Notes under the pieces: generated by a model | What the model was told of the DNA's origin: nothing | Seen by the model: only the letters and a program-made list of their open reading frames with translations | The model's database searches: none | Position numbers and translations under genes: made by a program | Part shown: positions 1 through 44,746 of the stretch, one piece after another | Position numbering within the stretch: position 1 is the stretch's first letter | How the letters are laid out: each line of letters opens with the position of its first letter | Origin: Promethearchaeota archaeon | GTDB taxonomy: Archaea; Asgardarchaeota; Thorarchaeia; Thorarchaeales; Thorarchaeaceae | Reading direction: 5' to 3' | DNA: 44,746 nucleotides | Assembly (NCBI GenBank): GCA_048939765.1 | Contig: JBHLPF010000026.1 | Location: 1 to 44,746, forward strand

Positions 1-639
1 AATAATTTCGCATATTGGAGTCATATACCCATTATCAACATGGAGGATGATATCTATCACCCCTGTCAGGGATTAGCCGATGTAATGACGGTGAAAGAGA
101 AGTTCGGGAAGTTCAAGGACGTTAAATTTGTCATGAGCTGGGCATACTCCCCGTCAGTTCACAAGCCTTTGGCTGTTCCACAGAGCGCAATCATTGCCGC
201 TACTAAGATGGGTTGTGATACAGTTCTCGCTCATCCCAAGGGCATGGAGCTGGATGACAAGATCCTGGATCAGTGTAGGGCGATGGCTGAGGAGAACAAC
301 TCAAGCTTTGAGATTATGTATGACATGGATGAGGCCTTTGAGGGCGCTCATGTTGTCTATCCGAAAGCATGGACATGCAAGGAGTTTATTCCGCCATTCA
401 ATGATAAGCCAGAACTTGATAAGTCACAAGAAGTCTTCGACAAGAATAAACATTGGATATGCGATGACGACAAGATGAAGATAGCTGGACCTAAGGCAAT
501 GTATATGCACTGCCTTCCTGCAGACAGAGGTTTTGAAGTAACAAACTCTGTGATTGACGGTCCACAGTCAATCGCATTCGATCAGGCTGAAAATCGACTT
601 CACGGACAGAAGGCAGTAATGGCTTTGACTATGAAATAG
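1..639 (+). CDS. YgeW-like (knotted) carbamoyltransferase, OTCase/ATCase superfamily; 5'-truncated by window edge
   Basis: Frame is open from position 1 (NNFAYWSHIPIINMEDDIY...). HPCQ and HCLPADRG motifs. WAYSPSVHKPLAVPQS resembles the YgeW WAYSPSxxKPLSVPQ loop. C-terminal DQAENRLH. No OTCase DxxxSMG motif. Confidence 0.85.
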   Translation, partial: NNFAYWSHIPIINMEDDIYHPCQGLADVMTVKEKFGKFKDVKFVMSWAYSPSVHKPLAVPQSAIIAATKMGCDTVLAHPKGMELDDKILDQCRAMAEENNSSFEIMYDMDEAFEGAHVVYPKAWTCKEFIPPFNDKPELDKSQEVFDKNKHWICDDDKMKIAGPKAMYMHCLPADRGFEVTNSVIDGPQSIAFDQAENRLHGQKAVMALTMK

Positions 640-643
640 ATGT

Positions 644-679
644 AGGTAGAACCTCGGTTCTACCTCCACCATCTTTTTT
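644..679 (+). terminator. Hairpin plus U-tract after carbamoyltransferase
   Basis: Perfect 9-bp stem AGGTAGAAC/GTTCTACCT with loop CTCG (644-665), followed by TTTTTT at 674-679. Confidence 0.65.
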
Positions 680-741
680 CCAATGCACCCCCGAATTAGT
701 GCTATATACCAAATTGTGAGATGAGAGTCTGCGGTGAACAG

Positions 742-1341
742 ATGACGGACCAATTGGAATTAATGGTGAAGTACTTGGTCCATCTCCAGTTCTATTCTGA
801 AGAGGATGATGTCTTATTCAACCGGGATAAAAAGGACAGACTCACAATTGAGGGCATTGGGCCTGTGGTAGCTTCTTTTGAAGAGGAGTTCAAACGTCAT
901 CTTAATCTCGTCCGAAAAAAGAAATACCGTGCATTTTTGGAAGCAGTGGCAGAAGAGATTCCTTACGATGTAGAATCTGTAATGATAGAGTTCAATGATA
1001 GTGTCCGTGAATTGGGAAGTCACAATCTCACAGATGAGTTGGCAGCCAACTTCCTGATTGGACCTATAAGAACGGCCCTACAGACAAGGGAGTTCGAGGC
1101 TTGCATTTCCAGAGCCAAGAGGGCTGCTATCGAGCAAATAAATGCAAACGATCCTGAAGATGTTGTTAATGAGAGGATATCTGATCTCTACTCACGCAAT
1201 GACTCAACTGTGTCAATGCTGTACAATCTCACTTTGCTTCGATTCTTGGCTTCCCTATACGCATCAAATATGACTAAGCAGCGAGTTAATCGGATAGTCG
1301 AACTCTATAGTAAGGAGCTTGTGGCCAAACTATCTACCTGA
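742..1341 (+). CDS. Hypothetical soluble, largely alpha-helical protein
   Basis: ORF track gives 721..1341. ATG at 742 is preferred because GGTGA precedes it and there is a TATA-like CTATATA near 702. No recognisable motif. Confidence 0.7.
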   Translation: MTDQLELMVKYLVHLQFYSEEDDVLFNRDKKDRLTIEGIGPVVASFEEEFKRHLNLVRKKKYRAFLEAVAEEIPYDVESVMIEFNDSVRELGSHNLTDELAANFLIGPIRTALQTREFEACISRAKRAAIEQINANDPEDVVNERISDLYSRNDSTVSMLYNLTLLRFLASLYASNMTKQRVNRIVELYSKELVAKLST

Positions 1342-1699
1342 TTCTATCCAGATCCAAGACTTGGTGGTGTTGCAGGGGACAGGACCCCCACAACGAATCC
1401 AAGAAGATCCAATTTGGAAGGCTAATAATTCCAGAGCTACGCGACCCCACAACGGAGTGATCCGGGCCCGTCGTTGGAGATGATTCAATGAATGTGACTT
1501 CGTTGCTCATCCCTTTTGAAGGAGCGATGATGGTTCATTGTCCTTCATCTTTTATAACATGTATCGGCAGAATATGAGGATGGGATTTCCAGCAATCTAG
1601 GTGCACAGTTGGACTCATTCACGGCGCCAGGCGTAAGTAGTATCTGATTCACTCTTCACGCAAGGCGACTCATGAATGTATCAACATAGTGTTCAATTG

Positions 1700-2560
1700 T
1701 CAGGATTCCACATCAAAGGCTCTGACTATCATGAACATTGAGAGTCCAATGAAGAATAGGATCATGCACAGAGAAACGAGAAACCATCTGCCGGAGTAAT
1801 CTGTAAGGACATAGTAGGCTCCGAATTGGCCCCTAGCCGCTATCAGCCCGGAGGCGGTGCCAACAAATTCAATGACCATTGTCATCAGGATGATTGCTGC
1901 TGCTGCACCACACAAGTATGCTCCTCTCTTCAGCCAACTTGATGCACTCATTGGAGTATTGGGTTGACTCGTGATAGTGCCGGTCATAGGCTCATCAATA
2001 GGGGCAACTTTGCTTGCGGCTCTTATCAGTCTGGCATCGTGAATGCTGTTTATCCTAGCACTTACCTGCCTCTTGAAATCTCGCCAACTGAAATCATCAG
2101 TCCTGCTCAATAGCTTGTCAAACATGATAAAGCCTAGGACGAAGGTAGCGAATCCTATCCAGATCGGTGGATATAGTGATATGTAGAATGGGATGAAGTA
2201 ATAGGTCACGTTATATGCCGCCATCGCGACTCGCAATGCAATGATTAGAGCCAACCAGGATGAGTCGGGTCCGCGAACGTCCTTTCTAGTGTGCAGATAA
2301 TATGAACCCGCGAGCATGCTGAACAGAGCGAATCCACCGATATTCATCAAGGCCCAGACTGGCCAAAGGCCGGCACTTAGGAAGAACTGTGTTATTGGAT
2401 TGAATTCGATCTCCCATCCCAGTTGCCACGTCACGAGTAGAGTGAATGCGGCGTCAATGATACCAATTGGAATGAGGAGTAACACGAGGTTACGGATCCA
2501 GCGCGTTCCCCACCACATCGTGCAGAATTGTTTCGGCGTGATTGTACTCAATGATCTCAT
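1700..2560 (-). CDS. Multi-pass membrane protein with N-terminal DUF5658-like domain
   Basis: About 6 hydrophobic segments. IDAAFT...EFNPI matches the D-x3-T...E-x-N-P pattern of DUF5658. Confidence 0.65.
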   Translation of the reverse strand: MRSLSTITPKQFCTMWWGTRWIRNLVLLLIPIGIIDAAFTLLVTWQLGWEIEFNPITQFFLSAGLWPVWALMNIGGFALFSMLAGSYYLHTRKDVRGPDSSWLALIIALRVAMAAYNVTYYFIPFYISLYPPIWIGFATFVLGFIMFDKLLSRTDDFSWRDFKRQVSARINSIHDARLIRAASKVAPIDEPMTGTITSQPNTPMSASSWLKRGAYLCGAAAAIILMTMVIEFVGTASGLIAARGQFGAYYVLTDYSGRWFLVSLCMILFFIGLSMFMIVRAFDVES

Positions 2561-2675
2561 GATGACACCCTTTGTCAGTCATCAATTGAGGCACACCATA
2601 TAACCGTTGGTTTCACAGTAATTTGGTTTCAATTCACATTCGCAAGTGACATGACAGAAAGGGCTGTGACATTGC

Positions 2676-2716
2676 AGAAAAAAAAGAAAGGAGGGCAGAG
2701 GGTCACAACCCTCTGC
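2676..2716 (-). terminator. Hairpin plus U-tract downstream of substrate-binding protein gene
   Basis: Perfect 9-bp stem GCAGAGGGT/ACCCTCTGC (2695-2716), followed on the minus strand by a long pyrimidine/U run. Confidence 0.7.
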
Positions 2717-2747
2717 GTATTCTTTGAACTATCGAGTCCATGAGATA

Positions 2748-4643
2748 CTAGTAGTTCGTATAGTCCTTGTACACGTGGTAGATGTAGTAGTACGAGGGCA
2801 TTGTGTTGTATCTCATTCCGATACCTTTGAGCCATGCTCTGAACGTCGTGAACTCCCTACCTGAGTAGAGGTACAGCGATGGTTGATCGTATGCAGCGAG
2901 GTCCTGGATCTCGTTGTAGATGTCCTGCCTTGCAGCTGGGTCGGTTTCGGCCCTGCCTTCAACAATTAAGGCGTCCATCGCAGTGTTGTTGTACCCCTGC
3001 TGGGCAGCAAATGTGCCTCTGGAATGCAGGTATGGCGTTACGAAGTTGTCAGGGTCAGCGTAGTCAGCACCCCAACCGACGAGCCAGATTGGAAGCTCTC
3101 CGTTCTCTTCCTTCTCTAGGAAGTTGGCCCACTCAAGGGCATTGACCACAATCTCTGGTGTGCTGTCCAAGCCTGATGTATTGACGGTCGGGCTTCCGAG
3201 CGCCATCATGGCCTCGAATCCGTCCTTCAACAGCAGACAGGCCTGCTCACGCAGAGTGTTGCCTGAGTTGTAGTAGAGCAGAAGCTTGTTATCAACCTGG
3301 TTCATGATGTCCACAAATGCAGAATCGTTCATGGCTTCGTTCCAGAAGGTAGCTGCAGTCTCAGGGTGGAGCCCTTCGGTCCAATAGCTAGCGTTCTGGT
3401 AAGGCATCCCGGCCGGAATCGGACCTTGTGCCTTGAATGACCATCCTCTCGTTACCGCATTGATAAAGGAATCGAAGTCGAATACATTCGCAAGTGCCTT
3501 CCGGAGTCCTCTGGTGGCAAATGGCGACTGGATTTCGAAGGTGTTCGTTCCAATAGTCCAGTTCATCACACCCAGCTGGAATGAGAATGCCATGACCACG
3601 AATGCGGTGCCACCAGTCCTGAAGAAGATGTTCGCATCGTTGCTACCCATTGTGACATTGTCATAGATCTCATCTGCGTGGGTTGTTGGCCAGTAGGTGT
3701 CGTCAACAATTCCAGTCTTGAGGTTCAGATTCATGCTTGTCTGGTCCTCGTTGGTCCTGCGCCAGATCTCCTTGATTGAGCCAGCATAGGAAGGAGGTGC
3801 GATTGCAGCCTCAGTGGCGTCAGCTCTCCAGTAGTCCTCGTTTAGGACCAATCTGACGAACTCGCCAGTCCTCCACTCTACTGATTGGTAGGGGCCGGTG
3901 CCCATAGTGTGGTTGTACATCCAGCTGAATTCCTCACCGTAGTCGACTCCGTACTTGGCTCCAGCAGTCGTTGCATGCGCCTCTGCATATGTAGGACTGA
4001 TCATGCATCCAATTGTGTAGGTCATTGCTGGGATAAAGTATGCAGCCGGTCCAGCCAGTCTGTAGGTGATCTCGTAGGTGCCGGTCGCCTCAACTGCATC
4101 TGTGGCATCCCAAGCATCGAATGCGTCCATGAACTCTTGTGAGGTCGGGCCGAATTCAAATGCCGCGTCCTCCACTGCCAGTCCACCCTTTATCGGTTCG
4201 GCGATCATCCACACTGGACCAGCGGTACGGAACATCTTCATTGCTCGCTTGAAGTTCCACACAGCTGCAGTGGCGTTGAATGGAGTCCCGTCAGCAAACG
4301 TGACGCCTTGCCTGAGTGTAATGGTGTAGACGGTGCCGTTCTCGGTTATGACAGGGTCATCTGCAGCCAATAGCGGTACGGTCGGGTTTACGTCGGGGTG
4401 GTCCCCACGCTCACCAGTACCCCACGGGTACGTATAGAGCGTTTCGTAACTCTGATCAATTATCTCGCCACTCCCACTGTCGTAAGCGACGTGCGGGTCA
4501 AAATAGCGGGGATTGCCTATTGTTTCATAAACGTAGATGTCCTCCGGCGGTCTCGTCGGCTGACTCATGAAAACAAAGGCAACGCCAGCGCCCGCAATCA
4601 CTATTACGATCACTACGATGGCGATCATTTGGTTTCTTTCCAA
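2748..4643 (-). CDS. dppA: Family-5 (Opp/Dpp) ABC substrate-binding protein with N-terminal membrane anchor
   Basis: Motifs FDPHVAYD, YETLY, PLLA, YTITLRQGVTFADGTPFNA, GTGPY and GWGADYADPDNF. Hydrophobic N-terminal anchor (IAIVVIVIVIAGAGVAFVF). Many N-x-S/T sequons. Confidence 0.93.
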   Translation of the reverse strand: MERNQMIAIVVIVIVIAGAGVAFVFMSQPTRPPEDIYVYETIGNPRYFDPHVAYDSGSGEIIDQSYETLYTYPWGTGERGDHPDVNPTVPLLAADDPVITENGTVYTITLRQGVTFADGTPFNATAAVWNFKRAMKMFRTAGPVWMIAEPIKGGLAVEDAAFEFGPTSQEFMDAFDAWDATDAVEATGTYEITYRLAGPAAYFIPAMTYTIGCMISPTYAEAHATTAGAKYGVDYGEEFSWMYNHTMGTGPYQSVEWRTGEFVRLVLNEDYWRADATEAAIAPPSYAGSIKEIWRRTNEDQTSMNLNLKTGIVDDTYWPTTHADEIYDNVTMGSNDANIFFRTGGTAFVVMAFSFQLGVMNWTIGTNTFEIQSPFATRGLRKALANVFDFDSFINAVTRGWSFKAQGPIPAGMPYQNASYWTEGLHPETAATFWNEAMNDSAFVDIMNQVDNKLLLYYNSGNTLREQACLLLKDGFEAMMALGSPTVNTSGLDSTPEIVVNALEWANFLEKEENGELPIWLVGWGADYADPDNFVTPYLHSRGTFAAQQGYNNTAMDALIVEGRAETDPAARQDIYNEIQDLAAYDQPSLYLYSGREFTTFRAWLKGIGMRYNTMPSYYYIYHVYKDYTNY

Positions 4644-5044
4644 TTTTCTTCCTCCAAAAGGAGATACTCTCTCTGATGGCTAGCCATCATTGATACTTGA
4701 GGGTCATTGATTGTCCCCCATGTAAGGAAATTTTCATGTGGCATTTGCTAATATACATTGCGGACAATTAGTAGGTGTTCGCAAGCACACAAGAAGAGTG
4801 AAATAGTGTTCCCATGGCGCGAGCGCTTCTCTTTAGGCTGAGTGAAGAATTGATCAGGAATACTGGTTTTGGGATAAATGACTCAGATGCGGAGCATTCT
4901 TGGTGGGTCTTCCAATAGCCCACCCTTTTGGCTTCATAATTATACTCACAACCAAACTCTTAAATTAGTGCTATTTAGGCTCTGCTGTCTGTAGAGTGGA
5001 GTGGCGCCTTATCGGTATACTCCTTCACGTGAAGTGACCTGAAG

Positions 5045-6070
5045 ATGAAATTGAGAGACTATATCTTGAGACGGGTTCTGCTGTCGATTCCGGTAATAAT
5101 TGGAGTCTTGGCAATCACGTTTGTGCTGGCTTATGTTATTGGCAATCCTGTTGCAATGTATATCGATGAGAAGACTCCGTCTACTGCAATCCCAGGCATT
5201 ATGGCTCAACACGGGCTTGATCAGCCTATCTATATTCAATTCTTCTATTACCTTAGGGACCTGTTTCAAGGAGACTGGGGGTATTCTCGTACCTCTGGCG
5301 CAACTGTGATTGTCACAATCCAAAGGTTCTTCCCTGCCACCATTGAGCTCTCCATTTTCGCCATGGTCATATCTGTTGGTGTGGGCATTCCGCTGGGGAT
5401 AGTTTCGGCTACTCGAAAAGACAAACTTGCAGACCACGTGACTCGGGTCATTTCACTTCTTGGAGTGTCTATGCCTATATTCTGGTTTGCACTGATGCTC
5501 AAATACGTGCTCTATTACCAGTTCTTCATCTGGGGCTTGCCTCACATGCCTGATGGGTACAGATATTCATTCATCTATCTTCCTTATGATCCAATTACGA
5601 ACTTCATCCTCATTGACTCAATCATTACAGGTAACGGTGTACTGTTCTTTGATGCTCTCCTGCATATAGCAATGCCTGCCGTTTGCTTGGGCTATCTTGT
5701 CCTCGCTGTGATCACGAGGATGATGCGGTCAAGCATGCTTGAAGTCATGAAGGAGGACTACATAACTCTGGCACGGTCCAAGGGGCTGAGAGAGAGAGTG
5801 GTGATCTATCGGCATGCTTTGAGAAATGCGATGATCCCCACGATGACAGTCATAGGGCTTGCGTTCGGGGGCCTGATAACAGGAGCAGTGCTTACAGAAA
5901 CCATCTTCCAATGGCCGGGCCTTGGACGTTGGGCAACAACTGCGATACTCACATCAGACATACCAAGCATCAATGCATTCACACTCTTAGTCGCCTTCAT
6001 CTTTGTGACCGCCAACCTGATGGTCGACCTAATATACGGAGTGTTGGACCCAAGAATTCGATTTGGATAG
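5045..6070 (+). CDS. dppB: Peptide ABC permease, DppB/OppB type
   Basis: Motifs YILRR, GLDQPIYIQF, RFFPATIEL, EAA-like loop DYITLARSKGL, ETIFQWPGLG and LDPRIR. Confidence 0.95.
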   Translation: MKLRDYILRRVLLSIPVIIGVLAITFVLAYVIGNPVAMYIDEKTPSTAIPGIMAQHGLDQPIYIQFFYYLRDLFQGDWGYSRTSGATVIVTIQRFFPATIELSIFAMVISVGVGIPLGIVSATRKDKLADHVTRVISLLGVSMPIFWFALMLKYVLYYQFFIWGLPHMPDGYRYSFIYLPYDPITNFILIDSIITGNGVLFFDALLHIAMPAVCLGYLVLAVITRMMRSSMLEVMKEDYITLARSKGLRERVVIYRHALRNAMIPTMTVIGLAFGGLITGAVLTETIFQWPGLGRWATTAILTSDIPSINAFTLLVAFIFVTANLMVDLIYGVLDPRIRFG

Positions 6071-7390
6071 GTGATTTATGAGATGGAAGAAGAAACGTCA
6101 CAGAGCACTGTCACTGAAGTAAGGATTTCTGCGAGAGATGAATTCGAACCGCAAGGTCGATTTATTGGATTAATCCAAATTGCAGTAGCTATTTTTGGCA
6201 TTGGATTGAGTCTTGTACGACTCTCGCTGGAATTTCTGTCACCTGATACCAACCTTGGGCGCCAGATTGGAATGACTGTTCTAAATGTGGTACCCATTGT
6301 GTTTGCTGCAATGTACATGATATCTTCAGCCAATTCTGTGCGTAGGGCAGAATTCTGGAACTTCATTTCATTCGTCTATAGCAATATTATCGCCATGATT
6401 CTGAGCCTATTAATAGGTGATATAATGCTGCTATTGATCCTTGGAAATGTATTGAACATCGCCCTTATCATGAGACCATCGGTTCGAGAGTATTGGTGGG
6501 GGTTGTTCATGGAGGATATGGGTCCACGCATGAAGGAGACGCGATATAGCCTGTATCTCATCCGGAAGAGTCCGCTCGTCCTAGTCGGCATAGTGATTCT
6601 CGTGGGGTACGCTCTCCTCGGCATCTTTACTGAGTGGATTGCCCCATTTGGTCCAACTGAGAGAATCTGGACCGAGACTTTCTTGCCTCCTGGCAGTGTA
6701 AGTGCAGACGGGAGAATGCACTGGTGGGGTACGGGCCAGAGTGGTGGTGATATATTCAGCCGAGTTCTATGGGCCATCAGAGTCGATCTTCGCATAGCAT
6801 TCTCAGTGGTAGTAGTTGGAATTATCATTGGTACTTTTATTGGGGCCGCTGCAGGATATTTTGGTGGCGCGGTTGACGAAATCATGATGCGAATCACTGA
6901 TGTCTTCTTTGCATTTCCTGGGCTCATCCTTGCTATGGCCATCGTGGCAGCATTGGGCGCGAGGAACTTGGACAATATCGCGGTCGCGTTAATGATTGTG
7001 TGGTGGCCCGGTTATGCGCGCCTTGTACGAGGTCAGGTCTTGCTTGAACGGGAGAAGCTATATGTTGAGGCGGCAAGGTCAGTCGGTGCTTCTGACTTTA
7101 GGATCTTGGTGACGCATATGCTGCCCAACACAGTTCAACCAATGATAGTTTCGGCGACGCTAGATTTGGGAGGCGTACTGTTGACCGCCGCTGGACTCAG
7201 CTTCATTGGCTTCGGAGCCGAGGCCGGAAGTGCCGAGTGGGGTCTAATGATTGCCCAGGGGCAGAATCACTTCCAACTGTTCTGGCTGGTCTTCTTTCCA
7301 GGTATGGCAATCCTTCTTGCCTCATTAGCCTTCAATCTCATAGGCGATGGTGTTAGGGATATACTTGATCCCAAACTTAGAAGACGATGA
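6071..7390 (+). CDS. dppC: Peptide ABC permease, DppC/OppC type, with extra N-terminal TM domain
   Basis: Motifs HWWGTGQSGGDIFSRV, MRITDVFFAFP, YVEAARSVGAS and GDGVRDILDPK. About 150 extra N-terminal residues with 3-4 TM segments. Start may be ATG 6083. Confidence 0.93.
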   Translation: MIYEMEEETSQSTVTEVRISARDEFEPQGRFIGLIQIAVAIFGIGLSLVRLSLEFLSPDTNLGRQIGMTVLNVVPIVFAAMYMISSANSVRRAEFWNFISFVYSNIIAMILSLLIGDIMLLLILGNVLNIALIMRPSVREYWWGLFMEDMGPRMKETRYSLYLIRKSPLVLVGIVILVGYALLGIFTEWIAPFGPTERIWTETFLPPGSVSADGRMHWWGTGQSGGDIFSRVLWAIRVDLRIAFSVVVVGIIIGTFIGAAAGYFGGAVDEIMMRITDVFFAFPGLILAMAIVAALGARNLDNIAVALMIVWWPGYARLVRGQVLLEREKLYVEAARSVGASDFRILVTHMLPNTVQPMIVSATLDLGGVLLTAAGLSFIGFGAEAGSAEWGLMIAQGQNHFQLFWLVFFPGMAILLASLAFNLIGDGVRDILDPKLRRR

Positions 7391-7547
7391 GTTCGGGGGA
7401 CGAGACTATCCCAACCAGAGAAGCATACATTGGGTCAACTACTCGCTGGCAGAAATCAGTGATTGGAAACCGGAGTTGTCCACATGACTTACAGGAGCAG
7501 TGGCCAAGCAACAAAAACAGAGCGCTCACACCTAGGAGTGGTGCGCA

Positions 7548-7566
7548 AAGGAAACTACTTATATCA
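7548..7566 (+). promoter_or_regulatory. Putative internal archaeal promoter (BRE/TATA) upstream of the ATPase genes
   Basis: Purine-rich AAGGAAA followed by CTTATATC (7558-7565) within the ~250-bp gap between dppC and dppD. AGGAGG RBS at 7627-7632. Confidence 0.4.
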
Positions 7567-7642
7567 GATACTATGCGGAGCGAACAGAAATTGACAGTGA
7601 CCCAAGACTCCACTTATGTGCAAAACAGGAGGAAGATAGACA

Positions 7643-8869
7643 GTGGCTACATCTGAAAGCAAAACTGGAACTGACAATGACAACACATTGCTGGAAACGG
7701 ACCCTGATGTGGTTCTCGACATTCGCGACCTGAAGACATCCTTCTATACATACGAAGGTGTCGTGAGAGCACTCGATGGTGTCACGGTTGAACTTAGGCG
7801 TGGACAGACTCTCGCACTCGTTGGCGAAACAGGCTGTGGGAAGAGTGTGACCGCCAAGTCGATTATGCGTCTTGTTGAATCGCCGGGCAAAATCGAGCAT
7901 GGTCAGGTGATTTTCCAAGATCTAGATGCGGATGGCAATAGGCAATTCAGGGATCTCCTGAAATTGAGTGTCGATGAGATGATGCACATAAGAGGGAATA
8001 AGATCGCTATAGTCTTTCAGGATCCAGCGACATATCCGAATCCTGTCTTTCGCGTAGGTTCACAGATCGCCGAGGTAATCTCACTTCACCAAGATCAGGC
8101 TCGAGATGTTGTTGAGATGAAGATTCAGGAACTGGAGGATGCACTCGCTAAGAACCCAGCTGCACCTCAAGCCGAGGAAATACAGACAAGAATCGAGGAA
8201 TATCGTGCGCAACTAGACGATCCTCCTCCGCCAAGTTCTGGCGACATCAAGAAGGTGGCCAACAAGAAGGCTGTGGATATGCTAGCGCTTGTAAGAATGC
8301 CTTATGCTGAAGAAGTGGCCAAGCAGTACCCTCACGAGTTATCTGGTGGTATGAGGCAGAGAGCTCTGATCGCCATGGCATTGGCTTGCTCTCCGGAGAT
8401 ACTAATCTGTGACGAGGCTACCACTGCCCTGGATGTTACTGTGCAGGCCCAAGTGCTCAAACTCCTAAATGACCTCAAGAGCGAAATCGGAGCTTCTATA
8501 ATTATAATCACACACGACCTCGGTGTTGTAGCTGAGACTTGCACAAATGTTGCAGTGATGTACGCGGGCGTTGTTGTTGAATATGCCTCAACCGACGAGT
8601 TGTTCAGTGATCCCCTTCATCCGTATACTTTGGGTCTACTGAAAGCAATCCCGAAACTGACTGAGAAGGAAGACCGACTTCTTCAGATTCTAGGTACAGT
8701 GCCAAATCTAATTAATCCTCCAACAGGCTGTAGATTTCATCCGAGGTGTGAATTTGCTACGGGCATCTGTTCCGAGAAACGTCCTCCCAGAGAGGAGATG
8801 AAACCCGAGCACTGGGTGGAATGCTTCCACCCGCAGGGATCAATGATTGGCAGGGGTGGTAAACAATGA
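7643..8869 (+). CDS. dppD: Peptide ABC ATPase, DppD/OppD type, with helical insertion
   Basis: Walker A GETGCGKS, signature LSGGMRQR, Walker B ILICDE, and C-terminal oligo_HPY domain (HPYT...GCRFHPRC...C...C). Confidence 0.95.
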
Positions 8870-9897
8870 GCGCGAATGAGCCTCTTATCGAAGTTAGGAA
8901 TCTAAAGAAGTATTTCCCCCTCACCGGCGGCGTGTTCAGGAAAGTAATAGGTTATGTGCATGCTGTTGATGATGTCAGCTTCGACATCTACAAAGGTGAA
9001 ACACTGGGTCTTGTGGGTGAGTCTGGCTGTGGGAAAACCACGACCGGACGGACGGTTATCCGACTTATTCCTCCAACATCAGGCCAAATATTCTTTGAGG
9101 GTGAGGACATTACTGAACTCAAGGGTCGAGGATTGCGCAAGATACGCAATCGAATGGGAATCGTCTTCCAAGACCCAATGGCATCCCTCGATCCACGATC
9201 GACAACGAAGTCCGCAGTTGGTGAGCCTCTACTTGTAAATGGAATTGCAAGGGGATACCGACTCCGGACCATGGTGCTTGAACTGCTTGAGAAGGTTGGA
9301 CTCAGCGAGGACCACCTGAATAGGTTTCCCCATGAGTTCAGCGGTGGTCAGCGGCAACGGATTTGCATTGCCCGAGCACTGGCTCTAAGACCGAAATTCG
9401 TTGTAATGGATGAACCCACCTCAAGTACTGATGTTTCTGTTCAAGCTCAGACGCTGAATCTCATGAAGGACTTGCAAAAGGAGTTTGACCTGACATATTT
9501 GTTCATCTCTCACAACCTGAGCGTAGTCAAACACATGAGCGACAGAGTTGCTGTGATGTATCTAGGCCAAGTTGTGGAGCTGGTTCCAGGCGACATATTC
9601 AAGGAGGCATTGCACCCCTATTCCGCAGCACTAGTTTCAGCTGTGCCTGTGCCTGATCCAAAACTCCGAGGACGTGCACAAGTCCTTGCAGGAGAGGTGC
9701 CGAGTCCGATAAGTCCTCCGACTGGATGTCGTTTTCATCCAAGATGTAGGTTCGCCAAAGAGATATGTAGTACTGACTTGCCCCCTCTAGAGGATGTTGG
9801 AGATGGACATTTGGTTGCTTGTCACTTTGCGGGCGAATTGGATCTGGGCTACAAGGATGAAATCACGGTCAAGTCGACTGCTTCAGCTAGGGCGTAG
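8866..9897 (+). CDS. dppF: Peptide ABC ATPase, DppF/OppF type
   Basis: Motifs [26 protein letters not shown] and [12 protein letters not shown] overlap with the upstream gene. Confidence 0.95.
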
Positions 9898-9956
9898 CTC
9901 TTGGTGTCACCGATTATTATGATAATAGTACTGCGGAGAATACGGACAACGTTTGA

Positions 9957-10172
9957 TTGATGCGGGATGTATGGGAAATGGAGAATGATGAGTCTAATGA
10001 TGAAATTGATTGGTCACAATACGGCGAGCAAGATTCCGGCACCACTGTCGCCCTTGACGGAAAGGACTATATCGCCCTGTTCATTGCATCACTTGAAACA
10101 ATCTTCCTACCATTGATAATCCTTGCAGGAGTCTTCGTGGCAATTGTCCTTATTCTAGCTTTCTTGCCCTGA
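9957..10172 (+). CDS. Small membrane protein with acidic N-terminus and C-terminal hydrophobic segment
   Basis: 71-aa ORF (start possibly ATG 9978), co-oriented with the dpp operon. Confidence 0.6.
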   Translation: MMRDVWEMENDESNDEIDWSQYGEQDSGTTVALDGKDYIALFIASLETIFLPLIILAGVFVAIVLILAFLP

Positions 10173-10187
10173 GAGGCGAGTGATTCC

Positions 10188-10526
10188 ATGGTAGGAGGAG
10201 AAGTCCAAAAGTCTTTCATCCTTGCTACGTTTCTGTTGCTTCTTGATGTTGTCTTAGCTGTTGCTGTTTCCATCATCGCCCAGGCTCCAATTGTATCTTA
10301 TGTAGCCGCCTCTGTTGCTTTCATTGAGATTGGCGTGCTGCTCGTGGTTGGTGGTTGCTTGATGGCTCGGCAGCCTCTCGACACCAAGGATCGATACACT
10401 ACTGATGGGACACCTACATCTGGTTGGCGAATCGCCCTTATTGGTCGGCGCCTTCTTGTGGCTGCGGTCTTCCTGTTTCCGTACGCGGGCCTCTTATCGC
10501 TGATAGGTCAGGCGATTGGGTTCTGA
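10188..10526 (+). CDS. Small three-TM membrane protein
   Basis: Three hydrophobic segments; 15 bp from the upstream gene. Confidence 0.65.
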   Translation: MVGGEVQKSFILATFLLLLDVVLAVAVSIIAQAPIVSYVAASVAFIEIGVLLVVGGCLMARQPLDTKDRYTTDGTPTSGWRIALIGRRLLVAAVFLFPYAGLLSLIGQAIGF

Positions 10527-10553
10527 GAGCTGCTAGGTAACTTGATACTTGGG

Positions 10554-11327
10554 CTAGATAGATGGCTTCACTGCTCGTCTGCCTATTCTTCTTCCTAGAA
10601 ACCTGCCACCATAGTAGAGAATACCTAGCACCACGGGCAAAAATGCGATGAGAAGTATCAGAGCCAAAGGGAAACTGAATTCTGCAAGAGGAAGGAAGAT
10701 GTAGTTCAAGAATTCTTGGTAAAATGTTGCTATCCCCAGAGCCAGTCCTTCCATGAACATGTTTCCCCACGGTGCAACGAGGATAGATACAACTCCTATG
10801 ACCGCAAGAGTCCTCTGCCATCTCACAATTGCTTGCCGTGAAATCTCAGCATAAGCCAGGTCTCCCAATTCTAAACGTTCAGACTCTTGCTCTCCAAGCC
10901 ATGTCAGGAAATTGTAGGACATTTCAACATTCCCTGAACCCCAAATTAGATAGACTGCGCCAACTATAACAAAGACAGCTTCCCCTGCCAAGATAAAGCT
11001 CTGGAAGAGTAGCAGTACGATGACGAGCGAACTGGCTCCCAAGATAAGCCCGCCAATCATTGCGCCTGCAAGGGTGTTTTCCATCATTACCTCCTGCAGT
11101 GCCTCTCCCCTTTTCGAGTGTTTCCTACGCACCAAGTTCTGCATGGCCCAATTATGAGAGATGCAACGTGTGTATTCAGTTTGGCCAGAGAGATCAACAC
11201 TGTCATTTCCAAATCTGTTATAGAACCATGTGAATAGACTATCCAGAGGGCGAATCCTCTTTTGCCAGTAGATAACCAACAATAAAGACAATGCTCCAAA
11301 GAGAATCAAAGCAAGCATCATATACAA
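10554..11327 (-). CDS. Hypothetical multi-pass membrane protein
   Basis: About 5-6 TM segments and a basic C-terminal tail; 2 bp from the upstream gene. Confidence 0.7.
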   Translation of the reverse strand: MYMMLALILFGALSLLLVIYWQKRIRPLDSLFTWFYNRFGNDSVDLSGQTEYTRCISHNWAMQNLVRRKHSKRGEALQEVMMENTLAGAMIGGLILGASSLVIVLLLFQSFILAGEAVFVIVGAVYLIWGSGNVEMSYNFLTWLGEQESERLELGDLAYAEISRQAIVRWQRTLAVIGVVSILVAPWGNMFMEGLALGIATFYQEFLNYIFLPLAEFSFPLALILLIAFLPVVLGILYYGGRFLGRRIGRRAVKPSI

Positions 11328-11329
11328 TC

Positions 11330-12169
11330 TTAATACTCTCCTCTCTGAGCCATTAGTCTATTAAATGTCCATAACCAAATATCAGTCATGAGAGCCCTGA
11401 ATGAATCTATATCAGGCTTATTCGAGCCAGCTACCAAGAGATGAACTCTTCCTCTAAGTCTTGATGGCTTTCTCTTCTCCACCGTTAGAGTGACATCATC
11501 CCCTGGAAGCTCCAAGTGAACCCCATAATCGTGGAAAAGCTTAGCAGGCTCTGAGAAGTCATAGTCAAACTCCTTGCAAGGTTTCGGATGAAGGAGTACC
11601 TTCGCCTCATTCAGCTCCGCGTGAATCTGAATCTTCTGGAAGGTATATCTTGGAACCAGCTTATTGTCCATTTCAGGTAGACCAAACCTTCTCAAGGTAG
11701 TCATACCCCTGTTGGCAAAACCACTGAAGTCTCCACCATTCCCCTCAATCGTGAGGTTTGGAGGATTGCCTCTGAACGCAATGATCGTTGACCCAAGGTC
11801 CCACTTCTTTACACCCTTGAGGTTTGAGCCATGCTCCTCATTTGCATCCCAGAAGCAATAAGGCATGGTAGTCATTGCCAGCATCTTATCCTTATCCCAC
11901 GGCTTTCGCTCCATAAGTGCCCATGTGTCGTCGTTCATCACATAAAGTGACATGCAGATTGGAGCAATATGTTGTGCATTGGCTTCGAGATACGCTTCCA
12001 GCCTCACCTGCCTAGATATCTGCTCGGTCAACTGGTCAAGCTGAGAGGTTGTCAAAACAACAGGTTGGTCTTCATCGAACAGGCTCTGCTGCTCGGGAGA
12101 GAAGCTAAACTGGACATTATGTTTCTCCGCAAACTCCTCAAATGTGCTTTGGGGCTGTCCAATCTTCAT
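11330..12169 (-). CDS. Hypothetical soluble protein
   Basis: ORF track gives 11330..12451, but that extension overlaps the carbamoyltransferase on the + strand. ATG 12169 (MKIGQPQ) is the plausible start. Confidence 0.65.
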   Translation of the reverse strand: MKIGQPQSTFEEFAEKHNVQFSFSPEQQSLFDEDQPVVLTTSQLDQLTEQISRQVRLEAYLEANAQHIAPICMSLYVMNDDTWALMERKPWDKDKMLAMTTMPYCFWDANEEHGSNLKGVKKWDLGSTIIAFRGNPPNLTIEGNGGDFSGFANRGMTTLRRFGLPEMDNKLVPRYTFQKIQIHAELNEAKVLLHPKPCKEFDYDFSEPAKLFHDYGVHLELPGDDVTLTVEKRKPSRLRGRVHLLVAGSNKPDIDSFRALMTDIWLWTFNRLMAQRGEY

Positions 12170-12305
12170 CTCTATCCAAGATTCTTGCGCTCGAGTTCCA
12201 TTCAAAATGCTTTCGCTGCTGGCATGTTGCTTAAAGAATCTGTGAATCTTGCTATCTCCCGACAGACCTAAAACCCAGTTGATGGGATTGATTCTTGTGA
12301 TTAAA

Positions 12306-13337
12306 ATGGTCGATCTATATGGCCGTGACTTGCTTTGCACGCAAGACTGGAGTATCGAGGAGCTTGAGAAGACCCTCGAACTTGCATTTGAGATGAAAAA
12401 CAATCGATATGACCATCCTTTGAACAATTGTCTGAACAGACGGACTTTCATGATGTTCTTCTACAATCCTTCTGTTCGCACTAGACAGTCATTCGAGGCC
12501 GCAGCCTCAGAGCTGGGTGGTCACGCTCAATTCCTGGAGCCTAAGTCCATGAGACTCAAGTCTGCGAAGACTGCAGGAGAGACCATTCAGGATGCAGCCG
12601 AAGTCATGAGTCGCTATGGTGTCGGTATAGGCATCAGAGTTCTAGAAACCGCTCTCGAATATTATGGGCAAGGCCATGAGATGCTTGAGGAGTATGCCAA
12701 GTACGCAAGCATTCCAATTGTTAGCATGGCTCATGATCGTTTCCACCCTTGTCAAGGACTAGCAGACGTCATGGGTTATAGGATGCACGGAGGTAAGGAT
12801 CTCAAAGGCAAGAAATTCCTCCAAGTTTGGGGAAAAGGCGCTCTGGTGAGGTCATGGTGCTCTGTTCAGGAGAGTGTTTTAATCAACACTCGATTTGGCA
12901 TGGATGTAACGCTTGCCTATCCAAAAGGCTACGATTTGGATCCTGAGGTCATGAAGTGGTGTGAGGAGAACGCCAATGCAGCTGGCGGCAGGTTCGAGAT
13001 TGTGCATGACCTCGAAGAAGGTTACGAGGGAGCTGATTTCGTTTATTCTCGGAACTGGATGACAGCTGGCTTCTATGAGGATATGATTAGGCAAGGTGTA
13101 GATGCAGCCAAAAAGAAGGAGATTGATGTCGCCGCAAAATATGATGACTGGATTACAACCAAGGAGTGGATGGCGAAGACAAATGATGCCTATTTTACTC
13201 ACTGTGGTCCTGTGGACAGGAACGCAGAAGTCACTGATGAGGTATGCGACAGCCCCAAGTCGATAGTATATGATGTGGCTGAGAATCGGCTTCATGTTCA
13301 GAAGGCGATTATGGCTCTGACAATGGGGAAGCAATAG
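12306..13337 (+). CDS. N-acylornithine-type (AOTCase/YgeW-like) carbamoyltransferase
   Basis: N-terminus MVDLYGRDLLCTQDWS. Carbamoyl-phosphate motif FYNPSVRTRQSFE. HPCQ, variant HCGPVDRN and AENRLHVQKA. No DxxxSMG. Confidence 0.88.
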   Translation: MVDLYGRDLLCTQDWSIEELEKTLELAFEMKNNRYDHPLNNCLNRRTFMMFFYNPSVRTRQSFEAAASELGGHAQFLEPKSMRLKSAKTAGETIQDAAEVMSRYGVGIGIRVLETALEYYGQGHEMLEEYAKYASIPIVSMAHDRFHPCQGLADVMGYRMHGGKDLKGKKFLQVWGKGALVRSWCSVQESVLINTRFGMDVTLAYPKGYDLDPEVMKWCEENANAAGGRFEIVHDLEEGYEGADFVYSRNWMTAGFYEDMIRQGVDAAKKKEIDVAAKYDDWITTKEWMAKTNDAYFTHCGPVDRNAEVTDEVCDSPKSIVYDVAENRLHVQKAIMALTMGKQ

Positions 13338-13349
13338 GAAAGAATCATT

Positions 13350-13371
13350 GAGGAGGCTGCGAGGCCTCCTC
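13350..13371 (+). terminator. GC-rich hairpin with GNRA loop after carbamoyltransferase (terminator or 3' stabiliser)
   Basis: 8-bp stem GAGGAGGC/GCCTCCTC, U-G closing pair and GCGA tetraloop, 12 nt after the stop. No long U-tract. Confidence 0.5.
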
Positions 13372-13582
13372 TTGGGCAGGCTTGTTTACCCAAGTCCATC
13401 GATTTGTGCCTGAGATGCAAATAGAGTGATTGCACCGACCGTGCATAGATCCCTATACAGACAACCAGAAAAACATCTCTTGATGTGCAGAGATGCAACG
13501 CCCGGAATCGAGAAGCGCCCACCATACGGAACCTGTTTTCTGTGCGTAAAATCTGCAACCCATTAGGTTCAAAAGCAACACT

Positions 13583-14491
13583 TTGGAGAACATCAAGTAT
13601 CCGATGACAAAGACCACTATTGCCCAGCTCACCGATGAACGAATGGAGGATTGGTTAAGAGTATATAATGAAGGCAAGGGAAACCTTCCTGATTTTCAAC
13701 CACTCATGCCGCGCGAGCTTAATGCCCTCATCAAACAAGGCGTTGTCAATCCTGAAAGAACGCTGCTAGGACTTGAGGATGGAATCGCCACCGCGGTTTC
13801 TCGTTATATCGGATCTGAAGATTCTCAGTCTGCCTTCATGTCTGATGTCAGCATCATGAGAGGAAGAACTCAGGGCCTACAGGGGATTATTGAATTCGTC
13901 ATGGCTTGGGCACGAGATATTCGAGCTAATCGCATTGCAGCCTGGACGCCCCTGTCAGCGATCAAGGTGCCTGACGTCCTCAGTGAGTACACATTTGAAG
14001 CTCGCAGAGTCCTGGTAGGTTTGAAGCTCCAGATTGATTCTGAGCTGTCAATAGATGAAACCCTGATTCATCGTGTGAGGGAGTGGGAAAGCAAGGGACC
14101 TGTTCAGCGACTCATAGCTCTCTTCGGTGGACTCTTCTCGAGGCCTCTTGATCTTCATGAATTGAGGGACGAGGCGGCTCACAAGTGGGAGCCACGATTC
14201 ACCTTGATTTCAAAGGATCTTGAAACCACACTGGCTGTCGCATATAGATCCGAGGCTAATAGACAATTAGGCTGGATTGACCTCACCCCATTGAGGGCAG
14301 GAGCAGCTTTGATTGAGGTACCTGACTCCAGTCTTATTTCTCATCTTGCTGCTCGATTATACCTAGACGGTGTGAAGGAAATTCGAACCGAAGTAGATGG
14401 TGACCTCTTGGAGAAACAGCCCTTCATTGATGCAGGTTTCGAAACCATCCGAACGCTCATGGAAATGGAACTGCAACTCAACTATGAGTAG
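13583..14491 (+). CDS. Divergent tandem-GNAT-like protein
   Basis: Two ~150-aa halves ending in GNAT-like patterns (VLSEYTFEARRVLVGLKL and PFIDAGFETIRTLMEMEL). The acetyl-CoA loop is not clearly conserved. Confidence 0.5.
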   Translation: MENIKYPMTKTTIAQLTDERMEDWLRVYNEGKGNLPDFQPLMPRELNALIKQGVVNPERTLLGLEDGIATAVSRYIGSEDSQSAFMSDVSIMRGRTQGLQGIIEFVMAWARDIRANRIAAWTPLSAIKVPDVLSEYTFEARRVLVGLKLQIDSELSIDETLIHRVREWESKGPVQRLIALFGGLFSRPLDLHELRDEAAHKWEPRFTLISKDLETTLAVAYRSEANRQLGWIDLTPLRAGAALIEVPDSSLISHLAARLYLDGVKEIRTEVDGDLLEKQPFIDAGFETIRTLMEMELQLNYE

Positions 14492-14572
14492 AAATATCAG
14501 TTTGGCGCGTTTTGGTGCTATGGAAGAATAGGCGGTTATTTTCGAGGGAAGGCCTATATATGCTTCAGAGAG

Positions 14573-14693
14573 GGTTGTCGCGTCTTGAGCCTGAGCCGGG
14601 AGGACGGAAACTGGACAAGATGCGTGAACCGAGTCAAGCCTGCGTCGAAGGCTTGGTGGAGGATTTCACTCGTGGGCGCCGATGTGCGCTCAC
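14573..14693 (+). ncRNA. Candidate structured non-coding RNA (unassigned family)
   Basis: About 61% GC by hand count. Four consecutive hairpins, with G-U pairs that form only on the + strand. TATA-like CTATATAT at 14554-14561. Confidence 0.4.
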
Positions 14694-14696
14694 ACT

Positions 14697-14906
14697 CTAT
14701 TCTTTCTCAATCTCGCTCCATCTATGACATCTGACACAATGCCTCGGTTCGACTTCCTGATAATCAGAAACATCTGCCTTGCAGATTTCGATGCAGTAGT
14801 CACATCTTTCGAGTGAAACATCATCCACAGCTGTGACAAGTCCTTTGGAGGAGGTATAGTGCGCTCCTGGGTTCTCAACGACTAGGAGCTCGTCACCCTT
14901 CCGCAA
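14697..14906 (-). CDS. Small Cys-rich (Zn-finger-like) protein
   Basis: CDYC...CVRCH motifs. TTG start at 14906 is preceded by GGTGA (ORF track starts at GTG 14915). Confidence 0.65.
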   Translation of the reverse strand: MRKGDELLVVENPGAHYTSSKGLVTAVDDVSLERCDYCIEICKADVSDYQEVEPRHCVRCHRWSEIEKE

Positions 14907-15058
14907 AGGATTCACCGACAGTGGTGGCAGGCAACTGTGTAATAAACGGTTTCGAAAAAGCAGAGAATGGCAACCATTAAGTCATTCCCGGCGTTGCCTA
15001 AATTCGCGATTCGCAATCATTAATACATGGCAATCCACCAGACCTTTGAGGTTTTGCA

Positions 15059-16255
15059 ATGGGAAAACCAAAGGTCTTCTACAGTGACGAACAAGCTCGT
15101 CCTGACTATAATATGCTGGATAAACTTGAGCATATATTCAACGAATTAAGACTTAATGAGGATATCAAACCAGGCGAAAAAGTCATGGTGAAGACTCATT
15201 TTGGTCAGTGGGGAAACACCCGATATCTGCGTCCTGCTTACGCACGCAAGATCGTTGATCTTGTCAGAGCCGCAGGTGGAGTGCCATTTTTGGCAGAAAC
15301 GTGTGGTCTCGGCTATGGTGAAGGAGGTGCCTATGGAGGGCGCTCTACGGCACCCGAGTATCTTGCTATGGCCGCATTAAATGGCTTCACTGAAGCTTCT
15401 GTTGGTGCTCCGCTTCTCATGGCAGACGGGTATTGGGGGACCGATGTATATAATGTCGAAGTTGATGGTGAGCACGTGAAGACTGTAGATGTTGCAGCCG
15501 CTCTTTATGACTGCGATAAGGTGATAGTGCTCACTCATGCTAAAGGACATGGATTGGGCGGCTTAGGAGGCACCCTCAAGAATCTCGGCATTGGACTTGT
15601 AGGGAAGCGGAGCAAGGCAGCGATGCACTTCTTGGGAGATCTCAAGATCGACCCGGAGAAATGCCTAGGGCCTGAGTGTTCCAAATGCCTAAAGGTCTGT
15701 CCAACCCGATGCATTACTATGAATGAAAAAGCAACTCTCGATAAGGCGAGATGCATCGCATGCTATCACTGTGTTGATGTGTGCAGGAAAGTTGAGGCAA
15801 AAGCTGCAACCATGTCATGGCGACCCAACCACGAACAGCCACCCTATTTCGTCGAGAACTCATTAGGCGTGATAAATTCTATCGGGGCTGATAGATTCTA
15901 CTACATCAACCTCGCCATTGACATCAGTGACAAATGCGACTGTTGGAACGTAGGGGCACCGCTGCTTGTGCATGATATTGGAATATTCGGCTCAAGAGAT
16001 CCCCTTGCCATTGACCAAGCCACTCTGCAAGCAATCAAGGATGCGCCGGCAAATCCTGACTCCCTAGCTGGCGATGTTGAGTGCGGGGCAGATAAGTTCG
16101 CAGCGGTGCACGCCTGCAAAGATCCTGAAACAGGAGAGATTCTAGAGCTCGCCGAGGACCAGCTGGCTCACGCTGAGAAGATGGGGCTTGGCAGTAGAGA
16201 ATATGAGTTGGTGACCATCACAAAGGAACCACCAAAGAAACCAGGTGCAACATAG
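15059..16255 (+). CDS. DUF362-domain Fe-S protein with 2x[4Fe-4S] ferredoxin insert
   Basis: Motifs VKTHFGQWGN, LTHAKGH, GGTLKNLGIG, CSKCLKVCP, CIACYHCVDVC, CDC and DIGIFGSRDPLAIDQA. Confidence 0.88.
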   Translation: MGKPKVFYSDEQARPDYNMLDKLEHIFNELRLNEDIKPGEKVMVKTHFGQWGNTRYLRPAYARKIVDLVRAAGGVPFLAETCGLGYGEGGAYGGRSTAPEYLAMAALNGFTEASVGAPLLMADGYWGTDVYNVEVDGEHVKTVDVAAALYDCDKVIVLTHAKGHGLGGLGGTLKNLGIGLVGKRSKAAMHFLGDLKIDPEKCLGPECSKCLKVCPTRCITMNEKATLDKARCIACYHCVDVCRKVEAKAATMSWRPNHEQPPYFVENSLGVINSIGADRFYYINLAIDISDKCDCWNVGAPLLVHDIGIFGSRDPLAIDQATLQAIKDAPANPDSLAGDVECGADKFAAVHACKDPETGEILELAEDQLAHAEKMGLGSREYELVTITKEPPKKPGAT

Positions 16256-16257
16256 GA

Positions 16258-16782
16258 GTGACTGAAATGGTTCCTGAATGGTTTAGAGCGAAGGTTATTC
16301 ATGCACACGAGAATATGAGAACACATCTGCATCATGTGTTGGAGGATCTGACGAACGAAGAGCTAATCAAACAGGTGACTAGCGAGGAGTACTCTAGGTC
16401 AATCGCCGGAATCGTGATGCACATTGGGACTGCTGAAACCTACTGGTTCCATAAGGCGAACAACTCGATAGGGCCTCCCGTCGTAGCAGACACATTTGAA
16501 GAGGTACTCGCTCGGATAAAGGAGAACACAGAGAAGATTACGAAGATTGTCCGCGAGTGTCCTGAGGAACAGCTTCGCATCATTTCTCCAAACGAAGGTG
16601 GGCCATCTATAGCTTGGGCGGTACTGAGGACTTCTCAGCATGGGATATACCATGCAGGGCAAATTGCCAAAATACGTCGAATGATTGGTGCAAAGGAATT
16701 GCAGCCTGCTACTGAGAACCTGTGGGGGAACGCAGTTGACTCTCCTCTGGAAATAATGAGAGCCCTAATGGATGAATGCTAG
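16258..16782 (+). CDS. DinB-family four-helix-bundle metalloprotein
   Basis: SIAGIVMHIGTAETYW and HGIYHAGQI supply the DinB His triad. AGGAG precedes the GTG start. Confidence 0.85.
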   Translation: MTEMVPEWFRAKVIHAHENMRTHLHHVLEDLTNEELIKQVTSEEYSRSIAGIVMHIGTAETYWFHKANNSIGPPVVADTFEEVLARIKENTEKITKIVRECPEEQLRIISPNEGGPSIAWAVLRTSQHGIYHAGQIAKIRRMIGAKELQPATENLWGNAVDSPLEIMRALMDEC

Positions 16783-16869
16783 ACTGCGTATTCATCTATA
16801 CAGCCATCCAAGATTGACTATTAAGTCGTAGCGCTAAACCCCACGGGAAGTGACCTGAACAGGGGTGTT

Positions 16870-17925
16870 ATGCTACTGCCACTATTTCCACCAGGCAACA
16901 TTGTTCGAGACATCATTCTGCTTTTGGATGGTGCCATTGTCTTCTACTCATTTCTCCTGGGGATTGTCTTGCTCGGCCAGTGGTACAGGAGTCCATTTCG
17001 AAAGGCAGTCGATGTGAAGCTTGCATGGGGTCTCTTCTTCATTGGCATGGTTGGAAATACCTCGGCGTTTATGCTTGCTGACTTCTTCTATACAGATGAT
17101 CCGCTTAACATCTTCTGGGTCAAGATAGGTTATATGTGCCTAATTCTTGCTCTAGTCGCCTTCTTCTCAACAATAGAGAGAATGCTGCCATATCGACTTC
17201 ACCACGCTTTTTCCATCACAGGTCTAGCTTCCGCAGGACTTACCATAGTTTCTCCGCGCGATTATATTGAAGCCGTCGCCTTGTTCATCTCAATTGTTAC
17301 TCTGATTGGAGTTATGCTCTTCCTCACTTTTTCGATACGAAATACCAGTGGTGCAGTTCGAAGAAGCATTGGTCAAATCGTTGCAGGATTTCTCATAGGA
17401 TTTGTGGGATTCTTGGGCAGGAGCGATGTTTCCTATTATGCCCTTGGGGAATTGATATACGCGTTTGGTGCAGCACTCATGGTAATAGGGCTCATCATAT
17501 TTGGCTATGCCTTGATCATGTCACCAGCTCTGGATGAACTTGACTGGCGCCAACAATTGGTTGAGCTGTATATCATCCAAGAAGGTGGCCTGTTAGTCTT
17601 TCACCATCACTTCAAAGAAGTCCAAGACATCGACCAAGTCCTTACTGCTGCGGGAATCTCTGGTGTCCAATCTCTCTTTCAGGAAATAACTAGGAGCGAA
17701 GAAGGACTGAATGTGGTCTCAATCGGAGATTATGAGATTCTCTTCGCACATGGTGGGAGTTTCTCATCAGTTCTGATCTCGCGCAAGGCCTACCACATTC
17801 TGCTTTCTAAGGTTCAAGAATTCACTGACAAATTTGATCTCATCTTTGGTCCTATCATTGAGAGATTCGAAGGAAGTCTTCGTGAATTCAGTTCAGTGCA
17901 TGAGCTTGTAGCGTCTGTCTTCTAG
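16870..17925 (+). CDS. Seven-TM membrane protein fused to a C-terminal longin-like domain
   Basis: Seven hydrophobic helices (residues ~15-220), then LVELYIIQEGGLLVFHHHF...DQVLTAAGISGVQSLFQEI...FTDKFDLIF, the pattern of Asgard longin-like domains. Confidence 0.75.
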   Translation: MLLPLFPPGNIVRDIILLLDGAIVFYSFLLGIVLLGQWYRSPFRKAVDVKLAWGLFFIGMVGNTSAFMLADFFYTDDPLNIFWVKIGYMCLILALVAFFSTIERMLPYRLHHAFSITGLASAGLTIVSPRDYIEAVALFISIVTLIGVMLFLTFSIRNTSGAVRRSIGQIVAGFLIGFVGFLGRSDVSYYALGELIYAFGAALMVIGLIIFGYALIMSPALDELDWRQQLVELYIIQEGGLLVFHHHFKEVQDIDQVLTAAGISGVQSLFQEITRSEEGLNVVSIGDYEILFAHGGSFSSVLISRKAYHILLSKVQEFTDKFDLIFGPIIERFEGSLREFSSVHELVASVF

Positions 17926-18005
17926 CCGTCTATCCTGTTCACTATATTTGAGCCTTACCAGGACGGCAGCTCCTCAAATACTCAGTGGCGTTCGCAGTCA
18001 AATCG

Positions 18006-19070
18006 CTACCGAGCCGCCTTGCACCATTGTCTTGCGATCATTTCTGCCTTGAACCACAGCAAGCCTCCACTAATCGTTACTCCAAGACTGAAAACGGAAT
18101 ATGCGATTACCGCCCAGCCTGCTTCTCCAAATGCTTCCAGTGTAACAATAGGGAATAGCTGAAACATAATTGAGAAGTAGAATATCTGGAAGAGCAAGAT
18201 GTGGTATGTTGCTTTTCCTACAGTTTCTAGTGAACGACTTGCTAAGTTATTCGCCTCAGACGGTAGAAGTTTCATACCCAGGAGTACAAGTAGGCCCGAG
18301 TATGGATAGACAAATGGCACATAATCCCCTGACAAGAAAGGCAACTCGATTTTCAGAAATGTCCATGTTCCTAGATAGATTATGCTTGGAATGGCAAGGG
18401 CCAAGATCGCATAATTATGGCGATTCGTTAAATCATGTCCATTTGAAAGCCAAAAGCCTATTCCCACTGCGAACAACAGTATTAGCACATTACAGCGAAA
18501 GATAGTCCAAACCAGACTGAACATCTCAAGATTCATGGGCCTTATGTAAGTTGTAAAAATCACATGCATTGTCAGATCAATCAGAAATGTTGCAAGAACC
18601 GTAGCCTTCGGGTGTTTCTCAAATGACCAGAATATCAGCGGCAAGAAGAATACAGATGTGAATATTACGGGAATAAACCAGTTGCCTGGACCCCAGAATG
18701 GCAATATCCCAAGGAAGATTGACCACTTGATATCTAGCTCTTGAAAATACCATCCGGCCAAGAATGAGGCAGCCAGAAGAAGCAGGAAGGGAAACAGATA
18801 CCTTGAGCCCTTCCTTCTAAAATACGATCCGGAGTACAGTTTTCGCAGTGTCAATTGCCCTCTGCGCCTAAATGAGAGCGCAGCATTGAGTCCCATTATT
18901 ATCATGAAGATGGGAATCGAAGCCCGAGTCCAGTATGGAGCTAAGATCTCATAATACCAGGGCAATGAGTGGTTCAAAATCACGAGGATTATTGCTATTG
19001 CCTTGAGGAGATCAATTTGGACATAGTGCGTATCCTCCAGATGGGTCTCCTTTGATGATGGCTCTATCAT
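18006..19070 (-). CDS. Acyltransferase_3 (OafA/YrhL-like) integral membrane acyltransferase
   Basis: Motifs IDLLKAIAIILVILNH, SIPIFMIIMG, WFIPVI and GKATYHILLFQ; about 10 TM segments. Confidence 0.85.
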   Translation of the reverse strand: MIEPSSKETHLEDTHYVQIDLLKAIAIILVILNHSLPWYYEILAPYWTRASIPIFMIIMGLNAALSFRRRGQLTLRKLYSGSYFRRKGSRYLFPFLLLLAASFLAGWYFQELDIKWSIFLGILPFWGPGNWFIPVIFTSVFFLPLIFWSFEKHPKATVLATFLIDLTMHVIFTTYIRPMNLEMFSLVWTIFRCNVLILLFAVGIGFWLSNGHDLTNRHNYAILALAIPSIIYLGTWTFLKIELPFLSGDYVPFVYPYSGLLVLLGMKLLPSEANNLASRSLETVGKATYHILLFQIFYFSIMFQLFPIVTLEAFGEAGWAVIAYSVFSLGVTISGGLLWFKAEMIARQWCKAAR

Positions 19071-19206
19071 TGTCTACTCATCACCTTTCTGGATGGCCAA
19101 GTGAGCAAACCACCAGATATCTAAATCGCTCGAATCTGATACCTTCTCCAAAATCGTTAAAACTTGCATCGCGCGGTCTGCATTTCACTCTAGGAGCAAT
19201 TGCCTG

Positions 19207-20433
19207 ATGGGACTACGTGACAGAGCAACGGTTGCTATATATCTGGTTTATGGACTTCAATCAACTGGAATGGCAATCAGCTGGCAATTTGCCACATTGT
19301 TTGTCAAGCATGAATTAGGCGCTCCCGATTTTCTTACTCTTACCGTTGTCTACGCAACTCCGTCCTTCGTTACCATGGCTGCCGTAAATCTATGGGGAGC
19401 ATTCTCAGACCGTTCGAGGGCACGAAAGCCCTTCATGGTTGTTGGTTTTCTGGGTTATGCCTATACCTTCGTGCTCTATTCATTCGTAACCACTAGCCTT
19501 CAATTTCTGGCTATCGGAGTCCTTGGAGCTATGCTCTCCTCTGCATCATTGCCAGCCGGCACCGCTCATCTAACAACGGGAACAAAGAGCAAGGGAGAGC
19601 GAATGGGATATTTCATCTCGGTTCAATCAGCGGGTTGGTTCGCGGGGGCACTGCTCAGTGGATTGCTCTATGATGCAATTGGAATGTTCACACTCTATAG
19701 AATTGCGGCCATATCTTGCGTTCTAGCCACAGGCATAGCCATTGTGTTCGTTCAAGACCTGCCAGTAAAAGAAGTGTCACAAGAGATGAAGACTAGCTTC
19801 CTCACTCTAGTACGTAAGCCAGGAATTGCGCGCCTCTCTCTTCTTGTGGCGCTGAGTCAAATAGGCATAGGCGCCGTCTCATTTATGCATGCAATTATCA
19901 TCATCGACGAGCTCGGTGGATTAGCACTATATGTTGGCCTTGCAAACTCGTTTGCGACGCTGATCGCAGTAGTTGTCACTGGCTATATTGGAAAGGTCGT
20001 AGACCGCAGAGGTCCGGTTATGATACTGGTTCTAGCGATGCTATCTTACACAGTCTTTGGATCTGCATTTGCTCTGGTTCGTGATCCCATAACTGCCACA
20101 ATAATGTGGGCGCTCCCAATTTATCCACTGGCATCCACAGCAGCTTTTGCATTGGCATCAATGAGATCAAGTGAAGATGAGCGAGGGCGAGCGATGTCAT
20201 TGATTAGTGGAGCACAAAACGCCGGCGCCGCAATTGGCCCAGTTGTTGGTGGGCTCTTCGCCCAATTCGTCTTTGGTATGGTACAACCAGTTGCATGGAT
20301 CATGATGTTGTTCAATCTTGCAGCGCTGGCTTTGGCTATATCACTGCCTGGAGTTGTGGGTTCGGGTCTTATCTCAATGGAACCAATTTCCATGGCTTCA
20401 GAGCAAAATCATGCAATTGCGCCGGGCAGGTAG
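19207..20433 (+). CDS. MFS transporter
   Basis: About 12 TM segments; motifs WGAFSDRSRARK, GKVVDRRGP, ERGRAMS and AIGPVVGG. Confidence 0.9.
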   Translation: MGLRDRATVAIYLVYGLQSTGMAISWQFATLFVKHELGAPDFLTLTVVYATPSFVTMAAVNLWGAFSDRSRARKPFMVVGFLGYAYTFVLYSFVTTSLQFLAIGVLGAMLSSASLPAGTAHLTTGTKSKGERMGYFISVQSAGWFAGALLSGLLYDAIGMFTLYRIAAISCVLATGIAIVFVQDLPVKEVSQEMKTSFLTLVRKPGIARLSLLVALSQIGIGAVSFMHAIIIIDELGGLALYVGLANSFATLIAVVVTGYIGKVVDRRGPVMILVLAMLSYTVFGSAFALVRDPITATIMWALPIYPLASTAAFALASMRSSEDERGRAMSLISGAQNAGAAIGPVVGGLFAQFVFGMVQPVAWIMMLFNLAALALAISLPGVVGSGLISMEPISMASEQNHAIAPGR

Positions 20434-20452
20434 ATTTGATTCATCCTATCTT

Positions 20453-21787
20453 CTATATGCCTGATGCTACCTTCTTGAACGCTTCAAGATGTTGGTTGAT
20501 GTCCTCTTCAGAATGTTGAACTGAAACAAGCCATTCCTCATCAGCTCCATATGCCATTGGGATAATGCCTTCATTTGCCATAGCGAGCCAATAATGGTGG
20601 GTCTTAGCTTTGTCAACCTTTGTCCATGTTCGATAATCTGTAACTGGCTCTTTGGTGAATAGAATCCCCCCATTTGCATTGATTCCTTGAACAATCGCTT
20701 CCAACTTGTGGTCAATAATGATGTCTTGATATCCCCTGAGGAGGATTCCACCTAGTTTCTCTAGCTTGGCGTAGCTTTCATCGGTGAGAATCTCTGTCAG
20801 TGTAATCTTAGCCGCTCTAATCGATAACGGGTTGGCTGAATATGTTCCAAACAAGCCTTCTGCGTCGATTCCATCAATTATCTCTCCTTTGCCTCCGCAA
20901 GCACCAATCGGAAGTCCCCCACCAATGGCTTTGGCTAGGCAGACTAGGTCAGGCTTTACATCAAAGTATTCGGTTGCGCCGCCACGTGCCAGCTTCACTC
21001 CAGTCTTCACCTCGTCAAAGATGAGTACAACATTGTACTCCTCGGTCAGTTCCCTCAACGCCTTGTGATATCCATCTTTAGGGGGAACCACACCCGCATT
21101 CATCATAACAGGTTCCACAATTAGTGCTGCGACTTCACCGAGATACTCGTCTAGAAGACTCTTGATAACTTCAACATTATTGAATGGGGCAATGATTGTG
21201 TCTCTTGCGGTTTCGCTAGTGATGCCTCTGCCATACGGCACATTACTGGGTCGATGATAGGGTCCTGCTTCGCCTATCGTCGGTCTCTTGCTGATATGCA
21301 AGGAATCAGATACTCCATGGTACGCGCCTTCAATCTTGATTATCTTGTCCTTTCCAGTGTACCTTCTTGCTAGGCGAACAGCATACAGGTTTGCTTCAGA
21401 TCCTGAATTGACGAACCTGACCTTATCTATTGGAAAGCGTTCTGCAAGAGCATTAGCCACCTCAATGCTTTCCTCATGAGGCAGTCCAAAAATCGTTCCA
21501 TTCTCAAGTTGATCCTGCAATCCCTCCACAATCTTCGGATGTCTATGTCCAACGATTAGCACGCCCCAACATAGGTTGAAGTCTAGATACTCATTACCAT
21601 CCACGTCCCAAATCTTGGACCCCTCACCCTTTCTGATAAACAGGGGATATGGATCGAACGTCGGAGCGGACCCTCCTATGCCCCCCGGTAGCCGTATGAC
21701 AGATTTCTGGAATATTTCCGCAGATTTGCCTGTCTTCTGTCTGTACTGTTTGGTTACACTCTCTAGACTCATCTCTTTCAAAGCCAC
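20453..21787 (-). CDS. Class-III PLP aminotransferase, glutamate-1-semialdehyde aminomutase-like
   Basis: Motifs WDVDGNEYLD, RFVNSGSEA, GAYHG, LIFDEVKTG, PDLVCLAKAIGGGLP (PLP Lys) and GTYSANP. The HemL GGVNSPVR motif is replaced by GGIGGSAP. Confidence 0.88.
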   Translation of the reverse strand: MALKEMSLESVTKQYRQKTGKSAEIFQKSVIRLPGGIGGSAPTFDPYPLFIRKGEGSKIWDVDGNEYLDFNLCWGVLIVGHRHPKIVEGLQDQLENGTIFGLPHEESIEVANALAERFPIDKVRFVNSGSEANLYAVRLARRYTGKDKIIKIEGAYHGVSDSLHISKRPTIGEAGPYHRPSNVPYGRGITSETARDTIIAPFNNVEVIKSLLDEYLGEVAALIVEPVMMNAGVVPPKDGYHKALRELTEEYNVVLIFDEVKTGVKLARGGATEYFDVKPDLVCLAKAIGGGLPIGACGGKGEIIDGIDAEGLFGTYSANPLSIRAAKITLTEILTDESYAKLEKLGGILLRGYQDIIIDHKLEAIVQGINANGGILFTKEPVTDYRTWTKVDKAKTHHYWLAMANEGIIPMAYGADEEWLVSVQHSEEDINQHLEAFKKVASGI

Positions 21788-21909
21788 CCATTATGAATTG
21801 AGTGAAATGGAGGTCAATATGTCATATATGATGATTGGTTGAATTTGACACACCTTCTGCACAATGTTATACCATCACTTTGAAATAAGAGAAGAGATAT
21901 CGTTTCATC

Positions 21910-22752
21910 ATGAGCGAAGGTTGCACTCTCGCCGCCAAGATAATTGGTCCGCGGTATTTCATGCTCAAGAATAGAGATCTTGTCTACACAGACTTCCATG
22001 ACCATGCTGTGTTTGATGATACGATTTTTGCGGTGACTGGTGTCCACATAGGGTCTGGTAATCCGATGGGTGTATCGATTGGGGTAAATAGATGGGGCCT
22101 CTCTGTATGCAGTTCAACTGTGCTAGCCAATTCTGACACAGCGTATGACGTGTTGCTTGAAAGAGTCCTAAGGGAATGCAAAACCATCGACAGAGCCGGA
22201 GAACTGGTTAGGTCTGACTTGGAAACGGGAAGTAGGTATCAGTGGTGCAACTTCATATTGGCAACTCCTGAAGAAGTCGGCGCTATCGAAATCGGAGATG
22301 GGATTATGGAAATTGAGAAACTGCCAGCAATGATAAGCCGCGCGAATCATCATCTTAAGCTTCCTACCATGGAATATCTAAAGGCAGCCAGTCGCGAGGA
22401 GCGTGAAGCTGGAGGGCCTATTCAAGATAGTCAGCATAGACGCCAGGTAGCATCGAGGATGCTCGACACAGCTGTTTCTATTGGCGACATGATTGAGATA
22501 CTTTGCACTCACAGCGAATCGCGAGGCTACAATTCGATATGTAGACATAGAACAAGCAATCCCAATGATCCGCTTCTAGGTGAAACCTCCTATGGCTATA
22601 TACTTGAAGTTCTAAAGACAAGTGCTGAAGAGTTCGATATCAGGATTCATGTGGCAAGAGGCAATCCATGCAGCAACACCTTCCAAGAAATTGAGGTGGA
22701 CTTCACAGTGCCACCTAGTCAAAGAAAGAAGACTGTTCAATCAATCCCCTAG
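21910..22752 (+). CDS. Ntn-hydrolase (peptidase C45/C59/C69-like), Cys nucleophile
   Basis: Motifs MSEG-CTL...KNRD, GVNRWGL, CNFILA, RANH, SQHRR and GNPC. Confidence 0.75.
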   Translation: MSEGCTLAAKIIGPRYFMLKNRDLVYTDFHDHAVFDDTIFAVTGVHIGSGNPMGVSIGVNRWGLSVCSSTVLANSDTAYDVLLERVLRECKTIDRAGELVRSDLETGSRYQWCNFILATPEEVGAIEIGDGIMEIEKLPAMISRANHHLKLPTMEYLKAASREEREAGGPIQDSQHRRQVASRMLDTAVSIGDMIEILCTHSESRGYNSICRHRTSNPNDPLLGETSYGYILEVLKTSAEEFDIRIHVARGNPCSNTFQEIEVDFTVPPSQRKKTVQSIP

Positions 22753-22840
22753 ATTCAACTTTAGCCAAGCAGGGGTGACTCCCTGTTTCTATTCTCCCAC
22801 ATATCGCCGCATATATGAGTCGGGACTAGATGAAGTTCCA

Positions 22841-23767
22841 TTGGCGAAATACAAGATGGAGCACATAAAGCTACGGGATGCCCTCGTAGGTGTATCTGTA
22901 ACGACTGCAACTCCGTTTTCTGAGGACCTCAAGGAATTGGACATTGGTGGAATCGACAAGAACCTGAGGTTCCTTGTCGAGGAAGGAATTGGATTGGTCG
23001 TGCCCTGCGGTAACACAGGCGAGTTTTACTCCCTCTCTGAGAGTGAATGGACTGATATGGTCCGAACCACGATTGACGCTGTAGGAAGTAGAATAGCAGT
23101 GATGGCTGGAGTGGGCCACTCCATAGGGACAGCCATAGACATGACGGAGCAGGCCATGGCTCTAGGTGCGGATGGTGTAATGATCATGTATCCTCAGCAT
23201 GTATTCTCTTCGGAAGAAGGCATTCTTCACTACTATCAGCAGATCCTTGATGCTTCGAAAGGCATCGGAGTGGTTTTGTACAAAAAAGGGCCTCTTCTCA
23301 GTGATGCAGTTCTCAGTAGACTCATCAGTCACAGGAATCTGGTTGGTGTCAAGTATTCATTTGGACGCATTGTTGACTTTGCCAACAGTGTTCAGAAACT
23401 GGGGAGGTCCATAGTCTGGTCATGTGGTACCGCTGAGAGGTTTGCTCCATTCTTCTGGCTAGCCGGTGCCCAAGGATTCACTTCTGGACTTGGGAATTTT
23501 GCTCCTCATGTTTCCAAACAGATGTTTGCAGCTTTAGGGGCGAACAACTTTGATGAAGCAATGCGTATTCAATCGATGATATCCCAGCTGGAATTCCTCA
23601 GAGAGGGAAGGGGTACTGCAAACAATGTGCCGGTAATCAAGGCGCTTCTGGATTATGTTGGACTAGCTGGGGGTTCATGTAGGGCCCCGATTCATCCCTT
23701 AAGTGACGAGGAGCGAGAGGCTGCAATAGAATCGACTGAAGGCTGGGACCTCAAGTTCGTTTCATAA
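22841..23767 (+). CDS. DHDPS/NAL-family class-I aldolase/dehydratase
   Basis: Motifs TATPF, GNTGEFYSLS, GADGVMIMYP, VVLY and Schiff-base Lys in VGVKYS. Start is TTG 22841 or ATG 22856; the ORF-track extension to 22622 overlaps the upstream gene. Confidence 0.88.
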   Translation: MAKYKMEHIKLRDALVGVSVTTATPFSEDLKELDIGGIDKNLRFLVEEGIGLVVPCGNTGEFYSLSESEWTDMVRTTIDAVGSRIAVMAGVGHSIGTAIDMTEQAMALGADGVMIMYPQHVFSSEEGILHYYQQILDASKGIGVVLYKKGPLLSDAVLSRLISHRNLVGVKYSFGRIVDFANSVQKLGRSIVWSCGTAERFAPFFWLAGAQGFTSGLGNFAPHVSKQMFAALGANNFDEAMRIQSMISQLEFLREGRGTANNVPVIKALLDYVGLAGGSCRAPIHPLSDEEREAAIESTEGWDLKFVS

Positions 23768-23772
23768 CAGAA

Positions 23773-24087
23773 TCAGGATTCCACAACTCGGTGGAGCTCA
23801 ATCACATTTCTGCAGGACCTACAGATGAACGCAGTGGGACCCAACCATTCAATATCGTGACTAAAATCGATCTCTGCATTGCACTCTGGACAATGTGGTC
23901 TTGCTCCTGAGGTATTTACTAGACTTCTTGTTAGAGAAACGAAAGCCACATCGGTAGAAGGCGCTTGATTAGGAGCTTCCATGCGTTGTGATACAGAAAG
24001 TGCGTTCATAATCCAGAGTATCATGCAGGTGATACTCACGCGAGTGGCATGTGCAATTGATGTTTTTCTACTCCTCTGAAATCTCAA
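23773..24087 (-). CDS. Small Zn-ribbon protein (start uncertain)
   Basis: CPECNAEIDFSHDIEWLGPTAFICRSC; the N-terminal part of the ORF may be non-coding or decayed. Confidence 0.55.
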   Translation of the reverse strand: MRFQRSRKTSIAHATRVSITCMILWIMNALSVSQRMEAPNQAPSTDVAFVSLTRSLVNTSGARPHCPECNAEIDFSHDIEWLGPTAFICRSCRNVIELHRVVES

Positions 24088-24520
24088 CTCTTACATGACT
24101 ATTGCAGTTTGGGCATACAAGACTGCTGGCCCCGCTCCATTCCACTCTGTAAAGCTCGATTGTCCTCTGACAGAAGGGACAGTAGACCGGAATCTTATAC
24201 TGCGCTCCTGAGGGATATTGGTCTGTAACATCGGCATCCATGAAATCGTCATCAGAAATCATTCCCAATTCATAGGACCGAGATACTGCTTGGTCAAATT
24301 GCATTGTTCTTCTTGTAGCCGACCGAACCGCAACCATGATTATTCCGAAAACAAAAAGAAAGACTGCTCCAATACCTAGGAAGATTGGAATGACAATTGA
24401 ATATACATATGCTCCAATCCCAAGAGATTGGAATAGCGCCAGTATGAAGATCAAAGGGAGAAAGAAGCTAAGTCCAATGATTCCAGCGACTTTGCATCCT
24501 AAGCCTGAGCTATTACTCAC
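24068..24520 (-). CDS. Two-TM protein with C-terminal Zn ribbon
   Basis: Two TM helices followed by CPFCQRTIELYRVEWSGASSLVCPNC. Confidence 0.75.
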   Translation of the reverse strand: MSNSSGLGCKVAGIIGLSFFLPLIFILALFQSLGIGAYVYSIVIPIFLGIGAVFLFVFGIIMVAVRSATRRTMQFDQAVSRSYELGMISDDDFMDADVTDQYPSGAQYKIPVYCPFCQRTIELYRVEWSGASSLVCPNCNSHVRVEISEE

Positions 24521-24587
24521 TTTGGATCACAGGTTCTTCTTCCATTTGTCTACCTATAAACACTGGCTAGATAGAGCTCTAATGTCA

Positions 24588-25661
24588 TCAAACAAGGTCC
24601 ATCCATTCAGCAATGTGAGCCGCCCAACCTGCTGTTCTAGAAACCGCGAATAACTCCGTGTTCAAATAGTATGGAATTCCAAATGAATAGTAGACAGCTG
24701 CGTTGTAGAGATCGACATTGGGATGGACATTTCTGTTTTTTCGCTGGAGAATCAGTTCCATACCTATTCTAGCGGTTTCCTGTATTCTTTTGTATAGAGA
24801 TATTGTTTCTTGAGTAGTGGCCCTTCTTTCTAGAATCTCTTGCAGCATTACCGCTCTGGGGTCAATCGTCTTGTAGATTCTATGTCCAAGTCCGTAGACG
24901 CGCTCGCCGTGCTCTATGGCTTCAGTGAGATAGTCCTCGACATTCCCGGAATCCCCGATCTCCATCATTGCCTTCATCATAGCCTCTCCTGCTCCATGAT
25001 GAAGAGGGTCTATATGATGGTTCAAAGCCGTTGCTAGCGACTCAGAAAGGGAGCTGCCCCCCTTGACCGATTTCTCAAGTGCGTTAAGTGATGGATTGCT
25101 TGGATCATCCATATGAAGAATGAAACATGATTCAAGATCCCGTTCGTCCTGAGGCAAAAGATCCGTTCCTTTCATCATCCAGAAAAAGTTGTGTGCGTAA
25201 CCAAGAATCTCATTGCGAATGACGATGGGCTTGCCCTTGAGATATAGCCATCCTGCCGCTAGTACCATGGGAGCAAGTGAAACAAAGGCAAGTAGTGAAT
25301 CGAGAGCATCAAGGTCATATTCTACGGAGAAATGACTGACTCGGTTTGCAAGTGGTTTCAATCCCATCATTTCAGTTCTATCGATGTTGTCAACTACTCG
25401 CCGAGCTAGCTGACCAGTACCTGATTCTAGCTCATTTAGAATCCGAGGCAGTTCCTGTTCATGTAATCTCCTATATGTTAGCATCCGTTCCTGAAAGCTC
25501 ATACTCTCCCTCTTGCTAGGGAGCTTCCCATAGATGAGAAGATATGTTACATCCTCAAAACTTCTTGTTCGTGCCAATTCAGTTGCTTCAATTCCTCTGA
25601 AGTAGAGCTTTCCCTGCTCTGCATCAATCTTGCTGATTGGTTCTTTCAACACGATAATCAC
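24588..25661 (-). CDS. Divergent citrate synthase-family protein
   Basis: Motifs ISKID...GKLYFRG, FEDVTYLLIYGKLP, PLHHGA, GLGHRIYKTIDPRA, PNVDLY and LFAVSRTAGWAAH. Confidence 0.85.
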   Translation of the reverse strand: MIIVLKEPISKIDAEQGKLYFRGIEATELARTRSFEDVTYLLIYGKLPSKRESMSFQERMLTYRRLHEQELPRILNELESGTGQLARRVVDNIDRTEMMGLKPLANRVSHFSVEYDLDALDSLLAFVSLAPMVLAAGWLYLKGKPIVIRNEILGYAHNFFWMMKGTDLLPQDERDLESCFILHMDDPSNPSLNALEKSVKGGSSLSESLATALNHHIDPLHHGAGEAMMKAMMEIGDSGNVEDYLTEAIEHGERVYGLGHRIYKTIDPRAVMLQEILERRATTQETISLYKRIQETARIGMELILQRKNRNVHPNVDLYNAAVYYSFGIPYYLNTELFAVSRTAGWAAHIAEWMDLV

Positions 25662-25697
25662 TTGATTCAGGTCTGGACTCCGAAACCACGCAGAATC

Positions 25698-25719
25698 GAG
25701 AGCTCCAAAGGGAGCTCTC
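25698..25719 (-). terminator. Hairpin directly after the gap stop codon
   Basis: Perfect 9-bp stem GAGAGCTCC/GGAGCTCTC with a 4-nt loop. Confidence 0.5.
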
Positions 25720-26726
25720 TACATCTTACTAGCTATAATGCCAACTAAATCAGCTAGACGCTGACTGTATCCCTGTTCGTTGTCATACCATCCAAGGATT
25801 TTGACCATATTTCCGGAAACGGTAGTCGTCAACGAGTCGAACGTGCATGAGTGCGTGTCGCCAATAATGTCAGACGACACCAGTGGTTCTTCACTGTAGG
25901 CAAGATAACCGGCTAATGGCCCTTCGTCCGAGGCCTTTTTGAACGCCGCATTTACTGAAGCGACATCAGTTTCTTTCTCTACAATGGCGCTAAGGTCCAC
26001 TATCGATCCATCCATTACGGGTACGCGTAAAGCCATGCCATCCAACTTACCGGCGGCCTTTGGATATACAAGACCTATGGCTTTCGCTGCACCAGTTGTT
26101 GTGGGCACGATATTCCAGCATGCTGCTCTCGCACGTCTGAGGTCTTTATGTGGCCCATCAAGTATTACTTGGTCATTTGTCACTGCATGTATCGTTGTCA
26201 TGAGGCCTCTCACAAGTCCAAAGCTCTCGTCGATAACCTTGACCATAGGGGCGAGGCAGTTCGTGGTGCAAGACGCATTTGAGATCACATCATCCTTCTC
26301 TGGATCATAGTCCTCATCGTTCACTCCCAAGACTACAGTCCTCATCTCGCCACCCTTGCCAGGTGCACTCAATGCTACCTTCTTTGCTCCAGCTGAGATA
26401 TGTTTCTCTGCATCTACTCTCTTTCTGAAGAAGCCTGTACATTCGGCTACGATGTCAACATCCAGGTCTTTCCAGGGGAGATTAGCGGGGTCTCTCTCAG
26501 AAACCACCTTCATCTCTTGATCCTCGACAGTTAGGGTGTCGCTGCCAGCCTCAACACTTCCTTCGAATCTACCCATCACAGTGTCATATTTCATGAGGTG
26601 CGCAAGCGACTTCAGATCCATTAAGTCGTTGAGCGCGACAACCTCGAACTCTTTTTTCGAAAGGGCGGACCTTAGAAAGCCTCGCCCGATTCTTCCAAAT
26701 CCATTGATACCAACACGCACAGTCAT
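25719..26726 (-). CDS. gap: Type I (bacterial/eukaryotic-class) glyceraldehyde-3-phosphate dehydrogenase
   Basis: Motifs INGFGRIGR, ASCTTNCLAP, HKDLRRARAA, TTTGAAKA and WYDNEQGYS. Confidence 0.96.
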   Translation of the reverse strand: MTVRVGINGFGRIGRGFLRSALSKKEFEVVALNDLMDLKSLAHLMKYDTVMGRFEGSVEAGSDTLTVEDQEMKVVSERDPANLPWKDLDVDIVAECTGFFRKRVDAEKHISAGAKKVALSAPGKGGEMRTVVLGVNDEDYDPEKDDVISNASCTTNCLAPMVKVIDESFGLVRGLMTTIHAVTNDQVILDGPHKDLRRARAACWNIVPTTTGAAKAIGLVYPKAAGKLDGMALRVPVMDGSIVDLSAIVEKETDVASVNAAFKKASDEGPLAGYLAYSEEPLVSSDIIGDTHSCTFDSLTTTVSGNMVKILGWYDNEQGYSQRLADLVGIIASKM

Positions 26727-26776
26727 TGGATTACACCTACTATAGCGGTTCCTCGGAGTTCACGGAATATGCTATG

Positions 26777-28030
26777 CTATAATTCTTGCGCATTGACAGG
26801 CGAGGATTTTGCATCACTGAGCCTAATTGCGCTTTCGTACTTGCGCATTCCCTGGACATAGATTGGGATAAGCAGAAATCCAGATAGTCCTACAAACAGG
26901 AACGGTACTATTGGGTCGATGAAGTCCCACAAGAGACCCCCAACCAGCGGAGCTGAGAATTTGGAAAATCCCATTGCCGCCTCAAACATGCCAAAACCTT
27001 CGCCTGCCCTTCCTTCATAGGCAGTGCCTAGAACCGACGACATGACGGTGTATGCCATCACACCAGTGATACTACCAATTGTGAAAAGCATGGCAATTGC
27101 TGAAAGCCCTTGCCAAGGGACTGGGAGGATGGCTGGCACAAATGCCAGAGTGAGCATTCCTATTGCTCCTACAAATACAGCTCCTGCTATTATTCTGACT
27201 TTGTTTCGCTTGTCTGCGTATTTCCCTAGGGGCGCACCGAACATCCCTGATATTACTCCTGCAGGCAGATAGACAAGCGCCAAGATGAAAAAGTCAAGTT
27301 CTGGATAATAGTGGAGAATGAATATCTCGACAAAGGGGGAGAGCAGCGATGTGATGAAAGTATCTAGTGCGGCTGCGATGAGAAGAGCAATGATGCCCGC
27401 ACCCACCGCGTTTTGTGCCTTTGGGATGGCCGTCACCCCTTTACGGACTTCAAGTGGTGGACGGTGATTGATAACAATTAGTCCGCCAATGATATTCATT
27501 ACGGCGAAGAACAGGAAAACTGCTTCAATGCTAATAATGTACATGATGCTAAATCCAACAAATGCGCCAATGACGCTGCCAGTAGCGCCATAAGATTCTC
27601 TACGTCCAAACGCCTCCGCCCTGTTTTCTCGATTTACACGTTCGGATATCTCTGCATCACTGCCCACTCGATAGAAGGCGGCACCCAATCCCCACAGCAG
27701 ACTGTTCATGATGAGGAGTTGTATGCTATTCAGCCAGATGGAAGTCGCCATTCCAAAATATGCCAGAGCTCTGACAGTAGCCCCAACTGTAATCGACTCT
27801 CTTCGACGACCACTCTTCGCAAATCTTCCCGCAATCGGTGAGAACAAGGCAGTTCCCAGTGTGAGCATTGAGAAGACAAATGCTACCTCTATTGCAGAGA
27901 CTCCCATGATAGTGTATGCAATGATTGGAATAAGGAATGATACGAGGAAGAACCCTAGACTGCAGAAGATAGTCGAGTAGTAGACTGACTTGAGAGCAGG
28001 CCAGTCACTCTTCGGCGTGCTAATCATCAT
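26777..28030 (-). CDS. MFS transporter
   Basis: About 12 TM segments; motifs NRAEAFGR, GKYADKRNK and APLVGGLLWD. Confidence 0.88.
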   Translation of the reverse strand: MMISTPKSDWPALKSVYYSTIFCSLGFFLVSFLIPIIAYTIMGVSAIEVAFVFSMLTLGTALFSPIAGRFAKSGRRRESITVGATVRALAYFGMATSIWLNSIQLLIMNSLLWGLGAAFYRVGSDAEISERVNRENRAEAFGRRESYGATGSVIGAFVGFSIMYIISIEAVFLFFAVMNIIGGLIVINHRPPLEVRKGVTAIPKAQNAVGAGIIALLIAAALDTFITSLLSPFVEIFILHYYPELDFFILALVYLPAGVISGMFGAPLGKYADKRNKVRIIAGAVFVGAIGMLTLAFVPAILPVPWQGLSAIAMLFTIGSITGVMAYTVMSSVLGTAYEGRAGEGFGMFEAAMGFSKFSAPLVGGLLWDFIDPIVPFLFVGLSGFLLIPIYVQGMRKYESAIRLSDAKSSPVNAQEL

Positions 28031-28075
28031 GATCTCGTATATTCTCGCTGACTTGGATTAAAGCCTTTGCAGGAG

Positions 28076-29062
28076 TCAGAGTGCATAGCATGCCACGAAG
28101 TGGCCTGGTGACACCTCTACTAGGTTGGGTTCTTCCGTCTTGCAGTATTCTTCATTATATTCCTGGCATCTTGGCTTGAATCGGCAGCCATCAGGCAGGT
28201 CAATAGGAGTTGGTGTTTCTCCCGGGAGAAGTATCCTATCTCTTTCCTCGGTCGGGTCTGGTATTGGAATATTGGAAACAAGCGCCTTTGTATATGGATG
28301 GATAGGGTCTTGGATCACAGTTTCCATTGGACCCATCTCCGCAATGCGTCCCAAATACATGACAATGCAATAGTCACCGATGTATCTAGCTTGGGCGAGA
28401 TCATGTGTTATGAAGATGTAAGTTAATCCATGTTCCTTCTGCAATGCGCCCATTAGATTCATGATTTCAGTGCGAATACTTGCATCAAGCATAGATACAG
28501 GCTCATCAGCTATGATGAGTTTGGGTTTGAGGATAAGCGAACGTGCAACGGCCACACGTTGAAGCTGACCTCCACTGAGTTCGTGCGTATATCGCCGAGC
28601 GAAGTCTTTTGCAGGGACAAGCCTCACATCGTCAAGTACTTCCAATACTCTTTCACGAACGACCTCCTCATCTTCTTCAAGCGAGTGTATTTCCAGACCT
28701 TCACCCACTAGTCGCTCAACTGTGAGTCTTGGGTCAAGGACCTCGAATGGATTCTGGAAAATCAACTGCATTCTTAATCGCAGATCCCGAAGCTCCTCAC
28801 GAGTCAAATCATAGATACTCTTGCCCTCGAACTCAACGGATCCTGCAGTAGGCTCGACAAGGCGGAGGATAGTTCTTGCAAGTGTCGTTTTCCCACAACC
28901 GCTCTCTCCAACGATGCACACAGAACCCCCATCTTGGACATCAAAGCTTACTCCATCAACTGCTTTGACATATCTTGTTTCGCTGAAGAAGGAAAACAGG
29001 CCCGTGCGAACGGGGAACCATTTCTTCAGGTCCCGGACACTGAGAATAGACTTTGAGCTCAC
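28076..29062 (-). CDS. oppF: Peptide ABC ATPase, OppF type
   Basis: Motifs [26 protein letters not shown] and GCRFKPRC. Confidence 0.95.
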   Translation of the reverse strand: MSSKSILSVRDLKKWFPVRTGLFSFFSETRYVKAVDGVSFDVQDGGSVCIVGESGCGKTTLARTILRLVEPTAGSVEFEGKSIYDLTREELRDLRLRMQLIFQNPFEVLDPRLTVERLVGEGLEIHSLEEDEEVVRERVLEVLDDVRLVPAKDFARRYTHELSGGQLQRVAVARSLILKPKLIIADEPVSMLDASIRTEIMNLMGALQKEHGLTYIFITHDLAQARYIGDYCIVMYLGRIAEMGPMETVIQDPIHPYTKALVSNIPIPDPTEERDRILLPGETPTPIDLPDGCRFKPRCQEYNEEYCKTEEPNLVEVSPGHFVACYAL

Positions 29063-30039
29063 TGGATATCACCACCGAAATCAAGCTGCCCTGCGAAGTG
29101 GCATCTGGCGAAATGTCCTGGTTCAAGCTCTCTGAACTCAGGAAATTCTGCCTTGCATATGTCTTGGGCATATGGACATCTAGGATGGAATTTGCAGCCG
29201 GGTGGCGGATAAAGCAGATTGGGCGGCGAGCCAGGTATGAACTCGAGATGACGCTTTGGTCCCTTGATGCTTGGGAACGCCCCTATCAGTTTGTAGGTGT
29301 AGGGATGGAGTGACTCCTTGAACACTGCCTTTGTTGTTCCTAGCTCCACTATGTTGCCGGCGTACATGATTCCAGTGTTTGTGCAGTTCTCAGCCACGAC
29401 TGAGAGATCATGAGTTATGAAGAGAACTGCAAGGTCGTATTTCTTCTGCAGCTTTCTAAGCAGGTCGAGAATCTTATTCTGCACCACAACATCAAGCGCT
29501 GTCACTGGTTCATCAGCTATGATTAGCTTAGGATCACATGCTAGAGCCTGGGCAATAATGGCGCGCTGCAACATCCCGCCACTGAACTCGTGAGGATAGT
29601 CCATGACTCGTTTGGGTTCCAGACCGACTTCGTCAAAGAGCGCCTTGACTTTATCCGAAGCTTCCTCTTCTGAAACCTCGGTTTTCTCACGCATTACTTC
29701 GATTATCTGAGCCCCAATGCGTAAGACGGGATTGAATGCGTTCATTGCATATTGAAATACGATTGATGCACTTCTCCATCGAATTCTCCTCATCTCTTCC
29801 GCAGTCTTCTCGATGAGGTCATCTCCGTCCAATAGAATTTGTCCGCCAACAATCTTGCCGTTCTCTGGAAGTATTCGTAGGATGCTGTAAGCTGTTGTGG
29901 TCTTTCCACATCCCGATTCTCCTGCGAGGCCCAATGTTTCTTGTCGGTCAATCTCCAGTGATACATTCTCGACAGCTCGTACTGGCTTCCCTCCAAGGTA
30001 GTAGTGAGTGGTCAAATCGCGAAGCTCCAGGACGGGCAC
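29059..30039 (-). CDS. oppD: Peptide ABC ATPase, OppD type
   Basis: Motifs [26 protein letters not shown] and GCKFHPRC. Confidence 0.95.
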   Translation of the reverse strand: MPVLELRDLTTHYYLGGKPVRAVENVSLEIDRQETLGLAGESGCGKTTTAYSILRILPENGKIVGGQILLDGDDLIEKTAEEMRRIRWRSASIVFQYAMNAFNPVLRIGAQIIEVMREKTEVSEEEASDKVKALFDEVGLEPKRVMDYPHEFSGGMLQRAIIAQALACDPKLIIADEPVTALDVVVQNKILDLLRKLQKKYDLAVLFITHDLSVVAENCTNTGIMYAGNIVELGTTKAVFKESLHPYTYKLIGAFPSIKGPKRHLEFIPGSPPNLLYPPPGCKFHPRCPYAQDICKAEFPEFRELEPGHFARCHFAGQLDFGGDIQ

Positions 30040-30040
30040 T

Positions 30041-31585
30041 CTATCCTCCCCTCCCCCGAAGACGTGGATTGACGACCTTGTCGGCTGCGTGACTTACGAA
30101 TGCGAAAGCCAATGTTGTAAGCATTATCATGACTCCAGGTGGGATGATCCACCACCAGCTTTGGTTCACTAATGCACCACCTTTGGATGCCCAATGGAGC
30201 ACGATTCCCCAGCTAGGCTGACCATGAATGTCTACGAATCCGAGGAAGGCAATACCAGCTTCACTAAGAATAGCAGCCACCACGCCTATGATTACATTTG
30301 CCAGTATAAGCGGCAGAGTGTTGGGCAGAATGTGACGAAATAGAATGTAACTGTCTGACGCACCTATCGCATGAGCCGCCTCTGTAAGTGGACGCTCGCG
30401 TAAAGAAAGCGCTTCGCTCCGGACCATTCGTGCAGTTCCGGTCCATCCAAGAATCGCGATCACTAGAATCACGTTCTGTAGTCCCTGCCCAAATAATACT
30501 AGGAAGATCAGCATTAGTGGAAGATAAGGCAGGCATAGGAACACATCTGTAATCCGCATCAGAACCGTATCGAGGAAGCCACCATAGTAACCTGAAGCCA
30601 GTCCAACTATAGTGCCAATTAGGACCGCCACAATGCTTGCTGAGAATCCCACAATGAGAGAGATTTGCGTACCCCAGATCACCCTGCTATAGATGTCTGA
30701 ACCATCCTGGTTTGTTCCAAATATATGCTCAGGACTGGGCGGCGCATAGAAGTCTGCTGGGTTGGTTGAAACATATGACCAGTGATATGGGGCAATAAAA
30801 GGAGCAAAAACGGCAAGAAGCACAATTGCCAGTATCAATGCAAACCCAAACAACCCCATCCGGTTTCGAACGAAGTCGCCCCAAAACGATTCAATCCCTC
30901 GTCGTAGGCCGTATATGCTCTTCAATACTCTGGGCAACAGTACGAATAGCGGTATCACGAAAAACATAGCACTCAAGGAGATAATCTCCAAATTGAATCG
31001 GGACAGAAGAATACCCAATGGTGGTGATAGAACTCTCGGCAGAATGTTGGCACCTACGACATCCTCAGTGAGGAACATCTCCAATGCCATCCAAGTGCCT
31101 ATGATACCAACAACCGAGAAGTGGTAGTATGACAATTTCTTGGTTGACCAATGAGATATCTGTCGTGGAGTCCAAAAGAATAGTCCAAAGAATGTAATCA
31201 GTCCAGCTCCTGTGCCTATTGTGATAAGAACAAACCAAGCGACACCGACTTGTAATAGCCTAGATGCAATTCGCCCTGGCCTTTTCTCATAGACCTGTCT
31301 ACCCAGAAATCCAATCCATAAAACCATCACAAGCAGAATAATCCCTATGATGCGAACCACTAGAGTATAGGCTTCTGTATTATTGAAGTTCAATCCTGCA
31401 AACGCAACTGCAACCCATTGCGCGGCATAAGCAATGGCTGCATCTGCGGCGACGATGGTAAACACAGCCATAAGAATGATGGCACCGATGCCCACAAGAC
31501 GAACATGCCATGCCTTGGGTGGTGCCTCAGGCATTTGCAGTGGCTGGTAATCAAGAGTGGCTGCCTGGACATCAGAATCTGTCAA
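30041..31585 (-). CDS. oppC: Peptide ABC permease, OppC type, with large N-terminal TM extension
   Basis: Motifs HIFGTNQDGSDIYSRV, MRITDVFL and TEAAHAIGASD; about 240 extra N-terminal residues with ~5-6 TM segments. Confidence 0.92.
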   Translation of the reverse strand: MTDSDVQAATLDYQPLQMPEAPPKAWHVRLVGIGAIILMAVFTIVAADAAIAYAAQWVAVAFAGLNFNNTEAYTLVVRIIGIILLVMVLWIGFLGRQVYEKRPGRIASRLLQVGVAWFVLITIGTGAGLITFFGLFFWTPRQISHWSTKKLSYYHFSVVGIIGTWMALEMFLTEDVVGANILPRVLSPPLGILLSRFNLEIISLSAMFFVIPLFVLLPRVLKSIYGLRRGIESFWGDFVRNRMGLFGFALILAIVLLAVFAPFIAPYHWSYVSTNPADFYAPPSPEHIFGTNQDGSDIYSRVIWGTQISLIVGFSASIVAVLIGTIVGLASGYYGGFLDTVLMRITDVFLCLPYLPLMLIFLVLFGQGLQNVILVIAILGWTGTARMVRSEALSLRERPLTEAAHAIGASDSYILFRHILPNTLPLILANVIIGVVAAILSEAGIAFLGFVDIHGQPSWGIVLHWASKGGALVNQSWWWIIPPGVMIMLTTLAFAFVSHAADKVVNPRLRGRGG

Positions 31586-31598
31586 AGCTTTCCTCCTC

Positions 31599-32591
31599 CT
31601 AATATCGTATCCGCGGATCTAGGTACAGATAGATGAGATCTGCGGCAAGGTTTGCAATAACAGTCACGGCGGTGTAGAATAGGAATATTCCCTGCAAAAC
31701 CGGATAGTCCTTAGAAAGAACCGAGTTATAGGTCAGCAAGCCCAATCCTGACCAGCTAAAAACGAACTCGGTCATTATGGCGCCGCCAATAAGGTATGGA
31801 ATGTTTACCGCAATCACGCTGACCATAGGCAACATGGCGTTGCGCATGGCATGACCATAGAGTATCGTACGCTCTTTGAGACCCTTTGCACGAGCGGCTA
31901 GCATATAGTCCTGAGTAAACACATCAAGGACAGTATCGCGCATTATCAAGTAGAAGCCCCCGATGAACGACAAAGTGAGTACAAGACATGGGCCAGCCAT
32001 GTGCCAGGCGTAGTCACGGATATAGTCCAAGAAATTAGCATGAATGTATCCCCGCGTAATGGTTCCTGCGATAGGGATTAGATTAAAGTAAAACCCGAAG
32101 AATAGTAACATTAGCAAGCCTATCCAGAACACAGGGATGGAGTAGGCTACCAGAAAGAACACAGTTGAACCCGTGTCAAGTTTGCTATCTCTCCGTGCAG
32201 CAGCAATGACTCCAAAGAACATGCCGATTATGGTCGATATGATCAGAGAAACTCCCATCAACACGAACGTGTTCATGAATCTGTAGCCAAAGATTGTTTC
32301 AAAGACCGGTTCGCCGAAGTGTGAAAACGAGGTCCCCAAGTCCCCTTGGAGGAGATTGGCAATGTATAATACAAACTGCTCAAAGAGGGGTCTATCAAGT
32401 CCGAATCTGGCTACTATTGTTTGGCGAAGCTCAGGGGGCATGTTTTCACGTATAAGCGAAGCCCTGGGATCCCCGGGCATGATTCGAAATATGAAGAAAT
32501 TCACTGTAATTATGACAAACAAGATCAATATTGTCTGTCCTAATCGTTGTAGAATATAGCGTCTTGTTCCTATTGATTTTCGGGCAGCCAA
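31599..32591 (-). CDS. oppB: Peptide ABC permease, OppB type
   Basis: Motifs YILQRL, MPGDP, GLDRPLFEQF, DYMLAARAKGL and LDPRIRY. Confidence 0.95.
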   Translation of the reverse strand: MAARKSIGTRRYILQRLGQTILILFVIITVNFFIFRIMPGDPRASLIRENMPPELRQTIVARFGLDRPLFEQFVLYIANLLQGDLGTSFSHFGEPVFETIFGYRFMNTFVLMGVSLIISTIIGMFFGVIAAARRDSKLDTGSTVFFLVAYSIPVFWIGLLMLLFFGFYFNLIPIAGTITRGYIHANFLDYIRDYAWHMAGPCLVLTLSFIGGFYLIMRDTVLDVFTQDYMLAARAKGLKERTILYGHAMRNAMLPMVSVIAVNIPYLIGGAIMTEFVFSWSGLGLLTYNSVLSKDYPVLQGIFLFYTAVTVIANLAADLIYLYLDPRIRY

Positions 32592-32682
32592 TACGAATCA
32601 CCTGCTGTTTTCTTCATAGTTTGACTCATTGTGGAAATTGTCCTCTAAAGGGTATCGGATAGCGCGTGTAGAGTTTGAGGGC

Positions 32683-32726
32683 GAAGAAAAATGAGAAAGA
32701 AAGAGCAAACATGCTGCTCTTCCTTT
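32683..32726 (-). terminator. Hairpin plus U-tract between oppA and oppB
   Basis: 12-bp stem AAAGGAAGAGCA/UGCUCUUUCUUU on the minus strand (one G-U pair), followed by CUCAUUUUUCUUC. Confidence 0.6.
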
Positions 32727-32736
32727 TCTTTGGATT

Positions 32737-34506
32737 CTACTTCCTCTTCAAGAAGACGTATGTAACAATAACACCTACCAAGAGCGCTCCTGCTCCTATG
32801 CCTGCAATAAGGAGAAGATCAGGACCTGGTTCAGGAAGTGACGCACCTGGAAATTCTCGGATGCCATCGTTGTCTATGTCAAGGTAACCAGCGTCATCAA
32901 GAATCTGGTTTGCCATGTCGGTTTCCGAATCCGGCCAGTCTCCATCAGGATTATAGTAGCCAGGATAGAATGTCGCTGGCATGGTGTTGTTTGTGATAGT
33001 GCCAAATCCAAGTCTTCCCACTTGAACTAGATATTCTCTGTCCATGGCGTATGCTATTGCTCGTCGTACTGCAATTTCGTCGAGGCCTGGAATGGTTAGG
33101 TTGAAGCCAATGTAGTAGTCCCATTGAGATGGAAGTCCCGTGACGAGATCAAGCTCTGGGGCGTTTAGGATTGTGTTCACGTACGCTCCGAAGACTTCAT
33201 AGCGTTCGGTATCCGCAGCTCCGCTCCTCATCGCAAGAATTCGCGCATCCTGTCCTTGAACTACGTCAATTCGCACCGCTTCGATATTCGGCAGCTGACC
33301 AACGTAAGGATTGTCTGGTCCCCACCACTGGTCATTTCTGACAACGGTGGTGTACTCATCCGGAACGCGAGCGCTATACATGAATGGTCCAGAGCCGATT
33401 TGTGCAGTGAAGTTGGTGGGGTCATCCCAGCGAGCGTCATCAGACGGGATTCCTTCACGAATGTGCTTCGGCAGGATGTACATCTCGCCAAGCTCATTGA
33501 GGGCAGCAGCCCATGGTTGGTCAATGTCTACAGATATGACCATCCCATCTATAGTGACGTCCGTGACATGCTGCATGAAGGTCCATGCAACACCATCTTC
33601 AGGCCCGTCTCTCATATACTCGAATGAGAACTTCACATCTTCTGGTGTTACGTCAGTGTCATCATGCCATTTTGCACCTGACCTGAGCGTGAAATTGACT
33701 TGCATACCATCGCTGGATATTGCGTATGATTCAGCCAACCAGGGAATCGGATTGAGTCCCAGATCGTACGATATGAGTGTGTCGTATACGAGCATATCAT
33801 ACCAATGCGATCTCTCGCTGCGCCAGAAGAATGGATTCAGCTCAGCGATATCTGATGGAAATGCCATGATGAAGGTCTTGGTAAGTCCTGTATCGACTCT
33901 CACGTTGCTTGTGTTGTACATGAAGATCATGGTCTGCGGGTTGAAAGAGGTGAAGATTCCACCATTCTTCAATGTGTAGTTAGTCCATTCCTTTCTTATT
34001 GCATGAGTGTCATCTGAGAGATATAGGGGAACATAGGCGATATTCTCCTTTGCCATCACCTGAATTACTCTAGCCTTCTCTGCAACTTCGGACGGCGTTG
34101 CACCTAGAAAATCTTCTATGGCTGCGTCAAACGTTGCATTGCTGAGACCGAATGGGTTAGTACCCCAGTCAACGATATTCTCCGAGTGACAGAAGGACCA
34201 TAGTCGGTCGGGAAAAGGAAAGAAGCCTTCACTCATCTCATACATCTGGAATATTCTGGGTTCTTGGTAGATTCCTTCATACATCGGATCGTCATCTTTG
34301 ATCTCGACGTCTACATTAATGCCTATTTCGTCAAGCAGTACTTTGATTCCTGTACCGGTCGCCACACTGATATCATCCCAAGAGAGCGTCCATAACGGGA
34401 AGCTCAACTCAGGTGTAACGTCCATTTGCGCTACAACTGGCACACCTGCAACAGGAAGAACTAGGAAAGCTGCTAAAACAAGACAGGCAATCTGTTGCTT
34501 TTTCAT
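32737..34506 (-). CDS. oppA: Family-5 ABC substrate-binding protein, circularly permuted, with signal peptide and C-terminal TM anchor
   Basis: Start MKKQQIAC at 34506 after a GGAG-rich RBS. Motifs VYDTL, PWLAESY, FTLRSGAKWHD, DVKFSF, GSGPF and VRRAIAYAMDR. C-terminal TM followed by KRK. Confidence 0.9.
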   Translation of the reverse strand: MKKQQIACLVLAAFLVLPVAGVPVVAQMDVTPELSFPLWTLSWDDISVATGTGIKVLLDEIGINVDVEIKDDDPMYEGIYQEPRIFQMYEMSEGFFPFPDRLWSFCHSENIVDWGTNPFGLSNATFDAAIEDFLGATPSEVAEKARVIQVMAKENIAYVPLYLSDDTHAIRKEWTNYTLKNGGIFTSFNPQTMIFMYNTSNVRVDTGLTKTFIMAFPSDIAELNPFFWRSERSHWYDMLVYDTLISYDLGLNPIPWLAESYAISSDGMQVNFTLRSGAKWHDDTDVTPEDVKFSFEYMRDGPEDGVAWTFMQHVTDVTIDGMVISVDIDQPWAAALNELGEMYILPKHIREGIPSDDARWDDPTNFTAQIGSGPFMYSARVPDEYTTVVRNDQWWGPDNPYVGQLPNIEAVRIDVVQGQDARILAMRSGAADTERYEVFGAYVNTILNAPELDLVTGLPSQWDYYIGFNLTIPGLDEIAVRRAIAYAMDREYLVQVGRLGFGTITNNTMPATFYPGYYNPDGDWPDSETDMANQILDDAGYLDIDNDGIREFPGASLPEPGPDLLLIAGIGAGALLVGVIVTYVFLKRK

Positions 34507-34644
34507 GATATTCTCTCCACTCCTGCGTGTCACCGGAAAGAGCAAGCCTTCCCAGTAATGCAGTGGAAAACAAGTGGAAACCACGTGTTTAAGGATTTCG
34601 AACATTCCAATCCTCAATATACTTTCGTTCTGCGTAAGATAATC

Positions 34645-35457
34645 CTAGGAATCTGTCGAATTAAGGGCTGAGAATTGTCGATGCACAAGGCTCATAGCGT
34701 CCTCATTCAGCTGGCAAAGACGAGTCAATGCTCGACCAAATGATACTGCTTCCCGTAATGAACCGGTAGTCGGCGATTCGAGGAACACGAGTCTCCGACT
34801 TTGCGTTTCAAGGTTCCGAAACTCAGTCATGGTTGTATGCACCCAAAAGCGTGAACCGAGCTTGCCTCGGATAATTCTGCTGTCCTGTGGACAATCCATC
34901 ACCAAAGATGATGCGACAAGAATTCCCTGACTAGGTCGACGTCCTTCCTCCATGTCTTCCTGCCTCCTAATAGAGTCGGGCAACCTAGGTATAAGGAAGG
35001 ACAAAGCCGCTCTTTTGTCAGCTTGTGATTTCCTGACTTCATCTTCAGAATCGTCTAGGTTTCTTTGCGCAGTCATTCTGCGTGCTATCAGGTCGTCAAC
35101 CAGTGCTTGGACACAGGAATCCTCAAGATCGGAATTGGCTGTGCTATGGGTGCTCTGCTCGTCCTCAATCCAGCTGAAATGTGCATATCGGGGTCTCCAA
35201 AGAAGTAGTTGCTGGTCTGGCGTGAGAGATACATTCGAGATGGATTCGTCAATCAATGACCGGCAATCCGTAGCATCTTCCTTCAGATACCATATGACTT
35301 CTCGGAAGGGTCTTAACAACGGGGGGAAATTCACAATCTCTTCTGCTAACTCTCTTCTCAGGACTCCTTTCCTTCGAACCTGTTGCTGCATGAACGCGCT
35401 TACTCTATCCATGTCAAGGGAGTTATTACGTAGTATACGCACAACCAAGCCGCCCAA
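34645..35457 (-). CDS. Hypothetical soluble protein
   Basis: 270-aa ORF filling the gap between co-oriented genes; no recognisable motif. Confidence 0.6.
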   Translation of the reverse strand: MGGLVVRILRNNSLDMDRVSAFMQQQVRRKGVLRRELAEEIVNFPPLLRPFREVIWYLKEDATDCRSLIDESISNVSLTPDQQLLLWRPRYAHFSWIEDEQSTHSTANSDLEDSCVQALVDDLIARRMTAQRNLDDSEDEVRKSQADKRAALSFLIPRLPDSIRRQEDMEEGRRPSQGILVASSLVMDCPQDSRIIRGKLGSRFWVHTTMTEFRNLETQSRRLVFLESPTTGSLREAVSFGRALTRLCQLNEDAMSLVHRQFSALNSTDS

Positions 35458-35557
35458 TTTGCACTAGACCAAAAGGTAGACCCTCAACTGATAAGGATTC
35501 TCCGAGGTTTCTTTTGCTATCAGCTGGAGTTGGAAAAAGAAGTCGTGAGAACACCTC

Positions 35558-36814
35558 TTAGGAATCATCTATGGACTCTTCAGGCAGTTCCTTGACCAGA
35601 ATCAGAGCAACAGGTAATGGCATTGTGATTATTAAGAGACCGAAAAACAGTCCAGCAGAACTCCCAAAGATGTACTGCGCCAATGGATCAGAATATTGGG
35701 GCTCTGTGACTTGCTCTCCCGCTGCAGGCAGAATCCAATTTGTGAGAATCCTGCTAGCGTATATTGATGGATCAGAACTTCTTGCAGTGAAGACTGCGAC
35801 GATGTCATGTTCGGGGACCACTATGATGCTTTGTCCACCCCATCCAAACGCCGAGTACGCCCCCAATTCCGAATGAACCCACCACTGATAACCATATCCG
35901 ATACTCTCAATGAGTCCAGGAGCTTCTCTCAATGTCGTATTGACAAAAGGCGAAGTTGCCTCATTAATCCATCCATGAGCTATAATCTGTTCTCCATCCC
36001 ATTGACCATCTCGAAGATACAAATATCCTATTTTGGCCATGTCAAGAGGCCGGAGCCTCAGCTGCGTGCCACCAATTGTTATCCCTTTGGGATCCTCGGA
36101 CCATTCAAAATCAGGAATTCCGAGACGGGTGAAGAGCTGCGTTCGCGCAAATTCGGACATCGTGGCTCCTGTGGCAATTTGCAGAATCGCAGAAAGAAGA
36201 TGTGAGGCTCCTGTGTTATACACAAACTTCAAACCGGGCTCAGACTCCATCGGACGGTCCAACACATATTGTATCCAGTCTGAAGTTCTTGTCATCTGGT
36301 CAAAGTCACTTTCACTCTCTCTATACAGTTCTGTCCAGTCAAAGCCTGCAGTCATTGTAAGAAGGTGCTTGATGGTGATTGAATTCTTCCGGCTATCCAT
36401 GTTTTCAATAGATCGGTCTTTGAAGAACCCAAGCACGCTTTCGTTGACTCCATCAATGTACCCATTATCAATCGCAATCCCATAGAGTGTTGAAGTGATG
36501 CTTTTTGTGCACGAGAAGATTTGATGAGTTGAATTCGGTCCATATGTAGATGGATACTCTTCCATGATTACATAGCCATTTTTCACAATTACAATGCTAT
36601 CGACGCTGACATTGTTGGTCTGATAGTATTCCAGCATATTATGCAATATGTCGGGGTCCATGTTCTGAAGTTCCGGGGCTGAAGTCCTCCACTCATCCTG
36701 TGGAAAGTAGTCGGTATCAGCCGCGGATGTATGAATTGCCATGTGGGTTCCAAACGCCATTGGAACTATGAGCAAAATGGTAGTTAGGACAGGGTATACA
36801 GTATGGAGATTCAT
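35558..36814 (-). CDS. Beta-lactamase/AmpC-family serine hydrolase with signal peptide and C-terminal TM anchor
   Basis: Motifs SCTK (SxxK), LLTMTAG, PGLKFVYNT, DMAKIGYLYLRDG, YGYQWW and AFGWGGQ. Start 36814 preferred (ORF track gives 36886). Confidence 0.9.
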   Translation of the reverse strand: MNLHTVYPVLTTILLIVPMAFGTHMAIHTSAADTDYFPQDEWRTSAPELQNMDPDILHNMLEYYQTNNVSVDSIVIVKNGYVIMEEYPSTYGPNSTHQIFSCTKSITSTLYGIAIDNGYIDGVNESVLGFFKDRSIENMDSRKNSITIKHLLTMTAGFDWTELYRESESDFDQMTRTSDWIQYVLDRPMESEPGLKFVYNTGASHLLSAILQIATGATMSEFARTQLFTRLGIPDFEWSEDPKGITIGGTQLRLRPLDMAKIGYLYLRDGQWDGEQIIAHGWINEATSPFVNTTLREAPGLIESIGYGYQWWVHSELGAYSAFGWGGQSIIVVPEHDIVAVFTARSSDPSIYASRILTNWILPAAGEQVTEPQYSDPLAQYIFGSSAGLFFGLLIITMPLPVALILVKELPEESIDDS

Positions 36815-36926
36815 ACAATCCATCTCAAATGCACTGCAAAAGCAGGTAAATCTGTCCATCAAGGCAGGCGGCTTGAACAAGAGCATATTTCATTTGCCGA
36901 TTGCATAGCGTCTGCGGTCGATTCAC

Positions 36927-38267
36927 ATGATTGAGGACGTTCTCAAGTATGTTGAAAGGAACAGTGACAATGCGATAGAGGAACTGAAAGAGATTGTACG
37001 AATCCCTTCCGTTGCGGCAAAGAACGAAGGTCTCGATGAAGCAGCCGAATTTCTCCGAGTGAAACTAGAAGCATTGGGGCTTGAAGCCAAAGTCCATGAG
37101 ATTACAGGAGCGCCAGTTGTCACCGGATTTCTTGATGTTGGTGCCAAAAGGACTTTGATGTTCTACGATCATTATGATGTTCAACCTGCAGAGCCCTTCG
37201 ATCTATGGGAGACCCCACCATTCGAGCCAGACATACGAGAAGGACGAATCTACGGCCGCGGTGTAGCTGACAACAAAGGCGACACGATATCTCGGTTATG
37301 GGTGCTCAAGGCATTCATTGATACTGGAACCAATCTTCCGGTGAACATCAAGTGTGTCTTTGAGGGTGAAGAGGAGATCGGAAGTATTCACTTTCCAGAA
37401 TTTGTCAAAAGGAACAAGGAATTCATGCAGGCTGACGGTGGAATTTGGGAGTTCGGGGGTGAGGGCTATGATGGCCTTCAGGAGGCATGGCTGGGACTAA
37501 AGGGCATCTTCTATGTTCAGCTGGAGATTGAGCTTCTTACTAGAGATGTGCATTCAAGTATGGGTTGTGTTCTTCCTTCAGCTCCTCAGCGTCTCGTGAT
37601 GGCATTGGAATCACTAAAAGATGCAGACCATAAGATACTGATTGATGGATTTTACGATGGCATTAGGCCTCTTACTGATGCTGAATGGGACGCTATAGAC
37701 AAGATCGACCTACGAGAGGAAGACATCAAAGAGAACTATGGAGTCAAGGAGTTTCTAAATGGCATGACCGGGCGAGATTTCAAGGAGGCCTACTACAATG
37801 CTCCTACCTGTACGATCTGCGGACTAACAAGCGGTTACCAGGGTGAAGGATCGATGACTGTGCTTCCAGCGAAGGCCTCAGCAAAAATAGACTTCAGACT
37901 TGTCGACGGAATGGATCCTGAGGATATTCGGAGAAAATTCAGAAGACATCTAGATTTCCACGGCTTCTCCGATATCAAATTTCTGTGGTATGAGGGGTAC
38001 CCGGCTGGGAAGACTCCTGTGAACCATCCTTTCGTTGATGTTGTACGGAGAGCGAATTCGAAAGTGTTTGACGACCTTCGGGTGCATCCCACAAGTCCGG
38101 GATCTGGCCCATTGTATCTCTTCAAGGACTTTGTGCCCATGGTATCAATTGGTGTTTCTGACTTCAATTCAAAGGGTCATTCACCCAATGAAAGCATCAA
38201 GCTCGAGAATTTCCAAAAAGGCATGCTTAGATTAGTGCATTTGATAGATGAAATGGGTAGATGGTAG
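36927..38267 (+). CDS. M20/M25/M40 metallopeptidase (dipeptidase/deacylase-like)
   Basis: Motifs HYDVQP, GRGVADNKG, EGEEEIGS and HSPNE. Confidence 0.93.
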   Translation: MIEDVLKYVERNSDNAIEELKEIVRIPSVAAKNEGLDEAAEFLRVKLEALGLEAKVHEITGAPVVTGFLDVGAKRTLMFYDHYDVQPAEPFDLWETPPFEPDIREGRIYGRGVADNKGDTISRLWVLKAFIDTGTNLPVNIKCVFEGEEEIGSIHFPEFVKRNKEFMQADGGIWEFGGEGYDGLQEAWLGLKGIFYVQLEIELLTRDVHSSMGCVLPSAPQRLVMALESLKDADHKILIDGFYDGIRPLTDAEWDAIDKIDLREEDIKENYGVKEFLNGMTGRDFKEAYYNAPTCTICGLTSGYQGEGSMTVLPAKASAKIDFRLVDGMDPEDIRRKFRRHLDFHGFSDIKFLWYEGYPAGKTPVNHPFVDVVRRANSKVFDDLRVHPTSPGSGPLYLFKDFVPMVSIGVSDFNSKGHSPNESIKLENFQKGMLRLVHLIDEMGRW

Positions 38268-38285
38268 TCCCCTGCCCCTTTGGTG

Positions 38286-38442
38286 CCCCCCTCCTACGGA
38301 AGGAAATAGAGAGAGGTTCCTAGACAGAATAGTCCCCTTAAGATGAGGTGCGCAGAGAAGGGGATGAGAGACTAACTTTAGAACGGAGTCGGATGCGAGA
38401 ACACGCTCCAATTCACACGCAACGGAGGAATCGCCCATCCCC
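38286..38442 (-). ncRNA. Candidate structured non-coding RNA (unassigned family)
   Basis: Nested long stems plus a G-U-rich hairpin that pair much better on the minus strand (details in findings). Confidence 0.3.
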
Positions 38443-38517
38443 CAATCTTTTTATCTAGGCTCCCTCGGCCTCACGGTCGAGATTGGAAGCAGTGCGGTCT
38501 GTTTTCAAGAGAAACGG

Positions 38518-39483
38518 GTGAGTGGTAATTTGAAGCGTATACTTGTAACCGGCAGCTATGGACAGATTGGAACAGAACTGGTCGGTGTTCTCAGGAAAAA
38601 GTATGGCGGCGAAAATGTACTCGCAACTGGGAGAAAGAAACCTCCTGTAATTCTAACGGAAGATGGTCCTTACTATAGATTGGACGTCCTTGATGAGAAT
38701 CAACTCCATACCATGCTGGTTGACTATGATATCGACATAGTCATTCACAATGCATCAGTGCTCTCAGCTACAGGAGAGAAGAATCCTCAGCTTGCCTATC
38801 GTACCAACATCGAAGGTACCTATAACGTGATGGAGGCCGTTCGGATTTTGGGACTCGAGCAAGCATTGGTGCCAAGCTCTATAGCGGCCTTTGGTCCTTC
38901 AACACCCCGTAGCAATACTCCAAATGATGTTATCACTCGGCCTACTAGCATGTACGGTGTGACGAAGGTATTCGTCGAGCTGTTCGGCGAGTACTACAAC
39001 CAACGATACGACATCGATTTTCGGTCACTGCGTTACCCAGGTGTGATTAGTGCAGAAGCGCTCCCAGGAGGCGGCACCACAGATTATGCAGTTGCCATTT
39101 TCTACGAAGCATTGAAGGATAAGAAGTACACATGCTTCCTCGGGCCTGACACCAGACTTCCCATGATGTTTATGCCTGATTGCATCAAGTCAACCATCGA
39201 CCTCATGGAAGCAGACAATAAGAAACTGAAGCACCGCACCTTCAATGTCACTGCATTCAGCTTCACCCCGGCTGAACTCGCTGACGAAATCAAGAAGCAC
39301 ATCCCTGAGTTTGAGATTGATTACGAGCCTGACTTCCGCCAAGCGATTGCTGATTCGTGGCCAATGTCATTGGATGACCGCGTTGCACGTGAGGAGTGGG
39401 GATGGAAGCCGGACTACGATCTCCCTGCAATGGTCAAGGAGATGCTTGACAAGCTCTCGAAGAAACTTGGTGTGAAATACTAA
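38518..39483 (+). CDS. tdh: L-threonine 3-dehydrogenase, SDR/GalE-like type
   Basis: Motifs GSYGQIG, LSATGE, PSSIAAFG, YGVTK (YxxxK), PGGGTTDYAV and RQAIADSWP. Confidence 0.9.
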   Translation: MSGNLKRILVTGSYGQIGTELVGVLRKKYGGENVLATGRKKPPVILTEDGPYYRLDVLDENQLHTMLVDYDIDIVIHNASVLSATGEKNPQLAYRTNIEGTYNVMEAVRILGLEQALVPSSIAAFGPSTPRSNTPNDVITRPTSMYGVTKVFVELFGEYYNQRYDIDFRSLRYPGVISAEALPGGGTTDYAVAIFYEALKDKKYTCFLGPDTRLPMMFMPDCIKSTIDLMEADNKKLKHRTFNVTAFSFTPAELADEIKKHIPEFEIDYEPDFRQAIADSWPMSLDDRVAREEWGWKPDYDLPAMVKEMLDKLSKKLGVKY

Positions 39484-39550
39484 GCTAGCTAAAACAGAAA
39501 CCGTCAGGCTTATCTCACCGGTAGATTGCATCGCATAATGCTGAGTCCGA

Positions 39551-41338
39551 GTGCTTGAGAAAGAGAAGTGGTGGCTAATGGCGATTGACAGACGAGTACA
39601 TTATTACGTGCTCTTCATCCTGACAATCCTGATAGCTTCTTCACTCTATCTCTCTTGGATCGCAGAAAGCGGTCATGGAACAATCGATCTGGAGAGGACA
39701 GGAATTGAGGTGGAGCCGGGACGCTCCGTCAATTTCACGGTGTATACACCGAGGGTACCCACCTATACTGATTTGATGCCCGTAGTTTTGACGATTCATG
39801 GCGTTGGTGGGTCTAAGGAGAGCATGTATGCATTCAACATAGAATTAGCGAGACGCAACTTCACTGTCGTCTCGGTTGATTTGGCAGGGCATGGAGACTC
39901 GGATGCCCTGTTCGAATGGGATAGTTATGACCAGCTGGCTGAAGACTGTTACGCAGCACTGTTGTATGTCTGGCAAAACTATACAGACACAGCTCCTGGG
40001 GTCTACGGAGTCATCGGACACTCACTTGGGTGGCATGTGGGTCTTGCAATGTACAATCAGCCTACGTCGCCGACTGCACTAGTAGCCGTAGGCCCTGTCT
40101 GGATTGATGATGTTGTATCAATACCAACAAATACACTCCTCGCATCGGGTCAGTTTGATGAGCTAATACCTCCGGGAAAACTCATAACAGAGTTCCAATC
40201 CATAACAGGCAACTCGTCAGCAGAGACCGGAGTGACTTATGGGAATCTAACACAGGGGACAGCCTATAGACTGATACTCGGAGGTTCAAATCATATAACC
40301 GAGATCAGTGATCAGCTGATAGTCATCGAATCAGTTACTTGGATGATACAAGCGCTGCAAGGTGAAGGCCAACTCGTTCACACACTGAAGTTTTGGCGGC
40401 CCTCTTTCCGAACGTATGATCTTGTTTACACAGACAGAGCTGTCGCATACGTGGTAGGAGCATTCTCACTGCTGGCTTCTCTCATTCCCTTACTCATCAT
40501 TGTCTCTGAACATCTTCCAAGACGAATTAGCGCACGACCAATACAATGTGAAGCAGCTCGGCTTCCAACTGCGAAAGCGGCGATGACCAGCATCGCTCTG
40601 GCTTCCATGATGGTGACATTCTATGCCATCACTGGCTATTCGTTTCAGGCAATTGGTGATCCGGATTTTCTATGGCTTGATTTCTATGATGCAACTGGAC
40701 TTGTGGTGTTCTTCCTATTATGGCCCATGGCTCTTGTTCTATTTCTGATGTTGATTCTGAAAGGGCAGGAGCTACGGCAGATGTTGGAAGGACTTGGATT
40801 TGATCCGGCGAATCCATCGAGCCTGCTAAAGACCTCGGCCAGTGCCGTTTTGCCTGCCATGATCTGCATCTTATGGCTGATAACCTGGATGAGATTTGGA
40901 GATTGGACGGAAACGACGACTATTCTCCCACTCCTGCGTATCCCTATTGAACATAGGTTGATGGAAATCCTTACTCTGATGTTCTTTGCATTGCCATTAT
41001 CAATTGGAGATGCTCTATGGTGTGAATTGCTGCTTCCTGCTAGATCTTGGAGGAGTTCACTGCAGCAAGTCAAGGAAATGGGCTTGGCGTTCATCATGCG
41101 ATTAGTGCCACTAGCGGCCTTCGCTCTTGCAATGGTTTATGGTAGTGCCTTTCTTGGAATAGTGGCAGGACCATCAGTTGTTCTAGGACTTCTTCTTCTC
41201 TACTTCGTCATCGCTTCTACAGCTGCTACATTCATCATATTCTTGACATCATCAAGAATCAAGAATCCGTGGCCTGCAATCTTTGTTAATGCACTGCTTT
41301 ATGCTTGGATGCTTGTCAATTCTATGCCACTCGTCTAG
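39551..41338 (+). CDS. Membrane-bound alpha/beta hydrolase with C-terminal multi-TM domain
   Basis: Motifs HGVGG, DLAGHGDS, GHSLG (nucleophile), GQFDELI and SNHITE. N-terminal TM and ~8 C-terminal TM segments. Start may be ATG 39578. Confidence 0.85.
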   Translation: MLEKEKWWLMAIDRRVHYYVLFILTILIASSLYLSWIAESGHGTIDLERTGIEVEPGRSVNFTVYTPRVPTYTDLMPVVLTIHGVGGSKESMYAFNIELARRNFTVVSVDLAGHGDSDALFEWDSYDQLAEDCYAALLYVWQNYTDTAPGVYGVIGHSLGWHVGLAMYNQPTSPTALVAVGPVWIDDVVSIPTNTLLASGQFDELIPPGKLITEFQSITGNSSAETGVTYGNLTQGTAYRLILGGSNHITEISDQLIVIESVTWMIQALQGEGQLVHTLKFWRPSFRTYDLVYTDRAVAYVVGAFSLLASLIPLLIIVSEHLPRRISARPIQCEAARLPTAKAAMTSIALASMMVTFYAITGYSFQAIGDPDFLWLDFYDATGLVVFFLLWPMALVLFLMLILKGQELRQMLEGLGFDPANPSSLLKTSASAVLPAMICILWLITWMRFGDWTETTTILPLLRIPIEHRLMEILTLMFFALPLSIGDALWCELLLPARSWRSSLQQVKEMGLAFIMRLVPLAAFALAMVYGSAFLGIVAGPSVVLGLLLLYFVIASTAATFIIFLTSSRIKNPWPAIFVNALLYAWMLVNSMPLV

Positions 41339-42558
41339 TCGTCATAGATCTCAAACTCCAGACCTGCTGTCTTGAATAGCTTGAATAGACTCTTCACTGC
41401 GGATTCATCTGGCACCTCAAGGACCATCTTGAGTTCGTTCTTGTTCGGTGCAATGTCTGGGTCGAATCTGTCTTGAACGATTTCAATAACGCTGACACCT
41501 GACTCGGCTACCATGCTTAGTACTTGATTCAGACTCCCAACTCGGTCGAGAATAACTCCCTTTATCCTGACGTTGCGTCCAAGTCGGAATAGCTCCTTCT
41601 CCACGACTCTAGCCATGAAGCTCATATCGATATTGCCGCCCGATAATACCGCAACTGCATTCTTCTCCTGAATATCGATATGTCCATGTTGGAACGCCGC
41701 TAGCCCCACACAACCAGCAGGTTCCACCACTATCTTTGCGCGTTCAAGCAAAAGGAAGAGTGTCCTTGTGACTTCCAGTTCCTTCACGGTGGCGACATCA
41801 GTGAGAAGGTTTTTTGCAATTTTGAATGTCAGCCGTCCCGGCATCTTTACTGCAATCCCGTCACACACTGTATCCAAACCTTCGACCTTTGTGACTCGGC
41901 CTGCTTCCAGAGACGCCTTCATCGATGCTGCAGAGTCCGCTTCGACTCCATATATCTCGACTTCGGGCTTTTGCTCCTTTATTGCAATAGCAATCCCAGT
42001 CGAGAGACCTCCACCTCCCACTGGCACCGCAACTACATCCACTTCGGGAAGTTCTTCAAGAATCTCAAGACCTATCGTTCCCTGGCCGGCAATCACATTC
42101 TCATCATTGAATGGATGGAGGAAGGTTGCACCACTCACTTCAGCGAGTTCTTTGGCGCGAGCTAGCGCATCATCAAACACATCTCCATGAAGAACCACCT
42201 CCGCGCCATACCCCTGAGTGGCTTGAATCTTCGCAACTGGCGAGAAGCGTGGCATTACAATAGTTGACTTCAGACCAAGTCGCTTTGCCGCGTAGGCGAC
42301 TCCCTGAGCATGATTGCCCGCAGACGCTGCAATGACTCCTGACTTCTTTTCATCATCATTTAACTGGGACATTGCATAAGCAGCGCCTCTCACTTTGAAG
42401 GAACCGGTTTTCTGGAGATTCTCAAGTTTGAGGTATACATTGCCGCCAGTCATTCTGCTGAAGGTGGTCGAGCGATCTAGTCTGGTGACATGCTTGATTC
42501 CTTTCAAGACCTCACGTGCATCAAGTATTTTCTCATAGATATGTTCATACTTTCCCAA
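41335..42558 (-). CDS. ilvA: Threonine ammonia-lyase (dehydratase) with a single ACT domain
   Basis: Motifs KLENLQKTGSFKVRGA, ASAGNHAQG, PVGGGGL and LSGGNID; C-terminal DRVGSL ACT domain. Confidence 0.93.
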   Translation of the reverse strand: MGKYEHIYEKILDAREVLKGIKHVTRLDRSTTFSRMTGGNVYLKLENLQKTGSFKVRGAAYAMSQLNDDEKKSGVIAASAGNHAQGVAYAAKRLGLKSTIVMPRFSPVAKIQATQGYGAEVVLHGDVFDDALARAKELAEVSGATFLHPFNDENVIAGQGTIGLEILEELPEVDVVAVPVGGGGLSTGIAIAIKEQKPEVEIYGVEADSAASMKASLEAGRVTKVEGLDTVCDGIAVKMPGRLTFKIAKNLLTDVATVKELEVTRTLFLLLERAKIVVEPAGCVGLAAFQHGHIDIQEKNAVAVLSGGNIDMSFMARVVEKELFRLGRNVRIKGVILDRVGSLNQVLSMVAESGVSVIEIVQDRFDPDIAPNKNELKMVLEVPDESAVKSLFKLFKTAGLEFEIYDD

Positions 42559-42630
42559 ATTGATTCCCCAAAAGACTAGGGTGTCCGAGTGCCTGATAAC
42601 ATTTCCCTGAACTGACTTCCATGTGTCAAT

Positions 42631-43776
42631 TCAGAAAACGCTCTCTTCAATGTCAATGCCTCTGTTGCGCATCTCTTCGATAAAGACCTGCGGAGGTATT
42701 GCCACTTCAGGTGCCAGAACTCCTCGCTCGGTGATTGTTCCATCTGCGCACATCACCGCCACCGCAGCAGCAGGAAATGATGTCGTGCGCATCATTGAGG
42801 TCAATTTGGTTAAATCATCAAAGTAGTCAATAAGCTGATACTGGATTGTTCTTGGCTCTTTGCCTTCCCATCCTTCAATGGTACAGCGAACCAACGTCAC
42901 ATCCTTTCCAGTAGGTGGCAAGTTCTCCTCCAAAAGCCGTTCCAAAACCCTACGGGGAGCGACATTCACACCGTCAATTTCAATTTCACTGCTGTCCATG
43001 AGTCCCAGTTTGTAAATACACCACATCTTATGCCCATGACCCGGATATCTAATGGTCTTGTAATCCAAATTGGCTATCTTTCCCTCATAAGTGAGAGGCA
43101 GTGTAGACGTGCCTCCGCTTGTGTTGAATGCCTCAAGTTTGCCAAAGGGCTCTGGAAATTCCAATTCCTCAACTCCAACCAAGGGGTCTTCCATGACAAT
43201 TTTCCCATCCCTTAGAACTCGACAGGGCTCAACGTATTCATTGATGAGCCCCTCCACAGAAAAGATCAACGAGTAGTTCAAGGGAGGCCGGGGGTCTTGC
43301 TGTAGACCTCCAACTCGAAGCCTGACTGAATCTATAGTTGAGAGCTGATCAATACCAGCCCTTGCGAGTATATTGGTCATCCCTGGTGCTAGACCCATAT
43401 CAGGGATGACGGTGATTCCAGCATCCTTTGCTGCATCACGCATGGCGAACTGCTTCTCATGGACAAATATGTTGCCGCCTAGGTCAACCATGTTTGTGCC
43501 TGTTTCGATTGCAATCTCTGTATGCAGCTCGTTTAGAGTGTAGGAAATGGCACTGACCACTGTATCAACACGCGAGAACAATGATTCTAAATCCTTCTTG
43601 TTCCTGGCATCAGCTTTCTCTGCAACAGATTTGTCACCAAATTCCTTACTCAAGCCTTCGGCAGCCTTCTCATTAATATCCGCGACGATGAATTGTTCAA
43701 CGCTTTCGGTGTGTGCAAGGTAGTAGGCTGCACCCCTTCCCATAAGGCCTGAACCTAGAATCAATACTTTCAACAA
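42631..43776 (-). CDS. Saccharopine dehydrogenase / lysine 6-dehydrogenase family oxidoreductase
   Basis: Motifs GSGLMG, DLGGN, DMGLAPG, FSVEGLINEY, TSGGTSTL, YKTIRYPGH and SMMRTT. Confidence 0.9.
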   Translation of the reverse strand: MLKVLILGSGLMGRGAAYYLAHTESVEQFIVADINEKAAEGLSKEFGDKSVAEKADARNKKDLESLFSRVDTVVSAISYTLNELHTEIAIETGTNMVDLGGNIFVHEKQFAMRDAAKDAGITVIPDMGLAPGMTNILARAGIDQLSTIDSVRLRVGGLQQDPRPPLNYSLIFSVEGLINEYVEPCRVLRDGKIVMEDPLVGVEELEFPEPFGKLEAFNTSGGTSTLPLTYEGKIANLDYKTIRYPGHGHKMWCIYKLGLMDSSEIEIDGVNVAPRRVLERLLEENLPPTGKDVTLVRCTIEGWEGKEPRTIQYQLIDYFDDLTKLTSMMRTTSFPAAAVAVMCADGTITERGVLAPEVAIPPQVFIEEMRNRGIDIEESVF

Positions 43777-43855
43777 GCATACCCCTATGGTCTGCTCTTA
43801 ATCTTTGGCAGGATAAAAACAATGGCGTACGAGTAATTCCAGCATAATCATTTGA

Positions 43856-44554
43856 CTACTTGATATTGGAAAAGGTGACACTTGGCTCAAAACGTATATT
43901 CGAGTGGACTAAGGAAATCTGGAACTCCTGGGCCTCTAGGTGGCAGCCACTCCAGGTGCTGCAGAAGTAAGCATTAATCTCCTTGTCTAAGTCTGTGTAG
44001 TCACCATGCTTAATTGCGAAGGGTGGGAAGATGCTATCATCTGGGAAGTTGTTAGCATCAAAGCAGAATGGTCTTCCATCCTTCAGTCGCAAGGTGAAGT
44101 TGTAATAATAATCACTGCAACATAGGCCGTCAACCTTTGTAACGACGACATCAACGCAGTGCCACTCATCTTTCTGTTCAAATACTAGGCAGACTTTCTC
44201 AGGATCAACGGTGTATCCACCGTATACGTGTACATACACGAAGAATTGATCAAGATAATCTTGGTCAATGCAGAGTTGGATATCTCCTTGAGGCAGTACT
44301 GCCTTATCAATCTCAATATAACCGTCTTCTGGTTGTAGGACCCAGCTAGCGCTTTCGGACCGAAGTCCAATATCAAATTCATCTTGAGCCAAGTTGTCAG
44401 TGTCTGTTGCTGGGTACATCGACCAGGAAACGGCGTTGTTAGAAAGTTCTCCGAAATGGCCCTCCATCTGCTCCAAAAGATTTGGATTCTGCGCTGCTGC
44501 GCGGTAGCTAGGGGCGCATAGCGCAATAACGAACATTGCGCAACAAAGGATCAT
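43856..44554 (-). CDS. Hypothetical secreted Cys-rich protein
   Basis: Signal-peptide-like MILCCAMFVIALCAPSYRAAA-Q from ATG 44554 (ORF track starts at 44650); 8 Cys in the predicted mature part. Confidence 0.55.
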   Translation of the reverse strand: MILCCAMFVIALCAPSYRAAAQNPNLLEQMEGHFGELSNNAVSWSMYPATDTDNLAQDEFDIGLRSESASWVLQPEDGYIEIDKAVLPQGDIQLCIDQDYLDQFFVYVHVYGGYTVDPEKVCLVFEQKDEWHCVDVVVTKVDGLCCSDYYYNFTLRLKDGRPFCFDANNFPDDSIFPPFAIKHGDYTDLDKEINAYFCSTWSGCHLEAQEFQISLVHSNIRFEPSVTFSNIK

Positions 44555-44746
44555 GAGGTGATCCAGTGCGCGTGATGAACGGCGTCCGGAGTACCCACTG
44601 TAGTAATGAGTCACTTCTTTCCATCTCCCGGACATCTTGCGAATTCCCATCCTAACCCATTAGTGGCGCTCTAGGTGTAATCGATTAGGTGCCTGTACAT
44701 TTGCTTTCCCGGGTAATAAAACGTTCGACGTCTAATAATCGAAAAC

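Follow-up and report, generated by a model that had tools for sequence, protein, structure and literature searches.

A gene on a Thorarchaeota contig encodes a seven-helix membrane module followed by a C-terminal domain that, in structure models, has a longin fold. The window (the whole stretch of DNA analysed, 44,746 nucleotides) comes from an Asgard archaeon of the Thorarchaeota, in agreement with the Asgard origin implied by the initial annotation. The 7TM-longin gene belongs to a large family that is unnamed and uncharacterised. We put at about even the chances that its product serves as a membrane-fixed longin platform which docks a small Ras-superfamily GTPase (Rab-, Arf- or Rag-like) and maybe switches it. 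Longin is the fold by which eukaryotes dock and switch small GTPases, and Asgard genomes contain dozens of GTPases of Rab-, Arf- and Rag-like type. How these GTPases are recruited to membranes and regulated is a question to which the family offers a testable answer. The concrete candidate is an integral membrane protein that bears its own longin platform and is tied genetically, in Lokiarchaeia, to one GTPase subfamily. Dey et al. raised the question of whether the targets of Loki GTPases could be read from operons, and Tran et al. report that in MK-D1 GTPase genes generally do not share operons with roadblock or longin genes. Should binding and regulation be confirmed, the archaeal relatives of eukaryotes would possess a eukaryote-style coupling of a membrane protein to a small GTPase.

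The gene and the parts of its product are as follows.

16870..17925, + strand: 7TM-longin gene (open reading frame and translation; ATG start, 351 aa plus stop codon)
16862..16867, + strand: GGGGTG, Shine-Dalgarno-like, 3–8 nt before the ATG (read directly from the sequence)
16900..17520, + strand: seven-helix membrane module, residues 11–217 (AlphaFold2 model, hydropathy, positive-inside count)
17521..17556, + strand: juxtamembrane linker SPALDELDWRQQ, residues 218–229 (alignments A1 and A2)
17557..17922, + strand: predicted cytoplasmic longin-fold domain, residues 230–351 (domain model, Foldseek, VIA-align, conservation)
17623..17694, + strand: longin helix alpha1, residues 252–275, motif DQVLTAAGISGVQSLFQEIT (alignment A1, entropy)

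The open reading frame matches exactly the one first annotated, and GGGGTG is its putative ribosome-binding site. An exhaustive search places the gene in a family of 551 clusters at 50% identity, with more than 133 close homologues; this breadth, together with strong conservation over the full length, indicates that the gene is real. The family spans the Asgard archaea and occurs in almost every Asgard genome sampled. A scan of the genome collection with alignment A1 reached only the Thorarchaeota-type subfamily. In this Thorarchaeota genome the gene is single copy, with no A/B pair. Throughout the family the longin domain is always C-terminal to a polytopic membrane part, mostly of the 7TM kind and in fewer cases an MFS transporter. 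The papers searched contain no description of the 7TM-longin architecture, which the asCOG tables of Liu et al. might list; this is consistent with the uncharacterised status given initially. No Pfam or NCBIfam domain of any sort is matched by the protein at E ≤ 10; a kinase or cyclase output domain, noted as missing from the start, is thus not found by either collection. A profile search of PDB sequences with the protein gave only chance rows (E about 2.5).

The full-length AlphaFold2 model (37 homologues, pLDDT 80.1, pTM 0.73) places transmembrane helices at residues 11–40 (TM1), 49–73 (TM2), 79–105 (TM3), 113–127 (TM4), 130–158 (TM5), 162–192 (TM6) and 194–217 (TM7). Kyte-Doolittle hydropathy displays seven hydrophobic segments, four of them strong and three weaker, that coincide with the modelled helices. 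Thus the model and hydropathy together bear out the seven helices of the initial annotation. Lysine plus arginine residues in the loops number 7 inside versus 2 outside, and the means over 37 orthologues are 7.0 and 1.6, respectively. The predicted topology has the N-terminus outside and the C-terminus inside. It is supported by the charge bias and by relatives in which the longin domain is situated behind a 12-TM MFS transporter; the same two observations favour the cytoplasmic location claimed for the C-terminal domain.

In the longin domain the elements are beta1 (230–237), beta2 (241–247), alpha1 (252–275), beta3 (282–285), beta4 (288–294), beta5 (298–304), alpha2 (309–330) and alpha3 (341–350). 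DSSP shows the beta-beta-alpha-beta-beta-beta-alpha-alpha order, with a five-stranded sheet between helices, in two independent models. Both this order and a domain start near 17530 (residue 221) had been proposed initially, and both are right in the AlphaFold2 model. Modelled alone on 100 sequences, the domain gives a pLDDT of 90 and a pTM of 0.84. A Foldseek search of the PDB yields 95 matches at E ≤ 1e-3, and the top rows listed are all longin or roadblock structures; the best match is Mon1-Ccz1 (E = 1.1e-5), and the TM-score to TRAPP Trs23 is 0.71. VIA-align gives Z = 12.7 for Fuzzy/CPLANE, 12.3 for VAMP7 and 12.1 for Sec22, with 114–122 residues aligned over model residues 9–131. The longin fold first proposed is therefore borne out by Foldseek and VIA-align over the whole domain. 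The Pfam families Longin (PF13774), Sybindin (PF04099), Fuz_longin_1 (PF19036) and Robl_LC7 (PF03259) show no match to the domain at E ≤ 10. Sub-threshold echoes are found among 100 relatives, for Sybindin in 4 (best 5e-4) and for Fuz_longin_1 in 1 (1.5e-4), and one soluble paralogue in this genome also gives a sub-threshold match to Pfam longin families.

Conservation in the protein peaks at the linker, alpha1 and beta4-beta5. Linker residues E223, D225 and W226 are invariant in 37 close homologues (alignment A1), and in a diverse set of 100 members (A2) E223 is kept in 88% and W226 in 97%; the linker column entropy of 0.84 bits is among the lowest of the protein. In the AlphaFold2 model the gap from TM7 to strand beta1 is only 12 residues. 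Helix alpha1 is the best-conserved element of the longin domain (entropy 0.84 versus 1.68 for alpha2), with A260, A261, G262, G265, Q267, L269 and E272 invariant in A1. The last residue, F351, is retained in 98% of the diverse members. In roadblock and longin platforms, alpha1 is the dimer- and GTPase-facing side.

In the proposed mechanism, the seven helices would span the membrane with the N-terminus outside, and the chain would end in a cytoplasmic longin domain that the invariant 12-residue linker keeps near the inner side of the bundle. This platform would dock a small GTPase at the membrane and may switch it, as a GEF or GAP scaffold; it would probably be dimeric through the conserved alpha1 face. 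The seven-helix module would fix the site of action and may relay a signal from within the membrane. We infer the topology, dimerisation, GTPase binding by this protein and the direction of regulation, and a shared longin fold does not by itself show function.

The fold is the same over the whole domain as that of the eukaryotic longin-dimer Rab GEF platforms, namely the TRAPP core (Bet5/Trs23, i.e. TRAPPC1/C4, Pfam Sybindin), Mon1-Ccz1 and Fuzzy-Inturned/CPLANE. The best alignment, to Fuzzy, is followed by TRAPPC (Z = 11.8), Trs23 (11.3) and Mon1/Ccz1 (10.9–11.2), and Foldseek E-values for these platforms are 1e-5 to 4e-5. Relatives of the 7TM-longin protein are found in paralogue pairs beside a dedicated Rab-like GTPase, an arrangement that would fit a heterodimeric platform. 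However, subunits of the eukaryotic platforms are soluble or peripheral and work in multi-subunit complexes, and the 7TM-longin protein, unlike TRAPP-type longins, lies outside every longin Pfam family and has no second copy in this genome with which to pair.

The genetic tie to GTPases is found in relatives. In Lokiarchaeia relatives the genes usually come as tandem A/B paralogue pairs. A sample of 40 loci was taken from other Asgard families: tandem 7TM-longin pairs occur in about 20 of them and an immediately neighbouring small GTPase in 8, against a GTPase background of about 2% of genes; many Lokiarchaeia pairs stand without an adjacent GTPase. Pfam identifies all 10 adjacent open reading frames that were checked as small GTPases, with Ras E-values of 1e-27 to 1e-48; one of them is Arf-like and another Gtr1/RagA-like. 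A single Rab-like clade (SH-aLRT 97) holds seven of the adjacent GTPases, and its branching follows that of paralogue clades A and B, the GTPase and 7TM-longin trees both being from quick searches. Reciprocally, 7 of the 20 top subfamily GTPases adjoin 7TM-longin genes versus 1 of 20 controls (p = 0.022), and since related genomes are not independent samples these linkage statistics overstate the case. Scores of the module GTPase profile are continuous with those of generic Rab-like GTPases and give no clean separation of the subfamily. One dedicated Rab-like GTPase subfamily is linked to, and co-diversifies with, the Lokiarchaeia 7TM-longin pairs, which makes the GTPase link testable. When aligned, the module GTPases end without a C-terminal cysteine and therefore lack the prenylation signal that eukaryotic Rabs use.

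No GTPase or roadblock gene neighbours the gene under study itself; the closest GTPase is about 33 kb off. Among 40 loci of its own Thorarchaeota clade, searched for GTPase, roadblock or longin neighbours, only 1 has a GTPase within 5 kb. The genome encodes roughly 40 small GTPases, none of which is an orthologue of the Lokiarchaeia module GTPase (best match 131 bits versus at least 245 for subfamily members). It also encodes a 648-aa protein in which an Arf/Ras-like GTPase is fused to the same longin type. In the quick tree, the GTPase domain of this fusion groups as sister (SH-aLRT 97) with the Arf-like GTPase adjacent to one Lokiarchaeia pair. In this genome, 6 of 17 frames of this longin type are fused to a GTPase or lie within 2.5 kb of one. 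The link to small GTPases that was first suggested is therefore supported for the family, by the Lokiarchaeia adjacency and the fusion in this genome, but not by the surroundings of this gene.

These surroundings include three further genes.

15059..16255, + strand: DUF362 plus 4Fe-4S gene, first in the conserved DUF362-DinB-7TM-longin run (Pfam)
16258..16782, + strand: DinB/MST-family gene, directly upstream of the 7TM-longin gene (Pfam DinB_2 and MST)
19207..20433, + strand: MFS transporter gene, a syntenic neighbour (Pfam MFS_1)

The DinB/MST gene is directly upstream in 18 of 40 loci of the Thorarchaeota clade, and the full DUF362-DinB-7TM-longin order is seen in locus L002 and in 18 of the 40. 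The MFS neighbour is 57–69% identical to its counterparts in L001 and L002 and is orthologous in close Thorarchaeota; it is unrelated to the neighbour in L004. Synteny in the clade takes in MFS, ABC ATPase and Opp-type peptide transporter genes. It decays below about 50% identity and is conserved only among close Thorarchaeota. For the region initially described as amino-acid catabolic, in which amino-acid enzymes are present, peptide/amino-acid uptake and utilisation neighbourhood is the better name. Nutrient sensing, which had been suggested from the neighbours, is weakly grounded because the synteny with uptake genes is limited to close Thorarchaeota.

The same neighbourhood bears on a different explanation, to which we give a little better than one chance in five: the longin would be a regulatory or oligomerisation tail, and the 7TM part, like the MFS part in sister proteins, a peptide- or amino-acid-related transporter, channel or transceptor that the tail gates or pairs, with no GTPase involved. 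Besides the uptake genes and the lack of a GTPase linked to this orthologue, it is favoured by 13 of the best 150 family representatives, in which the longin is found behind a 9–12-TM MFS transporter. However, the neighbouring MFS protein, tried as an unfused counterpart of these MFS-longin fusions, was rejected for lack of specific similarity, and the synteny does not extend to more distant relatives. The seven-helix part matches no transporter family, its nearest structures are sensor modules and receptors, and a transporter with a tail leaves the GTPase that co-diversifies with the Lokiarchaeia pairs unexplained.

In a more ambitious form of the docking platform, the 7TM module would change shape on a membrane or external cue, and the longin, a homodimer in this species and an A/B heterodimer in Lokiarchaeia, would recruit and switch a lipid-free Rab/Arf/Rag-like GTPase directly. 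We consider this unlikely, at one chance in five. If true, it would be an archaeal one-polypeptide counterpart of receptor-GEF-small GTPase signalling, or of Ragulator plus a transceptor, and a candidate forerunner of how eukaryotic membranes gain GTPase identity; such a device has so far not been described. In the ESM Atlas, the structures nearest to residues 1–222 are prokaryotic 7TMR-DISM and HisKA_7TM sensor modules (TM-scores 0.68–0.72). The 7TMR-DISM_7TM family (PF07695), to which an Atlas neighbour with a TM-score of 0.72 belongs, is matched by 2 of 100 relatives at about 1e-3 and gives no Pfam match to the protein itself. A Pfam search with residues 1–227 finds no 7tm family, only MerC at E = 3.2. 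The 7TM-longin protein shares with bacterial 7TMR-DISM_7TM and HisKA_7TM (PF16927) proteins the logic of seven helices followed by a cytoplasmic output domain, but it displays no extracellular sensor domain, and its output is a longin rather than a kinase, cyclase or HD domain. In the model the outer loops are only 2–10 residues long and there is no ectodomain; ligand sensing by the 7TM module is therefore a conjecture.

The seven-helix arrangement also resembles GPCRs, ceramidase and rhodopsins in structure comparison. Rows for the bundle, GPCRs included, have Z = 11–14.9 and share the arrangement, nothing more; scores of the 7TM part against GPCRs and ACER3 are at a level reached by helical bundles generally. 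Among GPCRs, the adhesion receptor ADGRL3 aligns best (Z = 14.9 over 200 residues, rmsd 3.6). GPCRs share the seven helices and the predicted N-terminus-out, C-terminus-in orientation, but sequence identity is 5–10% with no family match. The proposed partner also differs: it is a small GTPase acting as a monomer, which the protein would contact with a domain of its own, and to our knowledge heterotrimeric G proteins are absent here. The GPCR-like character first suggested thus comes down to a generic seven-helix arrangement rather than homology.

The Ragulator and SR systems use domains of the roadblock or longin type to keep a small GTPase at the membrane. Ragulator is lipid-anchored via LAMTOR1 and SLC38A9 is a separate protein, whereas anchor and platform of the 7TM-longin protein are one polypeptide. 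The TOR pathway is, as far as we know, absent in these archaea. The 7TM-longin protein may be likened to Ragulator/LAMTOR-Rag with SLC38A9 and to SRalpha SRX with SRbeta (PMC10933270, PMC5696360), and LAMTOR2, LAMTOR3 and SRX domains align to the longin domain with Z = 9.1–10.2. Further likeness to Ragulator-Rag is seen in relative L094, which adjoins a Gtr1/RagA-like GTPase, and in the peptide uptake genes and amino-acid enzymes near the gene studied here. Amino-acid sensing by the 7TM-longin protein would nevertheless be speculative.

Roadblocks are of the same superfamily as the 7TM-longin tail, and MglB/roadblock proteins are dimeric platforms that regulate a nearby-encoded Ras-like GTPase. 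MglB/roadblock-MglA pairs and Asgard roadblocks (PDB 3t1r, 6hjm, 7f8m, 9jue) give Z = 10.1–11.6, which is 1.1–2.6 below the best longin match. They align only to model residues about 5–110, without the two C-terminal helices of the longin domain, and are small and soluble, unlike the 7TM-longin protein.

In this genome, three fusions join the same longin type to winged-helix DNA-binding domains, and others join it to the GTPase and to several unknown modules. Given the winged-helix and MFS fusions, the longin is a general module that need not act on a GTPase. Such a module could be a PAS/GAF-like small-molecule or protein sensor of an intracellular signal, with the membrane module, winged helix and GTPase as outputs, so that the GTPase would be one output among several instead of the target. 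Longins belong to the PAS/GAF superfamily according to Dey et al., and Liu et al. describe Asgard NPRL2-like longins fused to two-component signalling domains. We regard this sensor role as improbable, at roughly one chance in eight. Neither a ligand pocket nor a ligand-binding family was detected, the best-conserved surface is alpha1 plus linker rather than a cavity, and the top structural matches are all protein-binding longins and roadblocks.

VAMP7, Sec22 and AP sigma rank high among the structural matches (Z = 11–12.3), which could suggest a SNARE- or coat-like trafficking part, a membrane-anchored longin in vesicle formation or fusion as in Sec22, Ykt6, VAMP7 or AP sigma. This is very improbable: the order is reversed (membrane part first, longin last), SNARE domains are not known in Lokiarchaeum (Dey et al.), and the 7TM-longin protein displays no coiled coil, SNARE motif or single tail anchor. 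Pfam Longin and Synaptobrevin are not matched either. Least credible of all is an intramembrane hydrolase of the PAQR or alkaline ceramidase kind with an accessory longin tail, for although a Foldseek search with the full model lists adiponectin receptor 1 first (E = 5e-3), ACER3 gives Z = 12.5 and HlyIII is among the Atlas structural neighbours, these scores are within the range of any helical bundle, the charge bias puts the N-terminus outside, opposite to PAQR with its N-terminus inside, and the sole His-rich column of the membrane part, residue 112 (73%), is in a cytoplasmic loop and is not invariant, so that a conserved His/Asp zinc site is absent.

Also in favour of a GTPase link, the contig carries one GTPase / 86-aa / longin / 13-TM operon. 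Its 13-TM protein, considered as a relative of the 7TM module, shows no match at E ≤ 1. Some Thorarchaeota carry lineage-specific tandem copies of the 7TM-longin gene.

The gene of interest is a single open reading frame with a GGGGTG motif 3–8 nt 5′ of its ATG.

16870–17925, plus strand, 7TM-longin gene, ATG start, 351 aa

An AlphaFold2 model of the full chain on 37 homologues (pLDDT 80.1, pTM 0.73) places transmembrane helices at residues 11–40, 49–73, 79–105, 113–127, 130–158, 162–192 and 194–217; behind them come two strands, a helix, three more strands and a final pair of helices. Hydropathy is consistent with the modelled helices. Pfam and NCBIfam searches show no kinase, cyclase or any other catalogued domain even at E ≤ 10. 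The initial annotation had described this order of elements, a longin-like cytoplasmic domain beginning near 17530 and no kinase or cyclase output, and on each point it is borne out.

Loops assigned to the inside carry 7 Lys+Arg and those outside 2 (means over the 37 orthologues 7.0 and 1.6), and in sister architectures the same longin domain lies behind a 12-helix MFS transporter with a cytoplasmic C-terminus; from both we infer that the longin domain is on the cytoplasmic side. The linker from TM7 to the first strand is only 12 residues (SPALDELDWRQQ), with E223, D225 and W226 invariant in the alignment of the 37 close homologues. Thus, in the model, the longin domain must be held against the inner face of the helix bundle.

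Residues 221–351 were modelled alone on 100 diverse relatives (pLDDT 90, pTM 0.84). Foldseek against the PDB gives 95 matches at E ≤ 1e-3, and the top matches listed are all longin or roadblock: the leading ones are Mon1-Ccz1 (1.1e-5), AP sigma subunits, LAMTORs, MglB, VAMP7 and TRAPP subunits, the last with TM-scores up to 0.71. With an independent all-against-all structure aligner, Fuzzy in CPLANE (Z = 12.7), VAMP7 (12.3) and Sec22 (12.1) superpose on 115–120 residues over model residues 9–131, both C-terminal helices included, whereas roadblocks such as MK-D1 Roadblock3, MglB and a Thorarchaeota roadblock (Z = 10.1–11.6) reach no further than about residue 110. By element order and coverage the modelled domain is therefore a longin fold, though the Z margin over roadblock is only about 1 unit. 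At the sequence level the domain falls outside all Pfam longin families, with sub-threshold matches among relatives to Sybindin (4 of 100, best 5e-4) and Fuz_longin_1 (1 of 100, 1.5e-4). Conservation peaks in the linker, longin helix alpha1 (DQVLTAAGISGVQSLFQEIT), strands 4–5 and inner loop 5–6. The two C-terminal helices are the most variable parts; the last residue, F351, is retained in 98% of diverse members.

Structural matches of the membrane module span diverse seven-helix proteins, the best being the adhesion GPCR ADGRL3 (Z = 14.9, 200 residues, 5% identity); CD97, GABA-B, Ste2, rhodopsins, alkaline ceramidase 3 and designed GPCR-like folds also match. By the structure tool's own caution, unrelated helical bundles attain scores of this size too. 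In the ESM Atlas, the structures nearest to residues 1–222 are the prokaryotic sensor inputs 7TMR-DISM_7TM and HisKA_7TM (TM-scores 0.68–0.72), with HlyIII also among the neighbours; 7TMR-DISM_7TM is matched by 2 of 100 relatives at about 1e-3. The modelled module is thus receptor-shaped, but the likeness is one of arrangement and homology to a receptor family is unsupported. Of the earlier description as conceptually GPCR-like, the seven-helix shape stands. The outer loops of the model are 2–10 residues and the N-terminal tail 10 residues, so there is no ectodomain. A seven-helix module almost without exposed loops argues against sensing of an external ligand; an intramembrane signal, or pure anchoring, fits as well.

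The family is large. A word-indexed search returns more than 133 full-length relatives, nearly all Thorarchaeota "hypothetical proteins", and an exhaustive search of 1.84 billion representatives gives 551 clusters at E ≤ 1e-3. Among the best 150 of these representatives, about 96 have 6–7 detected helices (by a crude counter that finds 6 in the query), 13 are fusions of MFS and longin, short ones are fragment-like, and the longin domain is always at the extreme C-terminus. Scanned with a profile, 298 of 301 genomes in the phylum have a match; full-length matches come from at least nine families, often in several copies per genome. Of the 30 nearest Atlas clusters by features, 27 are unnamed, and the best three are at least 96% archaeal, mostly Promethearchaeota.

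Evidence for a GTPase link comes from 40 loci around full-length members of other Asgard families, in which gene calls and helix counts are crude. About 20 hold tandem pairs (a gene of about 380 aa, 3–50 nt, a gene of about 362 aa). In 8 of the 40 a small GTPase gene is immediately adjacent, co-directional at 95–200 nt or divergent at 260–400 nt, and Pfam assigns the adjacent ORFs to the Ras family (E = 1e-27 to 1e-48), with an Arf-like and a Gtr1/RagA-like one besides. All eight are in one family (f9), Lokiarchaeota/Promethearchaeota by source names, where NCBI labels the GTPase a Rab family GTPase. Genomes of f9 contain 58–87 Ras-family matches per 3.2–5.0 Mb, about 2% of genes, so a flanking GTPase is expected by chance at about 4% of loci; it is observed at 8 of 20, a statistic that overstates independence across related genomes.

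Since related genomes are not independent samples, trees (quick searches) were used. The membrane proteins form clade A (first gene of the pair, SH-aLRT 97), clade B (second gene, 95) and a Thorarchaeota clade (100) that includes the window's protein. A neighbouring GTPase is seen in three distinct sub-lineages of pairs and at the divergent locus L094. Of the adjacent GTPases, seven Rab-like ones group in a single clade (SH-aLRT 97), and its branching order mirrors that of clades A and B. Different sub-lineages are present in two genomes of one genus, thus the module was duplicated as a unit. Reciprocally, a profile of the GTPase subfamily was run against 41 f9 genomes with training sequences excluded: 7 of the 20 best non-training matches directly adjoin 7TM-longin genes (5 of 8 at ≥249 bits), compared with 1 of 20 lower-scoring Rab-like GTPases (one-sided Fisher p = 0.022).

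The seven module GTPases (L065–L079) display GGKxDL in place of the NKxD of Ras-family proteins, and WDFxGE/D in place of the WDTAGQE of Rabs, so that the catalytic Ras-type Gln is absent. They end in I or L without a cysteine and hence carry no prenylation signal. Five adjacent GTPases appear truncated, with the P-loop in frame 5′ of the first ATG, GTG or TTG; by their reading frames the probable start codon is ATA or ATT, and standard gene callers would truncate them. At the position of the L074 ATT, the L075 orthologue reads ATG.

L065:3851–4387, minus strand, apparent ATA/ATT-start GTPase
L066:280–819, minus strand, apparent ATA/ATT-start GTPase
L070:9417–9968, plus strand, apparent ATA/ATT-start GTPase
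L074:9410–9964, minus strand, apparent ATA/ATT-start GTPase
L077:8141–8674, plus strand, apparent ATA/ATT-start GTPase

In L079, proteins of 517–521 aa (3505–5070 and 8314–9867) lie one on each side of the GTPase and A/B module; in both, residues 168–335 or so are a Ras-family domain, the only part reported by Pfam, and the N-terminal part looks roadblock-like in sequence. At L094:7001–9059 a divergent 312-aa family member is directly 3′ of a Gtr1/RagA-like GTPase of 314 aa (Pfam E = 9e-24); no other Rag-type neighbour was seen.

The small-GTPase link first proposed gains support from adjacency and mirrored trees in Lokiarchaeia but not locally: a small GTPase is within 5 kb in 1 of 40 loci of the query's clade (377 neighbouring ORFs), and the Lokiarchaeia module GTPase has no orthologue in the window's own genome. 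That genome has one full-length 7TM-longin. The same longin type is joined to an Arf/Roc/Ras-like GTPase domain in a protein of 648 aa, to winged-helix domains in three proteins, and to uncharacterised partners in several. The fused GTPase domain is sister (SH-aLRT 97) to the Arf-like GTPase flanking a Lokiarchaeia pair. Of 17 longin-type frames, 6 either carry a GTPase as a fusion or have one no more than 2.5 kb away (about 6% expected). On the window's contig, about 31 kb past the query gene and 4–7 kb beyond the window's end, is a four-gene operon (C13:48971–51957, minus strand; gaps 91, 94 and 12 nt).

C13:51424–51957, minus strand, Rab-like GTPase, 177 aa
C13:51072–51332, minus strand, protein with 3 Cys, 86 aa
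C13:50450–50977, minus strand, longin-type protein, 175 aa
C13:48971–50437, minus strand, membrane protein of about 13 helices, 488 aa

The 488-aa protein is unmatched by the family's 7TM profile. The operon GTPase has two close paralogues (contigs C54 and C48), also near longin-type ORFs. On contig C16 (loci L010, L014) two paralogues are tail to tail, 35 nt apart, and resemble the two modules in unfused form.

C16:33061–33780, minus strand, 7TM-only paralogue, 239 aa
C16:32409–33026, plus strand, soluble longin-type paralogue, 205 aa

The best-supported reading, with about an even chance of being right, is that the protein serves a small GTPase as a longin platform fixed in the membrane. The longin tail would dimerise through alpha1 and bind the GTPase, which the platform may regulate, the direction being conjectural. 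All results are computational; they show the longin fold and a genetic tie of the family to a GTPase, and they support a cytoplasmic position of the longin domain. In mode of working the closest systems would be the eukaryotic longin-dimer Rab GEFs (TRAPP core, Mon1-Ccz1, CPLANE), with Ragulator a possible likeness as membrane dock. Unlike all four, the 7TM-longin is an integral membrane protein, and it is outside their sequence families.

A clearly less probable alternative, though one to be reckoned with, is that the longin acts as a tail by which a transporter-like membrane module is regulated or paired; MFS-fused sisters exist, but this reading leaves the GTPase that co-diversifies with the Lokiarchaeia pairs unexplained. 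That the longin is a general sensor domain with varied outputs is rather improbable; its winged-helix and uncharacterised partners stand beside the GTPase fusions and neighbours. A SNARE- or coat-like role, for all the VAMP7, Sec22 and AP sigma matches of the fold, is very unlikely, and a PAQR-like hydrolase is more unlikely still, as the alignments show no conserved PAQR- or ceramidase-type histidine site in the membrane module.

Asgard fusions of GTPases, roadblocks and longins are catalogued by Tran et al., who mention no membrane-spanning form and place MK-D1 GTPase genes generally outside operons with roadblock/longin genes. Liu et al. list about 130 roadblock/longin asCOGs, with longins fused to two-component domains, and a 2026 preprint has Asgard "7TM proteins" and "TRAPPC2-like longins" as distinct clusters. 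The 7TM-longin fusion is undescribed in the searched literature, though supplementary tables may contain it.

Two further architectures were seen. MFS-longin proteins of 496–579 aa, with the tail behind a 10–12-helix transporter, occur in Thorarchaeota and Lokiarchaeia genomes (P0195, P0213, P0221, P0222, P0231, P0234, P0247, P0248, P0251, P0255, P0260, P0268; loci L081, L087, L088, L090, L091, L096); in L081 and L091 a soluble longin-type ORF is beside or near the gene. The three proteins with N-terminal longin-type and C-terminal winged-helix domains (C55:29022–30904, C86:53770–54687; loci L011, L012, L015), two of them in tandem, give sub-threshold HTH_47 or TrmB-like matches; these proteins suggest longin-controlled transcription factors.

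Within the window the gene belongs to a conserved Thorarchaeota run: DUF362/4Fe-4S, DinB and 7TM-longin come first, and behind them, on either strand, are genes for an ABC ATPase, an acyltransferase, an MFS transporter and a member of the DHDPS family. The synteny of this run persists to about 50% identity among Thorarchaeota and is lost below. Two complete peptide ABC sets, ordinary in themselves, set the region's metabolic flavour.

2748–9897, Opp/Dpp-type peptide ABC set 1, SBP_bac_5, two permeases, two ATPases with oligo_HPY tails
28076–34617, Opp/Dpp-type peptide ABC set 2, SBP_bac_5, two permeases, two ATPases with oligo_HPY tails

A class-III aminotransferase, M20 peptidase, beta-lactamase-family hydrolase, citrate synthase and GAPDH are also present. 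The region had been called amino-acid catabolic; amino-acid and peptide genes are there, but "peptide and amino-acid uptake and use" is a fairer label, and the uptake neighbourhood is lineage-local synteny, not a family-wide association. Four ORFs of 257, 373, 151 and 302 aa lie at 10554–12451 (minus), 12879–13334 (minus) and 13583–14491 (plus); the first three have no Pfam match at E ≤ 1e-4 and the 302-aa ORF none at E ≤ 0.1. Two of the four belong to the conserved Thorarchaeota synteny upstream of DUF362.
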